The position numbers were made by a program, and so were the translations under genes. The notes under the pieces are model-generated. The model did not search any database. It had not been told where the DNA came from and saw only the letters and a list, made by a program, of their open reading frames with translations. From Minisyncoccota bacterium (lineage in GTDB: Bacteria > Patescibacteriota > Minisyncoccia > JAHIHE01 > JAGLIN01), in contig JAGLIM010000006.1 of assembly GCA_023142995.1 (NCBI GenBank), positions 32,577-96,576 of the forward strand: a DNA stretch of 64,000 bases, in the 5' to 3' direction. Below are positions 1-64,000 of the stretch, one piece after another. Positions within the stretch are counted from its first letter, which is position 1. Every line of letters starts with the position of its first letter.

Positions 1-786
1 AAATCCAACAAAGAACGCGCCGATTGGTGAAGTGACAGACCTGATCAATTTTTTCATTCTTGGTCTCCAGCTCAGTGGCACTTCCATAACAAAGCCTTTG
101 CCATACCAGAAGTAATCTTTCAAATTGAACAGTCCGACTAAAATCGACAAAACACCGATAATTTTCATAAAAGTGCTAGAAAGTCCAGCACTGGCAACGG
201 CGCCATATAGTCCCAGTCCTATCAAATAATAAGAAATGAACATTGAAAGAGAAAAAGCCAAACCTGCTTGGAGCGATTTTTTACGATCGCTGTTAATTAA
301 AATAGTAGTTAGCAGGAGGATCAAAACGGCAAATTCGCAAGGATTAATGGCGTCTACCAAAGCACCACTAATGACCATCGGAATAGTCAAGTCAGTTTGA
401 TCTAGCGGAAGGTTATTATTAGAACTATTATTTGCGTTACCCGTGTATTCTTCAAAAAAGTTTATAATCGGTGCGTCGCCCATTAAGCATTGTCCTTCAA
501 AATAAAGCATTGGAACTCCGCGTTCGTCTATAAGAATGCCTTTATCTTGGCAAATTTCATTAAATCTCTGAGCGTTTTCAGTATCGCCAGTATTTTTCTT
601 TTCAATATTATATTGTTCTAAGATATTGTTTTTTTGAAAATATGCATCTACTTTATAGCAATGAGCGCATCCTGTGCTAAAAAATAAATAATTTTGAGAT
701 GAAGCTGACGCTATGTTATCAACTTGTTTAGCGCCAACTATTAAAAATGTCACTAGGGCAAAAAGTAAAATAACAATCTTTTTCAT
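1..786 (-). CDS. Thioredoxin-like / CcdA (DsbD-family) fusion membrane protein. The N-terminus lies at about 786 and the C-terminus runs off the window.
   Basis: Reverse-strand translation starts MKKIVILLFALVTF. It has an N-terminal CAHC thioredoxin motif and then multi-TM segments with the CcdA-like motif AINPCEFAVLILL. Confidence 0.55.
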   Translation of the reverse strand, partial: MKKIVILLFALVTFLIVGAKQVDNIASASSQNYLFFSTGCAHCYKVDAYFQKNNILEQYNIEKKNTGDTENAQRFNEICQDKGILIDERGVPMLYFEGQCLMGDAPIINFFEEYTGNANNSSNNNLPLDQTDLTIPMVISGALVDAINPCEFAVLILLLTTILINSDRKKSLQAGLAFSLSMFISYYLIGLGLYGAVASAGLSSTFMKIIGVLSILVGLFNLKDYFWYGKGFVMEVPLSWRPRMKKLIRSVTSPIGAFFVGF

Positions 787-955
787 TTTTTTATTTTAAA
801 AATTACTAATTCTAATATTGAATGCTTAATACTTAATTATTTTAAACTAATCAACTGATTTTGGCAAACAGGTACCCAAATATGCGATTTTGCTTGTTTT
901 ATAATATTGTGAATATGTGTTATAATATAAATATTATTTTTAACCTTTTATTATT

Positions 956-3900
956 ATGAAATTTTTCTCCAGAATGTTTTTTATGGCATTATTATTTTTT
1001 TCTTTTGCATTATTTTCAACAAATAATAATGCTAGCGCGGCAACCGTTTATGTGAATAGCAGTGCTGGAAATGATACTTCTGGTGATGGGTCATCTGGCA
1101 GTCCATATAAAACTTTTCATAAAGGATATACCTTAGCAAACGCTAGTGATGTTCTAGACCTAACAGGAACTTTCACATGGACAGATGCGGATGAGACTGG
1201 GGATGTTTCAATCTCTGGATATACTATTGCGAAAAGTTTAACTATCCAAGGGCAGGGAACGGACAGTACAATAGTTCAAGCGAATGCTATTTCTAATACA
1301 TCCGATAGAGGTGTTTTTTATATTTCTGCTACGGTAATTATAAAAAATTTAACAATTAGGAATGGCGTGGTAACTTCTGAAAGTTACGGTGGTGGAATAA
1401 CAAATTCTGGAACATTAACATTGGATTCGGTTCGGGTGACTGCCAACAGGGCTAATTTTGATAGTTCTACTTACTGGGGTGCTGGCGGAGTTTATACAAG
1501 GGAAGGTCATAATTTAACTATTACTAATAGCGTAATTGATCATAATATTTTTGATGGTAAGGCTTATGGAAGTGGTGGAGTATATTCAACTCAAAGCGTA
1601 TCAACTTCCGTTACCGGGTCAACTTTTAATGATAATCAGGGTTTAAGCAACGATCCTTCTTCTTATCCTTTTAGTTATTCTAAGCCGTCAGGAGGTTTTG
1701 GTTCTTTTCGTTTTTGTAATGTTAAAATAACCAATTCCACTTTTTTTAGTAATTCTAGTAATTCATATGGTGGCGCAATTCAAATTTATTATAGTAGCTA
1801 TTTTATAATAACTAATTCCACTATTGTTAATAATTCGGCTAGTTTGGGTGCTGGTGGTATTTCATATCGGTCTGAAACAGATGGATATAACTTAGCTTTG
1901 AAAAATACTATTTTAGCTAATAATACTGTTAACAGTTCTCCTAATGATTTTTATGCCTATGACTCTGCTTCCTCTGGTCGTATTATAGATAATGGTTATA
2001 ATGTTGTTGAATATAGTACTAATAAAATTTGGAGTGGGACAGGTAATATTATTGGTGATCAGGCTACTTTGAATATTAGTAGCAGTTTGGCTGATAATAG
2101 TTCTTCTTATTATCCTGATACATTGGCACTTTTGTCTGGTAGTGTGGCTATTAATTCAGGTGACCCTGCTAATACGGCTAATGATGAAGGAAGTAGTTCT
2201 GTGGCAATTCCAATTACTGACCAGAGAAGTGCTGGAAGAATCAGTACAACTGATATTGGTGCGTATGAATATGGCAGTACAACTAATCCGATAATCAGTG
2301 TTTTGTCGCCAGCTGATAATGCTACTGCCGTGGCTTTTGATACTAATTTAGTTATTACTTTCAACGAAGCTGTTGATGTTGAAACTGGAAATATTGTCAT
2401 TAAGAAAACCTTAGATAATTCTATTGTTGAAACGATAGGTGTTACTTCTGGGCAAGTAACGGGAACCGGTACAATAACAATTACTATAAATCCAACTTTA
2501 AGCTTTGAAAGTGGGACAGATTATTACATTCAAATAGACGCGACTGCTTTTGACAATACGACTAGCAACAGTTATGCTGGAATTTCAGATTCTACAACTT
2601 GGAATTTTACAACAGCTGACACAGTTAATCCAACTGTTTCAACTTTGTCTCCAGTAGACGGAGCAACTGGAACTGTTGTTGGAGCAAATTTAGTTATTAC
2701 TTTTGATGAGAATGTTGACGCTGAGGCTGGCAATATTATATTGTATAAAAGTGACAATACTTTAATTCAACAATTTGATGTTACTTCGGATATTTCTGGT
2801 TCTGGTACAACTACAATTACTATGAATCCTATCGCTGATTTTGATGAGCAAACTTCATATTATGTTAAAATAGACGCAACTGCTTTTGATGATACTGCTG
2901 GTAATAGCTATTCGGGGATTTCCGATACTACGACTTGGAATTTTACGACAGGAGATTTTACTGGACCGACGATGACAATCACAGCATCAGAAGGGGTTGA
3001 TGGTTTTTCTTCAAATGATGCTACTTTGTCGCTAACATTTACTAGCAGTGAGGTGACAATAAATTTTGCCTCCAGTGATATCTCAGTTTCAAATGGCGCT
3101 ATCAGCAATTTTGCTACTACGTCTAGCACTGTTTATACTGCGACATTTACACCGACAGTTGATGGACCAGCAACAATTGATGTAGCTGGCGCTACTTTTA
3201 CCGATGCGGCAACTAATGATAATTTTGCAGCTAGTCAGTTTAATTGGACTTATGATGGAACTGCTCCAACAGTAATATTTGATCCTCTTGATGGAGCAAC
3301 TGGTGTTGCAGTAAGTTCAAATATTACAATTACCTTTAATGAAGCAGTACGTCTTATTGATGATTTAGCTATCGATAATGCTAATGTTGACGTGCTTATT
3401 ACGCTTAAAGATACTAATGCTAGTGGTGCGGATATTGCTTTTGATGCTACAATTGACGGAGCAAAACTTGTTATTACGATCGATCCAACAAGCAATTTTA
3501 CAAGTGAACAGGTTATTTATGTGGTAATAGGTACAACAGTGGAGGATGCGTTTGATAATACTATTTTAGCTTCAAACGTAACATTTACTGTTGGTGATAC
3601 TGCTGCGCCAATAATTTCTGCAACCTTTCCTTCTGGAGAACAAGTTGCGGGAACTACAAGTGTGACTATGTCGTTGAGTACAAATGAATCGGCTACTTGT
3701 AAACATTCAGGAACTCAGGGCGTGGCGTTTGCATCAATGACAGCTTTTACCACAACGGGAGGAACTAATCATTCTGTGACTGTTTCAGGTCTAAGTGATG
3801 GAAATAGTTATAGCTATTATGCGAAGTGCCAAGATTCATCAAGCAATGAAAGCACTGAGTCTGCAATTTATTTTTCTGTGGCGAATAGCAGTGGTAGTGC

Positions 3901-4747
3901 TTCTGTATCATTGCCAGGAGCAGTTGGTCGTGGTCAAGTTGATGCAAATATTAATATGGGGCAGTCAAAGAATATTGGTGCGGTAAGTTCAAATGGTGTA
4001 AATGTTTTGGGATATATAAATTCACGAGCTAAATTTTCTACTGCTGTTAGTAATTATAATAATTGGATAGCGCAAGATCATACTTTTGAAATAATTAGTT
4101 TTGATTTATTTACAAATATAATAACAATCAGAGTTTCTTCTGAGCTGAAAATAGTTATTTTGAGTTTAAATGAAGTAGCAAAAGTAGATCTAGATGATGA
4201 TAGTGTTTTTGATATTGAGATAAAATTTGAAGATATCTATATTAATAGAGCTGAACTAACGATTATTTCCTTATTTGAATCTTGGGAAGAAGAAGATGAT
4301 GATATGTCAAATATGTCTTATGAGAACAACTTGATCAAATATAGTAATTCTCCTAAAATTTATCTTGTGGAAAGTAATTTGAAAAGGTGGATTGTTAGTG
4401 AAAGTGCTTTTATTTACCATAAATATGAATGGAATAGTGTTTTAAATGTAGGAAATGAAATAATTTTTGCAGATGGTGATGATGTTACCAAAAATATTAC
4501 AAAAACAGAAGCCTGTATTTTTATAAGAGATTTGAAGATTAATATGACAGGAGAAGATGTTAAAGAATTACAAAAGTATTTGAATAGTAATGGTTTTATT
4601 GTATCTGAAGTAGGTTATGGTTCAATAGGAAATGAAACAGAATATTTTGGTTCAGCCACACATAAAGCATTAGTTCGTTTTCAGCAAGCAAAGAATTTGC
4701 CTGCGTATGGTTTCTTTGGACCAATGACAAGAGCTTTGGTGAATTAG
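956..4747 (+). CDS. Giant secreted surface protein. It carries a signal peptide, a right-handed beta-helix region, tandem SbsA/Big-like Ig domains, C-terminal KRWI repeats and a PG_binding_1 domain.
   Basis: The N-terminal signal peptide is MKFFSRMFFMALLFFSFALFS...ASA. NxxGG/beta-helix repeats are present. There are at least 4 repeats of the type 'PxDxAT.V...NLVITF(N/D)E.VD...GNI'. The C-terminal peptidoglycan-binding-like motif is LQKYLNSNGF...GYFGSATHKALVRFQQAKNLPAYGFFGPMTRALV. Confidence 0.7.
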   Translation: MKFFSRMFFMALLFFSFALFSTNNNASAATVYVNSSAGNDTSGDGSSGSPYKTFHKGYTLANASDVLDLTGTFTWTDADETGDVSISGYTIAKSLTIQGQGTDSTIVQANAISNTSDRGVFYISATVIIKNLTIRNGVVTSESYGGGITNSGTLTLDSVRVTANRANFDSSTYWGAGGVYTREGHNLTITNSVIDHNIFDGKAYGSGGVYSTQSVSTSVTGSTFNDNQGLSNDPSSYPFSYSKPSGGFGSFRFCNVKITNSTFFSNSSNSYGGAIQIYYSSYFIITNSTIVNNSASLGAGGISYRSETDGYNLALKNTILANNTVNSSPNDFYAYDSASSGRIIDNGYNVVEYSTNKIWSGTGNIIGDQATLNISSSLADNSSSYYPDTLALLSGSVAINSGDPANTANDEGSSSVAIPITDQRSAGRISTTDIGAYEYGSTTNPIISVLSPADNATAVAFDTNLVITFNEAVDVETGNIVIKKTLDNSIVETIGVTSGQVTGTGTITITINPTLSFESGTDYYIQIDATAFDNTTSNSYAGISDSTTWNFTTADTVNPTVSTLSPVDGATGTVVGANLVITFDENVDAEAGNIILYKSDNTLIQQFDVTSDISGSGTTTITMNPIADFDEQTSYYVKIDATAFDDTAGNSYSGISDTTTWNFTTGDFTGPTMTITASEGVDGFSSNDATLSLTFTSSEVTINFASSDISVSNGAISNFATTSSTVYTATFTPTVDGPATIDVAGATFTDAATNDNFAASQFNWTYDGTAPTVIFDPLDGATGVAVSSNITITFNEAVRLIDDLAIDNANVDVLITLKDTNASGADIAFDATIDGAKLVITIDPTSNFTSEQVIYVVIGTTVEDAFDNTILASNVTFTVGDTAAPIISATFPSGEQVAGTTSVTMSLSTNESATCKHSGTQGVAFASMTAFTTTGGTNHSVTVSGLSDGNSYSYYAKCQDSSSNESTESAIYFSVANSSGSASVSLPGAVGRGQVDANINMGQSKNIGAVSSNGVNVLGYINSRAKFSTAVSNYNNWIAQDHTFEIISFDLFTNIITIRVSSELKIVILSLNEVAKVDLDDDSVFDIEIKFEDIYINRAELTIISLFESWEEEDDDMSNMSYENNLIKYSNSPKIYLVESNLKRWIVSESAFIYHKYEWNSVLNVGNEIIFADGDDVTKNITKTEACIFIRDLKINMTGEDVKELQKYLNSNGFIVSEVGYGSIGNETEYFGSATHKALVRFQQAKNLPAYGFFGPMTRALVN

Positions 4748-4887
4748 TGTTATTTTATATTATTACAATATATTTTGATATTATTTAGAATTATAGAGAA
4801 TTATTATGCGATTTATTTTTTCTTATTTGAAAAATAATAAGATTTTTTTGTTTAATGTGCAATCATTAGTTTGATATGCTATAATGT

Positions 4888-5045
4888 TAAATAATAATAT
4901 TTTTCGACCTTGTGGAGAAATTTATTGCGCATGGTTTTCTATAAAGTTGAACAATATTGTTAAATAATAATATTTTTCAAGCGGAGTGATAGCGTATTTG
5001 AGACAGTTCATTGCGCATGGTTCTCCATAAAGTCGAACAATATTA
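4888..5045 (+). repeat. Two tandem copies of a roughly 70-bp palindromic 5'-UTR element (TCGACCTTGTGGAGAA...TTCTCCATAAAGTCGAACAATATT).
   Basis: Copy 1 is at 4888-4959 and the variant copy 2 is at 4962-5045. The same element recurs at 9889-9968, 10979-11058 and 20387-20458, always in + orientation upstream of a + gene. Confidence 0.7.
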
Positions 5046-5085
5046 AAATGTACTAATTAATTTTTAATCATAATATTTCAAAAAA

Positions 5086-6171
5086 ATGAATAAAAAAATG
5101 AATCAAAGCAAGAGAGGAATTTTGATGTTTGCATCAATGGTCTTGTCAATTAGTTTGATGAGTGGAGTGCAAGTTATCAAAGCAACAGCTTTGGTAGACG
5201 GAGAATTAAAAGCTACAGACGGTATTGTATTAAGCGATACTGACACAAATGGTAAAATCGACAAGGTACAAATTTCAATTAATTATGCAGTTGCTACTGC
5301 TGATACAATTGATCATGTAACTGATGAAAGCGCGACAATTGGAAAATTTACAATTGTTGATACAGGAACTGCAGCTTCTGTTGAGATTCTCTCTATGGAG
5401 TTTGTAAGTGGTGATGGTACAGTTGCAGTCTTTAAACTAGATTTAAATGAAGATAACGTGAGCGAGGATATATCTGCAACAGCTTTAGACGTTACTTATG
5501 ACGGAAGCGGTTCTGATCTAAAAATTACAAGCGGTACTGTTGCTGGATCAGATTTTGAATCAGTTGTTGTAGTGTCTTTTAGTAATGTTACGGAAGATGA
5601 CGAAGACGAAGACATAGATCTTCCAGATTGTGCAGTTAAAAAACAAAAACAACCAAATTCTAATTCTGGAGTAACTCTTTATAGAGTGAGTGATGATCCT
5701 AGAGTTTATATTGTTAAGGATAATAAAAGACGTTGGGTAAAAACTGCGAGAGAATTTGAGAGAAACGGTTATAATTGGGATGAGATTCAAGAAATATCTG
5801 CTGAACTTTTGGAAGAATTTCCTGAAGCAGAAGCTCTTATGACAGAACTTCTAAGGGCAGTAGATAGTCATAAAGTATATATAATTGAAAACGGAAAGAG
5901 ACGTTGGATAAAAACTGCGAGAGAGTTTAACGCTACTGGATATAAATGGAAAGATATTAAGGATGTTTCTCCAGAAGTTCTAGCTTCTTATCAAAATGAA
6001 GTTTCATCTGGACTTTTAAGAGCAACAGGCAGTCATAAGGTATACAAGATTGAAAATGGAAAAAAACGTTGGATAAAGACTGCAGGAGAATTTAATGCTG
6101 CTGGACATAGATGGGAAGATGTTGAAAATGTAGACTCCGAAACTCTAGATGGTTATTCTGATTTAGAATAA
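5086..6171 (+). CDS. Secreted protein with three C-terminal roughly 45-aa 'KRRWIKTA..GY.W' repeats.
   Basis: It has a signal peptide. Three tandem repeats are RVYIVKDNKRRWVKTAREFERNGYNWDEI, KVYIIENGKRRWIKTAREFNATGYKWKDI and KVYKIENGKKRWIKTAGEFNAAGHRWEDV. The same repeat type occurs at the C-terminus of the upstream giant protein. Confidence 0.65.
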   Translation: MNKKMNQSKRGILMFASMVLSISLMSGVQVIKATALVDGELKATDGIVLSDTDTNGKIDKVQISINYAVATADTIDHVTDESATIGKFTIVDTGTAASVEILSMEFVSGDGTVAVFKLDLNEDNVSEDISATALDVTYDGSGSDLKITSGTVAGSDFESVVVVSFSNVTEDDEDEDIDLPDCAVKKQKQPNSNSGVTLYRVSDDPRVYIVKDNKRRWVKTAREFERNGYNWDEIQEISAELLEEFPEAEALMTELLRAVDSHKVYIIENGKRRWIKTAREFNATGYKWKDIKDVSPEVLASYQNEVSSGLLRATGSHKVYKIENGKKRWIKTAGEFNAAGHRWEDVENVDSETLDGYSDLE

Positions 6172-6203
6172 TCACTGAAAAAAGAAATAGATAATATGTC
6201 ATT

Positions 6204-6245
6204 TAAACCCCTGAATAATCTTCGGGGTTTAATTTACTTTTGAAA
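6204..6245 (+). terminator. Rho-independent terminator.
   Basis: Hairpin AAACCCC-tgaataatcttc-GGGGTTT followed by a T-rich tract. Confidence 0.5.
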
Positions 6246-6292
6246 TAAAATCTATGTTTGGATTGTATTAAATATAAAGGTATAATATAGAT

Positions 6293-6856
6293 ATGAAATC
6301 AATGGATCTATCAGACGAACAACTTGTTGAGATAATAAGAAAAGATGATCAAGAGCTATATGGCGAAATTATTAAACGCTATAATCAAAAATTATCTCAT
6401 TATCTTCGTAAATTTATTTATGATCAAGATGAACTTGAAGATGTTCTCCAGGTTGTTTTTATCAAGGTATATAAAAATCTTTATGGATTTAATATTAATA
6501 AGAAGTTTTCTTCTTGGATATATAGAATTGCGCATAACGAAGCTTTGAACCATTTGAGGAAATATTCCAAAGAGAGAATTTCCTTAGATGAAGTTGAATA
6601 TAGAATAATTGATGAAAAAATTGATGTTGGTGGTGATGTTGATAAAAAGATATTAAAGAAGAATGTAGAAAAATTATTGAAAAAAATTCGTCCAAAATAT
6701 CAAGAGCCATTAATTTTGTTTTATTTCGAACAAAAGTCTTATGAAGAAATTAGTGATATTCTGAGAATTCCAACAAGTACAGTAGGAACGCTTATCTCAA
6801 GAGGGAAAAAAATGCTTAAAGAAGAATTAAAAGAAGAAGAAATATATGGAAAATAA
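6293..6856 (+). CDS. ECF-type RNA polymerase sigma-70 factor.
   Basis: Region 2 reads FSSWIYRIAHNEALNHLRK. The region 4 HTH reads ILFYFEQKSYEEISDILRIPTSTVGTLISRGKKMLKE. Confidence 0.85.
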   Translation: MKSMDLSDEQLVEIIRKDDQELYGEIIKRYNQKLSHYLRKFIYDQDELEDVLQVVFIKVYKNLYGFNINKKFSSWIYRIAHNEALNHLRKYSKERISLDEVEYRIIDEKIDVGGDVDKKILKKNVEKLLKKIRPKYQEPLILFYFEQKSYEEISDILRIPTSTVGTLISRGKKMLKEELKEEEIYGK

Positions 6857-7718
6857 AAATCCTCAAAAATTAGAAAACAAGATAATGTCCGAGATTAAAA
6901 GCGGAAAAGTTAAACTTCGTTCAAAATATCTTTTTCTTGCAGAAAAATTGGGACTAGAAAGCGCTTTTGTGTTAAGTGTTATTTTATCTATTTTGTTTTT
7001 TAATTTGTTTCTATTCTATCTAAAAGCAACAGATAATCTTAAATATCTAAGCTTTGGTGCTAGCGGGATCACAGCTTTTCTTGAATCTTTTCCATATCTC
7101 TTAATTATTGGTTTTATCGTTTTCTTGTTTTTAGCAGGATATTTAATGACGAAAGCAGATTTTTCCTATAAGAAGCCTTTTAAATATTTTGCAATAAGCT
7201 TAATTGTAATTATTATATTTGCAGGATCTACTCTTGCTTATACAGATGTGTCTGAGAAAATTGAACAGCAAGCTTTTAGTGAAAATCTATCAGGAACTAT
7301 TTTAAAACCATTTTTAAATTGTGGAATTGGTCTGCGCAAAAATGGATTATCTGGAAAAGTATTTGAAGTTAGTGATGATTATATTATTATTGAAATTCCA
7401 AGCGGTTTACAAAAGGTTGATGTGCAGAATTTGGAATCTGAAGAGAAACTTAAATTAGATAAGGATAAATTTATCATTGCAATTGGAGAAAGAGGGGACG
7501 ATGTTTTCATAGCGAGCAAGATTCGAATTGTTGATCAAGACAGTATGCCAATGATCAGGCGTGGAATTAATAGAAGCGCTCATTATGATCAAACGAATCC
7601 ATATTTAAAACGAAATAGATTTTTAATTCAGGACGAAGATATGAAAAAATGTATGAATGAATGTCTTGACCTTAGTGAACGTCGCAGAAAATGTTTTGAT
7701 AGTTGTAACGTGGAATAA
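6846..7718 (+). CDS. Multi-TM membrane protein, a putative anti-sigma factor partner.
   Basis: It overlaps the sigma gene stop by 11 nt, which suggests translational coupling. It has a cytoplasmic N-terminus, then TM helices, and a C-terminal Cys-rich tail CMNECLDLSERRRKCFDSCN. Confidence 0.45.
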   Translation: MENKNPQKLENKIMSEIKSGKVKLRSKYLFLAEKLGLESAFVLSVILSILFFNLFLFYLKATDNLKYLSFGASGITAFLESFPYLLIIGFIVFLFLAGYLMTKADFSYKKPFKYFAISLIVIIIFAGSTLAYTDVSEKIEQQAFSENLSGTILKPFLNCGIGLRKNGLSGKVFEVSDDYIIIEIPSGLQKVDVQNLESEEKLKLDKDKFIIAIGERGDDVFIASKIRIVDQDSMPMIRRGINRSAHYDQTNPYLKRNRFLIQDEDMKKCMNECLDLSERRRKCFDSCNVE

Positions 7719-7786
7719 CAATCTTTCAATATTATTTGAGATTATGAAGAACTATGCGTGATTAAATAGAACTAAATTAAATATTT

Positions 7787-7820
7787 AAAACCTCTTTGGA
7801 TGTAAAGAGGTTTTATTTTG
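7787..7820 (+). terminator. Rho-independent terminator.
   Basis: AAAACCTCTTT-ggatgta-AAGAGGTTTT followed by a T-tract. Confidence 0.55.
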
Positions 7821-8067
7821 AAATAAAATAGTATTGAAGATTGTACTATAATTAGAAGGGGTCAAACAAGCAAAGGGCTAATCAAGAGGACAATATGCTT
7901 TAGTTTGACCCTTACTCTTAGCCCTATACTATAAAATGAAATAAATTTTACCTTTGAATTGTAATAATTATAGAAAATGTCAAACGGCGTCCATTATCCT
8001 CTTTAATATGGAAAAGCCAATTAGGCAAAAAAATCGATAGATGCTAATGAATTTGAATATTTGCAAG

Positions 8068-8103
8068 CAGGAACTCAGTTCTGGGTACCCAGAACTGAGT
8101 TCC
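8068..8103. promoter_or_regulatory. Perfect 36-bp palindrome (AGGAACTCAGTTCTGGGTACCCAGAACTGAGTTCCT) upstream of a secreted-protein gene.
   Basis: It has perfect 16-18 bp arms and contains GGAAC ECF-like -35 sequences on both strands. It lies 50 bp upstream of the 8154 start. Confidence 0.3.
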
Positions 8104-8153
8104 TAAATATGTGAAGTTCAATTCATTAAAGAAATAATCATTAAATTAAAATT

Positions 8154-8636
8154 ATGAATAAAACTTTTTTAACTCTTTCTTTACTGTTGATAGGTGTTGC
8201 AGGTTTAGGATTTAGTTCTGTTTATGCCTATCAGGGAGATCCAAATATTAAGAGTCCAGAATATACTTCTGAAAGACATGAAGTAATGAAAGAAGCATTT
8301 GAAAATAAAGATTATGATGCCTGGGAAAAAGCGAAAGGCGATAATCACAAAGGTCGTATGATGGAGGTAATTAACAGTGATGAGAATTTTGCTAAGTTTA
8401 TTCAGATTAGAGAATTACGTTTGGCTGGTGATATAGAAGGAGCAAGTGTTCTTCGCTCTGAACTTGGATTAGGACTTGGTCAGGGACAAGATAAGAACAG
8501 CGAAATGAAAAGAGGAGGACAAGGAAACCAAGGTGGACAAAAACAAGGAATGAGAGAAAATATGCAAAGAGGTCAAAATTCTGGTGGAAAGTTTATTGAT
8601 GCTAATGGCGATGGACAGTGTGATAACATGAATTAA
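8154..8636 (+). CDS. Small secreted protein with a G/Q-rich C-terminus.
   Basis: Signal peptide MNKTFLTLSLLLIGVAGLGFSSVYA. Low-complexity GQGQ...GGQGNQGGQKQG tail. Confidence 0.5.
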   Translation: MNKTFLTLSLLLIGVAGLGFSSVYAYQGDPNIKSPEYTSERHEVMKEAFENKDYDAWEKAKGDNHKGRMMEVINSDENFAKFIQIRELRLAGDIEGASVLRSELGLGLGQGQDKNSEMKRGGQGNQGGQKQGMRENMQRGQNSGGKFIDANGDGQCDNMN

Positions 8637-8650
8637 CAGTTAATATAAAT

Positions 8651-8684
8651 AAAAGAAGTATCTATTCTGGATACTTCTTTTGTT
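8651..8684 (+). terminator. Rho-independent terminator.
   Basis: AAAAGAAGTATC-tattctg-GATACTTCTTTT. Confidence 0.55.
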
Positions 8685-8859
8685 AATCATATTGAACTCA
8701 TAGCAAGTAATAATAATCTTTTCAACTCAAGGACAGTCCTTAACTCGTTGGGAACTTATTGATATTTAATATTTAATTTAATATTAATTTAATATTACTC
8801 TTGCCATAAATAAAATTTTATTATAGAATAGTATTATTGAAAAAATAAATATTAGTAAA

Positions 8860-9783
8860 ATGATAAAAGTTGAAAATCTTGTGAAAAAATATGGAGAACT
8901 TGTTGCCTTAGATGGAGTTTCTTTTGAATTGAAGGAAGGTGAGATTGTTGGTATTCTTGGACCAAATGGAGCTGGAAAAACAACACTTCTTAGAATACTG
9001 GTTGCTTTTTTGCAAGCTGATTCTGGCAAAGTTGAAATTGATGGGCTTGATATAAATCAACCGTTATTAGAGCAAAAGGTCAAAGGGAAAATCGGTTATC
9101 TTCCAGAAAGTGCTCCTTTATATGATGATATGACCGTTTCTGAATATTTGATCTTTGTCGGTAAAATGCAGGGAATCGGGTCAGATGACATTTATGAAAA
9201 GCTTGCTGAAGTGGTTGAAAAATGCGGATTAAAAGAAAAGAAAAACGCGGAGATATCAACTCTATCAAAAGGATATAGGCAGAGAGTCGGAATCGCGCAA
9301 GCTCTTATTCATAATCCAAAAATTGTGATTCTGGATGAGCCAACAACAGGATTGGATCCAAATCAAAGAATTCAGATCAGAGATCTTATAAAAGAAATAG
9401 GAAGATCAAAAACCGTGATTTTGTCTAGCCATGTTCTTTCTGAAGTTCAGTCTACTTGCTCGCGTGTTATTATTATTAATAAAGGAAAAATTGTGGCCGA
9501 TGGAACGCCTGAAGAACTTGAAAATAAAGGTGGTAAAAACAAAGCTACTATTCATATTGAAGTTGAAGAAATTAGAGGAAATTTGCTACCGCGTCTTGAA
9601 GCTATTGAAGGTGTTCATAATATGGAAGTTATTGAAAGTAAAATTATCATTATCTCTGATGCAGAAAATGACATTAGAAAAGATATTGCCAGAATTATTA
9701 TTGAAGAAGATCACGGACTTTTAGAACTTGTCAGAAAACAAATTGATCTAGAAGATGTGTTTATAGATCTGACGAAGGAGTAG
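8860..9783 (+). CDS. ABC transporter ATP-binding protein (GldA-like, ABC-2 type).
   Basis: Walker A GPNGAGKTT. ABC signature LSKGYRQRVGIAQAL. Walker B ILDEPTTGLD. Confidence 0.9.
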   Translation: MIKVENLVKKYGELVALDGVSFELKEGEIVGILGPNGAGKTTLLRILVAFLQADSGKVEIDGLDINQPLLEQKVKGKIGYLPESAPLYDDMTVSEYLIFVGKMQGIGSDDIYEKLAEVVEKCGLKEKKNAEISTLSKGYRQRVGIAQALIHNPKIVILDEPTTGLDPNQRIQIRDLIKEIGRSKTVILSSHVLSEVQSTCSRVIIINKGKIVADGTPEELENKGGKNKATIHIEVEEIRGNLLPRLEAIEGVHNMEVIESKIIIISDAENDIRKDIARIIIEEDHGLLELVRKQIDLEDVFIDLTKE

Positions 9784-9800
9784 GTCATGAATATTTGATA

Positions 9801-10076
9801 TTGTCATTCTGAACTCGGTTCAGAATCTATCATCTCTTACATTTAAGCAAATCTATAAATCACAAAATTTTTGAACAAGTTGAAAACACAATAATCTTTT
9901 AATATTTTTCGACCTTGTGGAGAAATTTATTGCGTGGAGTTCTCCATAAAGTCGAACAATATTATTGTGTTTAACTGAAAAAGAGAGTATAGGGTTAATA
10001 GCACAAATTAAAACCTAAAATACAAAAGATTCTGAACTAAGCTTGTCCTTAGCTTGCCGAATGGATTCAGGACAAA
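9801..10076 (+). mobile_element. MITE-like non-coding element, copy A. It has a TTGTCATTCTGAAC terminal hairpin and an internal palindromic core, with a degenerate 3' terminal inverted repeat.
   Basis: It is roughly 80% identical over about 280 bp to 20263-20544. The 5' end reads TTGTCATTCTGAACtcggTTCAGAATC. It carries the 70-bp palindromic element at 9889-9968. Confidence 0.45.
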
Positions 10077-10112
10077 CTGCTGTGCAGTTTATAATTTAAA
10101 TATAAAACCCCA

Positions 10113-10829
10113 ATGAATAAAACTTTAATTATCGCAAAAAAAGAACTGAATTCATATTTCAATTCTCCTCTCGGATATATAGTTATTTCCGTGTTTCTTG
10201 TAATTTCTGGATGGCTTTTTATCCAGACATTTTTTATAGTTGGACAAGCAACACTCCGATCTTTTTTTAATCTTTTGCCGATTTTGTTTATGTTTATTAT
10301 TCCAGCTATCACGATGTCTTCTTGGGCTGAAGAAAAAAGAAGTGGGACTGTTGAAGTTTTGATGAGTTTTCCTGTATCTTCTCTAAAAGTGGTTTTGGCA
10401 AAGTTTCTTTCAAGTTTTGTGTTTCTTTTGATAATGCTTATTTTAACATTGGCAATTTCAATAATGGTTTCTAATGTGGGTTCTCCAGATGGAGGAATTA
10501 TTATTGCAGGTTATATTGGAGCGATCTTTCTAGGTTCTGCTTATATTGCTATCGGGCTTTGGATATCTTCAATAACAAAAAATCAGATCATTTCTTTTCT
10601 TGTTACTGTCTCAATTATATTTATATTTTATATGATAGGGAATTCTCTTATTCTTGATACAATGCCGAGTAGTGTAGCAGCAGTTGGAAACTTTTTAAGT
10701 TTTTCGACTCATTTTGATTCAATTCTGCGAGGAGTAATTTCGCTTTCTGATATTTTATATTATATTTCTGTTATTGCATTCTTTCTATTTTTAAATGCGA
10801 GAACTATAGGAATGAGAAAGTGGAAGTGA
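10113..10829 (+). CDS. ABC-2 family transporter permease (GldF-like).
   Basis: Six predicted TM helices. It is the genomic partner of the upstream ABC ATPase. Confidence 0.7.
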   Translation: MNKTLIIAKKELNSYFNSPLGYIVISVFLVISGWLFIQTFFIVGQATLRSFFNLLPILFMFIIPAITMSSWAEEKRSGTVEVLMSFPVSSLKVVLAKFLSSFVFLLIMLILTLAISIMVSNVGSPDGGIIIAGYIGAIFLGSAYIAIGLWISSITKNQIISFLVTVSIIFIFYMIGNSLILDTMPSSVAAVGNFLSFSTHFDSILRGVISLSDILYYISVIAFFLFLNARTIGMRKWK

Positions 10830-10978
10830 AGTTAGCTTTTTAGGATTTAGCTTCTTAGATTGTAGGCTCTAAGTAAATTGTTGAGATTTTAATTGTCGGA
10901 TAGATAAAAACAAAAGGTTCAAGTCAGAGACATTGAACTAACAGAAATTTTAACAATTCTGTTATAAATTGTTGGTTC

Positions 10979-11058
10979 AATAATCTTTTAATATTTTTCG
11001 ACCTTGTGGAGAAATTTATTGCGTAAAGTTCTCCATAAAGTCGAATAATATTATTGTT
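10979..11058 (+). repeat. Palindromic 5'-UTR element, copy 4.
   Basis: AATAATCTTTTAATATTTTTCGACCTTGTGGAGAAATTTATTGCGTAAAGTTCTCCATAAAGTCGAATAATATTATTG. Confidence 0.7.
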
Positions 11059-11080
11059 TCCAGATTTCTCAATCGCTAAA

Positions 11081-12640
11081 ATGAAACTTATGTCAACCCC
11101 AATAAATAAAAAGATTCTAAACTCTGGAATAAGCTCAGTCTTGATTTTCTTAGCATTTCTAATCGCTATTAATTTTTTGGCATCGCAAAATCCTGTGTAT
11201 TTCGATCTGACAGAAGAAAAGATATATACGACATCAGATGCGTCAAAAGATATTCTGAAAAACTTAGAAAGTGAAGTTAATGTTAATTTTTATATTTCCA
11301 AAGATCTTCCACAAAGTGTGACTAGTACAAAAATGCAACTTGTTGATCTTATGAATCAGTATCAGGATGTTACTGGATCAAAATTAAAAGTTTTTTATAA
11401 TGAGCCAGAAAATACTCCTGAAAAAGTGCAGGAACTTGCGGAGATTGGTATTCCTCAGATTCAATTTAATGTGATTGAAAAAGATAAATATGAAGTAAGA
11501 CAGGGATTTTTTGGAGTGGAAATAACTTCAGAGATCAATGGAGAAATAAAAAGAGAAGCAATTCCAGTTATTCAGTCTATTGATAGTTGGGAATATGATT
11601 TTATTTCTGCTGTTTATTCAATTTCAAGAGAGAATGAAGAAACCGTTGCTTTCTTGAAGGGACATTTTGAAAGAAATATTCAACTTCAGGATTTGCAAAA
11701 ATCTTACAAAATCGTGGATGTTGAGATAGAAACTGAAGAAGAGAATAAAGGGTTTTTTATCTCAGACGGTAAAGCAGAAGAAACAAGTGAGATAGAAAAT
11801 GAAAAAGAATTTGTATATCCTGTGACTTTGATTATTATCGGTCCAGTAGAAAAAATATCAACTGAAGAGATTGCGATTATTGATGAATTTATTTCTAATG
11901 GAGGAAATGTTATTGTTGCATCTGAAAGTGTTGCTCCTGATCTTCAACAAAATTTAAGTCCAATTCCTATTGAAAATAATATAAACGAACTTACAGAAAA
12001 ATATGGCATTAAGATCAATTCTGATTTGATCTATGATAGATCCAATTCTAATATAACTTATCAGCAAGGGTTTTTCTCTGTTAGCAAGGCATATCCTTTT
12101 TGGGTGAAAGCTTTACAGGACAATTTTCAAGAACATCCTTCTCTTTCTGGTATTCAGTCAGTTGTATTTCCATGGGCCTCTTCCTTATCTATTTCTGATA
12201 ATGAAGAATATTGCGTAAAATCAATGATAAGCTCAACAAATCAGGCAAAGGGTATGTCAGATAATTATGATCTATTACCTGATAGTACGTTTTCTTTCTC
12301 TGGAGGATCTAAGAAGACAATTGTTGCTTTTGCTGAGCCAAAAGATGAAAATTCAAATAAAGGAACATTGTTTGTTATTGGTGATTCAGACTTTATATCT
12401 CCTGAATTTTTGAAACAGGCTTCTAACAATGAAACATTTTTTATGAATCTTGTTGACTCTGTTTCAAATTCAGTAAATTTGGCGTCAATTCGATCTAAAA
12501 ATATTATTGACAGACCATTGAAAGAACTCGAAGAGTCTGAAAAGAACTATTGGAAGTTTATCTCGATCTTTGGTGCTGCTATTCTAATCAATATTTATGG
12601 AATACTTAGAATCACTAAAAGGAAGAAAATAAATAAATAA
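11081..12640 (+). CDS. GldG-like auxiliary component of an ABC-type transport system. This is an N- and C-terminally TM-anchored periplasmic protein.
   Basis: The start is taken at the first ATG (MKLMSTP), because the longer ORF begins with TTG inside the repeat. There is a TM helix near each end. The size and topology match the GldG/ABC-type uncharacterised transport auxiliary family. The gene order is ATPase, then permease, then this gene. Confidence 0.55.
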   Translation: MKLMSTPINKKILNSGISSVLIFLAFLIAINFLASQNPVYFDLTEEKIYTTSDASKDILKNLESEVNVNFYISKDLPQSVTSTKMQLVDLMNQYQDVTGSKLKVFYNEPENTPEKVQELAEIGIPQIQFNVIEKDKYEVRQGFFGVEITSEINGEIKREAIPVIQSIDSWEYDFISAVYSISRENEETVAFLKGHFERNIQLQDLQKSYKIVDVEIETEEENKGFFISDGKAEETSEIENEKEFVYPVTLIIIGPVEKISTEEIAIIDEFISNGGNVIVASESVAPDLQQNLSPIPIENNINELTEKYGIKINSDLIYDRSNSNITYQQGFFSVSKAYPFWVKALQDNFQEHPSLSGIQSVVFPWASSLSISDNEEYCVKSMISSTNQAKGMSDNYDLLPDSTFSFSGGSKKTIVAFAEPKDENSNKGTLFVIGDSDFISPEFLKQASNNETFFMNLVDSVSNSVNLASIRSKNIIDRPLKELEESEKNYWKFISIFGAAILINIYGILRITKRKKINK

Positions 12641-12683
12641 AATTATATTGTTATATTGTCAATTTTGAATCGTTGGCTCTATG

Positions 12684-12746
12684 TGGCGATTCCCCTCTTG
12701 CATGCCCGCCTTGGGAGGGAGAGGGTTGGGGGTGTGTTAATGTGAA
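12684..12746. repeat. Copy of the palindromic 'CCCCTCT...GCCCGCCTTGGGAGGG...AGAGGGTTGGGGGTGTGTT' element (module B).
   Basis: It shares the GYCCGCCTTGGGAGGG core with 23800-23816, 58110-58127 and (reversed) 54586-54603. It also shares AACACACCCC...CCCCTCT with 45120-45170, 55290-55330 and 55985-56030. Confidence 0.5.
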
Positions 12747-12949
12747 TTGAGGAAAAACAGTTATTATACAAAAGTGGGTTTATAACCCGCTGTTTTTGTT
12801 TTGAAATTTCTGTTATCGTATTTTTCTTATTTTTAAATGTAAGAGTTGTTAGTATGAAAAGTTGGTAGCAATTGTTTTTTAAACAAAAAAAGAAGGCGAA
12901 TCAAGTTACAACTTTTGCTGAAACTGATGCCTCATATTGTTATCTTCTA

Positions 12950-13225
12950 CTATTCTCCTGGAATATCAAAGATTATTTCGTTACTCATTTCCATAACAGG
13001 GTTATAAACTCCTTTGAGAATATTCCCATTATGATCGACTAACTTTTCTTTGATAAGCACTTCTTGTGCTTCTTTTGAAATTTTATAGCTGTTGTTTAAA
13101 CATTTTACAACAAGCTCAGAAAATATTCCGAAAGTAAGTCTGCCCCTTCTGATAGCAACTTCTATCATCATAGTTCCTATCGTATCTCGTCCAGATAATT
13201 TCTTTTTCATTTGTCTTATCTCCAT
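12950..13225 (-). CDS. Hypothetical 91-aa protein.
   Basis: The ORF sits just outside the IS left end. I see no recognisable motif. Confidence 0.3.
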   Translation of the reverse strand: MEIRQMKKKLSGRDTIGTMMIEVAIRRGRLTFGIFSELVVKCLNNSYKISKEAQEVLIKEKLVDHNGNILKGVYNPVMEMSNEIIFDIPGE

Positions 13226-13286
13226 ATAATCTAACTATTTATCTTATCATAAGACGAAACTTATGTCAATTCCAATAATCAAAATT

Positions 13287-14759
13287 GTCAGCCCCAAATG
13301 ATAATGTCATAGTAGTCCCTAATAGAAATGTCATACCTAGATATTTTGTGCCATAATTGATTTGTTAACTAATTTACAAATCAAACATGATACAAAAAGA
13401 AAAGGAACTAATAGTTATGACTCAAAAAGAATTATTAAGATATGATGTTATCAAGAAGCTAATAGAACAAAAAATTAATGGAACAGAAGCTTCAATTCAA
13501 ATGAATTTATCAATCAGACAAACAAAGAGACTAAAAGTAAGAGTTAAGAAATATGGAATAAAAGGAATAATTCATTGTAATAGGAATAAAGAAAGTAATA
13601 GAAAAATTAAAGCTAAAACTGTTAAAAAGATAAAAAAACATCTTAAAGAGAAATATTATGATTTCGGTCCTACTTTTGCTAAGGAAAAGTTAGAAGAGCT
13701 TCATAATATAGAAATAGGAGTAGAAACATTAAGACAACTGATGATCGTAGAAGGATTATGGAAAGCAAAACCAAAAAGAAAGAACGTTCAGCATAAGTCT
13801 TGGCGAGCTAGAAAAGAATATTTCGGTGAAATGGAACAGTTTGACGGATCATATCATATTTGGTTTGGAAAAAAAGAATCTTGTTTGCTTTTAGCAATTG
13901 ATGATGCCACGGGAAGAATAACTTATGCTAAATTTGATTACAACGAAAGTACAATAGCAGTTTTTAGATTCTGGCTAGAATATTTTAAAAAGAATGGTTT
14001 GCCAATTTCAATCTATCTTGATAAATTCAGTACCTACAAGATAAATCATCCTAATGCGGTTGATAATAAGGATCTAATGACTCAATTTCAAAGAGCGATG
14101 AATCAAGTCAGTATTAAGCCTATCACAGCTCACAGTCCAGAAGCTAAAGGAAGAGTCGAAAGAATGTTCGCAACCTTGCAGGACAGATTATTAAAAGAAT
14201 TAAGACTAGCTGGAGTAAAAACAATTTCTGAAGCTAATAAGTTTTTACAAGAATATATTCCAAAATTTAATGCTAAGTTTGAGGTTATACCAGCAAAAAA
14301 CAAGGATATACATAAAGAAATAAATCAAAGATTAGAAGAAAAACTTCCTCAGATCTTTTCTGTTCAGAATGAAAGAAAAGTACATAATGATTATACAGTG
14401 ATGTTTGAAACTCAATACTTTCAGCTAGAACAAGAACAGCCGATAACAGTTTATAAGAAAGATTCTGTAATTATTGAAAAACATTTAGACGGTGTTATTA
14501 AAATCAATCTAAAAGAACATTATTTGAATTACAGAGTATTACCATCACGACCTCAAAAGCAAATTAATATTAAATTACCAGCTCTAACTAAAAGAAAACA
14601 ATCTGACTGGAAACCACCAATTAATCATCCATGGAGAAGAAACTTATGCTTTTCTGATAATTTAAAAGTTAAAAAGATAAAAACTTAATTAATCTAAATT
14701 AGCGAAGTATGACATTTCTACTTTGGAGAAAGGTATGACATTTCTACTTGGGGTTGACA
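13287..14759 (+). mobile_element. Insertion sequence of about 1.47 kb, ISNCY/IS481-like, with imperfect terminal inverted repeats and a 16-17 bp flanking direct repeat.
   Basis: Left inverted repeat: TGTCAGCCCCAAATGATAATGTCATAG...TAGAAATGTCATACC. Right inverted repeat, reverse-complemented: TGTCAACCCCAAGTAGAAATGTCATACC. The direct repeat TTCCAATAATCAAAATT flanks both ends at 13270-13286 and 14760-14776. Confidence 0.65.
13387..14688 (+). CDS. DDE transposase with an rve integrase core and an N-terminal HTH.
   Basis: The catalytic region contains FDGSYH, LAIDDATG and AHSPEAKGRVER, which has the SPxxxGxVER shape of the rve E motif. The N-terminal HTH is QKELLRYDVIKKLIEQKI. Confidence 0.8.
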   Translation: MIQKEKELIVMTQKELLRYDVIKKLIEQKINGTEASIQMNLSIRQTKRLKVRVKKYGIKGIIHCNRNKESNRKIKAKTVKKIKKHLKEKYYDFGPTFAKEKLEELHNIEIGVETLRQLMIVEGLWKAKPKRKNVQHKSWRARKEYFGEMEQFDGSYHIWFGKKESCLLLAIDDATGRITYAKFDYNESTIAVFRFWLEYFKKNGLPISIYLDKFSTYKINHPNAVDNKDLMTQFQRAMNQVSIKPITAHSPEAKGRVERMFATLQDRLLKELRLAGVKTISEANKFLQEYIPKFNAKFEVIPAKNKDIHKEINQRLEEKLPQIFSVQNERKVHNDYTVMFETQYFQLEQEQPITVYKKDSVIIEKHLDGVIKINLKEHYLNYRVLPSRPQKQINIKLPALTKRKQSDWKPPINHPWRRNLCFSDNLKVKKIKT

Positions 14760-14825
14760 TTCCAATAATCAAAATTCCAATAATCAAAAAAGAGACGAAG
14801 CAGTGTTTTGTGCGTGTTGAGTGTA

Positions 14826-14848
14826 GAGACGTAGCACTGCTACGTCTC
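14826..14848. promoter_or_regulatory. 23-bp perfect palindrome GAGACGTAGCA-C-TGCTACGTCTC. A second copy lies at 42734-42754.
   Basis: The two copies share the roughly 28-bp TGTAGAGACGTAGCA(C/G)TGCTACGTCT. One is upstream of the PKD-protein gene and the other upstream of NlpC/P60. Confidence 0.4.
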
Positions 14849-14975
14849 CACGGCGTTGAAAAAAAGGTAGGGTAAAGGACTCGACAACTATTGAAAATTA
14901 TGAGATAATACACAGTCTAATTCAAAGATATGCTCTTTGACAATTACAAATTAGTAAGAATATTTTAAGGGATAG

Positions 14976-16409
14976 GTGATAAGAATGAACAGTATGAAAT
15001 TAATGATGTTGTTATTTGCAATAAGTATGCTTATTCCGTTTGCATCAGCAAACGACAGTCCTTATGCGAATATCAATAAAGTAGGATCCGCAGAAATTAT
15101 TGATTCTGTGGTCATAAATGTTTGCGAGGAGTTGGTCTTATCTGGAAGACGTTCCTCTGATCCTGATGGCAGTGTAGAAGAGTATCACTGGTATGACGGA
15201 GATAAATTGTTATCAGAAGAGGTGACTCTTATTTTAGAGATCACAGATACTTCCACTAAGAGTATTAAATTAGTGGTAACTGACAATAAGGGAAAGACTG
15301 ATGAGACAATAGTAAAAGTCTATTCCCATTTAACTCCAGATCCAAAAATTAGCCTGAGTAATCCCAATGGGGTTCTTTACCAGACAGACGAATTTATGGT
15401 AATTGCCATAGTTCCAAAAAATGGTAATGAATTTCAAAAATTAGATTTGAAATGGGATTATGATGAAGAGATTGTAAAGAAAGTTAAGGAGAATAAGAGA
15501 ATCCGTAAGGACGGAGAGGAATATCAGTTGACATTCAAGGCATTAAAACCAGGAAATACTAAAATTAGTTTTTCTGGAACAAACCTTTGCGGTGAAACTG
15601 CAGAGGAGGAAGTTAATGTTAAAATCTCGTCTTCTAAATCTCCCAAGATAGAGGAGATAATAATTCCAGAGGGAATTAGAGAAGAAGAAAGATTTGAAAT
15701 TTCAGCTGAAGTTTCAGATTGTAACGGATGTCAATATCTTTTTGAGGTATTCAATTCGGAATATCCAGGATCAGAAGCAATTTCTACTTCTGAAACTGAA
15801 AAGATATGCCTGACATTAGATTACGGTCTCTATCATGTCAATCTGACTGTTAAGAACAAGGAAGGTATTTCAGCTTTTAAGTGGGATACTTTTGAAGTTC
15901 CTAATACGAAGAATGATAAACCTGTCGCAGATGCATCAAAAACTGCAAAGTATGCGGTGATTGACACTGCTTTTACTCTTGATGCATCAAAATCTCGTGA
16001 CGATGGTAAGATTAGCTATTGTCAGTTCTTTTTGTTGAATACAAACATAAATAAATATGAACAGATCTATGAAGGTAATAGTTTGATCTGCGAGTATAGC
16101 TTCACAAGAAGCGGACTACAGAAGCTTTTCGTGCTAGTCAGAGATGACGCTTTTCCATCTCTTGAAAGTAAACCTTATCCTTTTCAGGTCATAGTTGTGG
16201 ACTCTGAAAAGCAGAAGAAGAAAGTAGTTAAAACAGAAGAAGTCAAGAAACAACCAAAAGTAGTAATTCCCTATCAACCTCCGAGTGAAGAGGAGTTGAA
16301 GGATAGGAGAAATAAAGAATTGGCAAGAATATATTTGCCAGGATTTGAATTTCCATTAACTTTTCTTGTTATAATAATCATAGCAAGAAAGAGTCGCAGA
16401 GATCTATAA
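14976..16409 (+). CDS. Secreted PKD-domain protein with a C-terminal 'PGF + TM + basic' anchor.
   Basis: Signal peptide. PKD-like repeats such as SDPDGSVEEYHWYDGD...KLVVTDNKGKTDE. The C-terminus reads LPGFEFPLTFLVIIIIARKSRRDL. Confidence 0.6.
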   Translation: MIRMNSMKLMMLLFAISMLIPFASANDSPYANINKVGSAEIIDSVVINVCEELVLSGRRSSDPDGSVEEYHWYDGDKLLSEEVTLILEITDTSTKSIKLVVTDNKGKTDETIVKVYSHLTPDPKISLSNPNGVLYQTDEFMVIAIVPKNGNEFQKLDLKWDYDEEIVKKVKENKRIRKDGEEYQLTFKALKPGNTKISFSGTNLCGETAEEEVNVKISSSKSPKIEEIIIPEGIREEERFEISAEVSDCNGCQYLFEVFNSEYPGSEAISTSETEKICLTLDYGLYHVNLTVKNKEGISAFKWDTFEVPNTKNDKPVADASKTAKYAVIDTAFTLDASKSRDDGKISYCQFFLLNTNINKYEQIYEGNSLICEYSFTRSGLQKLFVLVRDDAFPSLESKPYPFQVIVVDSEKQKKKVVKTEEVKKQPKVVIPYQPPSEEELKDRRNKELARIYLPGFEFPLTFLVIIIIARKSRRDL

Positions 16410-16576
16410 CTATATAATTATAGATCCGAGCGGCTATTTTTTTGCTATAGTTGTATTTATTTTGACAAAAAATTTCTTTATGTTAATATCAACCCAAGTT
16501 CTTTAATAATTTATCGTGGTATTGCAAAACAAAATAAAATAAAATAAAGAATATAAAGACAAAGGTTGGTGAAATT

Positions 16577-18364
16577 ATGACATTGGAAGTTGAATATGAT
16601 GGAACTGAGAATGAAATATCTATAACTATAGATTATTTTGAAAGTGAAATTACAATAAATAAGAACAGTAGTAATGGAGATAAACCTGAGATTTACACGT
16701 TTGAAATAGACAATATTGTCAATATTAAAACAATTGGTGCGGATCATAATTTTCATTTTAGGGTTGAATCTAATGGAAATTCTGATGATAGTTTAAGAGA
16801 CAGTGTTGAGGAAACTGAAGAAGAAACTGTCAGTGATGATGTTTCGGCAGAAGCTGAATCAGAAACTATCGGTGATGGTACTTCGGCAGAAGTTGAATCA
16901 GAGATTATTAGTAATGATGTTCCGATAGAAGCTGAAATAGAGATCGTTCAAGATAGTGATCCAGTTGATAATCAGACATCTGATGATGGCGTTGAAGCTA
17001 TAGAAACCGATCCTAATTCTGAATCTGATCAGCCTTCGGTTGAAGAGATCAGAGAAAAGGATTTAGACTTTGTTTTTTTGACAAAGAATGGGATAAGAAT
17101 ATTAGCTGTTCTTCTTAGAAAGATGGAACTAAAAAGAGATGAGATAAATGTGACAGATGTTCCTAGCTCAAACGTTTCAAATGCTCTTAAGGAATTAGAG
17201 GAGTCTAATCTGATCTGTTATGAGAATAATAGAAGGCTCATCAAGCCTAATCTTGAGAAAGTTTCAATTTCTTGTCTATGGCTCTATGATAGTCAAATTC
17301 AGAAAATAGTAAATTCAGAATTTGATTTTAGATTTGGAAGATCTGTACAGAATATTCTGCACTTGCTATACAATTATCCAGATGGTTTATACCGGGATGC
17401 AATTACTATTGGTACAAGTCTTAGCAAACCTGTATTTAATAAGGCAATAGTAACAATGGAAAGATATGGGTTGATTGAAGTTACGGGTAAGAGAAATGAA
17501 ACTATCATTTTTCCTAAATTTTCTGCTAATCATGTAGAAAAAGATTCAATAATATCTCAAAAGCCAATTGTTGTTGAGACAGATCTAGCTAATACTGAAG
17601 AGTCAGTAGCTGATTCTGATGCAGATAGAGAAGACTTGTTAACATCACAAAGTCCAACTGCCGTTGAGACAATTTCAGATCAAGAGGTGGTGACAGGAGC
17701 TAAATCAACAGTTGCCATTAATACAGCTGAAGGATTTAATATAAAGAATTTTGAAAGTTACATAAGTATAATTCTTAAAGGTTCTTCTGATGTTAAATTG
17801 CAGACTCTTTCTAGTCGATTTGGAGTTAAGCTAAGAGATGAAGGAATAACCAAATTGTTAAATGCAATTGATAAGAGAATTGCAATTGAAGTTGTGAATG
17901 TTAGGACAGGCAAGATAGTCTCTTGGGAGCCAAAACATTCAAAGGGTATTACTGTATATTTTGAAGGCATTGCTTTTGGGAATCTGGAGGTTAGAAAAAA
18001 AACTGATAATTTAAAGGAGGAAGATTCTGAAAAGCAAGAAATAACTGGTGACATTAAAATAGATGATTTGTCGGAAGAGACAGTTTTGAAGGAGGAAGCA
18101 ATAGAATTAACATCTGAAGATAAAGAAGGTATAAAAAAAGATATAAAAGCAAGAGCTGATAATATGAGAATGGGAGAGCCATTTAAGAATATCTTATATA
18201 TACTGATTGATAATCTTCCCAGTGGTGTGAAACTGAAAGATATTATTGAGGAGGCAGAAAATTATTCAATGCGTAAAGCGCAAATAAAACCATATCTTGA
18301 TATTTTGACAAGACAAGGATTTGTCAGAAAAGAGGTAGGTGAATATAAACTATTAAATGTATAG
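16577..18364 (+). CDS. Acidic protein with three predicted winged-helix-like modules. Function unknown.
   Basis: The N-terminus has D/E-rich tandem 'SAE(A/V)ESE(T/I)I' repeats. There are three segments resembling MarR/TrmB-type wHTH, for example LKDIIEEAENYSMRKAQIKPYLDILTRQGFVRKEVGEYKL. Confidence 0.55.
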   Translation: MTLEVEYDGTENEISITIDYFESEITINKNSSNGDKPEIYTFEIDNIVNIKTIGADHNFHFRVESNGNSDDSLRDSVEETEEETVSDDVSAEAESETIGDGTSAEVESEIISNDVPIEAEIEIVQDSDPVDNQTSDDGVEAIETDPNSESDQPSVEEIREKDLDFVFLTKNGIRILAVLLRKMELKRDEINVTDVPSSNVSNALKELEESNLICYENNRRLIKPNLEKVSISCLWLYDSQIQKIVNSEFDFRFGRSVQNILHLLYNYPDGLYRDAITIGTSLSKPVFNKAIVTMERYGLIEVTGKRNETIIFPKFSANHVEKDSIISQKPIVVETDLANTEESVADSDADREDLLTSQSPTAVETISDQEVVTGAKSTVAINTAEGFNIKNFESYISIILKGSSDVKLQTLSSRFGVKLRDEGITKLLNAIDKRIAIEVVNVRTGKIVSWEPKHSKGITVYFEGIAFGNLEVRKKTDNLKEEDSEKQEITGDIKIDDLSEETVLKEEAIELTSEDKEGIKKDIKARADNMRMGEPFKNILYILIDNLPSGVKLKDIIEEAENYSMRKAQIKPYLDILTRQGFVRKEVGEYKLLNV

Positions 18365-18388
18365 AGGTTCACGCCTCTCTTTTTTTAT
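18364..18388 (+). terminator. Short hairpin plus T7 tract.
   Basis: AGAGGttcacgCCTCT followed by TTTTTTT. Confidence 0.4.
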
Positions 18389-18423
18389 TTGATTTTTGAT
18401 AGTATTCAAGTATAATAAAAAGT

Positions 18424-19557
18424 ATGATAAGTGAAGTAATAATAAGCAGTTTTGTTATAATCGCAGTTTTAGCTGTGCTGTTTTTTCTGTTTAAAAAACC
18501 GATCTCTGATTATTTCACAAGCCTTGGTGAAAAAATGGTGGAGAGAAATTTGAAAATGTTAGAAGGAAGAAACAGAGAGATTCTCAAAGAAGAAAGAGAA
18601 AGAATAAGCGAAATGAATGATGAAAAAATGAAAAGGAATGAGCAATATATGGAAGGTAAAAAAGATGCTATAAAGGAAATGGTGAACAAAATTGACTTAG
18701 AACTTCGAGAATCTCAGAAAAAGATCCAAAACACTGAAAAGGATAGAATCGGAGAATTTGCAAAAATGAAAACGATCTTGCAGGAGCATAAGATTATCAC
18801 AGGAGAATTGAAGGATTCAACTGATAATTTGAAAAAGATACTTTCTAATAATCAACAACGTGGGAAATACGGAGAAGAAGTGGCGGAAAATATTTTGAAA
18901 ATGCTGGGATTTGTGAAAGATTTGGATTATATTGTAAATCTAAGGCAAGAAACAAATGCTAATCGTCCTGATATCACTATAAAATTACCAGATAAAACAA
19001 AGATCAATATAGATGTAAAATTTCCATATTCATCTTTTCAGAAATTTCAGGAAGTTGAAGATAAATTAGAAAAGGAAAAATATTTAGCGCAATTTAAAAT
19101 TGATGTCAAAGAAAAGATCAAGCAGGTGACTAGCCGTGATTATATCAATCCAGAAGAGCAGACGCTTGATTTTGTGATTATGTTTGTTCCTAATGAGAAC
19201 ATTTTTAGTTTTATTTGTGATAAGCTGAGTGATGTTTCAAATGAGGCATTGGAAAAGAAAGTAATTATCACTGGACCATTTTCTTTTGCGGCGATTGCCA
19301 GAATGATCAAACAATCGTATAATAATTTTAAAATTCAAGAAGATCTGCATAGGGTAGTTGGCTTGATCGGAAAATTCAAGCAGGAATTTTCAAAATATAA
19401 TAATGAATTTGATAAGTTAGGAGATAAGATAAATTCAATGTCAAAACAATATGATAGCGTGGCAAACACAAGAACAAGACAATTAACAAAAGTAGTAGAT
19501 CGGATCAATGAAGAAAACGAAGTTATCAATAAAGATGAGAAAAAGAAATTAAAATGA
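18424..19557 (+). CDS. rmuC: DNA recombination protein RmuC family.
   Basis: N-terminal TM, a long coiled coil, and a C-terminal RmuC nuclease-like core NRPDITIKLPDKTKINIDVKFP...DFVIMFVPNENIF. Confidence 0.75.
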   Translation: MISEVIISSFVIIAVLAVLFFLFKKPISDYFTSLGEKMVERNLKMLEGRNREILKEERERISEMNDEKMKRNEQYMEGKKDAIKEMVNKIDLELRESQKKIQNTEKDRIGEFAKMKTILQEHKIITGELKDSTDNLKKILSNNQQRGKYGEEVAENILKMLGFVKDLDYIVNLRQETNANRPDITIKLPDKTKINIDVKFPYSSFQKFQEVEDKLEKEKYLAQFKIDVKEKIKQVTSRDYINPEEQTLDFVIMFVPNENIFSFICDKLSDVSNEALEKKVIITGPFSFAAIARMIKQSYNNFKIQEDLHRVVGLIGKFKQEFSKYNNEFDKLGDKINSMSKQYDSVANTRTRQLTKVVDRINEENEVINKDEKKKLK

Positions 19558-19594
19558 GAAAAAGAAATTAAAAAATGAAAATTAGAAATATTGC

Positions 19595-19709
19595 TGTCAT
19601 TGCGAAAGAGCGATAGCGACTGAAGCAATCACGTAATTAAATTCTTCGTGTATAGTTACGGAATCTTTATCCGCTACTTTATCGTTTTGCTTTATTTCTC
19701 GCAATGACA
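19595..19709. repeat. 115-bp element bounded by the inverted repeat TGTCATTGCGA(A)GA.
   Basis: TGTCATTGCGAAAGA sits at 19595-19609 and its reverse complement TCTCGCAATGACA at 19697-19709. It shares GAGCGATAGC with MITE copy B. Confidence 0.35.
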
Positions 19710-19727
19710 TTTTGTAAAAATACAAGA

Positions 19728-20261
19728 ATGAAAAATTGGGAAACAATAAAATCAAAAACAGCATTCAAATGCAAGTATATGAAAATTCTTGAAGAAGATT
19801 TTGTTATGCCAAGCGGAAAAATACGTAAGTACTATATTCTTAAAAGAAATGATTATGTTATTGTGATTGCGAAAGAAGGGAATTATTTTTATTTAATTGA
19901 GCAATATAGATATACAACAAAATCAAAATTACTTCAAGTTGTTGCTGGGGCAATAGAAAATGGAGAGACACAGCTACAAGCTGCAAAAAAAGAATTAAAA
20001 GAAGAGGCTGGAATAACAGCGAAAAAGTTTAAAAAACTTGGTTGGTTTTATTCTAATTACGGATGTTCTGATCAGAAAGCATATGTTTTTTTGGCAGAAG
20101 ATATAAAACTTGGCGAGCAAATGCCTGATAGTATGGAGAAAGAATGTGGAATCCAAAGAAAGAAATTAAAAATTTCAGAAGTTAAGAAATTAATCAAATC
20201 AGGAAAAATTGAAGACCATGATACATTAGCAGCACTTTGTTTGTTTATGTTAAAGTATTAA
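19728..20261 (+). CDS. NUDIX hydrolase.
   Basis: Nudix box GAIENGETQLQAAKKELKEEAGI (GX5EX7REUXEEXGU). The start is taken at MKNWET. Earlier in-frame ATG codons would overlap the repeat. Confidence 0.8.
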   Translation: MKNWETIKSKTAFKCKYMKILEEDFVMPSGKIRKYYILKRNDYVIVIAKEGNYFYLIEQYRYTTKSKLLQVVAGAIENGETQLQAAKKELKEEAGITAKKFKKLGWFYSNYGCSDQKAYVFLAEDIKLGEQMPDSMEKECGIQRKKLKISEVKKLIKSGKIEDHDTLAALCLFMLKY

Positions 20262-20262
20262 T

Positions 20263-20544
20263 TGTCATTCTGAACCCATTCGGCTATCGCTCAGGGCAGG
20301 CCCGTTTCAGAATCTACTTTTCTTTTATATCTAATTAATCCTACAAATCGCAAAATTTTTGAATAAATTGAAAATGCAATAATCTTTTAATATTTTTCGA
20401 CCTTATTCCGAAATTTACCGCATATAACTTCTCCATAAAGTCGAACAATATTATTGTGTTTATATTGAAAAAGAAAGTACAGTGTAAATAGTATAAATCA
20501 AAACCTAAAATAATAAAGATTCTGAACTAAATTCAGAATGACAA
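20263..20544 (+). mobile_element. MITE-like non-coding element, copy B. It is 282 bp with 13-bp terminal inverted repeats TTGTCATTCTGAA / TTCAGAATGACAA.
   Basis: Perfect terminal inverted repeats at 20263-20275 and 20532-20544. It carries the palindromic element at 20387-20458. It is paralogous to 9801-10076. Confidence 0.5.
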
Positions 20545-20572
20545 ATTGTTTAATAAACTAATAGAAAAAACA

Positions 20573-20902
20573 ATGGGAATTAAAAGTTCAATTAAAAAAG
20601 TTATTGGAAAAGGTGCTATGAAAGTTTCTAAGACGAAACTTGGGAAAAAAGTGATGGACAAGGCAATGGAAAAAGAGCTTAAAAAAATGCCAGAAGGTCA
20701 AAGAGAAATGGCAAAAAAAGCAATGGAAGCTATGCAAAATATGAGTCCCGAAGAACAAGAAGAAATTTCAGAGAAAATGAAAAAACTTTTAGGAGGAAGA
20801 GAAAATCCAAGCGCAGGAGAAATGATGGGGATAATGAGAAAAATGTCTCCAGAACAGCGAAAAGAATATGAAGATTTGGCAAGAAAAATGATGGGGATGT
20901 AG
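20573..20902 (+). CDS. Met/Lys-rich small protein, hypothetical.
   Basis: The ORF is MGIKSSIKKV...MSPEQRKEYEDLARKMMGM. I started it at the first ATG, because the longer ORF starts at TTG inside the MITE. Confidence 0.4.
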   Translation: MGIKSSIKKVIGKGAMKVSKTKLGKKVMDKAMEKELKKMPEGQREMAKKAMEAMQNMSPEEQEEISEKMKKLLGGRENPSAGEMMGIMRKMSPEQRKEYEDLARKMMGM

Positions 20903-20929
20903 AGCAAAGTTTATAAAGTCATTAAGTTT

Positions 20930-21535
20930 ATGAAGTGTCCTGATTGTGGGGGAAAGTTAAAAGAAGTTTTTACAACTGGTCATTATGGAGCAAAGATTGT
21001 TCTTGATCAGTGTTTTACTTGTGGCGGAATTTGGTTTGATAATTTTGAATCGCAGTCAGTTCCTAAAAGAGAAATTGAAAAGATTGAAAGCATAAATACT
21101 GATAAACTTCAGAAAAATTCGTTTTTAGGAAAAGGTAATAATTTATGTCCAAAATGTTCTGTTAAGCTAGAGATATTCAAGGATTATAATTTTCCAAAAC
21201 AACTAGAAGCTGAATATTGTCAAAGCTGTAGCGGTTTTTGGATGAATAGGGGAGAGGCGACTAGTTTTAAATCCTGGCAAGAAGAAAAAAAAGCGAAAAG
21301 TAAAAGATCATTAACAGAGGAAGACAAAAAATTTCAACAAGAGATTAAAAGTATTCTTTCTTCTGGCAAAAGCAATAATTTTGGTATGCTAGGAGAAATT
21401 GGAAAGGTTTTGACATATCGTCAAACTAGAAATGGTAATCGTATAGGAGCGCAAGATAGAACTGAAACTGAAAAAACTCTAGCGTTTATAGTTGGAATAA
21501 TATCAATGTTGTTAAGATTGTTTTTAAGACATTAG
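20930..21535 (+). CDS. Double zinc-ribbon protein (TFIIB-like).
   Basis: Two CxxC...CxxC units: CPDCGG...CFTCGG and CPKCS...CQSCSG. Confidence 0.5.
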   Translation: MKCPDCGGKLKEVFTTGHYGAKIVLDQCFTCGGIWFDNFESQSVPKREIEKIESINTDKLQKNSFLGKGNNLCPKCSVKLEIFKDYNFPKQLEAEYCQSCSGFWMNRGEATSFKSWQEEKKAKSKRSLTEEDKKFQQEIKSILSSGKSNNFGMLGEIGKVLTYRQTRNGNRIGAQDRTETEKTLAFIVGIISMLLRLFLRH

Positions 21536-21566
21536 AATTTCTGTTTGAAAATTTAATTTTAAATAA

Positions 21567-22034
21567 ATGAAAGGATTTGTTGTTATTTGTGATTCGCTTC
21601 GGAGCTTGCATAATGTAGGATCTGTTTTCAGAACGGCGGATGGAGCGGGGATTGATAAAGTTTATTTATGCGGTATTACAGGAATGCCTGATACACAAAA
21701 GCATCAAAGACAAATATCAAAAGTGGCTCTTGGCGCGCAGGATTATGTTAAATGGGAATATGTTAAACAATCATGGAGATTAGTTGAAAAACTTAAGAAA
21801 GAAGGTTATCAGATCGTTTCACTTGAGCAAACGTCAAAAAGTGTTAATTATACAAAATTCAAACCTAAATTTCCAATGGCTTTGATTATTGGCAATGAGG
21901 GGAAGGGGGTAAAGAAATCACTTTTGGAAAGATCTGATGAAATTATTGATATTCCAATGCGCGGACAAAAAGAGTCGCTGAATGTTTCTGTTGCTTTTGG
22001 AATTGTTGCTTATTGGATTGGGGGATTTAAATAA
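21567..22034 (+). CDS. SpoU/TrmH-family (SPOUT) RNA 2'-O-methyltransferase.
   Basis: SLHNVGSVFRTADGAGID...ALIIGNEGKGV...SLNVSVAFGIVAY. Confidence 0.8.
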   Translation: MKGFVVICDSLRSLHNVGSVFRTADGAGIDKVYLCGITGMPDTQKHQRQISKVALGAQDYVKWEYVKQSWRLVEKLKKEGYQIVSLEQTSKSVNYTKFKPKFPMALIIGNEGKGVKKSLLERSDEIIDIPMRGQKESLNVSVAFGIVAYWIGGFK

Positions 22035-22057
22035 AAAGAATTTATAAGATTTCTACG

Positions 22058-22176
22058 GCACTTTAGTGCACGGTTAAGGAGGTTTTAACCTCGTGAAATT
22101 TAGCGCAATAAAATAATCTTTTTTCGTGAGGTTAAAACCTCTTTGACCCTCGGCTAAAGCCTGGTAGAAATTATTT
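22058..22176 (+). ncRNA. Candidate structured RNA or leader. It has nested hairpins enclosed by a long-range stem.
   Basis: TTTCTAC/GTAGAAA forms the outer stem. GGCACTTTAG pairs with CTAAAGCC. There are two internal GAGGTTTTAACCTC / GAGGTTAAAACCTC hairpins. Confidence 0.25.
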
Positions 22177-22184
22177 AAAACACT

Positions 22185-22898
22185 ATGAACAAAAACAACT
22201 CACAAAAAACCATAGAAAAGATTAAAGATGATTATGATCTGATTGCCAGAGAATGGGATTTGAGTAGGAATAGAGCATCTCAAATAAAGATCAATTTAAT
22301 ATCTGAAATTAAGCCAAAGAATAAAGTTTTAGATATTGGTTGTGGTAACGCTCTGATGCTTCCTTTCGTTTTAGAAAAAGGAGCTTTTTTTTCTGGTCTG
22401 GACATTTCAGAAAAACTTATTAAAATTGCCAGAAAAAAATATTCAAAAGAAATAGAACAAAAAAAAGCAGAACTTTTTGTTGGCAATGCGACAGAACTTT
22501 CTTTTAAAGAAAATGAATTTGACTTTGTAATTAGTTTTGCGGTTCTTCATCATATTCCTTCAAAAGAACTTCAGAAAAAGTTTTTTGAAGAGATTAAGAG
22601 AGTTTCTAAACCGAATGCAAAAGTGAAGATTATAGTTTGGAATCTTTTGAGCAATTGGGCTGATAAGAGATTTAATATCAGAGATCAATTAGATGGAAAA
22701 GAAAGTGGAGATGTACTGATTCCATGGAAAGCAACTCAAGGGAAGATCATTGATCGTTATTATTATCAATTTTCAAAAAAAGAGCTTTTGTCTTTTGCTC
22801 AAGATGTAGGATTTAATAATATAGAAATTAATCTTTTCAATAGAGCAGGAGAAAAAGCAGAAAATGGAGAAGAGATGGTTTTAGAGATGGAGATTTAG
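22185..22898 (+). CDS. Class I SAM-dependent methyltransferase.
   Basis: Motif I VLDIGCGNALMLP. Post-I acidic residue. The length is typical for the family. Confidence 0.75.
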   Translation: MNKNNSQKTIEKIKDDYDLIAREWDLSRNRASQIKINLISEIKPKNKVLDIGCGNALMLPFVLEKGAFFSGLDISEKLIKIARKKYSKEIEQKKAELFVGNATELSFKENEFDFVISFAVLHHIPSKELQKKFFEEIKRVSKPNAKVKIIVWNLLSNWADKRFNIRDQLDGKESGDVLIPWKATQGKIIDRYYYQFSKKELLSFAQDVGFNNIEINLFNRAGEKAENGEEMVLEMEI

Positions 22899-23019
22899 TA
22901 ATATTATTTTAAATTTTCTAATTTAAATTGTCATTTCGAATCCCGTTAGGGTGAGAAATCTATTAATAATACTATACAAATAGAATGGTATTATTCTGAA
23001 AATAAATCATAAGATCATT

Positions 23020-23754
23020 ATGGAAGAATTTTTGAAAATAGAAAATCAAATCAAACAAGATCCTTTTATAGAAGGTCCAGAAGAAACTACCGAAGAAGTT
23101 AGGGAGGAACTGAGAAAAAAGGTTAAAGAATATTATAGAACAAATGATATTTCTGAAGACTTGATCGAGCAATTTATCATTCATAATGATCAGGTTGAAT
23201 ATTTTGTAGATCGTTTTTCAGAAAAGGAAGGTTTCAACGAAAAAGAAAAAGAAATAGCGCTTTTAACCGCAATTTTTCATGATATTACCAAGGGCAGTGA
23301 AGATTTTCTAAATCACGGAGAAGGAGGAGGATTGATCACAAAAGAAATTCTTATTGATATGGGTATAAGCGAGGAATTGGCAGAAAGCGTGAAATTAGGA
23401 ATAGAAAGACATATGGGTCAAGAAGGATATCCTACAGATCTGGCAAAGAAAAAATATGGAGATGATTTTGAATATCCGAAATATGCAACTGAAGTAGGAA
23501 AGATGGTCTTTGAGTGTGATATTCTAACTCAACTTACAAAAAAGGGGTTTAATAAAATTCTACTTTTAAGAGAAATAGATAAAGAAAATAGAAAAGAAGA
23601 CGAAGTAGTGGCTTTTGAGAAAAACATTACCAGAGAAGAAGCGGCTGTACTCTCAGTGCTCAAGAGCGCAAAAAAGTCTTACGATCTAATCAAAAATAGA
23701 TTTATAAAAAAGTGCGCGGAAGAACTCTATGAAGAAATTAAAAAAGAATATTAG
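23020..23754 (+). CDS. HD-domain phosphohydrolase.
   Basis: IFHDITKG HD motif and a downstream His/Asp. Confidence 0.7.
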   Translation: MEEFLKIENQIKQDPFIEGPEETTEEVREELRKKVKEYYRTNDISEDLIEQFIIHNDQVEYFVDRFSEKEGFNEKEKEIALLTAIFHDITKGSEDFLNHGEGGGLITKEILIDMGISEELAESVKLGIERHMGQEGYPTDLAKKKYGDDFEYPKYATEVGKMVFECDILTQLTKKGFNKILLLREIDKENRKEDEVVAFEKNITREEAAVLSVLKSAKKSYDLIKNRFIKKCAEELYEEIKKEY

Positions 23755-23780
23755 GAATATTCTTTTTGATATGATCTTTA

Positions 23781-23925
23781 TGTAGAAACTGTTTTGTCTG
23801 TCCGCCTTGGGAGGGTAAATAGTTTCTGATGTTTTCTAAGTAAATAATATTTATTGATATTTCAAAACAAAAAAATAAAAGCAACTTGCGTTATTTTGTA
23901 GAACAAAATATGCTTGTTGCTTTTT
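23781..23925 (+). repeat. 'GCGGGAAC-hairpin-TTTCTGATGTTTTC' element family, copy C1. It contains the GTCCGCCTTGGGAGGG core.
   Basis: It is paralogous to 58089-58245, 58981-59080 and 63423-63556. Confidence 0.45.
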
Positions 23926-23928
23926 AGT

Positions 23929-24702
23929 TTAAATTTTATAGGTATAAATATATTCTTTTCTTCCTTCGTCGTTCAGACAATAAAGGAGCCCCTGGGAAAA
24001 GTCTATACCTCCATTTGTTTTTGCTGTGGTTTTCTCTATGATTGTTCCTGTGGAGGATACTTTATAGAGAAAATCTTCCTGACTTATATAGAAATAATCA
24101 TTCTTTGTTGTTATTCCCTGAATGTTCTCTATATTTTCACTCAAGGGAATATAGCCAGCGTAGTTAAGATCTGGCAGATCATATTTTCATATTTTACTGT
24201 CATAGAAACTTACAACAAAAACTTGATCGTTACTGACGGTAACTCCAGCAACTTCATGTCCTTGAGCTGAGATGTCATATTTGCCGATATAGCTTAGATC
24301 AGAAGCATCCCAAATCGCAATATGCTGAGATCTGAAATTATTATGATTGTCCCAATATTCTACTGGAATATAAAGCTTCCCGTTATGATAATCTCCGTCT
24401 CCAAGATGGTTTATGCCTCCTCCAATTTCAGAGAAAACATTCCTATTAATATCAATTTCATTCCAATTTTTATCTACCTTTTTGATAAAGTCAGTATGGA
24501 AGAGATAGAAATAAGTTTCGTCAGTTGTTATTCCCTGATGAGCATTTATATCAGGTGATTGCTGTACTAATTCGTACTGACCTACATCTGGATCAATGTT
24601 ATTTTCTTCACTCACACCTATTTGAGGGGAAAGTATGAGAAGAAAAATAACAATTTCTGCTAGGAATATCATTTCTATTAATACTGATTCATTTCTTACC
24701 AT
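23929..24702 (-). pseudogene. Secreted repeat protein interrupted by one in-frame TGA. This is a pseudogene or readthrough candidate.
   Basis: ORFs 24187-24702 and 23929-24144 are in the same frame. They are separated only by the TGA after ...FYDSKI. The repeat QGITT(D/K)..YFY appears on both sides. Confidence 0.5.
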
Positions 24703-24800
24703 TGCTTTTCCTCCTTTTGTTTTTTTGAATGATTTTTTAAATTTTATCTAAGATAATATCATAAAATCAGAGATTTGTCAAGAATATAAGATAGAAAAAA

Positions 24801-25025
24801 TTAAAAAGGTGAAATAATTTCTATTAGAAATCCAAATACTTTTTCTCCAAATAAGATTATTAATATATCAGCAATAGCGATTGTTATCAGAGCAATAGGA
24901 AGTACAAAGTTGTTTGGCCATATAAGATGGATAAATAGAATTGCTAGATCCAGTATAATGCACATAGCAATTATTTCTTCTATTCTGCTGGTTGATTTAG
25001 AGCGTTTTTTATTATTTTTAGACAT
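24801..25025 (-). CDS. Small 2-TM membrane protein, hypothetical.
   Basis: 74-aa ORF with two hydrophobic helices. Confidence 0.3.
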   Translation of the reverse strand: MSKNNKKRSKSTSRIEEIIAMCIILDLAILFIHLIWPNNFVLPIALITIAIADILIILFGEKVFGFLIEIISPF

Positions 25026-25044
25026 ATATTTTATTTGTTAATTA

Positions 25045-26742
25045 TTAATAATTTAAATATTTTATCATATATCCATCAACAAGATCATATTCTAGTTTTC
25101 GATAATAGTTCCTTACTCCTACACCGCTGATGACGGTGATCTTTTTTAAACCGAATTCTGCTTTAGTGATCTTTTCTGCTTCAGCGATTAGTTTTTTTCC
25201 AAGTCCAGTATGTTGGGGCGATTTTTTGCTTTTTGATCTTATAGGAACGAGTTGGCCGTATGTGTGAATTTCGCGGATAATAGAAGCATTTTCAAGAGCA
25301 GGGATAAAAGAATGAACTCCAATCTCGTTAATTCTTAGTCTTAATAAAGAATAGATGTGTTGTCTTTTTTTATCTTCAAAACTTAAAAATATTTCTTTGC
25401 CACCTGAAGCGTTGTAATCTTGGCGGAATAATTTTAAATTATTAACCACCCCTAGCCCCTCCTTTAAAAGGAGGGGATTTTGATTTCTTACTTCCCGGCA
25501 TCTGATACATTTGCAATTCCATCCCTCTTCTTCTGATCTTTTCTTGAGAACTTGTCTTAAATTGGAAACTTTATTTCCAGCGACAATGCTTGTTGATGGA
25601 ATGTCTCTAATAAGGCGGGTAATGCGAACATAATAAGGAACTATTTTTTTGATCTCACAAAGTAATTGAATGAGTTTTTTGTCTGGATATGGTTTGTATT
25701 TGCCAGTTTTAAGCCATTTATAAATAGGAGCATTTTTGACAACCACGCAAGGATAAATTTTCAGCATATCTGGCTGAAAATCGGGATTTGAAAATAATTC
25801 TTTAAACATTGTTAAATCTTTTTTGTAGTTTGATCCTGGTAGATCTGGCATCATATGATAGTTTATTTTAAAGCCAGTTTCTTTTAGTAGCCTTGTCGCT
25901 TTGATCGTTTCGTTAACAGAATGTCCACGTTTGTTAAATTTCAAAACATCATCATAAACACTTTGCACTCCAAGTTCAACTCGCGTTGCTCCAAGTTTTC
26001 TCATTTGTAATATTTCTTTCTCATCAATATAATCAGGACGTGTTTCAAGCGTAAGTCCTACAATTCGATGTGAAGCTTTTTCGTTTATTTTTTGGAGTTG
26101 TTTGAGCGATAAGGCTCTAAGTGGCTTTTGAAGCCACTTAGAGCCTGCGTTGCATGCAGAAAAACATTCTTTTATAAACCAAGTTTGATATTGTTTTGGA
26201 AGATAAGAGAAAGTTCCACCCATTACGATCAATTCGATTTTATCTGTTTTATGTCCAGTAGCTTTAAGTGATCTTAATCTTGCTTGAACTTGTTTATAGG
26301 GATGAAAATCTGTTAAAACTGCCCGCATTACTGCTGGTTCATTTGAGAGATAACTTTTTGGTATACCTTTCTCATTAGGACAAAATTTACAAGTTCCAGG
26401 GCAGGGGTATGGCTTTGTCAGAACTGCAATAATCGCTACACCTGATGAGCTGCGAATATCTTTTGTCATTAAAACTTTTTCAATTTCTTTTTGAAGATTT
26501 CTTTTTGATATTTTTCTATAAGATCTGAGAAGCTCTATATTAGTTGGACAAGGCATTTTATATTTCTTTGAGGCTTTTCTTTTGAGCTTTGAAAGATATT
26601 CTGAAGAAAGTTGTCTTTTTTTGACAGAAACCTTTTCAATAAGTTCGTTGATAATGTATTGGTTAATATTCATAAAATGATTTAGTTTAGATAAGTAAGT
26701 ATAGTGTGTTAATGTAATTTTATCAAGAAAGGCTTCTGGCAA
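25045..26742 (-). CDS. elp3: Elp3-family radical-SAM/GNAT tRNA-modification enzyme, a bacterial Elp3 homologue.
   Basis: Radical-SAM Cys cluster KPYPCPGTCKFCPNEKGIP. C-terminal GNAT HTGLGKKLIAEAEKI. It contains an in-frame copy of the CCCTAGCCCCTCC...GGAGGGG palindromic repeat (KEGLGVVNN). Confidence 0.85.
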   Translation of the reverse strand: MPEAFLDKITLTHYTYLSKLNHFMNINQYIINELIEKVSVKKRQLSSEYLSKLKRKASKKYKMPCPTNIELLRSYRKISKRNLQKEIEKVLMTKDIRSSSGVAIIAVLTKPYPCPGTCKFCPNEKGIPKSYLSNEPAVMRAVLTDFHPYKQVQARLRSLKATGHKTDKIELIVMGGTFSYLPKQYQTWFIKECFSACNAGSKWLQKPLRALSLKQLQKINEKASHRIVGLTLETRPDYIDEKEILQMRKLGATRVELGVQSVYDDVLKFNKRGHSVNETIKATRLLKETGFKINYHMMPDLPGSNYKKDLTMFKELFSNPDFQPDMLKIYPCVVVKNAPIYKWLKTGKYKPYPDKKLIQLLCEIKKIVPYYVRITRLIRDIPSTSIVAGNKVSNLRQVLKKRSEEEGWNCKCIRCREVRNQNPLLLKEGLGVVNNLKLFRQDYNASGGKEIFLSFEDKKRQHIYSLLRLRINEIGVHSFIPALENASIIREIHTYGQLVPIRSKSKKSPQHTGLGKKLIAEAEKITKAEFGLKKITVISGVGVRNYYRKLEYDLVDGYMIKYLNY

Positions 26743-26832
26743 TTATCAAAGATTAGCCATAATAATAAATAGGCAAGTGCTCTAAATCGTGATAAAATTA
26801 TATTAAGAACAAATAATTATTAAGTTAAATAT

Positions 26833-27210
26833 ATGAAAAAAATAATTTCAACAGAAAAAGTTTCAGAAGTGGTAGGTCCATACTCGCAAGCAGTTGAAGC
26901 TGGTGGTTTTGTTTTTTTATCAGGACAAATTCCACTGAAAGTGGACGGAACTATAATTGATGGGGATATTAAAGATCAGACAAAACAAGTGCTTGATAAT
27001 ATCGGAGAAATTCTAAATGCATCTGGATTGAATTATGAAAATGTAGCAAAAGTTACAGTTTACCTTTCTGATATGAGTGATTTTAGAGAAATGAATGAAG
27101 TTTATATTAAATATTTTAAAAAAGATTTTCCTGCTAGGTCAACAATCCAAGTTTCTGAACTTCCAAAAGAAGTCGGCATAGAAATGGATGTGATTGCAGC
27201 GAAAGAATAA
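26833..27210 (+). CDS. ridA: RidA/YjgF-family reactive-intermediate deaminase.
   Basis: 125 aa. GPYSQAV...FLSGQIP...RSTIQV. Confidence 0.9.
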   Translation: MKKIISTEKVSEVVGPYSQAVEAGGFVFLSGQIPLKVDGTIIDGDIKDQTKQVLDNIGEILNASGLNYENVAKVTVYLSDMSDFREMNEVYIKYFKKDFPARSTIQVSELPKEVGIEMDVIAAKE

Positions 27211-27342
27211 GAGAATTTCTTAAAAACTTTGTTTTTATTATAAAAGCTACTGAAAACTATTTTGTTTTTAGTGGTTTTTTTAATGTCTTAAATATGCTAT
27301 AATAAAGTCGATAGAAAATATGCGAAAATTAATATAAACCAA

Positions 27343-27705
27343 ATGATTGCTGAATATTTTGTTAATTTACCAATAAATTTCATCAAGGGAATTATAAATT
27401 TCTTCTCTTTTTGGTATATAATAAGTTCTAGGTCTTTTTGGCATAAAGAAATTGCCTTTATAAAAGGGATTGAAAGAGATATCGGTGTTCTTATAAATTT
27501 AAAGTTGGTGTTTCAGCCGATTTATGGTGATTATACGTATATGGGGAGAGCTATTGGTCCTATTTTTAGATTATCTCGTGTTTTGATTGGTTTTCTTATT
27601 ATGTTAGTTTCAATTATTGTAGTTTTGATGATTTATTTAATTTGGATACTTCTGCCACCAGTTACTTTCTTGATGGTGTTTTTGAATCTAGTTTATGTCT
27701 TTTAA
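27343..27705 (+). CDS. Small membrane protein, hypothetical.
   Basis: Hydrophobic 120-aa ORF directly upstream of the Clp ATPase. Confidence 0.35.
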   Translation: MIAEYFVNLPINFIKGIINFFSFWYIISSRSFWHKEIAFIKGIERDIGVLINLKLVFQPIYGDYTYMGRAIGPIFRLSRVLIGFLIMLVSIIVVLMIYLIWILLPPVTFLMVFLNLVYVF

Positions 27706-27716
27706 TTTAAATTTGA

Positions 27717-30548
27717 ATGTTTAAAAAAAAGAAAAAAGAAAAAAAAGTTTCAGTTGAATTAATAGAATGTCCAGATTGTGCGGGAAACAAGGTTACAGAA
27801 AATGGGGTTGAGTGTAAATCCTGTCAGGGAATGGGAATTTTTTTACGAGTTGGTAAAAATGGAATTTATTATTGGGAAGAAAAATTATCTGGTTTTTCTC
27901 CAGTTCTTCGTTTTATCACTGAATTGTTTCCTAAATTAATTCGTATATTCATATTCTTTTCCATTGTTTTTACACTTTTTTATGGTGTTTATTTTATAGT
28001 TATAAATAATCCTGATTTTACTAAATTAGTTCAAACTGAGCTAGAAAGTGTTAATAGCGATTGGATAATGACAAGTTTCTTTCTGGCAATGGTTGAATCT
28101 GTCAAACATTTTTTAAAAGTATTTTTGGTATTATTTACGATAAAAGGAACTGGTCCGTTAATGTTTTGGTTAGCGATATTTGGAATGATGTATTATTATT
28201 ACAATAGTAAGATCAAAAATCTGTCTAAAAGAGAAATTGATATTTTATCATCAAATTTTAAAATATTTTATGATAAAAAAGCGCAAGAGCCAGATAAGCC
28301 AGTTAATATTGCAAAATACACTTCGCCGTTTGCAAAAGAAATTGTAATTAAAACTCTTGATCTATCTCATCATTTGCACCAAGCACCTTCAGTATTTCAT
28401 TTGGCGAAAATAATTGCGCAAGATCGGCATACAGAAACTTTATTTAAAAGACTGGAAATTGATTCTAAAAAATTTATTGCAGACATGGATGGCTTTATTG
28501 ATAAATTACCAAAAAATACATATTATAATCAAGATGGAGTACTAGGAAACACAATAATTAGTCCTGAAATTGAAAGAATAATTATCACAGCTTTTTATGA
28601 AACAATGGTTGTTGGGTTGGAAGAAGTTGAAGCAGAAAGCTTATTTTTATCTCTTGTCACAAATGACTCTTTAAGTAAATATTTTAAGGATAAAAAGATT
28701 GAAATAGAAGATGCAAGAAATACAGTTTTATGGACTAGGAATTGGTCTCAAATAAGAATCAGGTCAAATAAACCGAGAAAAATAAAGCATTCTGTAATGA
28801 ATAAAGCCTGGACTGCAAGAACAACCCCTGAATTAGATAGATTCAGTTATGATCTAACAGATCATGCCAGAGCTGGACTTACTGGTCATATTGTTGATAG
28901 GAAAGATGAACTTGATAATTTAATGAGAATTCTTGAAAGGTCTAGTAAGAATAATGCTCTTTTAATTGGAGAAGAGGGAAGCGGAAGAAAATCTATTGTT
29001 AAAGAGCTGGCAAATAGAATGATAAAAGATAGAGTTTTGCCAACATTGCAAGATAAACGTTTGGTTGTTCTTGATATTGGATCTCTTGTCGCAGGAGCAA
29101 GAGCGGGAGGTGATTTGGAATTAAGAATTAAGCAGATGCTAACAGATATGGGAAAGAGCGGAAATATAATTTTATTTATTCCTAATATTCATAATATGGC
29201 AGCTGCGGGAAGCGGAGAAGGATTTGATGCCTCAAAAGTGCTTTCCCCGATTCTTTCACAGGGAATGTTTCAAATAATTGGAACAACAGATTACAGAAGT
29301 TATCATAGATATATTGAACCTAGGTCTGATTTTGCAAATAGCTTTGATATGATAAAAGTAGATGAATTGAATGAAGAAAGAACAATGGAAATTTTGGCAA
29401 TTCAGGCAAAAGTAATTGAAGCAAGAGAAGGAATAATAATGACATATGGAGCTATAAAGAAAACTGTTGAGCTTTCGAAAAAATATATAACCAACAGAAT
29501 ATTGCCAGGAAAAGCAATTGACCTATTGTCTGAAACAGCAGTAGAAGTTAGAAGAAGAGGAAGCGGTTCAGTTCTAAGAGATCATGATGTTATGGAAGTG
29601 ATAACTGAAAAAACTGGAATTCCTCTTTCAGATGTTAACGCGATTGAAGCTGATAAACTTTTGAATTTAGAAGATAGTTTACATAAAAGAGTTATTGGTC
29701 AGCATGAGGCTGTTAGAGCGATTTCATCTGCGATAAGAAGAGTGAGAGTTGGAATGAAACATGAAAATAGACCTATTGGAACATTTTTATTTTTAGGTCC
29801 TACTGGAGTTGGAAAAACTGAACTTGCAAAAGCATTGGCGCAAGCATATTATGGGGATGAAACTGCTATGATAAGGATCGATATGAGTGAATATCAAACG
29901 ACAGACAGTGTTGAAAAATTAATAGGATCTTCCTCGGATCTAGATGAGGCAAGTTCTGGTGGTATTCTCACCGAAGCTGTTAAAAGAAAACCATTTTCTT
30001 TGATACTACTTGATGAACTTGAAAAAGCACATAAAAATGTTTTTAATTTATTCTTGCAAGTTTTTGATGATGGTAGACTAACAGATAATCTTGGAAGGAC
30101 TGTAGATTTTACAAATACAATCATAATTGCAACTTCAAACGCAGGTTCTAAGGTTATAAGTAAAATTGTAATTGACGAAGATGATAGTAATGAGAGAATA
30201 TTGCAATTGTTAGAACCATATCTTCTTCAGAGTTTTGCTCCAGAATTTCTTAATCGTTTTACAGCTAGAATTGTATTTAGGTCACTCTCTGAAAAAGATA
30301 TAGTAGCTATAGCTAAACTTCAAATTAAAGGTTTGGCAAAAAGAATGGACGATGCGCAGGGTATTAAGATTGAAATATCAGATGAAGCATTGAAATTAAT
30401 TGCAAAAATGGGTTTCAGTCCTGAATATGGTGCAAGATATCTTCAAAGAACGATTCAGGAAAAAGCAGAAAATTTAATTGCTACGAAATTCTTGAAAGGA
30501 GAGATTAAAAGAGGAGATGTGTTTAAGATAACTGAAAAAGATATATAA
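27717..30548 (+). CDS. Membrane-anchored ClpA/ClpC-family AAA+ ATPase. It has an N-terminal zinc ribbon, TM helices, a Clp_N domain and a degenerate D1 Walker A.
   Basis: N-terminus CPDCAG...CKSCQG followed by 3-4 TM helices. Clp_N-like LSHHLHQAPSVFHLAKIIAQ. The D1 P-loop is GEEGSGRKS, which is non-canonical. D2 has FLFLGPTGVGKTELAKALA and the Walker B LILLDELEKAH. Confidence 0.8.
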   Translation: MFKKKKKEKKVSVELIECPDCAGNKVTENGVECKSCQGMGIFLRVGKNGIYYWEEKLSGFSPVLRFITELFPKLIRIFIFFSIVFTLFYGVYFIVINNPDFTKLVQTELESVNSDWIMTSFFLAMVESVKHFLKVFLVLFTIKGTGPLMFWLAIFGMMYYYYNSKIKNLSKREIDILSSNFKIFYDKKAQEPDKPVNIAKYTSPFAKEIVIKTLDLSHHLHQAPSVFHLAKIIAQDRHTETLFKRLEIDSKKFIADMDGFIDKLPKNTYYNQDGVLGNTIISPEIERIIITAFYETMVVGLEEVEAESLFLSLVTNDSLSKYFKDKKIEIEDARNTVLWTRNWSQIRIRSNKPRKIKHSVMNKAWTARTTPELDRFSYDLTDHARAGLTGHIVDRKDELDNLMRILERSSKNNALLIGEEGSGRKSIVKELANRMIKDRVLPTLQDKRLVVLDIGSLVAGARAGGDLELRIKQMLTDMGKSGNIILFIPNIHNMAAAGSGEGFDASKVLSPILSQGMFQIIGTTDYRSYHRYIEPRSDFANSFDMIKVDELNEERTMEILAIQAKVIEAREGIIMTYGAIKKTVELSKKYITNRILPGKAIDLLSETAVEVRRRGSGSVLRDHDVMEVITEKTGIPLSDVNAIEADKLLNLEDSLHKRVIGQHEAVRAISSAIRRVRVGMKHENRPIGTFLFLGPTGVGKTELAKALAQAYYGDETAMIRIDMSEYQTTDSVEKLIGSSSDLDEASSGGILTEAVKRKPFSLILLDELEKAHKNVFNLFLQVFDDGRLTDNLGRTVDFTNTIIIATSNAGSKVISKIVIDEDDSNERILQLLEPYLLQSFAPEFLNRFTARIVFRSLSEKDIVAIAKLQIKGLAKRMDDAQGIKIEISDEALKLIAKMGFSPEYGARYLQRTIQEKAENLIATKFLKGEIKRGDVFKITEKDI

Positions 30549-30704
30549 TCACAGTATTTAGGGATCATACGCAATTTAGTTGTTTTGAATAAATTGGGTC
30601 ATACAAGTTACTGCCCCGTCAGAGTCTCCCGTTAGGGGACTCTGGCGAGAAGACACATTAAGATGATACTTCAAATTTATTCAAAAGTTTTATGATTTAT
30701 AAAT

Positions 30705-33700
30705 TTGATTAGATATATAAAAAAACTAATCTTAACTAATATGAAAAACACAAAAACAAAACTATTCCTCCATCTTTTTATCTCAAGTTTCTTTTTGTTT
30801 GGGCTGGTGGGGGTTAGTGAAGCAGCCGATCACAACTGGTATTTCTCAATGTCAGGCGGTGGAAATGTTTGTTCTCAAGTCTCTCCATGCAAGTGGCTTT
30901 CATCAAACCAAGTCGGATATGTAGCAGGGCAAACAACAGCTCAAAACAAAATTGACAGCGTTGGTTCGGACAAGACTGTTAATTTGTATTTTAAGAGGGG
31001 GGATGTTTGGAGTTTTAATACGGATATGGTATCAACAAAAGTTTATTATGGATTACTTGTTAATAGTGATGATCCGACAGTTAATATAGATACTTATGGA
31101 TTAGGTGCAAAGCCGATATTTGACGGAACTGTAACAGATTTTAGTAGTGTACCAAATCACGATCATACCATTACCACAGGTCCGTATAAATGGAACAATA
31201 TTTTTCAATTTAATAGAAATGATTGTTCGGTTAAAAACATACATATAAATGGGATTTACGGGCAGGGTATAGTTCTTGGAGATGCGAGTAATGCTACGGA
31301 TAATTTTACTCTTGAAAGTTCTGATATAACTAATTTCGGTAATTGTGCTATTAGGTCAAGCTCAAAGTATGCAACACGAAACACTACTGTTACTAAAAAT
31401 TTGATACACACAGGACAACAGTTACAACTTTATGGTAAATGGCCCATCATGAATTGGGGTGCAGGGATTATGATAACTCCGCTAAACCATTTTCGTACCC
31501 CTTATGGGAATGTTATTAATTATAATGTCGTATATGACATAGCAGGCGAAGGGATTCATGCTTTTGGTACTACTATTGAGCATAACATTGTTGGTGATAC
31601 GGGTTCAGTTGGTATATTTGTTGCGCCTGATGCTGGGGACGCAACAGATACCATTGTTAGATATAACTTGGTTATAATGAGTGACCTTTTATCGTCTGAC
31701 TATGATAATGATGGTGCTATTGCACACGAAGGAATTGGAATCGCAGATGAAGGTTTTGGTGGGAGTAATGTAAATGCAATAGTAAAAGTTTATGGAAATA
31801 TAGTTATAAACCGGCTTAAAGGTATATTCTTTGCCGCTTATAATGGGAGCGTGGCACCTTGGAAAGAGATACATATTTATAATAATACCATTATTGATTC
31901 TTCGGGGGCTAATATGGTGATTTCAGAACCAGCCCACGACATGGTTGCTGTTGGAAAAGGGTTTATCTATAACAATACTTCCATTTTATACGATATAACG
32001 GGTAGTATTCATGTGGCAGATTGGAGCGATCCGCCAGCTTTAAGTACATATTGGACAATAGAAAACAATCACTTCTGGACAACAGGAGGATCTCCGACAG
32101 TAGATACAGATTGGCAAACCAACATGATCACCACCGACCCCCAACTTACAGGCGAACCTCTCATAGACTGGGACGGTCAATCAGGACCAACCTATTACAA
32201 AGACATTAAATTCAGCGATGTTATTCCCTTGGCAGGATCATCTCTAATCGGTTCAGGTAAAACGCTTGATGCTAGTTATAATAAAACATTTCTAACTCAA
32301 GGAACTGATTTTAGTGCATTACCTAATTTAACTAATTTCACGCTTTCATCCCAGACAGATGGTTCTTGGGATATAGGAGCGGTGGAGATGGCAGTTCCCG
32401 CCGACCACAACTGGTATTTCTCAATGTCAGGCGGTGGAAATGTTTGTTCCCAAGCGGCTCCCTGCAAATGGCTTTCATCAAACCAAGTCGGATATGTAGC
32501 AGGACAAACAACTGCTCAAGACAAAATTGACAGTATTGCTTCGGATAAGATAGTTAATTTGTATTTTAAGAGAGGGGATGTTTGGACGGCAGATACATCA
32601 GCGGTAAATAAAATAAATTGTCACGGACTTCTTGTTTCTGCGACTAACCCAATTATAAATATCAACGCATACGGTTCTGGCAATAAACCTGCTTTTGATG
32701 GTTTGGTTTCAGATTTTTCTACTGCTCCTGCTCATAACAGCACGACTGGGCCGTTGTTTTATAACAGATTTTTTGAGTTCAAGCGCAATAGTTGCAGTAT
32801 ATCAAATATAGAAATTAAAAGAGTTTATGGTAATGCTGTATTTTTAAACCCATCTAATTATTTTACGCTTGATTCTTGCAACATACATAACTTTGGCGCT
32901 GGCGGTATTTCAATATCGTCTGCAGTAGGTGGAAATAATATCACAGTTATAAACAACATTTTTCATACTGGACAAGAGCTATATAGATATGGTTTGCGAT
33001 CTGGATGGGAAGCCGCAATTCAATTAACAACAAAAGGTCATTTATGTGAAGATAATGTTATTAGATATAATGTTGTTTATGATATTTATGGAGAAGGAAT
33101 ACAGTGTGTTAATAGTTTATGCGAATATAATATTGTCGGAGATACAGGATCAATTGCTCTTAATACTTCTAATCATGGATGGGATGCTAAAAAAACTACA
33201 GTTAGATATAATATTGTAACGATGTCTGATTGGGGTTCAAGTATTTATGATACATTAAGTGGATCAAGTCCCGTAGGAGTAAGAGTTTATGACGAACATC
33301 CTGGTGGTAACAATTCAGGAGCAGATATACAAATCTATGGTAATATCATAATAAATACAAGGAACGGGATACAGCTTGGTTCACCAGAAGATCCGGGAAA
33401 TCCTTATGGTTCTGTAAAAATATATAATAATACTTTAGTGGACTGCATATCAAATTGGACTTTTTCACAACCGGAGGAATTTAGCAATGTGCATATTTAC
33501 AACAATTCATCTATTCATTATGACAGGACAGGCGCTCATTCTGTAAATTGGGATATAGCTGCCGGATATAGTGGCTGGGTATTTGACTATAACCATTTTT
33601 ATCCTGTCGATGGAAGTAATACAGTACTTCCCATTTTTGCTTCAAATCAAATCACCACCGACCCCAAACTCATTGGCGAACCAACAATAGACTGGGACGG

Positions 33701-34448
33701 TCAATCAGGAGCAACCTACTACAAAGATATTAAATTCAGCGATGTTATTCCATTAGCAACTTCATCTCTGATCGGTTCAGGTAAAACGCTTGACGCTAGT
33801 TATAATAAAACATTTCTAACTCAAGGAACTAACTTTGATACTCTACCAAACACTCCTAACTTTATGCTTTCATCTCAAACAGATGGTTCTTGGGATATAG
33901 GAGCGGTAGAAGTTGGAGGAGCTATTATTACCTGCGCTTCCCTCGGAGGCACCTGTTGCGCGCCATTTCAAATCTGCCAAGGAGGATCCGCAGCAACTTC
34001 ATCATGTAGTAATGTCTGTTGTGTTGGAGGAACTTGTCAAAATGTAGCTCCACCTCCACCTCCACCACCTCCAACTTGTCAAAGCCAAGGACATAAATGT
34101 TGTTTCTCTTGCCACACAGGACCTCATCCAATATATGATGGTGATTGTGTTGGTGAACGAATATGTTGTGATACTTGTCCTCCTCCTCCAAAAGCTAGTA
34201 TGAAAAACTTTATCTCAGTATTAAATTTCTCTAATCTCGTTGAAAACTTCTTAGTTTGGACACTATCTATTATCGGCTCTTTATCTCTTTTGATAATTGT
34301 TGTCGGAGGAGTGATGTATATTGGTTCTACTGGAGATGAACAAAGAATTGTCACAGCTAAAAGAGCTGTTACTTATGCTATAATAGGATTAGGATTAATT
34401 CTTAGCGCTTATGCTGTGATTATGGTGTTGGGAAAAGTGTTAAATTAA
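30705..34448 (+). CDS. Giant secreted protein. It contains two tandem roughly 525-aa beta-helix repeats, a Cys/Pro-rich module and a C-terminal double-TM tail.
   Basis: Signal peptide. ADHNWYFSMSGGGNVCSQ...IGAVE is duplicated at 30825 and 32400, with about 90% nucleotide identity at the repeat starts. The Cys-rich region reads CCAPFQICQGG...PPPPPPPPTCQ...CCDTCPPPP. The C-terminal TM-loop-TM tail reads VMYIGSTGDEQRIVTAKRAVTYAIIGLGL. Confidence 0.7.
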   Translation: MIRYIKKLILTNMKNTKTKLFLHLFISSFFLFGLVGVSEAADHNWYFSMSGGGNVCSQVSPCKWLSSNQVGYVAGQTTAQNKIDSVGSDKTVNLYFKRGDVWSFNTDMVSTKVYYGLLVNSDDPTVNIDTYGLGAKPIFDGTVTDFSSVPNHDHTITTGPYKWNNIFQFNRNDCSVKNIHINGIYGQGIVLGDASNATDNFTLESSDITNFGNCAIRSSSKYATRNTTVTKNLIHTGQQLQLYGKWPIMNWGAGIMITPLNHFRTPYGNVINYNVVYDIAGEGIHAFGTTIEHNIVGDTGSVGIFVAPDAGDATDTIVRYNLVIMSDLLSSDYDNDGAIAHEGIGIADEGFGGSNVNAIVKVYGNIVINRLKGIFFAAYNGSVAPWKEIHIYNNTIIDSSGANMVISEPAHDMVAVGKGFIYNNTSILYDITGSIHVADWSDPPALSTYWTIENNHFWTTGGSPTVDTDWQTNMITTDPQLTGEPLIDWDGQSGPTYYKDIKFSDVIPLAGSSLIGSGKTLDASYNKTFLTQGTDFSALPNLTNFTLSSQTDGSWDIGAVEMAVPADHNWYFSMSGGGNVCSQAAPCKWLSSNQVGYVAGQTTAQDKIDSIASDKIVNLYFKRGDVWTADTSAVNKINCHGLLVSATNPIININAYGSGNKPAFDGLVSDFSTAPAHNSTTGPLFYNRFFEFKRNSCSISNIEIKRVYGNAVFLNPSNYFTLDSCNIHNFGAGGISISSAVGGNNITVINNIFHTGQELYRYGLRSGWEAAIQLTTKGHLCEDNVIRYNVVYDIYGEGIQCVNSLCEYNIVGDTGSIALNTSNHGWDAKKTTVRYNIVTMSDWGSSIYDTLSGSSPVGVRVYDEHPGGNNSGADIQIYGNIIINTRNGIQLGSPEDPGNPYGSVKIYNNTLVDCISNWTFSQPEEFSNVHIYNNSSIHYDRTGAHSVNWDIAAGYSGWVFDYNHFYPVDGSNTVLPIFASNQITTDPKLIGEPTIDWDGQSGATYYKDIKFSDVIPLATSSLIGSGKTLDASYNKTFLTQGTNFDTLPNTPNFMLSSQTDGSWDIGAVEVGGAIITCASLGGTCCAPFQICQGGSAATSSCSNVCCVGGTCQNVAPPPPPPPPTCQSQGHKCCFSCHTGPHPIYDGDCVGERICCDTCPPPPKASMKNFISVLNFSNLVENFLVWTLSIIGSLSLLIIVVGGVMYIGSTGDEQRIVTAKRAVTYAIIGLGLILSAYAVIMVLGKVLN

Positions 34449-34762
34449 TTAGATAAATAACATTTCTGATGTTGTTCGAAACTGGAATTCTGGTAGAATT
34501 CTGGTAGTCTATTGCTTAATACTAAATACTTAATACTAAAAAAATGCTTAAATTAAGGAAAGAGGGAGAGGGAATGTTTGAATATGTATTGAATATATTC
34601 TTGCCTTTATGGCTTCCAATTAAAGCTATGCAGATTATGATGAAAGAAATGAAGGAAGAAAAAGAGAAAAGGAAAGAAAATGAAGAGAAATAAATTATTT
34701 TGTTAATCATATATTGAGAAAGCGCAGAAGAAACTTTAATTTTAATTAAACTTTAGCAAAAA

Positions 34763-35797
34763 ATGAAAAATAAATATGATGTGGTGATTGTTGGTGCTGG
34801 ACCTGCTGGGTTAAGCTGTGCAGAAACTTTAGCTAACAATGGTAAATCAATTTTAGTTTTAGAAAAAAATAATAAGATTGGTCATAAAATTTGTGCTGGA
34901 GGGTTAACGGTAAAGATAGAAGAGGAAAGTATTGTGTTTTTAAAAAATGCTGACAATGTTTTTTATTCAATGAAACTTCATTTTTCTAAAGCTTGTAGAA
35001 AATTAGATAGAAATAATCTTGTTACAGCGACTATTGATCGTGAAGAATTAGGAAAGATAATGCTGAAAAAAGTGCTTAAAGGCGGAGTGGAAGTGAAGAC
35101 AGAAACAGAAGTAAAAGAAATAAATGAAAATTCAATAATTGTTAATGGACAAGAAATAAAGTTTGATTATTTGGTCGGAGCTGACGGGAGTAATTCAACA
35201 GTAAGAAGATATTTGGGAGTCAAAACCAAAAAGATGCTTGTTACATTACAATACGTTATTCCTCAAAAAATTCAGAATTTTAAAGAAATGGAATATTTCT
35301 TTAACTCAAAAATATTAAATGGCTATTTTTGGATTTTTCCTCATAAAAATTTTACAGCAGTTGGTGTTGCTTATTATCCAAAAAATGTTCAACAAAATAC
35401 ATGCGTTAAAAAATGTTTTGAAAAATGGTTAGAGAAATATAAAATTAAAATAGGAGGATTAAAATTAAAAAGTTTTCCAATAAGTTTTGATTATCGGGAT
35501 TACCAGTTTGGCAATAAGTTTTTAATTGGTGATGCGGGAGGATTTGCTTCTGGAGCAACTGGAGAAGGAATTTATTTTGCGATGGTTTCCGGAAAAGAAG
35601 TGGCTAAAAAAATTATTGATCCTCAATACGATTGTTCTGAAATTTTAAAAATTTTAAAAATCAAAAGAAAACAAGAATATTTCTTTGAAAAAATTGGTTT
35701 TTTGAATAATATTATTCCAAATCTTGGTTTTAATATATTATCTTTTTTTCTAAATTATAAATGGTTTAAAAAAATATTTATTAAGATTTTTATTTAG
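34763..35797 (+). CDS. FAD-dependent oxidoreductase, geranylgeranyl-reductase family.
   Basis: DVVIVGAGPAGLSCAE...KICAGGLT Rossmann/GGR motifs. Confidence 0.75.
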   Translation: MKNKYDVVIVGAGPAGLSCAETLANNGKSILVLEKNNKIGHKICAGGLTVKIEEESIVFLKNADNVFYSMKLHFSKACRKLDRNNLVTATIDREELGKIMLKKVLKGGVEVKTETEVKEINENSIIVNGQEIKFDYLVGADGSNSTVRRYLGVKTKKMLVTLQYVIPQKIQNFKEMEYFFNSKILNGYFWIFPHKNFTAVGVAYYPKNVQQNTCVKKCFEKWLEKYKIKIGGLKLKSFPISFDYRDYQFGNKFLIGDAGGFASGATGEGIYFAMVSGKEVAKKIIDPQYDCSEILKILKIKRKQEYFFEKIGFLNNIIPNLGFNILSFFLNYKWFKKIFIKIFI

Positions 35798-35829
35798 TTT
35801 CAATTAATTTAATAATTAATTTAAAAACA

Positions 35830-36579
35830 ATGGGTAGAAAAAAAATGTTGAAATTACAGAGAAAATCAGAAAAAGAACAAAAAACAGTTACTACAAAAAT
35901 TAAGAAGAAAAAAATGCTAATTGGAATTATCTTCTTAGCGGCGTTATTATTTGCTGGGTATCAAATTAGTATTGCTTTAAAAAATAGTAACAACAAACAA
36001 GAGAATCCTATAGTTTCGAATACAGAAGTAAGTAAAGGCGATATAAAATTGGAACTATATACGAATGATGCGCCGAAAACAGTAGAAAACTTTGTAAAGT
36101 TAGCAAATGATAATTTCTACGACGGAACAAAGTTTCATCGGGTAATTTCAGACTTTATGATACAGGGTGGTGATCCGTTAAGTAAAGACGATGATCCTTC
36201 TAATGATGGTACAGGTGGACCTGGATATAAATTTGAAGATGAAATGAATCCAGTAAGTTTGGGATTAAATGAAAAGACAATTAAGGAATATGAAGAACAA
36301 GGGTATAAATATGATTATAATTTAAATTCCTATAAAGTTAATGTTGGTTCTTTGGCAATGGCAAATTCTGGACCAAATACAAATGGTAGTCAGTTTTTTA
36401 TAGTTACAAATAAAGATCAGCATCATCTTAATGGCAAGCATACTGTTTTTGGAATGGTTACTAAAGGAATGGATGTTGTAAGAAGTGTAGAGCAGGGTGA
36501 TGTGATAGAAAAAATTTCCTGTGAGAAAGAGAGTTCAGATAGAATGAATTGCTATATTACTGTATTATTAGATCATTAG
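35830..36579 (+). CDS. Cyclophilin-type peptidyl-prolyl cis-trans isomerase, membrane-anchored.
   Basis: FHRVISDFMIQGGDP, ANSGPNTNGSQFFIV and HTVFGMV. N-terminal TM helix. Confidence 0.9.
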   Translation: MGRKKMLKLQRKSEKEQKTVTTKIKKKKMLIGIIFLAALLFAGYQISIALKNSNNKQENPIVSNTEVSKGDIKLELYTNDAPKTVENFVKLANDNFYDGTKFHRVISDFMIQGGDPLSKDDDPSNDGTGGPGYKFEDEMNPVSLGLNEKTIKEYEEQGYKYDYNLNSYKVNVGSLAMANSGPNTNGSQFFIVTNKDQHHLNGKHTVFGMVTKGMDVVRSVEQGDVIEKISCEKESSDRMNCYITVLLDH

Positions 36580-36682
36580 ATTGTTGTTTGAATTGTTTTT
36601 TAAAAGAAATCAGAATGTCTATTTACACAAGTTATGTCAGATAAAAGTTAGAAAGTTCTAAAATTATTAAATTATTAAAGGT

Positions 36683-37219
36683 ATGCTGGATATTTTTGTG
36701 ATAATTTGGGTTGTTTTATTTTTATCTATTTTAGCTATAGCTGTTTATGCTTTTCCTGCTATAGCTGTTGTTGGACCAATACCAACGCCAAAAAAAGGGA
36801 TAGATAATGCTGTGGTTCTTGCCAAGATCAAGCCTGGTGAGAAGTTCTATGAACTTGGTTGCAGTGATGGTCGGGTTTTGGTTAGAACTGTGGAAAAATA
36901 TGATTGTTTTGGAGTTGGGTATGAGCTTGTTTTTCCACTTTGTTTATTGGCAAAATTAAGGGCCAAGTTATCTAAAAAATCTAAAAAAATAGATATTAGA
37001 TGCCAGAACTTTTTTAAAGCAGATTTGCGTGACGCAGATGTTATTTTTTGTTTTTTAACTTTTGGATTAATGCAAAAACTGGAAAAACATTTTCGAAAAC
37101 AAGGATTAAAAGAAAATGTTAGAATTATTTCTTATGGATTCAGGATAAAAAATTTAGAACCTGAAAAATTTATTAAGCGAAATAAGGAAAATTGGAATAT
37201 CTATTTATACAAGTTATAA
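36683..37219 (+). CDS. Membrane-anchored hypothetical protein with a weak methyltransferase motif-I likeness.
   Basis: N-terminal TM helix. YELGCSDGRVL resembles SAM-binding motif I. Confidence 0.35.
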   Translation: MLDIFVIIWVVLFLSILAIAVYAFPAIAVVGPIPTPKKGIDNAVVLAKIKPGEKFYELGCSDGRVLVRTVEKYDCFGVGYELVFPLCLLAKLRAKLSKKSKKIDIRCQNFFKADLRDADVIFCFLTFGLMQKLEKHFRKQGLKENVRIISYGFRIKNLEPEKFIKRNKENWNIYLYKL

Positions 37220-37235
37220 ATTAAAGTAATAAGTT

Positions 37236-38366
37236 ATGCCAGATAAAAGTTATATTTATGCAGTTTCTACTATTATTGGTACTTCGGTAGGAGCTGGGAT
37301 TTTTAGTTTGCCATTTGTAGCGTCTAAATCGGGTTTTTTTCTTTTTGTTGTTCTTATTTTAGTTTTGGGATCTATTATGCTTCTTCTTAGTTTAATGTAC
37401 GCGGAAATTACTTTGAGGACCAAAAACAAAGGAAGACTAGTCGGTTATTGCGAGAAATACCTTGGAAAGGGAGGAAAAGAAATAGCAACGATTGTAACAC
37501 TGGTTGCTTTATACACTAGTATGCTGGCATTTATGATAATTGGAGGGAAGTTTTTAAATGCCATATTTTCTAATTATATCGGAGGAAATGAATTTATATA
37601 TAGCATTATAATGGCGTTGTTTATTTCAGTATGTATATATATAAATCTAAAAATTGTAAGTATCATAGAATTATCAATGGTCGCTTTTTTGTTCATTACT
37701 ATCTTTGTGATTATTTTCAAAGGAGCGTTCTTTGTTAATGTTGAAAATTTGTTAACTTTTAATATTACACAATCATTTTTTCCATTCGGTGCGATTCTCT
37801 TTTCTATAGGAGCTCTTTCTGCAATTCCGATGCTTGAGCATATAATGAAAAAGAATCAAAAGAAAATTAAAAGCGCGATAATTACAGGAAATGTAATTAC
37901 AATATTTATTTATATATTATTTGTGGCAGTTATTTTGGGTATTACTGGAGATGGAACTTCGCAAGAAGCACTTTATGGACTTGGTTTGATCATGAAAAAT
38001 GGCATAGTTCAAGTCGGTTTGATTTTTGGAGTTTTTGCTATTGCAACTTCTTTTCTTATAGTAGGTATAAATATAAAAGAAATATTTTGGTATGATTATC
38101 ACTTAAGCAAGAAAAAATCTTGGGCACTTGCCTGTTTTGTGCCATTTGCAGTTTTTATTTTAGGTTTTCGCGATTTTATAACTGTGGTTAGTGTGGCAGG
38201 AAGTATTACAGGTGGTTTTGCAGGAATTCTTATTATAATATCATTTTATAGAGCAAAAAAAATGGGAGATTTAAAACCAGCTTTTGAAATAAAAGTACCA
38301 AAGATATTATCAGTTTTTATGATTTCTATTTTGCTTTTAGGAATTGTTTGTCAATTTATCTATTAA
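37236..38366 (+). CDS. Amino-acid permease-like polytopic membrane transporter.
   Basis: About 11 TM helices. The N-terminus SYIYAVSTIIGTSVGAGIFSLP resembles the aromatic amino acid/APC permease family. Confidence 0.5.
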   Translation: MPDKSYIYAVSTIIGTSVGAGIFSLPFVASKSGFFLFVVLILVLGSIMLLLSLMYAEITLRTKNKGRLVGYCEKYLGKGGKEIATIVTLVALYTSMLAFMIIGGKFLNAIFSNYIGGNEFIYSIIMALFISVCIYINLKIVSIIELSMVAFLFITIFVIIFKGAFFVNVENLLTFNITQSFFPFGAILFSIGALSAIPMLEHIMKKNQKKIKSAIITGNVITIFIYILFVAVILGITGDGTSQEALYGLGLIMKNGIVQVGLIFGVFAIATSFLIVGINIKEIFWYDYHLSKKKSWALACFVPFAVFILGFRDFITVVSVAGSITGGFAGILIIISFYRAKKMGDLKPAFEIKVPKILSVFMISILLLGIVCQFIY

Positions 38367-38503
38367 TGGTTGGTAAAAAATTTTCAATTTTCAATTTACA
38401 ATTTCCAATCAATTTTCAATTAAATAATTTTCAAATAAATATATGGAAATAATTGGAAATTAGAAACATTGTTTATGTACAACTTTATATATCAAATTAA
38501 CCT

Positions 38504-38887
38504 ATGTTCGATAAAAAAACAAAAAACATTATCATTCTCTGGTTTCCAGTATTTATTTGTTGTGCAATTATCTATTATCTCTCTGCAATTCCAAATTTAA
38601 GATCAGATCTGCCAAATCAATGGGATTTTATTTTAAGAAAAATTGCGCATATGGCAGAATATGGGATTTTAACTGCTTTTATTTTTAGAGCTTATTTAAA
38701 AAGCAATGGATTTACAGTAAAAAAATCAATTTCTTTTGCAATAATATTTGCTCTAACCTATGCTTTTACCGATGAATATCATCAAACATTTGTTTTTGGC
38801 AGACAAGGCAGTTTAAATGACGTATTTATTGATAGTTTAGGTATATTTTTTATAGCGTTTCTAATTTACAAAAAAGTGAAAAAATGA
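38504..38887 (+). CDS. VanZ-like family membrane protein.
   Basis: ILRKIAHMAEYG...DEYHQTFVFGRQGSLNDVFIDSLG. Confidence 0.65.
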   Translation: MFDKKTKNIIILWFPVFICCAIIYYLSAIPNLRSDLPNQWDFILRKIAHMAEYGILTAFIFRAYLKSNGFTVKKSISFAIIFALTYAFTDEYHQTFVFGRQGSLNDVFIDSLGIFFIAFLIYKKVKK

Positions 38888-38972
38888 TAAAGTTAAAATA
38901 GATAAGGGTTGTAAACTTAGAATTTGAAATATAAAATAAATATTCTAAATTCTAAATTCTAAATTCTGTTGT

Positions 38973-40040
38973 ATGTTTTCATTTGAAAATCCATTATTAG
39001 TAATTGAAATAAGTAGAGTATTCGCAATTTTGGCGATATCATTTACTGTTGCAATGTTAGCAACTCCGCTACTTACTCATTTTTTGTATAAATATAAAAT
39101 TGGTAAACAAATCAGAGATGATGGTAGTTCACCTGTTTTTTCTGCACTTCACAAGAAGAAAGTTGGAACACCGACGATGGGGGGACTTTTGATTTGGATC
39201 ATCGTTCCGTCTCTAGCAATTTTGTTTTGGTTCTTTTCAACTATTACTGATAATTTTGTTATAAATAGCATGAACTTTCTTGATCGAGCTCATACTTATC
39301 TACCTTTAGGAATTCTTGTTTTAGCTGGGTTAGTTGGAGCTTTAGATGATATTATGGGTGTTTTTAAAATTGGTCCAAAAGGTGGAGGGCTTGGAATAAA
39401 GGAAAGAATTTTGTTATATACTTTTGTAGCGACGATCGGAGCCTTTTGGTTTTATTTTAAACTGAACTGGGATATGGTGCATATTCCTGCAGTTGGTGAT
39501 TTTTTTATTGGACTTTGGTATATCCCGCTTTTTATTTTTATAATTGTAGCAACTTCGTTTTCTTTGAACGAAACGGATGGTTTAGATGGATTGGCAGGCG
39601 GAGTTACTTTGCCAGCTTTTGGTGTTTTTGGAGCAATTGCTTTCGCGCAGGGGAATGTTGAGCTTGCGATGTTTTGCGCCGCGATAGTTGGAACACTACT
39701 TGCTTTTTTATGGTTCAATGTCTATCCAGCAAGATTCTATATGGGAGATACTGGTTCTATGGCGCTGGGTGTGACTTTAGGTGTGGTTGCGATGCTGACT
39801 AATTCGTTTTTGATATTGCCTTTTGTTTGTTTTATTTTAGTTATTGAATCTCTTTCGGTCATTATTCAGTTAACTTCAAAAAAATTCAGAGGTAAAAAAG
39901 TTTTTAAAAGTGCGCCGATTCATCATCATTTTGAAGCGATTGGTTGGCCAGAATGCAAAGTAACAATGAGATTTTGGATCATTGCTTGGGTGATGGCGGC
40001 AATTGGGTTGGTAATCGGACTGATTGGAATGGGGAAGTAA
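38973..40040 (+). CDS. mraY: Phospho-N-acetylmuramoyl-pentapeptide transferase MraY.
   Basis: GTPTMGGLLI, NETDGLDGLAGG, MGDTGSMALG and HHHFE. Confidence 0.9.
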   Translation: MFSFENPLLVIEISRVFAILAISFTVAMLATPLLTHFLYKYKIGKQIRDDGSSPVFSALHKKKVGTPTMGGLLIWIIVPSLAILFWFFSTITDNFVINSMNFLDRAHTYLPLGILVLAGLVGALDDIMGVFKIGPKGGGLGIKERILLYTFVATIGAFWFYFKLNWDMVHIPAVGDFFIGLWYIPLFIFIIVATSFSLNETDGLDGLAGGVTLPAFGVFGAIAFAQGNVELAMFCAAIVGTLLAFLWFNVYPARFYMGDTGSMALGVTLGVVAMLTNSFLILPFVCFILVIESLSVIIQLTSKKFRGKKVFKSAPIHHHFEAIGWPECKVTMRFWIIAWVMAAIGLVIGLIGMGK

Positions 40041-40079
40041 GTTGAAAGTTTAAAGGTAATAATTCTAAAAATAAAAACT

Positions 40080-40709
40080 ATGGAAAAAGAATCCTTATCA
40101 GCGTCAATGCTAAAACTAATTTTAGCGATTAGTCTAATTGTTGGAATTGGAGCGGTAATTGGTGTTTTGGGATATTTTTTGACAATGTCGAAAAGTGAGG
40201 TTGTGATTAATATCGATGTAGAAAAAAAGGTTATAAAAGATGAAGAAATGATTCAAGATGAAACTGTCGATTGGAAAATTTATAGGAATGAGGAGTATGG
40301 ATTTGAATTTGAATATCCAGAGAAATGGATTGCAAACAAACATGAGATTATTTCTAATAAAATATATTTAGCAAGTTCAGATATTGTTAATAAAGAATCA
40401 GGCGATACGCCGAATTCAATGGAGATTATGATATATAAAAATATAAACGAACTTGATTATAAAAATATTGGCTTAATTAATTTAAATGATTATTTGGACA
40501 AATATTCAAATATTTCCGATCCTCCGATAAGAAACGTAGAACCTTTTAGTGTCAAAAGCTTATCAGGGTATTATGCTGATGTTAGAGATTTTGGAGGTGG
40601 TAAAAATTATTATATTCAAACAAGTAATTATATTTATGTAATAAGATTTTCTATTAGTGAAAAAGTAATCAATCAAATTCTTTCCACTTTCAAGTTTATA
40701 GAAGAATAA
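40080..40709 (+). CDS. Membrane-anchored hypothetical protein.
   Basis: N-terminal TM helix. No recognisable motif. Confidence 0.4.
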   Translation: MEKESLSASMLKLILAISLIVGIGAVIGVLGYFLTMSKSEVVINIDVEKKVIKDEEMIQDETVDWKIYRNEEYGFEFEYPEKWIANKHEIISNKIYLASSDIVNKESGDTPNSMEIMIYKNINELDYKNIGLINLNDYLDKYSNISDPPIRNVEPFSVKSLSGYYADVRDFGGGKNYYIQTSNYIYVIRFSISEKVINQILSTFKFIEE

Positions 40710-40744
40710 AAAATGTAAAAATAAATATTCATAATTCAAAATTC

Positions 40745-42325
40745 ATGCTAGATATATTAATAAAAAATGGAACCGTAATTGATGGAACTGGTTCAAAAAG
40801 TTCTATTGTTGATGTTGGGATAGAGAAAGAAAAGATAACTATTTTTGAAAAAACAAAAGAAGTTGAAGCAGGTGAGATCATAGATGCTACTGGAAAGATC
40901 GTTTGTCCAGGATTTATTGATATCCTTGATCATTCAGATAATTTTTGGACTATTTTTACAATACCTAGATTAGATAGTAAAGTCACAGATGGTGTAACAA
41001 CAATAATTGGTGGTAATTGTGGAACATCACTTGCTCCAATATTAGGTGAAGGTTCTATTGAATCTATGAGAAAATGGGTAGATATAGGGAACATAAATAT
41101 AAATTGGGACAGAATGAGTAGCTTATTCTCTGAATTGCATAAAAAAGATATAGGTCTTAATTTTGGAACTTTAGTTGGACATGAGACATTAAGGCGAGGA
41201 TTAATGGGAGATCAAATAAGAAAAATTACTGGAGATGAGATCAAAATGATCATGAGAGTGCTTTTAGAAAGCTTAGAAGATGGAGCTTTCGGATTATCTA
41301 CTGGACTTGTTTTTTCACATGCTCGTATGGCGACTATTGAAGAAATAAGGAGTATTGTACGAATATTAAAAGCTAGTAATTCTTTTTATGCGAGTCATAT
41401 TAGAGGTGAATCAGAAGAATTGTTACCTAGTGTCAATGAAACAATTCAAATTGGAAGACGGACAGGAGTACCAATTCAAATATCGCACTTAAAGGCCGTT
41501 GGAGAAAAATATTGGTCTGATATGCAAAAAGCTATAAAAATGATAGATATAGCTAATGAAGAAGGAATTGATATTAACTTTGATGTGTATCCATATGACA
41601 CTACCGGATCAGTATTATATATTCTGCTTCCTGATTGGGTTTCTCAAGGAGGTAGAAAGAAAATGATGCAAAGATTAAAAAATATGGAATTAAGAAATAA
41701 GATTATAAAAGAGATGAGAGGAATGAACTATGATTATAAAAATATTATTGTTTCTATATGTCCAAGACTTAAAGAAGCCGTTGGTAGAAAAATCACTGAT
41801 CTTGCTGTAAGTCAAGAAATTAGTCCAGAAGAGGCTATAATTGAATTATTAATTAGCGCAAATGGTCATGTAGTTGTGTTTAATGGGGGAATATTAAGTG
41901 AAGATAATATTAAGTTATCTTTGCAAAGTCCATATTCAATCATATCATCGGCAGATGCTGCATATAATACTGAATATGCAAGAACAGGAGAGCTTGTTCA
42001 TCCAAGATGTTTCGGAACTTTTTCTAGGGTTTTAGGAAGATATGTAAGAGAACAGAAGGTTTTAAGTTTAGAAAGCGCTATTAAGAAGATGACCTCTGAT
42101 CCAGCTAAAAAAATTGGACTAAAAAATAGAGGTATCTTAAAAAAAGATTTTTATGCAGATGTTGTTGTATTTGATGAAAATAAGATTATAGACAAAGCTA
42201 ATTTTGAAAATCCTTATCAATATTCTCAAGGTATTGAACATGTAATTATTAATGGAAAGTTAGTTATAAATAAAGGTAAGCATACGGGTGAGTTGGCGGG
42301 GAAGGTTTTAAAAAAGACAGGTTAG
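40745..42325 (+). CDS. N-acyl-D-amino-acid deacylase (D-aminoacylase) family amidohydrolase.
   Basis: The N-terminus IKNGTVIDGTGS...DATGKIVCPGFIDILDHSD is typical of the D-aminoacylase family. Confidence 0.7.
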   Translation: MLDILIKNGTVIDGTGSKSSIVDVGIEKEKITIFEKTKEVEAGEIIDATGKIVCPGFIDILDHSDNFWTIFTIPRLDSKVTDGVTTIIGGNCGTSLAPILGEGSIESMRKWVDIGNININWDRMSSLFSELHKKDIGLNFGTLVGHETLRRGLMGDQIRKITGDEIKMIMRVLLESLEDGAFGLSTGLVFSHARMATIEEIRSIVRILKASNSFYASHIRGESEELLPSVNETIQIGRRTGVPIQISHLKAVGEKYWSDMQKAIKMIDIANEEGIDINFDVYPYDTTGSVLYILLPDWVSQGGRKKMMQRLKNMELRNKIIKEMRGMNYDYKNIIVSICPRLKEAVGRKITDLAVSQEISPEEAIIELLISANGHVVVFNGGILSEDNIKLSLQSPYSIISSADAAYNTEYARTGELVHPRCFGTFSRVLGRYVREQKVLSLESAIKKMTSDPAKKIGLKNRGILKKDFYADVVVFDENKIIDKANFENPYQYSQGIEHVIINGKLVINKGKHTGELAGKVLKKTG

Positions 42326-42364
42326 TTTTATTTTAATTTCTTCTTAATTTCTAAAATTAAAATT

Positions 42365-42685
42365 ATGCTTGAATCAATTTATTTATCAATTCTTCTCGCT
42401 GGTTTTGGAGGTGGAGCAGTCAGAGGTTTAGTTGGTTTTACTAAACATCAATTTTCTTATAAAAATGTTGGGTTTAATCTGCCTTATTTTGTTGCAATGA
42501 TGCTTATTTCTGGAGTTACTGGTCTTTTATCTGCTATTGTTGTTAGGGAGCTTGGTATAACTTTTTTAGAATTAGACTATACTCCAGCAGTAGCTTTTAT
42601 TGTTGGTTATGCTGGTGGTGATTTTCTGGAAAATCTCTATAAGATCATTATTAAAGAACCTTCGATTTACAAGATTAAAAAATAA
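42365..42685 (+). CDS. Small membrane protein, hypothetical.
   Basis: 106 aa with about 3 TM helices. Confidence 0.4.
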   Translation: MLESIYLSILLAGFGGGAVRGLVGFTKHQFSYKNVGFNLPYFVAMMLISGVTGLLSAIVVRELGITFLELDYTPAVAFIVGYAGGDFLENLYKIIIKEPSIYKIKK

Positions 42686-42777
42686 TAGTAATAATTTAAA
42701 GTATAACGAAGTTCAATTTACATCCTAATGTAGAGACGTAGCAGTGCTACGTCTATATAAGGTATAAAATTGTTTTT

Positions 42778-43791
42778 ATGGATGATAGTGATAAGATAAA
42801 TAATATTATAGAAAATTTAAGAGAACAAGATCAGCAAAATTATGGTGTTGCTGTTTTTGATATTGATTCAAAAATTGTAAAAAACAGTATTGTAGTTTTT
42901 GGAAAAGTTTTAACGTATAGTCAGAAAGATCAAGTCTCAGAATTGGCAAAAAAACAAAAAATAAAAATTACTTCCGACAGAATAAAAGTTTTAAGTGATT
43001 CTAGCAAAAGATATGAAATCAATTGGGCTGTTGTAAAAGACGCAGTGACAGATCTGAAATTGCGATTTGTTTCTAATAGAATAGTAAATGAAAAAATATT
43101 AAAAAGGATCAGATGTTCACAGGCGTTTAAGGGTGAGATCTTGAGAGTTTTATATAAAAATGAAGATCAACTATTAGTCCAGCAGAATGATCTGACATTA
43201 GGATGGGTGGACAGAAAAGATGTGATTTTAAAGAAAATTAGCTCTTCCCATGATAAAGCCTGCCCTGAGCGAGAGTCGAATGGGGGGAGGTTGGGAGGGG
43301 TTAGAAAACGCAGAAAATTAGGTTTATATAAAAAATGGAAGAGCGGCAATTTTGTGATTAAAGGTAAAGTGATAATTGCAAAAAAGTTCCACAGCCCTAG
43401 CGGGACTATGGAACTAACATCTAAAATCATCAGAGAAGCAGAAAAATATATAGGTACAAAATATCTTCTTGGCGGGAAAACTAAAAATGGAATTGATTGT
43501 TCTGGATTAGTTCAAGTCGTTTATAAGAATTCTTTAAATATAATTTTACCAAAACATTCGTGGGATCAAAAAGAGATTGGAGAAAAGTTGAAATTAGAGA
43601 ATATAAAGACTGGTGATCTAGTATTTTTGATAAAAAAAAGCAACAAGCATAAGCATGTTGGAATTGTGAAAAAAAATAAAGATATAAATTTAATTCATGC
43701 TTCATTTGATAAAAAGAAAGTTGTTGAGCAAAACTTAGATAAAGTTTTTGAAAAATACGATTTTGTAGAAGTGAGGAGGATAGTGAAATAG
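42778..43791 (+). CDS. NlpC/P60-family cell-wall peptidase.
   Basis: The catalytic Cys is in GIDCSGLV, His in HVGIV and His in IHAS, in the C-terminal domain. There is a G-rich internal segment ESNGGRLGGV. Confidence 0.8.
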   Translation: MDDSDKINNIIENLREQDQQNYGVAVFDIDSKIVKNSIVVFGKVLTYSQKDQVSELAKKQKIKITSDRIKVLSDSSKRYEINWAVVKDAVTDLKLRFVSNRIVNEKILKRIRCSQAFKGEILRVLYKNEDQLLVQQNDLTLGWVDRKDVILKKISSSHDKACPERESNGGRLGGVRKRRKLGLYKKWKSGNFVIKGKVIIAKKFHSPSGTMELTSKIIREAEKYIGTKYLLGGKTKNGIDCSGLVQVVYKNSLNIILPKHSWDQKEIGEKLKLENIKTGDLVFLIKKSNKHKHVGIVKKNKDINLIHASFDKKKVVEQNLDKVFEKYDFVEVRRIVK

Positions 43792-43844
43792 AAAATATGA
43801 AATTTTTACATAAAAAAGGAAACTAACCTGGGGCTAGTTTCAGC

Positions 43845-44183
43845 TCAAAATCTTATGAGCGCAAGTTGTTCTTCAATTATTTCTATTTCGATAAAAGGAC
43901 TACCATATGTTCCTTTTAACAATAGTACTTTACCTTTTGAAATCTTTCTTGTAAATGCTTTGATCGTTTTATTGACCGATAGCTTTACTTTCATTCCGCC
44001 TTTTCTCATTTCAGCATTTTCAATAACAAATTCATCATTTTCTGTTATTATCTTTCCATTTGATATTTCTATTAGCGGATTCTTTCTGAGAACAAAAAAG
44101 TGACAGTTGTTTTCAGGTAGCTTTTCAGTAATAAATTCTAGAGCGTCCATTACTGTTTTTAGGTCAATTTTTATTTCATACAT
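43845..44183 (-). CDS. Hypothetical 112-aa protein.
   Basis: The only sizeable minus-strand ORF in the dcw region. No recognisable motif. Confidence 0.35.
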   Translation of the reverse strand: MYEIKIDLKTVMDALEFITEKLPENNCHFFVLRKNPLIEISNGKIITENDEFVIENAEMRKGGMKVKLSVNKTIKAFTRKISKGKVLLLKGTYGSPFIEIEIIEEQLALIRF

Positions 44184-44228
44184 GAGCTATTTCTCCTATT
44201 ATTCAAAACCTATCATAAATATAAACAT

Positions 44229-45764
44229 ATGTCAATATCAAATCAACTCAATCAATACAAGAATAAAAACATTCATATTGTCGGGATCGGTGGGGCGGAG
44301 GGAAGTGCAATCGCGGAGTTTTTAGTGTCTCAGGGAGTCTCTTCGGTCACTGGACATGATTTTTCTTCTAAAGCGGATTTCAAAAAAACTTTTTATAATA
44401 CTCATTTAAGTCTAAAACCAAAAGAAAGAGAAGGAGCATTAGATCATCTTTTGGATTTGCCTATTAGAATGAATTTTAAAGGTCATTATTTGGAAGGAAT
44501 TGACCAAGCGGATATGGTTTTTGTTTCGCAAGTTTGGTTTAAATACCCGCAAAATATGCCGATTTTAGAGAATTTGAAAGATAATGGAGTTCCATTCAAG
44601 ACTATTACTAATTTATATTTTGAACTAGCGCCATGTCCCATTATTTCTGTAACAGGAACAAACGGCAAGACAACGACAGCGAGATTAATCAATAGTATTT
44701 TTAATGCTTGGGGGGTTAAAGTCTTTTTCGCTGGGAACGATCGTCAAAATGTTCAGGTTCTAAATAGGCTTAATGAAATGAAAAAAGAAGATATTTTAAT
44801 TCTTGAAACAAGTAGTACTCAACTATTATTAAACTCTGAAATAAGTCCGTATATTGGAGTTATCACAAATATTACACCTAATCATATTGATGATCATGGC
44901 AGTTTTGAAAATTATATTGAAGCAAAAAAGAATTTGATTAGGTATCAAAAGAAAGGGGATTTTGCGGTTTTAAACGAAAAGTTGAAAGTTTATAAAGTAC
45001 ATAAAGCTATAAAGTCAAGGATATTTTGGTTTAGTGGAAAAAAAGAGTTGGAAGAAGGGTGTTTTGTAAAAAATGGGAAGATTATGATAAGAGAAAATGA
45101 TAAATGCAGGTTTGCAAAAAATCTCCACATCAACACACCCCTAGCCCCTCTCAAGAGGGGAATCGAGATAATGAAGCCAGCAATTGTTTGTAATATAGAT
45201 GATATAAAAATTCCAGGCAAGCATAATCTTGAAAATGTTTTATCGGCAGTTTCTGTTACTTATCTTTATGGTGTAGATTCGAAAATAATAAAAAAAGGCA
45301 TATCAGAATATACCGGTATAAAGCATAGATTAAAACTTCTTTACAATATAGATAGAATCAAATATTATGATGATACACAAGCTACCACTCCTGAGGCGAC
45401 AATTGCGGGTATTGGTTCTTTTGATGGTGATATAATATTGCTTGCAGGTGGAGATAATAAGGGAATGAATTATAAAGAATTGGCGGAGAAAATTAATGAT
45501 AAAGTGAAATTTCTGATGTTATTTTCTGGTAATGCTTCAGATGAAATTGAAGAGTTGATTGATAAAGATAAAGTAGATTTTATAAGAGTGAAAGATTTTG
45601 CTAATGCAATTGAAGAATTAAAAAAATATTATAAAAAAACTGATCCTATAAAAAACGGTACAGTCTTAATTTCTCCCGCGGCAGCTTATTTTTATTCAAA
45701 ATTTGTAGAAAATTCGGGAAAGAGTTTAAGAGAATGGATCAAATCAGTATCTAGTATCAAGTAG
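44229..45764 (+). CDS. murD: Mur ligase, probably MurD (UDP-MurNAc-L-Ala:D-Glu ligase). It contains an in-frame partial repeat element.
   Basis: ISVTGTNGKTTT P-loop, HNLENVLSAV and GGDNKGMNY. It sits after mraY. The segment NLHINTPLAPLKRGIEIM is encoded by a repeat-element fragment at about 45106-45175. Confidence 0.7.
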   Translation: MSISNQLNQYKNKNIHIVGIGGAEGSAIAEFLVSQGVSSVTGHDFSSKADFKKTFYNTHLSLKPKEREGALDHLLDLPIRMNFKGHYLEGIDQADMVFVSQVWFKYPQNMPILENLKDNGVPFKTITNLYFELAPCPIISVTGTNGKTTTARLINSIFNAWGVKVFFAGNDRQNVQVLNRLNEMKKEDILILETSSTQLLLNSEISPYIGVITNITPNHIDDHGSFENYIEAKKNLIRYQKKGDFAVLNEKLKVYKVHKAIKSRIFWFSGKKELEEGCFVKNGKIMIRENDKCRFAKNLHINTPLAPLKRGIEIMKPAIVCNIDDIKIPGKHNLENVLSAVSVTYLYGVDSKIIKKGISEYTGIKHRLKLLYNIDRIKYYDDTQATTPEATIAGIGSFDGDIILLAGGDNKGMNYKELAEKINDKVKFLMLFSGNASDEIEELIDKDKVDFIRVKDFANAIEELKKYYKKTDPIKNGTVLISPAAAYFYSKFVENSGKSLREWIKSVSSIK

Positions 45765-45831
45765 TAAGTATTAAGCAAAATTAGTATTAAATATCAGGCT
45801 TGATACTTAATACTAGCTACTTAATACTAAT

Positions 45832-45984
45832 TTATTTTTCCTCTTCAATAAGTTCCAATTCAACTGGATCTGTTGAGATAACTTCGTGTTCTGCTCCACA
45901 GGCAGAACAAACTAAAACATCTCCTATATCTGGCATTTCTTCGTCAATTGGAATTGGAGCTCCGCAATCTTGGCAATTTGTCAT
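45832..45984 (-). CDS. LysW-like zinc-ribbon peptide with an acidic C-terminal tail (50 aa). It is not in the provided ORF track.
   Basis: MTNCQDCGAPIPIDEEMPDIGDVLVCSACGAEHEVISTDPVELELIEEEK. It has the CxxCGA...GD..xCxxCGAE.EV...DP.ELE..EEE pattern of amino-group carrier proteins. Confidence 0.5.
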   Translation of the reverse strand: MTNCQDCGAPIPIDEEMPDIGDVLVCSACGAEHEVISTDPVELELIEEEK

Positions 45985-46066
45985 ATGTTTGGCTTAATTA
46001 TTAATTTTACTTAAATTATAGTTTATTATAGAAAATATGCAATATCTTAGATTAAAATAATTTTAA

Positions 46067-47113
46067 ATGTCAAACTTTCAAAATAAAATCAATAAAAATA
46101 AAAAAGGCATCTGGCGATATGCTGATTTTTATGATGAGTTTGTAAAACAGGAGAATAGATTAAGTTTAGACAGCAATGAAAGCAGAGATTCTGTAGGTGC
46201 TAAGCACCTACAGAATATGAAGAATTTATATTTTAAGCGAGAAGATGAGAATAAGTGTGGGTCGTTGAAAGAGAGAAGTCTTGCTTATCAAGTTTCACTT
46301 GCCAAGCAAAGCAAAAAGAAAGAATTAGTGATTTCAACTTCTGGTAATGCAGGGATCGCAGCAGCAGCATATTGCCAGAAAACTGGAATAAAATTATATA
46401 TTTTTGTATCTCCTGAAACTGAAAAAGCAAAAATTGTGGAGATGCAAAAATATAATCCAATAATAATAAAATCGTTTCGAGCAATGCGATTGGCAAACTA
46501 CTTAGCGGCAAAGTATAAAATAGAAAATCTAAGACCATCTCTTAATAATTCATCAATAGAAGGATTTAAGTCAATCGCATTTGAAATATTTGAAGATTTA
46601 GGCGAGGTGGACGCGGTTTTTACATATGTTACAAGTGGAAGTTCGTTTATTGGAATTGGTAGGGCATATAAATATCTTTTAGAAAGTAGTGAAATTAAAA
46701 AATTGCCAAAACTATTTACTGTTCAGAGCGGAGAGATATTTTCTATTGCATCTGAATTTGAAGAAATTCAAAAACAAAGATCAATAGCTGGTAGGTTAGG
46801 AGTAAAAAATACTAGACGGAAAAAAGAAATTTTAGAATTAATAAAACTAAGTGGTGGAAGTGGGATATATGTGAGTGACGAAGAAATTGATAAAGCTAAA
46901 AACATTTTAGAAAATAATAATATTTATACCTCTTTTGAAGGTTGCGCGAGTTTTGCGGGAATAAAAACTGTGACTGAAAAAAATAAATTTAATAAAGTTG
47001 TTTGTATTCTTTCGGGGAAGCTTAGAGAAAAAACTGATAAAATTGATGAAAGTAGGATCTATAAAGCAGAGAATTTTGAAGAAGTGGATGAAATAGTTGA
47101 GTTAAAAAAATAA
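46067..47113 (+). CDS. PLP-dependent fold-type II enzyme (threonine synthase / serine racemase / dehydratase superfamily).
   Basis: FKREDENKCGSLKERS, which is the (F/L)KxEdxNptGSFKdR PLP-lysine motif. Also a glycine-rich SGNAGIAAAAY. Confidence 0.7.
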   Translation: MSNFQNKINKNKKGIWRYADFYDEFVKQENRLSLDSNESRDSVGAKHLQNMKNLYFKREDENKCGSLKERSLAYQVSLAKQSKKKELVISTSGNAGIAAAAYCQKTGIKLYIFVSPETEKAKIVEMQKYNPIIIKSFRAMRLANYLAAKYKIENLRPSLNNSSIEGFKSIAFEIFEDLGEVDAVFTYVTSGSSFIGIGRAYKYLLESSEIKKLPKLFTVQSGEIFSIASEFEEIQKQRSIAGRLGVKNTRRKKEILELIKLSGGSGIYVSDEEIDKAKNILENNNIYTSFEGCASFAGIKTVTEKNKFNKVVCILSGKLREKTDKIDESRIYKAENFEEVDEIVELKK

Positions 47114-47273
47114 AATAGAAAATAATAGATTAGAATATTAAATCATAAATCCAAAATTATAAATTCCAAATAAATCCAAAATTCAAATGTTCAAAATTTT
47201 AAACTGTTTTTGATTTTGGTTATTGTAATTTATTTGTTATTTGATATTTTGAATTTGTAATTTAATTAATAAG

Positions 47274-48653
47274 ATGACCAGTAATTATAAAAAAAATAAA
47301 AAATTACTAAATGCCAAACAGGTTGGTTCTATATTTTTTGTTACTCCAAATCCGAATCGTGGTATTGGACTTGAAGAAGAAATAAAAGACTACCATATAA
47401 TATGTTCACAGAAGACTGATCTGGTTGATTGTTTAAAAAATGAAAAAATATCTATTTTATGTCTTGACGATGATAATATAAAAAGTTCAGGAAAATTGTT
47501 AGAGAGTAAAAAAGTTCTAGATTATATAAAAAAGCAGTCAAAACAAAAAACAGCAAATATAATTACTTTTAAACCAAGTCCAAAAATTCATAAAATTTGT
47601 AAAGATAATGGTTTTAGGTATTTAGGAAATGATTGGAGATTAAACAGAAAACTTGAAGATAAAGTTGAGTTTGTAGATATAACCAATAGATTAAAGATCC
47701 CAAATGCAAAAAGCAGGATAATCAAAATAGAGGATCAGGAAAGATTTAAGGATAAATTCAATTTTAAGAATAAAAATAAGTATGTTATCCAACTTCCAAG
47801 AGGATATTCAGGGAATTCTACTTTTTTAATTGAGAATAAAAATGATCTAGAAAAGATAGTTGAAAAATATGAAAATAGGATTGTTAAATTTTCAAAGTAC
47901 ATAGAAGGTGATGCTTATACTCTTAATGTTTGTGTTGGAAACTTTGGCATAGTTGTAAGCCAACTAATCTATCAGATCACAGGTTTGACTTTATTCAATA
48001 AGAATCAACTTGGAACTTCTGGGAATGATTACGTATATAGCGAAAGATTAAGTAGTATCGAAAAGAAAAGGATATTTAATTACACAAAAAAAATAGGTAA
48101 ATATATGGCGCAGTTAGGATATCAAGGAATTTTTGGTCTTGATCTTATAATTGATAAAAATGATGTTAATCTAATAGAGATTAATCCAAGATTTGTTGGT
48201 TCAATTCCAGCGTTTACAAAGCTTCAACTTCAAAATCAAGAAGTATCTTTTTTATTCTTACATCTATCTGAGTTTTTGGGTCTCAATGTCGATTCAGAAC
48301 TATTACTAGAAGATCTTTCTTATGAGAAATGGAACAAACAGAATATTTTTAGTTTTTCTCAATTAGTTTTAAGAAATACTAAAGATGTTCCAATAAAAAT
48401 CGTAGAACCAATGGTATCTGGTGTTTATAAATTCGATCAGGATAAGTTGATTTTGAAAAACAAAACTTATAATTTTAAGAATTTGAATGATAAAGAAGTT
48501 CTAGTTCAATGTTTAAAGAAAAATAGTATTGTAAGTCCTGATACAGAATATGCTAATATTCAATTTGGATATGGTATAATAGAACATAATCATATTAAAA
48601 AAGAATATAAAAAAATAGTTGAAACGATATTAAATAATATACAGTTAAAATAA
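47274..48653 (+). CDS. ATP-grasp carboxylate-amine ligase-like protein.
   Basis: ATP-grasp core LIEINPRFVGS plus upstream YVIQLPRGYSGNSTFLI. There is an N-terminal extension of about 150 aa. Confidence 0.65.
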   Translation: MTSNYKKNKKLLNAKQVGSIFFVTPNPNRGIGLEEEIKDYHIICSQKTDLVDCLKNEKISILCLDDDNIKSSGKLLESKKVLDYIKKQSKQKTANIITFKPSPKIHKICKDNGFRYLGNDWRLNRKLEDKVEFVDITNRLKIPNAKSRIIKIEDQERFKDKFNFKNKNKYVIQLPRGYSGNSTFLIENKNDLEKIVEKYENRIVKFSKYIEGDAYTLNVCVGNFGIVVSQLIYQITGLTLFNKNQLGTSGNDYVYSERLSSIEKKRIFNYTKKIGKYMAQLGYQGIFGLDLIIDKNDVNLIEINPRFVGSIPAFTKLQLQNQEVSFLFLHLSEFLGLNVDSELLLEDLSYEKWNKQNIFSFSQLVLRNTKDVPIKIVEPMVSGVYKFDQDKLILKNKTYNFKNLNDKEVLVQCLKKNSIVSPDTEYANIQFGYGIIEHNHIKKEYKKIVETILNNIQLK

Positions 48654-48664
48654 TCATATTTTCT

Positions 48665-49762
48665 ATGAGATTAAAAGGTGTAGATAAAACTCTTCTGATC
48701 ACAGTCATTGCTTTGTCTGTTTTTGGTTTAATAGTAATATCAAGCGCTAGTGTTGTTATGAGTTATAATAATTTTGGTTATAACCACTATTATTTATCTC
48801 ATCAATTCTTGTATGGTTTTTTGCCAGGTATTTTATTATTATTTCTTGTTCAAAAAATTGATTACAGAATATTAAAGAAATATGCTTTTTTATTTTTAAT
48901 AATAACTCTATTATTATTGGTAATAGTTTTTATTCCAGGACTTGGTTATGGTCTAAAAGGTGCAGACAGGTGGATAGTTATTGCTGGAATAAGTATTCAG
49001 CCATCAGAGTTTATAAAATTGATTTTTATATTATATCTTGCGGCATGGCTTGAAAAAAGGAAAAAAGATAAACAAAACTTTTCAAAATCGTTGATTCCTT
49101 TTGTTGTTATAATCTTAGTTATATCATTTCCTTTAATAATGCAGCCAGACATAGGAACATTAAGTATTATCATACTTACTGCTGTGATAATGTATTTTAT
49201 GTCTGGAATGAAAATTAGTCATATTTTTATTCTTGCTAGTGGCGGAATTATGGGATTATTATTGTTGATTAAAATTGCGCCATATAGAATGAATAGATTT
49301 ATGGTATTTTTACATCCAGAATTAGATCCTCAGGGAATTGGATATCAAATCAATCAAGCATTACTAGCCATTGGTTCTGGCGGGTTCTTTGGACTTGGCT
49401 TTGGCAGAAGTAGGCAAAAGTTCAATTATCTTCCAGAATCTATTGGTGATTCAATTTTTGCAATAACTGGAGAAGAGTTGGGTTTTATCGGATTATTCGT
49501 TCTTTTGACATTGTTTTTGATATTTGCTTTGAGAGGGTATAAAATAGCGAGTAAAGCGCCAGATGATTTTGGAAAATTAGTTGCAGTGGGAATTACCTCA
49601 TGGATTATTTTTCAGGCATTTATGAATATAGCTGCTATTACCTCATTGATTCCTCTGACTGGTATTCCTTTGCCTTTTATCAGCTATGGTGGATCAGCTT
49701 TGATCACATCTTTGATTGGGTGTGGAATTTTACTTAGTATCTCAAAATATAGTAGAAATTAG
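48665..49762 (+). CDS. ftsW: FtsW/RodA (SEDS) family protein.
   Basis: RWIVIAGISIQPSEFIKLIFI and 9-10 TM helices. Confidence 0.85.
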   Translation: MRLKGVDKTLLITVIALSVFGLIVISSASVVMSYNNFGYNHYYLSHQFLYGFLPGILLLFLVQKIDYRILKKYAFLFLIITLLLLVIVFIPGLGYGLKGADRWIVIAGISIQPSEFIKLIFILYLAAWLEKRKKDKQNFSKSLIPFVVIILVISFPLIMQPDIGTLSIIILTAVIMYFMSGMKISHIFILASGGIMGLLLLIKIAPYRMNRFMVFLHPELDPQGIGYQINQALLAIGSGGFFGLGFGRSRQKFNYLPESIGDSIFAITGEELGFIGLFVLLTLFLIFALRGYKIASKAPDDFGKLVAVGITSWIIFQAFMNIAAITSLIPLTGIPLPFISYGGSALITSLIGCGILLSISKYSRN

Positions 49763-49901
49763 ATATTTGGATATTAAAGTAATGATTTATTGTCCTCTTC
49801 TTTTTTCATCTTAAAAATGGTAAAATTACATTGTTATATTGCTGTATTATTTGTAGTATAGTTAACAATTTAACAATTTAACAATTTAACAATATAATTA
49901 T

Positions 49902-51014
49902 ATGAGAATATTATTCGTAGGTAGGCCTTTAAAGGGGCATTTATATCCAATAATTGCGATATATGAGGAATTTAAAAAGACAATGGATTTCTCAGATTTT
50001 GAGTCTTCTGAATTTAAATTAATAACTGCAAAAAATGATTTTGTAAAAGATGTTTTGGAGGGAATCAATATCTCGTGTAGTTTTATATTTTCTGCAAAAG
50101 AAAGAGATTCGTTTTCTCCATTAATCATATTGGATATTTTAAAATCTATCATTGGGTTTATACAGTCTATATTTCTTGTTTTCAATTATATGCCAGATGT
50201 AATATTTTCGAAAGGTAGTGTTGTATCATTGCCAGTTGTGTTAGTTAGTTGGATATTTAGAATTCCAATTGTTATTCATGAATCAGATGCTATTGCTAGT
50301 CCAATTGATAAGTTTATGTTTAGGTTTGCAAAGAAGGTAGCTGTATCATTTCCAAATAATAAAGATATTTATGTATCTAAAAAAGTGTTCTTTTCTGGGA
50401 ATCCAGTTAGAAATTTTATTATTCAAGCAGATAAAGAAAAAGCAAAACAAAGTTTTGTATTACATAATGAAAAACCAGTATTATTTATTATGGCTGGTAC
50501 TGCAGGAGCAGAAGTTATAAATAAGTTATTAATTGAGATACTTCCTGATCTGTTAAAAGATTATCAAATAATTCATCAATGTGGAATGGTAAATTATAAT
50601 TATGTAAGAGGGATTGTCCAGAAGATGAATGTACCAGAATTAAATGACTATCATTTATTTCCATATTTCAGAGAAAGAGCTGCTGATGCGTATAATGCCT
50701 GTGATCTAGTAATCAGTAGAGCTGGAGCAAACACAGTTTCTGAGATTATGACAATGGGTAAGGCTAGTGTTCTAATACCTCTTTCTATGGGAAGCAGTGA
50801 TAAACAACGAAAAAATGCTTATCACTATTCTCAATCTGGAGCAGCAATTTTAGTTAGTGAAAAGAATTTGAAACCGCATTTGTTATTAAATGTAATTAAT
50901 GATCTATTTAAGAATCATTTAAAAATTATTGAAATGGAGCGAGCTTCAAGGAAATTGTCGTATAATGATGCAGGAAAAATAATTACAGAAGCAATTAAAA
51001 AAATAGTAGATTAA
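49902..51014 (+). CDS. murG: MurG (undecaprenyl-PP-MurNAc-pentapeptide-UDPGlcNAc GlcNAc transferase).
   Basis: C-terminal ACDLVISRAGANTVSEIMTMGKASVLIPL and the N-terminal Gly-rich MRILFVGRPLKGHLYP. Confidence 0.8.
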   Translation: MRILFVGRPLKGHLYPIIAIYEEFKKTMDFSDFESSEFKLITAKNDFVKDVLEGINISCSFIFSAKERDSFSPLIILDILKSIIGFIQSIFLVFNYMPDVIFSKGSVVSLPVVLVSWIFRIPIVIHESDAIASPIDKFMFRFAKKVAVSFPNNKDIYVSKKVFFSGNPVRNFIIQADKEKAKQSFVLHNEKPVLFIMAGTAGAEVINKLLIEILPDLLKDYQIIHQCGMVNYNYVRGIVQKMNVPELNDYHLFPYFRERAADAYNACDLVISRAGANTVSEIMTMGKASVLIPLSMGSSDKQRKNAYHYSQSGAAILVSEKNLKPHLLLNVINDLFKNHLKIIEMERASRKLSYNDAGKIITEAIKKIVD

Positions 51015-51017
51015 AAA

Positions 51018-52457
51018 TTGTTGATTTTTATGAAAATTGATTTTAAAAAAATAAATAAAATATATTTTATAGGAATTGGTGGTATCGGACTTAGCGCTAT
51101 CGCCAAATTTATGAAATTAGATCAAAAGCAAGTTAGTGGTTCAGATTTGAATCATTCTTTAATCATTGATAATTTGAAAAAAGATAAAATAAAAGTTTAT
51201 ATCGGACATTCGAAAGATAACATAACTAATGATATTGAACTGGTTATTCACACAACAGCAATCTCAAAAGATAATCCAGAATTAAAAAGGGCAAAAGAGC
51301 TAAATATAAAAACTATTACATACCCAGAGTCTTTAGGGCTCATTTTTAATAATAAGTTTGGTATAGCTGTGTGTGGTACACATGGTAAGTCTTCAACATC
51401 AGCATTGGCTGGCTTTTTGTTAGACGATGCAAAATTTGATCCTTCTATTGTTGTGGGAAGTATCTTGCCGAGATATAAAAGCAATTTGCGTATTGGCAAG
51501 AGCAAATATTTTGTTGTTGAAGCGTGCGAGTATGAAAGGTCATTTCTAAATTTATATCCCAAAATCATTATTTTAAATAATATTGAACTTGATCACACAG
51601 ATTATTATAAAGACATAGAGGATATGAGAAGCGCGTTTGAGGAATTTGTGGGGCATTTGCCCAAGGACGGGATTTTGATTTGTAATGGAGATGATGAAGA
51701 AATTATAAATCTAAAATTACAAATTCTAAATAAATTCAAAATTCAAAATTCAAAATTCAAAATTCTATCCTTTGGCTTAGATAAGAATAATGACGTGCGA
51801 GGTTGTGATGTTAGATTTGAAAGTGGAATGGCTAAATTTAAGGTACTTTATAATGAGAAAGATTTGGGGGAGTTTGTTTTGAAGGTGCCTGGTCTTTTTA
51901 ATATTTATAATGCTTTAGGCGTGATTACTTTAGGACTGATATTGGAAATTCCGATTGAAACAATAAAAAAATCCTTAATGAATTATTCGGGGATTTGGCG
52001 GAGGTTTGAAATAAAAGGGAAATATAAAAATGCTTTAGTTATTTCTGATTATGCGCATCATCCAACTGCAGTAAAAGCAACAATAGAAGCGACAAGGAAG
52101 TTTTATCCAAATAAAAGGATACTTGCTGTTTTTCAGCCACATCAGCACAATCGAACGAAAAAGTTATATAAAGATTTTTTAAACAGTTTTAACGATGCGG
52201 ATATTGTGATTTTGTCTGAAATATTTGACGTGAAAGGGAGGGAAGAAAGCGATGACCAAAATGTTAGTTCATTAAATCTAGTGGACGATATAAGAAAAAA
52301 TTGGGAAATTGAGAAATTAGATATTAATTCTATTTTTTATTCTAGGAATTTAGAAGAAACGAGAAAGATGATTGATAAGTATATTGAACCTAATGATATT
52401 CTATTGATCATGGGGGCGGGGGATATTTATAAAGTAGCAGATGACTTGATTAAATAA
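51018..52457 (+). CDS. murC: MurC (UDP-MurNAc:L-Ala ligase).
   Basis: IYFIGIGGIGLSAIAKF...VSGSD and IAVCGTHGKSST. It contains an in-frame AAAATTC x4 heptamer array (KIQNSKFKI) at about 51712-51767. Confidence 0.9.
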   Translation: MLIFMKIDFKKINKIYFIGIGGIGLSAIAKFMKLDQKQVSGSDLNHSLIIDNLKKDKIKVYIGHSKDNITNDIELVIHTTAISKDNPELKRAKELNIKTITYPESLGLIFNNKFGIAVCGTHGKSSTSALAGFLLDDAKFDPSIVVGSILPRYKSNLRIGKSKYFVVEACEYERSFLNLYPKIIILNNIELDHTDYYKDIEDMRSAFEEFVGHLPKDGILICNGDDEEIINLKLQILNKFKIQNSKFKILSFGLDKNNDVRGCDVRFESGMAKFKVLYNEKDLGEFVLKVPGLFNIYNALGVITLGLILEIPIETIKKSLMNYSGIWRRFEIKGKYKNALVISDYAHHPTAVKATIEATRKFYPNKRILAVFQPHQHNRTKKLYKDFLNSFNDADIVILSEIFDVKGREESDDQNVSSLNLVDDIRKNWEIEKLDINSIFYSRNLEETRKMIDKYIEPNDILLIMGAGDIYKVADDLIK

Positions 52458-52520
52458 GAGGTTATTGATTTGTCATTATGATTTAAAATTGTTAAGTATG
52501 GTTTTGTAATGACTAAAAAA

Positions 52521-52558
52521 TTTATCAAAAAAAGTGTGGTCGATTTGATAAATTTTTT
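52521..52558 (+). terminator. Rho-independent terminator.
   Basis: TTTATCAAA-aaaagtgtggtcga-TTTGATAAA followed by TTTTTT. Confidence 0.55.
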
Positions 52559-52609
52559 AGGTTTTTAATATTTTTATTTAATTTTTAAATTATTTTTGCG
52601 TATATTTTT

Positions 52610-53806
52610 TTGATGTTAAAATCAAAATTATTTAAAAGCGTAAAAATTAAAAAGGAGGACAAGATGCATAAACAACAAATCAAAAAAATTGCGGGATTAT
52701 TTTCAATAATTTTTGCATGTTCGGTGTTTAGTTTTAGTGTTACTCAAATAGTTAGCGCTTCCGAACAGATAGAGAAAATTAATGTTTCTTATGATAATGA
52801 GTTAAATTCTAGAACCCCAGATATAGTAAAAGACGCTTCTGTGTATATTAGCATTGGCAGAAGAATAACTTATGGAGATGAGTCAATGCGCTATATCGGA
52901 AAACTTGATGTTTCGTCATTAAACAGTACGGAAATGGAGACAGCTGTTTTGACTATGGACAGAGTAAGCACAAGTTGGGACGGCAACGGAGATTATTCAC
53001 TTTATAAAGTTAATGAAAGTTGGGATTCATCAACCGTTACTTGGAATAATCAACCAGCAATAAATATAGTTGAAATTACTAGGGGAGTAGTCGGTAGTTA
53101 TGGAATTATGGAATTTAATATTTCTAATTTAGCGAAAGAATGGGCTAATGACCCAGAATCTAACAATGGTTTTTTAATAATGAAAAGCGAGGAGTCAAGT
53201 ATTCCTAGTAATGAATATGGGTTATTTGCTTCTTCTAATTATCCTGAAGCAGGATGTGAAACAATACCATATTTATCAATTACTTATATAAATGAAGATC
53301 CAGCTATTGCTATAATCTCTCCAAATGGTGGAGAAGTATGGGAAAACGGAAAAACTTATACGATAACGTGGGAGCAAGAAAATGTTGATAAGCTCACGAT
53401 TTTTTTACAGCGTGGTTCTACTGGTTATCCTGTGGTGTATAATCATCTTGTTGATATTAACGCTGAATTTGGAAGTTATGATTATACTGTTCCTGAGAAT
53501 GTTCCCGAAGCTGAAAATTACAAAATTTGGATAATTGCCTATAAGACAGGATTCGGACAAGCGCAAGATTACAGTGATAATTATTTTAACATTAGAGAAG
53601 AAACTCTTTTTCCCGAAATTAATGGAGATTTAGATCATGACGGTGATGTTGATTATGACGATTTTATGGTTTTTTATGGCGCGTGGGGTTCGTGTGAAGG
53701 GGATCCAAGATTTAATCCAGAAGCTGATTTTTATCAAGACGGATATATAAATTTTATTGATTATCAGTATTTTATTGTTTATTATAGAGAATTCAATGGA
53801 CTCTAA
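52610..53806 (+). CDS. Secreted protein with a DNRLRE-like domain and a C-terminal dockerin-like Ca-binding repeat.
   Basis: Signal peptide or TM. TSWDGNGDYSLYKVNESWDSSTVTWNNQP. DLDHDGDVDYDDFMVFYGAWG. Confidence 0.55.
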   Translation: MMLKSKLFKSVKIKKEDKMHKQQIKKIAGLFSIIFACSVFSFSVTQIVSASEQIEKINVSYDNELNSRTPDIVKDASVYISIGRRITYGDESMRYIGKLDVSSLNSTEMETAVLTMDRVSTSWDGNGDYSLYKVNESWDSSTVTWNNQPAINIVEITRGVVGSYGIMEFNISNLAKEWANDPESNNGFLIMKSEESSIPSNEYGLFASSNYPEAGCETIPYLSITYINEDPAIAIISPNGGEVWENGKTYTITWEQENVDKLTIFLQRGSTGYPVVYNHLVDINAEFGSYDYTVPENVPEAENYKIWIIAYKTGFGQAQDYSDNYFNIREETLFPEINGDLDHDGDVDYDDFMVFYGAWGSCEGDPRFNPEADFYQDGYINFIDYQYFIVYYREFNGL

Positions 53807-54073
53807 AACACTAACAACGATTATTCAATAAAAGCGGTGGAATAAAAAAAGATGATGTATGAAGATCATACATCGTTTGTTGGTTAACTTATTTTTCTAT
53901 GTTAAAGCTTTTTTTAATCATTTCCTGATAAATATATATCAAGGGCTGATAAATTCTTCTCGTCTCCTCTATATTCATCTAAAAGCTTTTGGATTATATC
54001 TGGTTTTTCGGTTTCGTCCATCTTGTTTATCTCCTAATTTTAGAATACTATGTTTATAATATAAGTCAATAAT

Positions 54074-55129
54074 ATGCCAATCAAAATTCAGGAAAATATT
54101 TCACTTTCAAAATACACTTCATTTAAGATCGGTGGTCCAGCGAGGTATTTTTGTGTGGTAAAAGATATTGATGAAATAAAAGAAGCATTAGAATTTACGG
54201 GGAAGAAAAAATTGAAAGTTTTTGTTTTAGGAGGCGGTAGTAATTTATTAATAGCAGATAAAGGGTTCGATGGACTAGTGATACGAATTCAAAATTCAAA
54301 ATTCAAAATTCAAAATTCTAATATTATTTGCGGAAGTGGACTATCTTTAGCTAAATTAGTATTTGAATTAGCAGAAGCTGACCTAACGGATATTGAATGG
54401 GCAGCGGGTATTCCAGGAACTGTTGGTGGGGCGATTGCGAATAATGCGGGGGCTTTTGGAAAATGTATGGAGGATGTTGTAAAAGAAGTTGAAGTTTTAG
54501 AGATTAATCGCTGGCTCCATAGTCCCGATAGGGCTGTGGAGCCTATTGCACAAAAAGGTTCCACATCAACACATCTCTTACCCTCTTCCTCCCAAGGCGG
54601 ACAAGCAAGAGGGGAATTATCACAATGGAACCAGCGTATGTTTACTAACAAACAATGCCAATTTTCTTATCGCAATAGCATTTTCAAAAAAGAAAAAAAG
54701 TATATTATCTTGGACGCTGTTTTGAAATTAGAAAAAGGGGATCAAGAAAAAAACAAAAAAACAATTGCAGAAATTCTAGAATCAAGAAGAGAAAAACAGC
54801 CGTTAGAGCATCCCAGTGCGGGGAGCGTGTTTAAAAATCCAGTTGTTGATGGTGCTCATTTAGAAAAATTAAAAAAAGAATTTCCAGAGTTAAATGAAAT
54901 CGTTAAAAATAATACTATTTCTGCTGGTTGGATGATCGAACAAATTGAAGGATTAAAGGGGAAAAAGATCGGTGGCGCAATGGTTTCAGAAAAGCATTGT
55001 AATTTTATTGTTAATGTAGAAAATGCTAAAGCAGAAGATGTGATCATACTTATCAGTCTGATCAAACAAAAAATCAGAAGCCATTTCGGGATTCAATTAA
55101 AAGAAGAAATTGAATATATTGGATTTTAG
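54074..55129 (+). CDS. murB: MurB (UDP-N-acetylenolpyruvoylglucosamine reductase). It carries two in-frame repeat insertions.
   Basis: KYTSFKIGGPARYF, VLGGGSNLL, GIPGTVGGAIANNAG and SAGSVFKNP. There is a heptamer array at 54285-54318 and a palindromic element at 54511-54634. Confidence 0.85.
   Translation: MPIKIQENISLSKYTSFKIGGPARYFCVVKDIDEIKEALEFTGKKKLKVFVLGGGSNLLIADKGFDGLVIRIQNSKFKIQNSNIICGSGLSLAKLVFELAEADLTDIEWAAGIPGTVGGAIANNAGAFGKCMEDVVKEVEVLEINRWLHSPDRAVEPIAQKGSTSTHLLPSSSQGGQARGELSQWNQRMFTNKQCQFSYRNSIFKKEKKYIILDAVLKLEKGDQEKNKKTIAEILESRREKQPLEHPSAGSVFKNPVVDGAHLEKLKKEFPELNEIVKNNTISAGWMIEQIEGLKGKKIGGAMVSEKHCNFIVNVENAKAEDVIILISLIKQKIRSHFGIQLKEEIEYIGF
54511..54634 (+). repeat. Palindromic repeat element inserted in-frame in murB, with terminal inverted repeats CTGGCTCCAT / ATGGAACCAG.
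   Basis: It encodes WLHSPDRAVEPIAQKGSTSTHLLPSSSQGGQARGELSQWNQR. It contains the GCTCCATAGTCCCGATAGGGCTGTGGAGC hairpin and a reversed GTCCGCCTTGGGAG core. Confidence 0.65.
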
Positions 55130-55332
55130 ATCATTTTAACATATAAACATATTAACATTTAAACAAGAACTTCTGTTTAGTTTTTTGAAATATGATAATT
55201 AAATTATGTTTAAATGTTAATCGGGTGTTCTATCTAGTATTTTTAGAAACACCTTCTTTTTTTATCTTAAAAATGGTAAGATAAAATTAATAACACACCC
55301 CAACCCCTCTCAAGAGGGGAATAATTTATTTT

Positions 55333-56634
55333 ATGCTTGGAATTTTTGAAAAATATTATAATTTATATTCTTGGTTTCCAAGAATGGAAAAAACCACCTT
55401 TGATGTTTCATTGGTGCATTTTTTATTGATGTTTGGATATAAACTCTTTTCGTTATATTATCCACTTTTTTTAATTTCAATTGGATTTTCAATTCTAAAT
55501 ATAGGAAGTATATATCTGCTTACATATTCTGTGATCGCTATTTCTTCTGTGATCATAAATTTCTATATTCATAGATTTAATCCTTCAAAAATCGCGGCGC
55601 TTGGGATCTTCGGATATGGAATTTTCGCGCTATTGATGATTATAAGTCATAATTTAATGGTTTTTTATATTGCTCAGATAATTCTTGGTTTTTCTGCGGC
55701 GGCGTGGCTGGTATCTTTGAAATTGATTTTAATGAAAGCTAAAACTCAAAGCAAAAATCGCAGTTTCGGGTGGTTTTATTCAATGCCTCATTATGCGGCA
55801 GCGGTTGCTCCAGCTATTGGCGGATTGATTATTTGGAAGTTTGGTTTCATAGGAGTTTTTACTTTAAGTGTTTTAATTCAGTTTGCTAATGCGTTTTATG
55901 CTTATAAAAAGTTGAATGGAAAATCCCATTGTTGGCTCCATAGTCCCGATAGGGCTGTGGAGCCTATTGCGCAAAAAGGCTCCACATTAACACACCCCTT
56001 ACCTCTCTCAAGAGGGGACTCGCCACAATGGAGCCAACGCATCAGAAAAAACTACAGCGAGATTCTAAAGATCATAAGATCAGATAAAGCTTTTATTTCA
56101 ATTTTGATCTCTCTGTTTTTTGTTTTAATTCTTGGAGGAATTTATAGGGCATTTTTTATTTTGTTCTTAAAAGATATGTCTTTTTCTCAAGAGGAGATAA
56201 TCAAATTTATCATTTTAGCTTCAGTTGCTTATTTTCCTCTTTCGGTATTAGTTATAAAAATAATTGAGAAATTAAAAAGTAGAAAAATTATTAGTGGAGG
56301 AATATTAGTTGAAGGAACGGCAACAATTGTTTTTGGAATTTTTGCAAATATAATGAACCTATTCGGATTATTTATGATTATGATAATTGATTCTCTTGGA
56401 GCATTGGCGCTTGGAAGCGGGAAAAGCGCTTTGCTTTCCAAGAAATTGAAAAATTATAAAGAGGAAGCATCAACAATAGATACTGTTTTAACGACTCTTG
56501 GTCCAGCGATTGGTGCTTTTGTTGGAGGCATTGCGATCTCATATATTGGGTTTGGGAATACATTTTTGTTTGCGGGAATAATTGTGTTTGTAATGGGGAT
56601 TGCTTCTTATTCTTTTAAGCTGAACGGTCATTGA
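55333..56634 (+). CDS. MFS-type transporter. It carries an in-frame palindromic-element insertion in the central loop.
   Basis: 12 TM helices arranged 6+6. The central loop contains WLHSPDRAVEPIAQKGSTLTHPLPLSRGDSPQWSQR. Confidence 0.7.
   Translation: MLGIFEKYYNLYSWFPRMEKTTFDVSLVHFLLMFGYKLFSLYYPLFLISIGFSILNIGSIYLLTYSVIAISSVIINFYIHRFNPSKIAALGIFGYGIFALLMIISHNLMVFYIAQIILGFSAAAWLVSLKLILMKAKTQSKNRSFGWFYSMPHYAAAVAPAIGGLIIWKFGFIGVFTLSVLIQFANAFYAYKKLNGKSHCWLHSPDRAVEPIAQKGSTLTHPLPLSRGDSPQWSQRIRKNYSEILKIIRSDKAFISILISLFFVLILGGIYRAFFILFLKDMSFSQEEIIKFIILASVAYFPLSVLVIKIIEKLKSRKIISGGILVEGTATIVFGIFANIMNLFGLFMIMIIDSLGALALGSGKSALLSKKLKNYKEEASTIDTVLTTLGPAIGAFVGGIAISYIGFGNTFLFAGIIVFVMGIASYSFKLNGH
55932..56037 (+). 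repeat. Palindromic repeat element, 106 bp, with perfect 10-bp terminal inverted repeats TTGGCTCCAT / ATGGAGCCAA. It is inserted in-frame in the MFS gene.
   Basis: The same 5' hairpin module occurs in the murB copy and at 58821-58848. The 3' half ACACACCCCTTACCTCTCTCAAGAGGGGA matches 45120-45170, 55290-55330 and 12724-12746 (reversed). Confidence 0.7.
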
Positions 56635-56792
56635 CGCATATTTGTTATCATGCTATTTTAAATTTAGATAATAGATTATATGAGAACTATGCAAAACTAT
56701 AAACAACAATATACAATAGAAGCTATGGAAATGATGATGGAATTACTGCATTAGTAGTTTGTTTTTAGTTTGTTTGCAAAGTAAATTAAGAA

Positions 56793-56822
56793 GAAACTGC
56801 TAAAGGCAGTTTTTTGTTTTGT
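56793..56822 (+). terminator. Rho-independent terminator.
   Basis: GAAACTGC-taaag-GCAGTTT followed by TTTTGTTTT. Confidence 0.5.
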
Positions 56823-56869
56823 GAATTTTATAAAAATAAAAATTATTAAGATCAAAGAGGTGGTTTATA

Positions 56870-57499
56870 ATGACGGAATCAGAAGCAAGATCGTTTTTGT
56901 TTTCTCCAAAAAGAAAAGAGAAATTAACAAAAACTGAGGAGAGTTTAGCACATTCCTGTGAAGCTTATATCTCTACGCAGTTTAATATAACTGTGTGTGA
57001 GATGGAAAGAAATCTTTCTTTATGCACAGAAGAGAGAAAACAGTTGGATAAAAAGTTATTTACTGCGAAACAAGATTTACAGCAAGCTTGGGAACATTCT
57101 GAAGAGTGCTTAGGACTTAGTCGTTTTAAGTGGTCTGAGCAACTTAGAAGAACTGTACGCAAGACGGATAGAGAAATTTCTTTATGCATTAAAGAACTCA
57201 GGCAAATCCAGAATCTATATTTGGAAAAAATATTTGAAATTCAAATGATTAAAAAGGAGTTGAGATCATTTGAGTCTTCAAGAAGAGGAATATCTGGTAA
57301 GCTTGAAAATGACATTAAGGAACTTTTGTTTGCACAAGAAATTTATGATATTCAAGTTTCAGATGGTGTGCTCAAGGTAATGATAGATATATTAAAAAGT
57401 GGGAGAAAGATTACTAGCGGTGCCAATATTTGTCATGGAGATTGCGTGAAATGTCAAAATAAAAACTGTCTAAAAATAGATAGTATAAAAACAGATTGA
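56870..57499 (+). CDS. Coiled-coil protein with a C-terminal Cys cluster, hypothetical.
   Basis: CHGDCVKCQNKNC tail. No family recognised. Confidence 0.45.
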   Translation: MTESEARSFLFSPKRKEKLTKTEESLAHSCEAYISTQFNITVCEMERNLSLCTEERKQLDKKLFTAKQDLQQAWEHSEECLGLSRFKWSEQLRRTVRKTDREISLCIKELRQIQNLYLEKIFEIQMIKKELRSFESSRRGISGKLENDIKELLFAQEIYDIQVSDGVLKVMIDILKSGRKITSGANICHGDCVKCQNKNCLKIDSIKTD

Positions 57500-57630
57500 G
57501 AGATGTAATAAATCTCTCTCTTTTTTTATTCTAAAATTCTAATTTTGTTAATATGATTATATGATATTTCTCTTGATAAATACAAAATCTATGCTATTAT
57601 GAATTGTAGTTAAATAATAACAAAAACAAA

Positions 57631-58053
57631 ATGAATATTATTATAAAAGGTACAAATCTAGAGTTACACGAGGATTTAAAGGCTTATGCTAATGAAAAGA
57701 TCGGTGGATTGAAAAAATTCATTGAAAATGATAACATTAACGAAAATAGTATTATAGCAAGAGTTGAGCTTGCGAAAACCACACAACATCATCAACAAGG
57801 AGATATATATAAAGCGGAAGTTAATTTGCAATTTCCAGGAAAAATGATCAGGAGTGTTGATGAAAGTGATGATATTTACAAATCAATTGATAAAGTAAAA
57901 GACGAGCTTAGGGGAATGATAACGAGCTATAAAGATGAAAAAATGACAAAGACAAGAAGAGGAGCAAGAATGATAAAAAGATTAAAAGGAATTTCTCCGC
58001 TTGCTTGGGCAAAAGGGGAATTTAGGAAATTTGGTCTCAGAAAAAAGAGATAA
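57631..58053 (+). CDS. hpf: Ribosome hibernation promoting factor / RaiA family.
   Basis: MNIIIKGTNLELHEDLKAYANEKIGGLKKF...ARVELAKT...YKAEVNLQFPG. Confidence 0.85.
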   Translation: MNIIIKGTNLELHEDLKAYANEKIGGLKKFIENDNINENSIIARVELAKTTQHHQQGDIYKAEVNLQFPGKMIRSVDESDDIYKSIDKVKDELRGMITSYKDEKMTKTRRGARMIKRLKGISPLAWAKGEFRKFGLRKKR

Positions 58054-58088
58054 AAATGATGTTTTTATAATAGTTATCTTGTAGGAAT

Positions 58089-58245
58089 TTTTGCGGGAAC
58101 GGATTTGCCTGTCCGCCTTGGGAGGGTAATCCGTTTCTGATGTTTTGAAAATAAGTAAAATTATATTGCAAATTTTATTTTTGTAAAAACGAAAAATGAA
58201 ATTTCAAAACAAAAGGAACTGTTTGTAAAATAGTTCCCACAAAAT
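58089..58245 (+). repeat. 'GCGGGAAC-hairpin' element, copy C2, with GTCCGCCTTGGGAGGG in the hairpin loop.
   Basis: TTGCGGGAACGGATTTGCCTGTCCGCCTTGGGAGGGTAATCCGTTTCTGATGTTTTG...GGAACTGTTTGTAAAATAGTTCC. Confidence 0.45.
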
Positions 58246-58272
58246 ATAAGAGGTAAATAAATGAATGAATGA

Positions 58273-58641
58273 ATGAATAAATTAACAAATGAACAACTAG
58301 TAAAGATGAAAAAATGGAAAAGAATAGACATTTTTATTATTCGTGTTATTTTGATTTGGTTTTTGTTTTCAATAATAATAATTTTTTGTTTGCCTGTTTC
58401 TTATGAAAGATTTGGTGAAGTGTGTAAATTTGTGTTTTTTGCTAATTGTATTTTACTTACAATGGAAATAATGCATCATAATTTTTTTAGATGTCCGTGT
58501 TGTGGTGCTTACCAAAAACTAGGACAGCTTAATTGTATTCATCCATATTTTGTTAATTCTTTTCCTAAATTTCCTTTAAGGTGTCGAAAATGTGATGTTT
58601 TGTTTCAATACGAATCTGAAGTTTTGGAGTCAGATTTCTAA
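58273..58641 (+). CDS. Membrane protein with a zinc-ribbon, hypothetical.
   Basis: Two TM helices followed by CPCCGAYQK...RCRKCDV. Confidence 0.4.
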   Translation: MNKLTNEQLVKMKKWKRIDIFIIRVILIWFLFSIIIIFCLPVSYERFGEVCKFVFFANCILLTMEIMHHNFFRCPCCGAYQKLGQLNCIHPYFVNSFPKFPLRCRKCDVLFQYESEVLESDF

Positions 58642-58820
58642 TTAACATATACATTTTACTTTATAACTTTATTCACCCAGTTAAATTGCTTTGCACTTCA
58701 CTTTAGTGAAGATTTAACAGGATAAAATTTTAACTTTAGTTGAGTTGGGTAAAAGTGGAATTTAAGAAGATTAGGAGGAATAGAGATAAGAGATAGAAAG
58801 CATTTTTGGAACTCTCGTTA

Positions 58821-58848
58821 GCTCCATAGTCCCGTAGGGCTGTGGAGT
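58821..58848. repeat. Solo copy of the GCTCCATAGTCCCGTAGGGCTGTGGAG hairpin module.
   Basis: It matches the 5' module of the intragenic elements in murB and the MFS gene. Confidence 0.5.
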
Positions 58849-58980
58849 CTGAATGCAAGCTGGTGATATTTCTTAAAATTTATTTTTTATACAAATCCTT
58901 GCATTAAAGGTTCGCTGTGTGCTGGTTAAGGATTCTGTCCTGAACCAATAACAAAAATATGCGCTTGCCAAGTTAAATTT

Positions 58981-59080
58981 TTGCGGGAACTGTTTTGTAA
59001 ACAGTTTCTAATGTTTTCTAAGCAAATAAATATTGTTGCATTTTCAAAACATTAGAAACTGGTTAAAAAAACCAGTTTCT
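58981..59080 (+). repeat. 'GCGGGAAC-hairpin' element, copy C3.
   Basis: TTGCGGGAACTGTTTTGTAAACAGTTTCTAATGTTTTCTAAGC...AAACTGGTTAAAAAAACCAGTTTC. Confidence 0.45.
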
Positions 59081-59166
59081 GTGATGAAGAAATTTTTGAC
59101 AATAAAAAAAGAGACTCGGTTTCTCTGAAATGCGGTAGAGATACCGAGCCGTATTGTTGTTATTTT

Positions 59167-59364
59167 TTATTTGTTCCTTTTTTCAATCATTCTTATAATT
59201 GTGAAAAGGAGGAATGTTATACCTATAACGGTTGCAACACCATATAGGAAACATTCTATTCCTAACACTATGTCTATTATGCACAGTAGACATAGTATTA
59301 TAATGTCTATGAAGAAAATAGCTGTTTCTATTTTCTTCCTGTCTATTGTTATTTGCATTATCAT
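59167..59364 (-). CDS. Small 2-TM membrane peptide (65 aa), hypothetical.
   Basis: Its start ATG overlaps the TGA of an upstream 38-aa ORF as ATGA. There is a bidirectional hairpin terminator at 59118-59166. Confidence 0.3.
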   Translation of the reverse strand: MIMQITIDRKKIETAIFFIDIIILCLLCIIDIVLGIECFLYGVATVIGITFLLFTIIRMIEKRNK

Positions 59365-59477
59365 TTCCTTCTTACTTTTCTTTCTCCGTGATACTCAGCT
59401 CTTTTTCTTTCATTCTCTTGCATCGCTAATTCTAGCTCTCCATCATTATTTGCGACCTCTTCTAGAAATGCTGTCAT
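59361..59477 (-). CDS. Small hydrophilic peptide (38 aa) translationally coupled to the downstream membrane peptide. Not in the ORF track.
   Basis: MTAFLEEVANNDGELELAMQENERKRAEYHGERKVRRK. The minus strand is strongly purine-rich across 59365-59570, which looks mRNA-like. Confidence 0.25.
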   Translation of the reverse strand: MTAFLEEVANNDGELELAMQENERKRAEYHGERKVRRK

Positions 59478-59621
59478 TACTGTGTTTGCAATTTCGTCTC
59501 TTCTTTACATATTTATTCCTCTTGTTCTTCTTATATCGCCTCTCATATTCTTTTCCTCCTTAACTAAATTATCAAATAACATTCAAATACTGACTAACTA
59601 ATTTATCATAAAATTAAAACT

Positions 59622-62276
59622 ATGTCAAGTCTTTTAAACAAAATCTTCGGAGACCCAAATGAGAAAGAATTGAAAAAAATTAAGCCGATTGTTGATGAGA
59701 TAAATAAACTGGAAGAGAAATTCCAAGGTTTTTCTGATGAGGAATTAAAAAATCAGACTAAGATATTCAGAGAAAGATTAGAAAAAAATGAAACACTTGA
59801 TCAAATTTTACCAGAAGCTTTTGCTGTCGTGCGAGAAACATCAAAAAGAGTAATGAGCCAAAGACATTATGATGTTCAGTTGATTGGCGGGATTGTTTTG
59901 CATCAAGGAAAGATCTCTGAAATGAAAACTGGAGAAGGAAAGACTCTTGTTTCAACTTTGTCTATATATTTAAATGCGATATCTGGTAAGGGAGTTCATC
60001 TTGTTACTGTTAATGATTATTTATCTAAAAGAGATGCCAACTGGATGGCGCCCATTTATCATTTTTTAGGATTGAGTGTTGGTGTGATTCAGCATGATGT
60101 ATCATACTTGTTTGATCCGCAAACAAAACCAGATGAAAACGAAGTAACAGTTGAAATGGAAAACTTAAAAGAAATAACTCGGAAAGAGGCTTATGCTTGT
60201 GATATCACTTATGGAACGAATAATGAATTTGGATTTGATTATTTAAGGGACAATATGGCAGTTAACAAGTCTCAAATGGTTCAGAGAGAGCTTAATTATG
60301 CAATTGTAGATGAGGTGGATAGTATTTTGATTGACGAAGCAAGAACTCCTTTGATCATATCTGCGCCTGATTCTGAATCAAGCACGATGTATGAGACATT
60401 TTCAAGAATCGTTCCACGATTAGAAAACGAACAAGATTATACAATTGATGAGAAAATGAGGGCTGTTAGTTTGACAGATAGTGGAATTGAAAGAGTGGAA
60501 AAAATGTTGAATATGAAAGATATTTATAATGAAGGAGGATTAATGTTCGTTCATCATCTTGAGCAAGCTTTAAAAGCAGAAATTATTTTTAAAAAAGATA
60601 AAGATTATGTTGTTAAAGAAGGAGAAGTTGTTATTATTGATGAATTTACAGGAAGAACAATGCCTGGAAGAAGATTCAGTGAAGGTCTTCATCAGGCAAT
60701 TGAAGCAAAAGAAAATGTAAAAGTTCAAAAAGAAAGCAGAACTTTGGCAACGATAACCTTTCAAAATTATTTCAGACTATATGACAAACTTGCAGGGATG
60801 ACAGGAACTGCCGTGACCAATGCAGAAGAATTTTCAAAAGTATATAGTTTAGATGTTATTATTATTCCAACGAATAAAATATTAAAAAGAATTGATAGAG
60901 TTGATTCGGTGTATAAAAATGAAAATGGAAAATTTACAGCTCTGATAAGGGAAATTACAAAAAGAAACGAAAAAGGACAACCTGTGCTTGTTGGAACGAT
61001 CTCAATTGAAAAATCTGAATTATTAAGCGAGCTTTTAAAGAAAGAAGGGATATCTCATGAAGTATTAAATGCAAAATATCATGAAAAAGAAGCATTGATA
61101 ATCTCTAATGCTGGACAAAAAGGAGCAGTCACAATTGCAACTAATATGGCAGGACGTGGAACAGATATAAAATTAGAGAAAGGTGCAGAAGAATTGGGTG
61201 GTCTTTGTATTTTTGCAACAGAAAGGCACGAAGCAAGAAGAATTGATAATCAGCTCAGAGGAAGGTCTGGTCGTCAAGGAGAGCCAGGGGAGACTCAGTT
61301 TTTTGTTTCTATGGAAGATCATCTTATGCGTGTTTTTGGTTCTGATAAAATGAAAATGATGATGGATAAGTTGGGAATTGAAGAAGATATGCCGATTGAG
61401 AATTCTTTTATTTCAAAATCTATTGAAAATGCTCAGACAAAAATTGAAGGTTATAACTTTGATATCAGAAAGCATGTTTTAGATTATGATGATGTGATGA
61501 ACAGACAAAGAGAAATTGTCTATAAGAAACGAAGAGAGGTTTTGGAAATCACTGAAAGCATTGAAAAAACAGATAAACAGATCACTAAAGATAATTTTCC
61601 TGATCTATTAAAATTAAAAGATAAGATATTAGAAATGTTTGAAAACCAATCTCAATATATTGCTTCGGTTCATAGCGCAGAAAGCAGAAGCAATTGGGAT
61701 ATAAAAGGAATATTGGAGGCAGTTAATAAAGTTGTGCCAGTAAACGGAGATTTTGAAAAAGAAGTAAAAGATAATATAAATTCTGACAAACCAGATGAAG
61801 AAGTGAGAAGTCTTATCACTGATCTGACCTTTAAAATTTTCTCTGATGCTTATAATAAAAGAGAAGATGAGATTGGATATGAAGCTGCGAGACAAATTGA
61901 AAAAATGGTAATTTTGAAAAACATTGATATGCTTTGGATGGAGCATCTTGATTCAATGGATTCTTTGCGGGATGGTATTGGACTTCAGGGCTATGGACAG
62001 AAAGATCCATTAGTAGAATACAAAAAAGAAAGTTATAGAATGTTCCAGACATTATTGGGAAGCATTGAAGAAAATGTCCTCTCATCTATATTCAAAGTTC
62101 AAGTTGTAAAAAAAGTTGAGTCTCCTATGGAGAACAAAAATATTTCCACAAGTGGAGGCGCAGAAGAATCTGCATCTCCAATTGGTCCACAGAAAAAAAT
62201 TAAGAAAATAGGAAGAAATGATCCTTGTCCTTGCGGAAGCGGAAAGAAATATAAAAAATGTTGCGGTACATCTTAG
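59622..62276 (+). CDS. secA: Preprotein translocase ATPase SecA.
   Basis: Full-length DEAD-like motor (MKTGEGKT, DEVDSILIDEARTPLIIS) and the C-terminal zinc-binding CPCGSGKKYKKCCG. Confidence 0.95.
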   Translation: MSSLLNKIFGDPNEKELKKIKPIVDEINKLEEKFQGFSDEELKNQTKIFRERLEKNETLDQILPEAFAVVRETSKRVMSQRHYDVQLIGGIVLHQGKISEMKTGEGKTLVSTLSIYLNAISGKGVHLVTVNDYLSKRDANWMAPIYHFLGLSVGVIQHDVSYLFDPQTKPDENEVTVEMENLKEITRKEAYACDITYGTNNEFGFDYLRDNMAVNKSQMVQRELNYAIVDEVDSILIDEARTPLIISAPDSESSTMYETFSRIVPRLENEQDYTIDEKMRAVSLTDSGIERVEKMLNMKDIYNEGGLMFVHHLEQALKAEIIFKKDKDYVVKEGEVVIIDEFTGRTMPGRRFSEGLHQAIEAKENVKVQKESRTLATITFQNYFRLYDKLAGMTGTAVTNAEEFSKVYSLDVIIIPTNKILKRIDRVDSVYKNENGKFTALIREITKRNEKGQPVLVGTISIEKSELLSELLKKEGISHEVLNAKYHEKEALIISNAGQKGAVTIATNMAGRGTDIKLEKGAEELGGLCIFATERHEARRIDNQLRGRSGRQGEPGETQFFVSMEDHLMRVFGSDKMKMMMDKLGIEEDMPIENSFISKSIENAQTKIEGYNFDIRKHVLDYDDVMNRQREIVYKKRREVLEITESIEKTDKQITKDNFPDLLKLKDKILEMFENQSQYIASVHSAESRSNWDIKGILEAVNKVVPVNGDFEKEVKDNINSDKPDEEVRSLITDLTFKIFSDAYNKREDEIGYEAARQIEKMVILKNIDMLWMEHLDSMDSLRDGIGLQGYGQKDPLVEYKKESYRMFQTLLGSIEENVLSSIFKVQVVKKVESPMENKNISTSGGAEESASPIGPQKKIKKIGRNDPCPCGSGKKYKKCCGTS

Positions 62277-62317
62277 CATTTTAACATGTTAACATTTTAA
62301 CATTTTAACAAAAGTTT

Positions 62318-62347
62318 GTCATTCCTGCGGAGGCAGGAATCCAGTTA
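62318..62347 (+). repeat. 'TGTCATTC + hairpin' unit (TGTCATTCCTGCGGAGGCAGGAATCCAGTT). An inverted partner lies at 63316-63350.
   Basis: The two copies flank the dehydrogenase gene in inverted orientation. Related units follow + gene stops at 9801, 20263 and 22929, and there is another at 63391-63420. Confidence 0.45.
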
Positions 62348-62378
62348 ATTTCAATAAACAATATTTTTCATTGACATT

Positions 62379-63284
62379 ATGCAAATAGTAATAATACGAA
62401 ATTTTGATTTTACGCCAAAGCAAATAGAACGCTTAAAGAAATTAGGCGATGTTAAATTTTATGGTGACTCTCCTATTACCAAAGAAGAATGGTTAAATAT
62501 AGCGAAAGAAGCGGATATTATTTGTAGTGGAAATTTTGGCTTAAAATATAACTTAAATAAATTAAAAAATGTTTTTATAACATATCCCTTTGTTGCTCTT
62601 GATGGTATTAATATTGAACAGTTGAAAAGAAATAATATTACATTGGCAAATAGTCCTGGTTGTAATAAAGATGCTGTGTCAGAATGGGTTATATCTATGA
62701 TCTTAAATTTATTTAGAAAATTTCCCCAGTTTATTAAAAATAATAATTTGCCAAAAGGTGAGATGCCAGAAATAACACAGAGTATTAAAAATAAAAATAT
62801 AACTATTTTAGGAAAAGGTAATATTGGATCAAGAGTTGGTAAATTATGCGAAACTTTTGGAATGAATATTGTATTTTTTGAAAGAGGAGATAATTTATTA
62901 GAGAAGGTTAAGAATGCGGATATGATAGTTAATTGTTTGAGTCCAAACGAAGGCACGGTTAATTTGCTAAATAAAAATTTCTTTTTCTCTTTAAAAAAAG
63001 ATTCTTATTTTATAACTTTTACAAAAAAAGAAATATATAATTCTGATGCAATGATAGAAGCTTTGGATAAAAATATTTTAAGCGGAGTTGCTGATGATTG
63101 TGCAAGTGAAATAGTTGGAGATATTTATAATGATTATTATCAAAAATTATTAAAGCACAAAAAGATTTTAGTAACTCCGCATATTGCGTGGAGCGCTGAT
63201 AGTTCTATCTACAATGGAAATGAAATGGTTATTGATAATATTGAAGCGTGGATAAATGGATGTCCGCAAAATCTGATTGAATAA
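62379..63284 (+). CDS. D-isomer-specific 2-hydroxyacid dehydrogenase family (NAD-binding).
   Basis: ITILGKGNIGSRVGKL Rossmann motif and C-terminal VTPHIAWS. Confidence 0.8.
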   Translation: MQIVIIRNFDFTPKQIERLKKLGDVKFYGDSPITKEEWLNIAKEADIICSGNFGLKYNLNKLKNVFITYPFVALDGINIEQLKRNNITLANSPGCNKDAVSEWVISMILNLFRKFPQFIKNNNLPKGEMPEITQSIKNKNITILGKGNIGSRVGKLCETFGMNIVFFERGDNLLEKVKNADMIVNCLSPNEGTVNLLNKNFFFSLKKDSYFITFTKKEIYNSDAMIEALDKNILSGVADDCASEIVGDIYNDYYQKLLKHKKILVTPHIAWSADSSIYNGNEMVIDNIEAWINGCPQNLIE

Positions 63285-63422
63285 AAGATTACGAAAAATA
63301 TCACTTAATTGAGACAAACTGGATTCCCGCCTCCGCGGGAATGACAGGTTTTGTCTTGTGAAGTAAATAATAGATAAAACCAAAAATACAAAAGATCCTG
63401 AGACAAGGATGACAAAATTTTA

Positions 63423-63556
63423 AGCGGGAACGGATTTGCAATCCGTTTCTAATGTTTTGAAAGCAGGTTAAATTGTATTATGAATTGTGTTTATATAAAA
63501 AACGCAAAACGAAACTTAAAAACAAAAAAACTGGTTTCAAACCAGTTCTCGCTAGT
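63423..63556 (+). repeat. 'GCGGGAAC-hairpin' element, copy C4.
   Basis: AGCGGGAACGGATTTGCAATCCGTTTCTAATGTTTTGAAAGC...AAACTGGTTTCAAACCAGTTCTCGC. Confidence 0.45.
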
Positions 63557-63680
63557 GTTTAGTGTTAAATTTGACAATCTAGCAATTCTAATATAAATTT
63601 AATCTTATAAGCAATAAACAAATAATAGAAAAAAGCAGTTTTTCTAACTTTACGAACTTTTAACTTACTAACTCCGTTCT

Positions 63681-64000
63681 ATGTCTAGTAAAAGAAAAAT
63701 ATCATTGAATTTTCTGATAATTATAGTTTTGACAGTTATAACTGGCTATATTGTCTATCCTCACAATCAAGGGATTAAAATTCAAAATTACGGGATAAAC
63801 TATTATAACGATTTGAACTTTCATCTTGGTCTTGATCTGCAAGGAGGGACGCATTTAGTCTATCAGTCTGACCTGTCGCAGATACAAGAAGATGAAAAAG
63901 AATCTGCCATTGAGGGAGTTAGGGATGTTATTGAAAGAAGAGTGAACGCTTTTGGAGTTTCTGAACCTATTGTTCAAACATCTAAAAAAGATCGTATCAT
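63681..64000 (+). CDS. secD: Protein-export membrane protein SecD. N-terminal part only; it continues past the window.
   Basis: N-terminal TM helix, then LGLDLQGGTHLVY and IERRVNAFGVSEPIVQ. Confidence 0.8.
   Translation, partial: MSSKRKISLNFLIIIVLTVITGYIVYPHNQGIKIQNYGINYYNDLNFHLGLDLQGGTHLVYQSDLSQIQEDEKESAIEGVRDVIERRVNAFGVSEPIVQTSKKDRI

Follow-up and report, generated by a model that had tools for sequence, protein, structure and literature searches.

The dcw cluster in the 64-kb stretch of DNA analysed here (the window) raises the question of what is contributed by three genes that lie between murD and ftsW. The open reading frames named for this interval in the original prediction were reproduced, with exactly the same coordinates, by a mechanical ORF list, and the locus is organised as follows.

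40745-42325, plus strand: Amidohydro_3 amidohydrolase of 526 aa, an accessory neighbour (PF07969, 79 bits)
42778-43791, plus strand: NlpC/P60 cysteine peptidase/amidase of 337 aa, predicted to be cytoplasmic, a putative release enzyme (NLPC_P60, 72 bits)
44229-45764, plus strand: murD, UDP-MurNAc-L-Ala--D-Glu ligase, the usual upstream neighbour of the triad (TIGR01087, 261.7 bits; cut-off 212)
45832-45984, minus strand: LysW-fold zinc-ribbon peptide of 50 aa, a putative carrier, MTNCQDCGAPIPIDEEMPDIGDVLVCSACGAEHEVISTDPVELELIEEEK (ORF list, Pfam)
45985-46066, no strand: intergenic spacer of 82 bp between the divergent peptide and PALP genes
46067-47113, plus strand: ThrC-like fold-type-II PLP enzyme of 348 aa, containing FKREDENKCGSLKER (ORF list, Pfam PALP)
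47274-48653, plus strand: ATP-grasp carboxylate-amine ligase of 459 aa, containing EINPRFVGS, of an uncharacterised family (ATP-grasp_3)
48665-49762, plus strand: ftsW, downstream operon partner of the triad (TIGR02614, 380 bits)

The searched literature provided no description of this module, which is a conserved, so far undescribed gene set inside the cell-wall and division operon of many Patescibacteria, which are ultra-small cells. The three genes had been proposed to form a linked unit within the dcw cluster, and their synteny in related genomes bears this out; the divergent arrangement of peptide (minus), PALP (plus) and ATP-grasp (plus) is found again at 49 of the 57 PALP/ATP-grasp pairs that could be assessed, and both enzymes were found at 7/7 independently retrieved, peptide-centred loci. 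At the remaining 8/57 pairs the peptide gene is absent within ~10 kb, so the genes need not be adjacent, or else these loci can do without the peptide. The triad ranges over the Parcubacteria, Microgenomates, Wirthbacteria, Peribacteria and a 68%-GC MAG labelled as Chloroflexota, holding together down to ~30% ATP-grasp identity and across a GC span of 31-68%. It almost always adjoins murD or mraY, or stands between mraY and ftsW in the place of murD; murD is the immediate upstream neighbour of the peptide gene in Parcubacteria, Gottesmanbacteria, Wirthbacteria, Peribacteria and at loci L030, L033, L038 and L043, and several Microgenomates clusters have no murD nearby. Such conservation of synteny over dozens of lineages excludes chance placement within the dcw cluster. 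The gap between the PALP and ATP-grasp genes has a median of 0, with many overlaps of 4-13 nt, the distance from the ATP-grasp stop to the ftsW start has a median of -4 nt (38 loci), and one case of in-frame PALP-ATP-grasp read-through (P0042) was encountered. Judged from this spacing, the triad is translationally coupled to ftsW-murG. Promoter-like hexamer pairs, identified by consensus match only, number five over both strands of the 82-bp spacer compared to 3.4 expected from shuffling, and an Rfam search of the spacer returned no family match.

The description of the small protein as LysW-like was confirmed with Pfam and the PDB. It matches PF21344 (Zn_ribbon_LysW) with 37.8 bits (cut-off 27; E = 1.4e-9), and its best match among PDB sequences is the LysW of Thermus (3wwl, E = 4.5e-8), with 5k2m_E also recovered (E = 3e-4); the alignment with 3wwl ends ahead of the LysW tail. 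It scores under the cut-offs of both LysW equivalog models (TIGR01206, 37.5 vs 53.2 bits; NF041070, 29.6 vs 75 bits). The ORF is conserved in relatives as a protein of 49-56 aa with both CxxC pairs, in 52/86 sources and 467 database clusters; both pairs are present in the window peptide, and the four Cys residues are invariant. The window peptide ends in ...LIEEEK and, as had been noted, this terminus is unlike that of LysW: EEK closes 51/52 locus copies (DEK the other 1/52) and 115 of the best 120 database clusters. The terminal Lys is conserved above either Glu, and EEK as strongly as the zinc ligands; a widespread EEKG variant retains the Lys side chain but loses its free alpha-carboxylate. 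Among relatives, invariant residues use several synonymous codons and the final Lys precedes all three stop codons. The peptide is very acidic (net charge -13.5). With EEK in place of an EDWGE-type tail ending in Glu, which is not present, a terminal Glu gamma-carboxylate is unavailable, and given the strong conservation of EEK, the original suggestion of a different attachment chemistry is reasonable. On these comparisons the peptide is classed as a LysW-fold paralogue and not a canonical LysW; that it serves as a covalent carrier has even chances in our estimation.

The PLP enzyme matches PF00291 (PALP) with 149 bits, and scores under the cut-off of every ThrC model (best, PRK05638, 136 vs 421 bits; TIGR00260, 74.9 vs 167.1 bits). 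A Foldseek search with its AF2 model (pLDDT 90.6) placed ThrC structures at the top (E ~1e-21), ahead of dehydratases and Ser/Asp racemases, and the nearest relatives by sequence and structure are the ThrC entries 2zsj, 6cgq/6nmx and 1v7c. The Schiff-base Lys (K68) and the SGN carboxylate loop are invariant within the family, and the PLP-phosphate loop is conserved. The ThrC motifs were compared using four solved ThrCs, all of which carry NPxR(I/L)EGQKT and GNT, motifs that we take to bind the phosphate of O-phosphohomoserine, with the NPxR Arg as the presumed phosphate-binding residue. ThrC NSVNPxR(I/L)EGQKT aligns to LRPSxDxSxxGF of the family and GNT to GNA; the NPxR Arg has not been kept in the family, where R156, another Arg, is invariant. 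The enzyme thus appears as a divergent, ThrC-derived fold-II protein with a remodelled anion-binding site, not a canonical ThrC, and nearly all relatives have it linked to the ligase.

The ligase matches PF02655 (ATP-grasp_3) with 45.9 bits (cut-off 23.2). K130, D290, E302, N304 and R306 are invariant, and both the E-x-N-x-R motif and the ATP-binding Lys are present; with its catalytic residues intact, the enzyme is active-looking. Its AF2 model (pLDDT 92.7) adopts an ATP-grasp fold with an extra beta-rich C-terminal region. A profile search of PDB sequences yielded weak local matches, none extending past the catalytic loop, while the structural neighbours of the model are amine-acylating ligases including PylC and BesA, together with L-amino-acid ligases, PGM1 and 8ynd. 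Identity to the PylC, BesA, PGM1-type and L-amino-acid ligases is 9-16%. The ligase does not closely resemble MdnC/PsnB/CdnC, RimK or TTL in structure, the protein lies outside the LysX/ArgX (RimK-type) ATP-grasp family, and no Asl-type D-aspartate ligase appeared among its NCBIfam matches at E <= 0.01. Orthology to Ddl, PurK or PurT was ruled out.

A fourth conserved member of the module is recognised in the NlpC/P60 protein. The PF00877 match (72 bits) is accompanied by a GIDCSGL motif, with the conserved Cys, in both long and short forms of the protein; the long form occurs in 14 triad loci, and the short GIDCSGL form in 29 Microgenomates loci and in 6/7 of the peptide-centred loci. By a simple hydropathy test, the window protein has neither signal peptide nor TM segment (maximum KD19 hydrophobicity 1.14), and its relatives remain below 1.6 apart from artefacts of ORF-start choice, on which grounds it is predicted to be cytoplasmic. 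The amidohydrolase is less widely associated, being limited to six triad loci and specific to those of the Parcubacteria type; no TM segment was seen in it, and its best NCBIfam match (PRK09061, 'amidohydrolase family protein', 197 bits) is under the cut-off of 340. It is likely that the triad and NlpC/P60 are functionally coupled and together serve peptidoglycan synthesis in many Patescibacteria.

The probable task of the module is to produce a wall-specific amino acid on a carrier protein or to attach one there. In the form that we put forward, which we rate a little short of even, it would be a load-modify-release carrier pathway for peptidoglycan synthesis with a chemistry unlike that of LysW systems. 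The acidic zinc-ribbon protein would offer its flexible ...E-E-K tail, and the ATP-grasp enzyme would activate a carboxylate and ligate an amino acid to it, most plausibly at the epsilon-amine of the terminal Lys. Attachment there would leave the alpha-amino-acid end of the substrate free, and the ThrC-derived PLP enzyme could then modify this end, alpha-epimerisation being the simplest option, before the NlpC/P60 amidase frees the product for the stem peptide. We infer the covalent loading, together with the atom of attachment, the kind of amino acid, its epimerisation and its release by NlpC/P60. NlpC/P60 enzymes normally cut gamma-D-Glu on the alpha-amine of a diamino acid and not on Lys N-epsilon. 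That usual linkage differs from the Lys N-epsilon linkage proposed for the release step. The basic pI of the enzymes is common to neighbouring proteins, and so it is no specific evidence for carrier binding.

Public pipelines (NCBI, JGI) name relatives of these proteins 'lysine biosynthesis protein LysW' and 'threonine synthase', and a PF21344 score above cut-off could seem to agree; a LysW for the alpha-aminoadipate route to lysine or arginine and a housekeeping threonine synthase would then share the dcw cluster by chance. These names are misnomers, and the probability of this reading is negligible. It is refuted by the membership tests, as the LysW equivalog models and all ThrC models are under cut-off, the tail is EEK and not EDWGE, and the NPxR motif of ThrC is lost; the synteny described above rules out chance placement. 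Neither the window nor the most frequent families in the locus census included a LysX-type ligase or LysZ/Y/J/K-type domains, and LysZ/LysY/LysJ/LysK-type genes are absent from the window Pfam annotations, as had been stated, and from the called genes of L001-L005 and L086-L092. Another proposal, that the ligase stands in for a missing Ddl, can be extended to a replacement of the D-Ala branch, with a non-orthologous D-Ala-D-X ligase and, in the PLP enzyme, a non-orthologous Ala/Ser racemase taking the place of Ddl and Alr. The absence of ddl from the window was correctly noted (ddl, alr, murI, murE and murF were all missing from its 64 kb by Pfam annotation and motif search, a stretch too short to speak for the genome), Shapirobacteria-type loci likewise have no ddl anywhere in their complete cluster from mraW to ftsZ, and Ddl is itself an ATP-grasp enzyme. 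A canonical Ddl (Pfam E = 6e-63), however, is clustered with the triad in L028, L032 and L035 and also present in L091, the ligase has no match to the Dala_Dala_lig Pfam domains, and the peptide and NlpC/P60 would be left unused. Through this co-occurrence the replacement is largely refuted and must be considered very improbable; the original interpretation is thus supported in part.

Two further readings retain a place for the ligase in the modification of cell-wall precursors or of the peptide itself. The ATP-grasp enzyme might add an amino acid directly to a peptidoglycan precursor, such as a side-chain or cross-bridge residue at position 3 (cf. the D-aspartate ligase Aslfm of Enterococcus), with the PLP enzyme supplying the amino acid as, for example, a fold-II racemase or by beta-replacement. 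The EEK protein would then be no carrier but would have an accessory, scaffolding or regulatory role, with a ...Glu-Lys tail that imitates iGlu-Lys as found in the stem peptide. Enterococcus and Lactococcus offer an established case, an ATP-grasp ligase paired with a racemase to build a D-Asp cross-bridge. The operon shared with ftsW-murG and the adjacency of murD or mraY fit this proposal, as do the amino-acid and peptide ligases (L-amino-acid ligases, PGM1, 8ynd) in the fold clade of the ligase, the Ser and Asp racemases among the fold-II relatives, and the eight loci with only the enzyme pair. It is nevertheless doubtful; it leaves unexplained both a LysW-fold protein with a conserved terminus at 49/57 plus 7/7 loci and a conserved cytoplasmic NlpC/P60, and the ligase showed no similarity to a characterised stem-peptide ligase among NCBIfam and PDB references that contain no Aslfm. 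Alternatively, the small protein could be the end product or target of a C-terminal modification cycle in which the ATP-grasp enzyme adds, and the papain-like NlpC/P60 removes, a residue or cross-link on ...EEK, thereby regulating division or wall synthesis, in the manner of tubulin tyrosination by TTL/vasohibin, RimK or RiPP-like maturation. A conserved terminus with variants such as EEKG, the pairing of an ATP-grasp enzyme with a papain-fold peptidase and the operon with ftsW would suit such a cycle, but no role is left in it for the PLP enzyme, which is better conserved than the ligase (55-85% vs 42-84% identity in close relatives), and the peptide is a structured LysW-like domain with no leader/core organisation. 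It is accordingly given a low probability, below that of direct tailoring.

Returning to the load-modify-release pathway, a specific guess as to its cargo is that L-Glu would be loaded via its gamma-carboxyl, epimerised, and freed as D-Glu for the adjacent MurD. Only one triad-less Patescibacteria dcw locus was recovered (L077), and it carries a bona fide murI directly upstream of murD, followed by ftsW; its murD is far more canonical (395 bits vs 262 and 186). No MurI or Alr motif was detected in any triad locus, and the apparent complementarity of murI and triad is that of the single locus L077. A racemase has no obvious need of a carrier, and we know of no PLP-dependent fold-II glutamate racemase. 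D-Glu as the product is considered unlikely. In the broadest form of this proposal, a wall-specific D-amino acid, most likely the D-Glu of MurD, would be made on a LysW-fold protein across much of the CPR, and a gamma-D-glutamyl-specific NlpC/P60 would free the D-form only; this, too, we hold to be improbable to the same degree. If true, it would amount to an ATP-driven, one-way stereochemical ratchet replacing glutamate racemase, and to a new 'carboxyl-group carrier' use for the LysW fold.

Of the known routes to D-Glu, those involving MurI and MurD2/MurL share with the triad a position adjacent to murD, which murI occupies in L077; MurI has no sequence or fold relation to the module proteins, and its functional equivalence to them is hypothetical. 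ThrC and the fold-II racemases and dehydratases have the Schiff-base Lys, SGN loop and PLP-phosphate loop in common with the module enzyme, which differs from ThrC in having no threonine-pathway neighbours and in always being paired with an ATP-grasp protein. The closest relatives of the peptide in fold are the LysW/ArgW proteins that act with LysX/ArgX (Thermus, Sulfolobus, Thermococcus) and AmCP of Streptomyces. LysW/ArgW are likewise small, very acidic proteins with a conserved C-terminal tail, encoded adjacent to an ATP-grasp ligase and a possible release hydrolase. The LysW tail, ...EDWGE, carries its substrate on the Glu gamma-carboxylate, whereas that of the module peptide is a short ...E-E-K; modification by LysZ/Y/J and release by the M20 hydrolase LysK contrast with a PLP fold-II enzyme and a putative NlpC/P60 release enzyme, and the context is amino-acid biosynthesis in the one and peptidoglycan and division in the other. 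In butirosin biosynthesis, a carrier (BtrI), an ATP-grasp enzyme (BtrJ) and a PLP enzyme (BtrK) function together; Glu is loaded by its gamma-carboxyl and the PLP enzyme acts on the free alpha-amino-acid end. By analogy, the module would combine the same three kinds of component under the same logic, for which LysW/LysX/LysK is a further precedent. In the Btr system the substrate is joined by a thioester to a phosphopantetheinylated ACP, while the putative module carrier, a zinc ribbon, has no Ppant site, for which reason an amide to Lys is proposed; BtrK, a decarboxylase, belongs to another PLP fold. Finally, the E-x-N-x-R motif and ATP-binding Lys of the ligase are shared with PylC, BesA, and the PGM1-type and L-amino-acid ligases; PylC acylates the epsilon-amine of Lys, and BesA, a gamma-Glu ligase, activates the gamma-carboxyl of Glu, which are the two reactions that the carrier model would require.

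The original prediction had placed a LysW-like insert of three genes between murD and ftsW in the dcw cluster, and its three open reading frames were found at the same coordinates in the ORF list:

45832-45984, minus strand: 50-aa peptide, a LysW-fold zinc ribbon
46067-47113, plus strand: 348-aa ThrC-like fold-II PLP enzyme (PALP)
47274-48653, plus strand: 459-aa ATP-grasp ligase

The window has a GC content of ~31% and encodes a protein with 100% identity to P0241, a protein of a 'Candidatus Pacebacteria' MAG, which places the source within the Patescibacteria (CPR). The gene order is VanZ, mraY, PsbP-like, Amidohydro_3, small TM protein, NlpC/P60 and murD, followed by the peptide gene (minus strand), PALP, ATP-grasp, ftsW, murG, murC, a CBM protein and murB. 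Genes for ddl, alr, murI, murE and murF were not found within these 64 kb, a span too short to provide evidence about the content of the whole genome. Neither a 112-aa ORF between NlpC/P60 and murD (43845-44183, minus strand) nor a 93-aa gene called at the same position in a related locus (L001) was conserved. No Rfam family matched in 45500-47400, and promoter-like matches scarcely exceeded the expectation from shuffled sequence. A perfect 13-bp inverted repeat with a 3-nt loop within the PALP coding sequence (46188-46216), listed as terminator-like by the minus-strand scan, may be due to chance.

Conservation of this arrangement was assessed by scanning one genome per species with the family alignment, which yielded 80 loci; together with five further loci, these were annotated using phmmer and HMMs of the window proteins. 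Synteny, which the original prediction proposed to test, is conserved, the full divergent triad being present in 49 of the 85 loci. Another 8 encode PALP and ATP-grasp with no peptide gene in the flank, 11 are cut off upstream, and 17 carry ATP-grasp without an adjacent PALP gene; most of these last are stand-alone paralogues at a greater distance, in unrelated contexts where examined. In L003, a locus without murD and the peptide gene, an IS1595-family transposase (5344-6159) just 5' of PALP suggests that a mobile element broke the cluster there. Contigs with the triad are labeled Parcubacteria/Paceibacterota, Moraniibacteriota, Wirthbacteria, Peribacteria, Microgenomates, Gottesman-, Shapiro- and Woesebacteria, and include a 68%-GC MAG labeled Chloroflexota. 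Many contigs with Shapirobacteria-, Gottesmanbacteria- or Parcubacteria-type dcw clusters are titled 'uncultured Gammaproteobacteria bacterium' or 'uncultured Candidatus Saccharibacteria' (suspect loci L045, L047-L050, L053, L058, L061, L062, L069, L072, L074, L075, L080, L082, L083); these TPA assemblies appear to carry wrong taxon labels, and many MAG contig labels are unreliable.

Independent retrieval through the peptide recovered both PALP (E <= 1e-40) and ATP-grasp (E <= 1e-66) in all seven loci. The median gaps, 0 nt from PALP to ATP-grasp and -4 nt from ATP-grasp to ftsW, with overlaps of 4-14 nt being common, indicate a single translationally coupled operon; PALP-ATP-grasp read-through was seen only once (P0042). 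An NlpC/P60-like cysteine peptidase constitutes a fourth conserved member: 14 triad loci have it in a long form and 29 in a short one, and the short form also occurs in six of the seven peptide-centered loci. No signal peptide or TM segment was detected in it by hydropathy, and the peptidase is predicted to be cytoplasmic. Given its strong conservation inside the dcw operon, this four-gene module probably has an important part in the wall synthesis or division of the lineages that carry it.

The peptide proved to be LysW-like at the level of fold, passing Pfam Zn_ribbon_LysW (37.8 bits against a cut-off of 27), but it failed the curated LysW equivalogs TIGR01206 (37.5 against 53.2) and NF041070 (29.6 against 75). 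Its best matches among solved structures are the LysW proteins of Thermus (E = 4.5e-8) and Thermococcus; the likeness spans the globular domain, and where LysW has the tail ...PAPEEAEDWGE, the peptide has a shorter ...LIEEEK. Copies from the window and the first 85 loci end in EEK (51/52) or DEK (1/52), and the best 120 of 467 database clusters of relatives end in EEK (115), DEK (3), ETK (1) or EEKG (1). When 1.8 billion representatives were searched exhaustively with a profile, the wider LysW-like superfamily showed many tails (EDWGE, acidic/aromatic) and tandem domains. The best-scoring subfamily keeps the terminal Lys, as EEK, ETK, EQK, VEK, IEK, DEK, EDK, SEK or AEK, indicating that conservation is stronger at the Lys than at either Glu; in the widespread EEKG variant the side chain of the Lys is kept and its free alpha-carboxylate is lost. 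Several synonymous codons at invariant residues, and the occurrence of TAA, TAG and TGA after the Lys, point to protein-level selection on the peptide ORF. No enzyme fusion was found among the peptide relatives in the database clusters. The superfamily also holds many uncharacterized classes (P0361-P0506), among them tandem proteins of two or three domains and single domains whose long acidic tails end in W, Y or WGE, which suggests further carrier-like systems beyond Lys/Arg biosynthesis.

PALP is nearest to the threonine synthases by sequence (2zsj, 78 bits), by profile and by predicted structure (pLDDT 90.6; Foldseek E ~1e-21), yet falls far below the cut-offs of all ThrC models. Neither the Schiff-base Lys (K68) nor the SGN loop varies among 60 family members. 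The NSVNPxR(I/L)EGQKT of all four solved ThrCs compared, in which the Arg of NPxR binds the substrate phosphate, aligns to LRPSxDxSxxGF in the PALP family, and the GNT of ThrC is GNA. The enzyme is thus ThrC-derived and, with these conserved motifs lost, is probably not a threonine synthase.

The ATP-grasp protein (confidently predicted structure, pLDDT 92.7) has an invariant ATP-binding Lys and an E-x-N-x-R motif. Solved proteins match it at the profile level only locally and weakly, and it belongs to an uncharacterized family that is neither Ddl nor LysX. Its homologs (127 matches) are confined to Patescibacteria-type metagenome proteins; the distant paralogs L025, L034 and L040, at 25-32% identity, stand-alone and in sugar or unrelated contexts, were set aside. 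The structural neighborhood of the ligase includes PylC, which acylates the epsilon-amine of lysine, and BesA, which activates the gamma-carboxyl of glutamate.

With respect to the Mur pathway, Parcubacteria, Gottesmanbacteria, Wirthbacteria, Peribacteria and several unassigned MAGs have murD directly 5' of the peptide gene, the two genes converging. The Shapiro/Woese cluster runs mraW, ftsI, murE, ATE_C-like, murC, murA, mraY, NlpC-like, triad, ftsW, murG, ftsA, ftsZ, and loci of the L028 type run murC, murB, murA, ddl, murF, mraY, NlpC-like, triad, ftsW, murG, such that in the latter the module takes the place where murD canonically lies. Only one Patescibacteria dcw locus without the triad was recovered, the Saccharibacteria-type L077; it has murI directly 5' of murD-ftsW-murG (16534-20969, minus strand), and its glutamate racemase is bona fide (TIGR00067, 194 bits against 147). 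On TIGR01087 its MurD scores 395 bits, compared with 262 (window) and 186 (L044) for triad-adjacent MurDs, which are markedly divergent. No MurI or Alr motif was found in any triad locus (~20 kb per genome); the complementarity of murI and triad, resting on one locus and ~20 kb per genome, is suggestive.

Between murE and murC, Microgenomates dcw clusters encode a protein of ~200 aa:

L063, 4013-4606, plus strand: ~200-aa murE-murC protein
L086, 11404-12003, minus strand: ~200-aa murE-murC protein
L087, 10195-10800, minus strand: ~200-aa murE-murC protein
L088, 11449-12060, minus strand: ~200-aa murE-murC protein

In L063 and L087 it weakly resembles the arginyl-tRNA-protein transferase C-terminal domain (ATE_C), a Fem/GNAT-like fold, and it may be a tRNA-dependent aminoacyl transferase adding a branch residue to the stem peptide. 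In a divergent Patescibacteria lineage (L004, 2344-3723, plus strand), a fold-III PLP decarboxylase, matching arginine and diaminopimelate decarboxylase models best and all below cut-off, lies directly 5' of murD and the triad. Within the window, a VanZ-family gene (38504-38887) lies directly 5' of mraY, with a Trp/Tyr-permease-family amino-acid transporter (37236-38366) upstream of it. Between mraY and NlpC/P60 (40080-42685) are the PsbP-like protein, a 526-aa Amidohydro_3 protein without a TM segment and a 106-aa membrane protein; the amidohydrolase, seen again in only six triad loci (five Parcubacteria-type and L043), could serve as a deacylase with N-acyl or peptide-bound D-amino acids as its substrates. 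RidA enzymes quench aminoacrylate set free by fold-II PLP enzymes, and a RidA homolog (Ribonuc_L-PSP, enamine/imine deaminase) is encoded at 26833-27210; at ~19 kb from the PALP gene, no linkage is claimed. A D-isomer-specific 2-hydroxyacid dehydrogenase (62379-63284) weakly resembles VanH-type D-lactate dehydrogenase (E ~2e-11, far below cut-off). Two very large proteins, one of 1247 aa (30705-34448; beta-helix, C-terminal T4SS-pilin-like domain) and one of 1263 aa (956-4747; Big_5/Big_12 repeats, C-terminal peptidoglycan-binding domain), are probably surface-located. The window further encodes an ELP3-like radical-SAM protein (25045-26742, minus strand) and a 433-aa ORF (13387-14688, plus strand) with a sub-threshold integrase-core (rve_3) match, which may be a mobile-element remnant.

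We infer that the module may perform carrier-protein-assisted amino-acid chemistry on a LysW scaffold. Fold-II PLP enzymes require substrates whose alpha-amino group and carboxylate are both free, and the SGN loop that binds the carboxylate is conserved here; a carrier-bound substrate would therefore be tethered through its side-chain carboxylate to an amine, presumably that of the conserved Lys, since the tail has no other. As there is just one modifying enzyme, alpha-epimerization would be the simplest chemistry and, with murD as the habitual neighbor, D-Glu the simplest product. Specificity for gamma-D-glutamyl is typical of NlpC/P60 enzymes, and the peptidase would release the product stereoselectively. 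Basicity of the enzymes was discarded as evidence of carrier binding, since MurD, FtsW and MurG are also basic in these AT-rich genomes.

Competing with this carrier reading are two others, in which the stem peptide is tailored directly and the small protein is an accessory, or the small protein itself undergoes a cycle of modification. Replacement of the D-Ala branch is unlikely: the hint in the original prediction that the ligase might stand in for Ddl is removed by the co-occurrence of module and canonical Ddl in L028, L032, L035 and L091. The public names, 'lysine biosynthesis protein LysW' for the peptide, 'threonine synthase' or 'pyridoxal-phosphate dependent enzyme' for PALP and 'ATP-grasp domain-containing protein' for the ligase, offer a literal reading as LysW plus threonine synthase, which is refuted by the failed LysW equivalog and ThrC models. 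The first two are mis-names, carried by hundreds of database entries, and cause predictions to overstate the amino-acid biosynthetic capacity of CPR genomes.

Patescibacteria, almost entirely uncultured and minimal in their metabolism, account for a large part of bacterial diversity, and we know of no established source of unusual wall amino acids in them. A full-text literature search found no description of the module, and the Lipocone paper, the Minisyncoccus description and the Patescibacteria perspective held nothing relevant to it. By analogy, the conserved set of acidic LysW-fold protein with a constant terminus, carboxylate-amine ligase, PLP enzyme and cytoplasmic amidase matches the load-modify-release logic of the LysW pathways, and it also fits that of the BtrI/J/K system; its terminus, partner enzymes and biological context would be new. 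If the carrier reading is true, LysW-type chemistry would be extended from an amino-group tether on a terminal Glu to attachment via a terminal Lys, the partners of LysW-type carriers would come to include a new ligase family and a PLP enzyme, and carrier chemistry would be linked to peptidoglycan for the first time.

Follow-up and report, generated by a model that had tools for sequence, protein, structure and literature searches.

Introduction

The small AT-rich genome of Rickettsia carries palindromic repeats of ~100-150 bp, the RPEs, which lie in frame in unrelated housekeeping genes (Ogata et al. 2000, summarised in PMC10969869 and PMC3733652). Shorter palindromes, the REPs and their REPIN dimers, are mobilised by RAYT transposases (Bertels and Rainey, PMC3116915, PMC3337134). 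The REPs that carry a CGTC tag include RPE-4, RPE-6 and the Neisseria dRS3 (Di Nocera et al. 2013, PMC3733652). These CGTC families have a stem of 8-9 bp beginning with AT, a loop of 4-5 nt and a CCA tail (PMC3733652). Bacterial MITEs, finally, comprise Correia, ERIC, QMITE and others (review PMC10969869).

Here we describe a palindromic repeat from a stretch of 64,000 nucleotides of a Minisyncoccota genome, referred to below as the window. Patescibacteria are regarded as extremely streamlined, with genomes of ~1 Mb. The repeat is a new family of a known sort, namely intragenic REP/RPE-like selfish palindromes. The habit of inserting palindromes in frame is known from Rickettsia and has apparently not yet been described in Patescibacteria/CPR.

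Results

Copies of the element in the window

Several families of palindromes are found in the window, some of them within essential cell-wall genes. No tRNA was found in it.

Composite copies of the element studied here lie inside the murB reading frame and inside that of an MFS transporter (Table 1). Both had been noticed in the first-pass annotation of the sequence as leaving the frame open and adding nearly the same peptide, and both host ORFs are indeed intact. Translated in one element frame, the copies give WLHSPDRAVEPIAQKGST...QW(N/S)QR. They are 93% identical across their first 71 nt, and a 31-nt hairpin, GGCTCCATAGTCCCGATAGGGCTGTGGAGCC, has the same letters in both, with 0 matches expected (100 shuffles). 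The terminal inverted repeats, initially given as 10 bp, reach at least 12 nt (CGYTGGCTCCAT...ATGGARCCARCG) and the borders of the two copies are therefore shifted outward to those of Table 1. The predicted RNA folds of the two full copies have z-scores of -4.7 and -5.0.

Table 1. Location of the repeat copies and of their parts in the window.
Feature	Positions	Strand	Description
Composite element in murB	54509-54636	+	128 nt, net +126; host ORF 54074-55129; encodes residues ~146-188, RWLHSPDRAVEPIAQKGSTSTHLLPSSSQGGQARGELSQWNQR
murB copy, left hairpin unit	54513-54543	+	10-bp outer stem with T·G pair, bulged T, 3-bp inner stem, GATA loop
murB copy, right hairpin	54557-54632	+	outer stem 54557-54565 pairs with 54622-54632; module B fills the loop
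murB copy, module B	54567-54615	+	CACC..CCCTCT..AGAGGGG palindrome inside the right-hairpin loop
murB copy, 18-nt insert TCCTCCCAAGGCGGACAA	54587-54604	+	nested in the module B loop
Composite element in MFS transporter gene	55930-56039	+	110 nt, net +108; ORF 55333-56634; residues 200-236, central hydrophilic loop
MFS copy, left hairpin unit	55934-55964	+	identical to the murB left unit
MFS copy, right hairpin	55978-56035	+	loop holds module B (55988-56018)
Solo 44-nt unit in NlpC/P60 gene	43376-43419	-	in frame; ORF 42778-43791; encodes KKFHSPSGTMELT in the linker before the catalytic domain
Solo left unit, intergenic	58816-58858	+	single unit
Right half (spacer, right hairpin, module B) in murD	45114-45182	+	in frame; ORF 44229-45764
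Right half with module B and nested 16-mer, intergenic	12670-12746	-	downstream of ORF 11054-12640
Module B alone, intergenic	55292-55322	+	between murB and the MFS gene
Module-B-type palindrome (CCACCCCTAGCCCCTCC..GGAGGGG) in Elp3	25446-25478	+	ORF 25045-26742 on the minus strand; encodes NPLLLKEGLGVV

The partial copy previously noted in murD lies in frame as described and corresponds to the right half of the element with its module B. The partial in-frame copy reported in Elp3 contains a palindrome of the module B type, but is not a net insertion: the protein is only ~2-3 residues longer than solved Elp3 at this site, so the palindrome replaced a native loop. All three intergenic copies on the earlier list are present and can be assigned to parts of the element, that at 12.7 kb being a right half and the others module B alone and a solo left unit. 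That list had missed the complete solo unit in the NlpC/P60 ORF.

Architecture of the repeat

In the basic unit of ~44 nt, a CGYT tag precedes a 31-nt imperfect hairpin, which is followed by a TnnnTGCAA tail. The tag varies between CGTT, CGCT, CGAG and CGAC, and certain copies end in ...GTCG. Among the imperfections of the hairpin are a bulged T and a T·G pair that does not vary. Two units inverted around a short spacer form the full element, and in canonical copies it is the whole 44-nt unit that is inverted. Such dimers were found 44 times in related loci, and both composite copies of the window are dimers as well. Elements range in length from 82 to 230 nt and code only for short peptides. 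In the window copies a second small palindrome, module B, is nested in the loop of the right hairpin. Rather than being one simple unit, the element combines several parts, some nested within others, and its layout is nearer to that of a REP dimer (REPIN) than to that of a classical IS-derived MITE.

The pairing of the hairpin is strongly maintained: 99.2% of cells are paired, with compensatory two-sided changes in 6 of the 13 pairs, a result matched by none of 500 shuffles, whereas in slid controls pairing drops to 37-50%. All 122 of 122 distinct rows have the T·G pair.

The unit can be read through in five of its six frames, and a gene therefore survives an insertion into a tolerant loop if the gain in nucleotides is divisible by 3. 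The lengths of intergenic dimers modulo 3 are distributed 13:11:12, with no preference for multiples of 3. The in-frame state of the genic copies is therefore a survival filter.

Insertion sites in the host proteins

MurB orthologues of minimal size (307-308 aa) have no insert, and the alignment with MurB of the PDB breaks exactly at its position. In the AlphaFold model of MurB (mean pLDDT 88.6), residues 148-182, between two strands, are the only ones below 50. The insert is thus predicted to be a disordered turn in an otherwise confident fold. Extra residues are present at one β-hairpin in 101/121 MurB sequences (that of the window and its 120 closest homologues). Among orthologues, the murB inserts form a nested series of 147, 198, 225 and 243 nt with steps of +27 and +18 and shared junctions. 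Module B is missing from the orthologous murB copy of locus L087 and present in that of L034, and the 18-nt insert constitutes the +18 nt of the window and of L088 over L034. Hairpin loops of resident copies have received smaller palindromes, first module B and then an 18/19-mer.

The insert of the MFS protein had been placed in the central loop between the two halves of the transporter, and it does lie within a hydrophilic stretch (191-252) between two six-helix halves. In the orthologous MFS copy of L046 the right hairpin is plain. L089 contains at the same site a decayed copy, with mostly GC-to-AT changes, and no intact unit was found across 13 kb of its syntenic DNA.

MurC carries the element in L034 and has an empty site in L087. 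The MurF-like ligase of L032 has an insert that is missing from that of L055, and vice versa. These ligases were rejected as murD orthologues since they are MurF-like, and the murD insert was therefore compared with a solved MurD structure (3lk7); the alignment breaks at query residues 286-320, corresponding to chain residues 260-266. Alignment of MurB, MurC and the MurF-like ligases with their orthologues, and with MurB and MurD of the PDB, bore out the expectation that the extra segments are lineage-specific indels at the element borders.

Across orthologues of MurB, the MFS protein, MurC and the MurF-like ligase, a given site can be empty, filled, decayed or occupied by another repeat in the same loop, and the same loops host at least six repeat families across lineages. 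A small number of permissive loops are thus landing pads that are reusable across lineages.

The source of the window is a MAG, and repeats can misjoin; in another MAG of the set, MAG138, contigs frequently end in units. A chimeric join at repeats, or another artefact of assembly or binning, has nevertheless a negligible probability here. The murB copy is unchanged in the independent assembly L088 (98.4% nucleotide identity), and the insert-bearing MFS protein is found on 5 contigs of different samples and in an NCBI record. Moreover, no reading frame is interrupted, and the protein sequence on either side of the inserts is conserved.

Distribution among genomes

The unit is present in 86 stretches from ~25 MAGs, nearly all of Patescibacteria, with the same dimer layout. 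A covariance model detected 4 units within the window. In related loci totalling 648 kb it gave 216 matches, of which ~85% fall outside long ORFs; this agrees with the dispersal anticipated in the first-pass annotation. Copies within ORFs in other loci are carried by GT2, MurB, MurC, MFS and MurF-like ligase genes. Relative to genes, the positions of the units are mixed: inside ORFs, upstream, downstream or in tandem arrays. The tandem arrays of MAG138 have periods of 46, 50 and 69 nt and identical spacers, and therefore represent tandem duplications and not a CRISPR array. The hairpin was searched for in IMG/VR viral contigs, PLSDB plasmids and GenBank phages, with no match.

This distribution also bears on the idea that murB and the MFS gene share an ancestral module of protein, or coding sequence copied from one gene to the other by gene conversion, in place of a repeat element. 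MurB and MFS orthologues in related MAGs do have the same peptide at the same position. However, the same DNA recurs in intergenic regions and within unrelated genes, in either orientation and in several frames. The segment is missing from minimal orthologues and from solved structures, it is predicted to be disordered, and the element is GC-rich in a window of 31.5% GC. A protein origin of the segment is therefore highly improbable.

Age and conservation of the copies

The murB and MFS insertions are common to orthologues at 67-81% amino-acid identity and predate the species. Orthologous element DNA is 89-93% identical, whereas the 4-fold sites of the flanking genes are only 42-66% identical, near saturation. 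Such conservation of the element over near-saturated neutral sites calls for more than tolerated junk, that is, for gene conversion, re-insertion or selection. Close relatives showed no insertion polymorphism, and L088 shares the murB copy, a pattern that gives no sign of recent movement.

The element is flanked by (C/T)G...C(G/A). The net insert size equals that of the element plus 2 in three cases and not in others. Because CG is self-complementary, a target-site duplication is indistinguishable from the inverted termini, and none stands out clearly. The offsets of the element copies, analysed for such a duplication and for a length rule of in-frame copies, were inconsistent.

If purifying selection were responsible, the hairpin might be a cis-element useful to the host, acting in RNA as a stem-loop for transcript stability or termination, or in DNA as the site of a conserved protein, with the copies inside ORFs as by-products. 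The identity of orthologous copies amid near-saturated neutral sites would be explained in this way, as would a 21-nt core that is unchanged across several Patescibacteria classes and the invariant T·G (G·U) pair in a covarying stem. Units downstream of genes are also mainly in the sense orientation (27 vs 6), a crude count since many "solo" units are dimer halves and the directions of transcription and replication are inseparable in it. Yet the copy of L089 decayed freely at the same MFS site, and other orthologues have different repeats or an empty site there. The positions of the units relative to genes are heterogeneous, and in any one transcript only one hairpin of the dimer contains G·U pairs. 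Furthermore, no Rfam 15 family matched the window at the gathering threshold, and around the elements only chance-level matches appeared (E 0.26-0.51, listing to E 1). We consider a host cis-element unlikely and retain the reading of a selfish repeat.

Search for a mobilising enzyme and for insert peptides

The sole transposase gene of the window is ISNCY-like (13387-14688) and belongs to an IS spanning 13286-14759. It was rejected as the parent element, as its inverted repeats are unrelated to the element ends. Pfam analysis of the neighbours of units and of unit-flanked ORFs in 89 loci revealed no transposase beside or between units; the genes there are housekeeping genes. No RAYT/HUH/Y1 gene was detected by a crude regular expression in the window, in the ~6 kb past its end or in the genome fragments at other loci. 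DUF559 and AAA_14-DUF4143 genes recur near units, but were discarded as partners because they are not consistently adjacent.

The joined three-frame peptides of the element gave no match in a collection of 5.8 billion proteins, a search limited by its word index, as the exact MFS protein is present in the collection. Using HMMER with the 36-aa insert peptide against 1.84 billion cluster representatives, we obtained 7 weak matches to long proteins, at 37-39% identity and with several stretches each. These were taken for unrelated repetitive proteins; clustering at 50% identity hides insert-bearing members.

Discussion

These results are very probably explained by a family of selfish, non-autonomous palindromes, of the REP/REPIN or MITE type, with a wide distribution in Patescibacteria. 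The RPE-like reading proposed in the first-pass annotation is supported by the in-frame insertions in unrelated ORFs at fold-compatible sites. An enzyme encoded elsewhere in the genome would recognise the folded, mismatched hairpin and make copies of it. Recognition could take place on single-stranded DNA, as with RAYT/IS200-type HUH transposases, which we propose tentatively. A DDE transposase binding the inverted ends seems rather doubtful, and we hold the same view of other mechanisms or of elements that no longer move. While a family is active, continued copying or gene conversion would hold its copies near the consensus; once it is inactive, they would decay by GC-to-AT mutation. Copies in frame in tolerant loops persist for long, and those of murB and the MFS gene were inherited across species.

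That the hairpin is conserved, and that ever-smaller palindromes are nested in hairpin loops, points to a copying or maintenance mechanism. In a bolder and improbable version, the 31-nt hairpin would be the recognition site of a structure-specific machinery common to many Patescibacteria classes, and possibly to a MAG labelled Nitrospinia, that maintains the copies and puts palindromes down to 18-19 nt into hairpin loops. Such a maintenance would account for the 89-93% identity amid saturated neutral sites. It would amount to an insertion or maintenance system that targets hairpin loops without a recognisable transposase and continually remodels surface loops of essential proteins.

For CPR genomes, segments derived from these repeats inflate and diversify protein families in annotation and structure prediction. 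The repeats are likely places of contig breaks in MAGs, and can be used as markers to trace lineages.

Like bacterial MITEs, the elements are short (<~300 bp), lack a transposase gene, have terminal inverted repeats and occur in many dispersed copies, with presence or absence among relatives and some in-frame fusions. They differ in that each terminus is itself a hairpin and that no candidate parent IS with the same ends turned up in the sequence searched. IS1397/ISKpn1-type elements insert into REP loops. Here too, loops of resident hairpins serve as landing sites, but the sequences that enter them are non-coding and measure only 18-30 nt.

Like REPs, the units are imperfect palindromes 20-40 nt in length whose stem mismatches are conserved, and like REPINs, the elements are inverted pairs of units separated by a short spacer. 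Clusters or tandem arrays (as in MAG138), mostly extragenic copies and long persistence are also shared. However, the GTAG tag is replaced by CGTT, CGCT, CGAG or CGAC, and no RAYT/Y1 gene was detected in the sequence examined. Furthermore, one hairpin spans several lineages at the class level here, whereas REPIN-RAYT pairs are usually lineage-specific. With the CGTC REPs the element has in common a tetranucleotide tag beginning with CG ahead of the stem, a predominance of dimers, some genic copies and no known dedicated transposase. It falls outside CGTC families 1-4, with a 13-bp bulged stem that also begins differently and a TnnnTGCAA tail.

With RPEs, finally, the element shares its palindromic build, a length of about 100-150 bp, a small AT-rich host genome, in-frame insertion, a conserved peptide at fold-compatible sites, additional intergenic copies and the lack of a transposase of its own. 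Its in-frame habit extends to murB, MFS, murD and NlpC/P60 genes in the window and to GT2, MurC and MurF-like ligase genes elsewhere. The likeness considered here is one of layout and habit. The hosts belong to another phylum, and the element is built from two copies of a 31-nt hairpin, with further palindromes nested in it. Unlike the sites of RPEs, the loops that receive it are reused by at least six repeat families.

Anatomy of the element and its copies in the window

The comparisons show that the element belongs to a family of structured, non-coding repeats found dispersed, and that its intragenic copies are tolerated in disordered loops. Within a window of 31.5% GC, two GC-rich segments, 54509-54636 in murB and 55930-56039 in the MFS transporter gene, share an identical 31-nt hairpin, GGCTCCATAGTCCCGATAGGGCTGTGGAGCC, a match with a chance expectation of 0 (100 shuffles). 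The first 71 nt of the two segments are 93% identical, and both are translated in one common element frame to give WLHSPDRAVEPIAQKGST...QW(N/S)QR. RNA folding is far better than that of shuffled sequences for both the murB copy (z = -4.7) and the MFS copy (z = -5.0). The first-pass annotation, which had described these segments as in-frame insertions resembling Rickettsia palindromic elements, gave an overall correct description of the element, but with slightly shifted borders and with one copy overlooked.

The canonical element, defined from 109 aligned core occurrences in other genomes, consists of two inverted units of about 44 nt with a short variable spacer between them. Each unit comprises, in order, a CGYT tag, the 31-nt imperfect hairpin and a TnnnTGCAA tail. 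The hairpin is built from two stems, an outer one of 10 bp containing a T·G pair and an inner one of 3 bp, with a bulged T and a GNNA loop. A small palindrome, module B (CACCCC...CCYCTC-loop-GAGGGGA), fills the right-hand hairpin loop of the window's copies; in the murB copy its own loop holds an 18-nt insert.

Coordinates of the repeats and associated genes (window positions unless a related locus, L-number, is named)
Feature	Coordinates	Strand	Remark
Covariance-model unit	54509-54552	+	
Covariance-model unit	55930-55973	+	
Covariance-model unit	43376-43419	-	
Covariance-model unit	58816-58858	+	
MurB ORF	54074-55129		host of murB copy; intact
MFS transporter ORF	55333-56634		host of MFS copy; intact; exact protein P0121 has Pfam MFS_1
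Module B alone	55292-55322		
Module B alone	25446-25478		in Elp3
Module B and right half of element	45114-45182		in murD
Module B and right half of element	12670-12746	-	
16-19-nt motif	23800-23815, 58111-58126, 54588-54602, ~12698-12714		
Terminator-like hairpins with the motif	23777-23851, 58088-58162		
Terminator-like hairpins without exactly those 19 nt	58975-59035, 63416-63475		
67-nt palindromic family	4895-4961, 4981-5047, 9900-9966, 10989-11055, ~20388-20453		
Heptanucleotide tandem arrays	38379-38421, 38942-38967, 40727-40746, 47232-47263		intergenic
Internal duplication pairs	30825/32400, 32127/33651		1247-aa ORF
AAA_14-DUF4143 genes	L012 2104-3300, L028 2846-4162, L073 243-1448, L075 514-1644, L092 11147-12352		

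Distribution and covariation

When one genome per GTDB species was scanned with the exact pattern, the hairpin turned up on 86 stretches from about 25 MAGs, almost all of them labelled Patescibacteria and spread over several classes (Paceibacterota/Parcubacteria, Moraniibacteriota, Falkowbacteria, Magasanikbacteria and Saccharibacteria). It also occurs in two MAGs labelled Gammaproteobacteria (L040, L054) and on 7 contigs of one MAG labelled Nitrospinia (46% GC). In the latter (L004, L010, L053, L060, L071, L074), 84-nt dimers with the main-family hairpin adjoin histidine-kinase genes and GTGAACC-type heptamer repeats. All comparisons involve MAGs and metagenome contigs, and these occurrences are compatible with either cross-phylum spread or mis-binning. 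The hairpin pattern was not found in IMG/VR viral contigs, PLSDB plasmids or GenBank phages, and Rfam held no family matching the element.

Searched with a covariance model derived from 51 units, the window and fetched loci (648 kb) gave 216 matches. Among the 150 best matches (122 distinct rows), 6 of 13 pairs were changed on both sides and 99.2% of cells were paired, a figure flattered by the fitting of the alignment to the model. The observed covariation was reached by none of 500 shuffles, and slid controls dropped to 37-50% paired. Outer-stem swaps from C-G to T-A and from T-A to G-C are visible in the raw sequences, and the T·G pair is invariant in the 122 distinct rows. Since the loci were picked by exact core match, the 21 core bases look more conserved than they are.

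Insertions within genes

Among the 120 closest homologues of MurB, the shortest (307-308 aa) run VEILE directly into TGKLNSKEC, where the window protein has 42 extra residues. Its alignments to solved MurB structures break exactly at the insert, and in the AlphaFold model (mean pLDDT 88.6) the sole segment below 50, residues 148-182, sits between strands 136-144 and 185-191. The MFS insert (residues 201-236), missing from many orthologues, lies within the hydrophilic stretch 191-252 that separates two hydrophobic halves. In MurD, about 34 residues at the element stand opposite 5 chain residues of structure 3lk7, and in Elp3 the palindrome substitutes for a loop of almost equal length.

In-frame units were found in other genomes in a GT2 glycosyltransferase, MurC, MurB (opposite orientation) and a MurF-like ligase. 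The MurC proteins of loci L087 and L034 differ by exactly the element, as do the MurF-like ligases of L032 and L055, at two sites. About 15% of exact hairpins (18/112) lie inside long ORFs, 10 of the 18 in the window's frame, counts that include orthologous copies and thus non-independent events. The 44-nt unit, read from its sequence, is open in five of six frames. Intergenic dimer lengths show no bias toward multiples of three (13:11:12), so being in frame appears to reflect a filtering of survivors rather than a property of the element.

History of the insertions

The murB insertion junctions are identical in the window, L088, L087 and L034/MAG138 (74-81% amino-acid identity). The segment forms a nested series: a solo reverse unit in L014 (147 nt), the dimer in L087 (198 nt), the dimer with module B in L034 (225 nt, +27) and the dimer with module B and the 18-mer in the window and L088 (243 nt, +18). 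L088, the closest relative, is 98.4% identical to the window up to the end of murB and only 83% beyond (window 55128-55223 versus L088 2510-3620); there it carries a 1.1-kb TPR gene, present in L087 and missing from the window. This sharp mosaic boundary adjoins a module-B copy.

Orthologues with amino-acid identities as low as about 60% share the MFS insertion. In L046 the insertion lacks module B; what persists in L089 and its relatives is a decayed relic whose changes are mostly from GC to AT. No intact unit was found in the 13-kb syntenic L089 locus, where the element has clearly drifted. Orthologous element copies are 89-93% identical (57 nt) as against 42-66% at four-fold degenerate sites of flanking genes, so the intact element is not drifting freely. 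Gene conversion or re-copying in an active family could account for this degree of conservation, as could selection on the hairpin.

Insertion hotspots and other repeats

The MurB and MurC loops are insertion hotspots across Patescibacteria. The MurB loop after VEVLE (window ~54500-54640) exceeds 14 residues in 101 of 121 sequences, reaching 98, and its residues derive from at least six repeat families. At the MurC loop (window ~52290-52330), L087 has no insert, the window has a 9-nt AT repeat, L034 the hairpin dimer and L014 a B-type palindrome. The linker of the NlpC/P60 gene contains another GC-rich repeat, read in frame as DKACPERESNGGRLGGV (43235-43323); this repeat also occurs at 20287-20301. 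In the MFS loop of L087 it replaces the hairpin element at precisely the window's site (TPQPPLSGGLNSSPDKACPEREPNGGRLGGV; 7672-7732, 93% identical over 61 nt), and in 14 homologues the MurB loop is taken up by PPDKGGWGV peptides akin to it. An (AATTCAA)x5 array, translated KFKIQNSKFKI, is 100% identical in murC (51733-51767) and murB (54286-54320). At this β-hairpin, MurB orthologues read RITNYELRIKNNE, KIQDTRYKIQDTN, KVKSQKSKVKSNK or RIANCELRIANKN, translations of differing 7-nt units in all three frames. Several genes have similar heptamer arrays immediately upstream, and in other MAGs such arrays adjoin hairpin units.

The 18-nt insert of murB module B corresponds to a 16-19-nt motif (CTGTCCGCCTTGGGAGGGT and its reverse complement) that also sits in hairpin loops of an unrelated, terminator-like family. 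It was found only in hairpin loops, those of three different families, and its length is too small for a conventional transposon. A second palindromic family of 67 nt, TAATATTTTTCGACCTTGTGGAGAA...TTCTCCATAAAGTCGAACAATATTA, is AT-richer, folds at -26.8 kcal/mol and is intergenic in all copies. Its stem core TTCTCCATAA/TTGTGGAGAA resembles CTCCATAG/CTGTGGAG of the main family, G·T pair included, and in MAG138, a MAG with tandem unit arrays, it directly adjoins main-family units. A 1247-aa ORF (30705-34448) contains a large internal duplication (187-260-nt segments about 1.5 kb apart, 86-91% identical), which is a two-copy domain architecture and not a mobile repeat.

Possible means of copying

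The sole transposase of the window, assigned by reading of its translation, is an ISNCY-like DDE protein of 433 aa (ORF 13387-14688). Its IS (1474 bp, 13286-14759) carries imperfect inverted repeats TGTCAGCCCCAA.../...TTGGGGTTGACA, lies between direct repeats TTCCAATAATCAAAA and seems to have inserted into a homologue of the start of ORF 11054. It was rejected as the element's parent, its inverted repeats being unrelated to the element. A small GC-rich palindrome, GTAGAGACGTAGCA-C-TGCTACGTCTCCAC (core CGTAGCACTGCTACG), has two copies, one just past this IS (14823-14851) and the other just upstream of the NlpC/P60 gene (42737-42751).

ORFs adjoining or between units are housekeeping genes, a crude motif screen found no HUH genes, and about 6 kb of the source contig past the window end (matching metagenome contig) yielded nothing further. 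Genes for AAA_14-DUF4143 ATPases turn up repeatedly close to hairpin units; the one in L012 has units on both sides, 66 and 119 nt away. The association is inconsistent, the nearest unit being more than 1 kb off in L073 and L075. DUF559 endonuclease-like genes also recur (L012, L037, L072).

By analogy with REP systems, we tentatively prefer a mechanism in which the element would be copied as a folded single strand recognised by a RAYT or IS200-type enzyme. The element recalls REPs and REPINs in its conserved mismatch and bulge, its inverted-dimer layout, the tandem arrays of single units in MAG138 and the way hairpin loops have received insertions; it lacks the defining GTAG tag, and a RAYT was not found in the searched loci. 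Downstream of genes, units lie in sense rather than antisense orientation by 27 to 6 (L001-L088 and window), a crude count in which orthologous copies are included and many 'solo' units are dimer halves. This skew is compatible with an effect at the transcript level or with a bias between replication strands.

Comparison with known systems

A full-text search of a limited literature returned no paper linking Patescibacteria/CPR with REP, REPIN, RAYT or MITE elements, and a 2024 review of prokaryotic MITEs leaves these phyla unmentioned. In behaviour, the element is closest to Rickettsia palindromic elements and to the intragenic REPs catalogued by Di Nocera et al. (PMC3733652). In structure, it is closest to REP dimers (REPINs) and to CGTC-tagged REPs, which likewise have no dedicated transposase. 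Since the element falls outside the sequence definitions of both the GTAG and CGTC families and no parent IS was found in the window or the searched loci, we class it as a new family within a kind already known.
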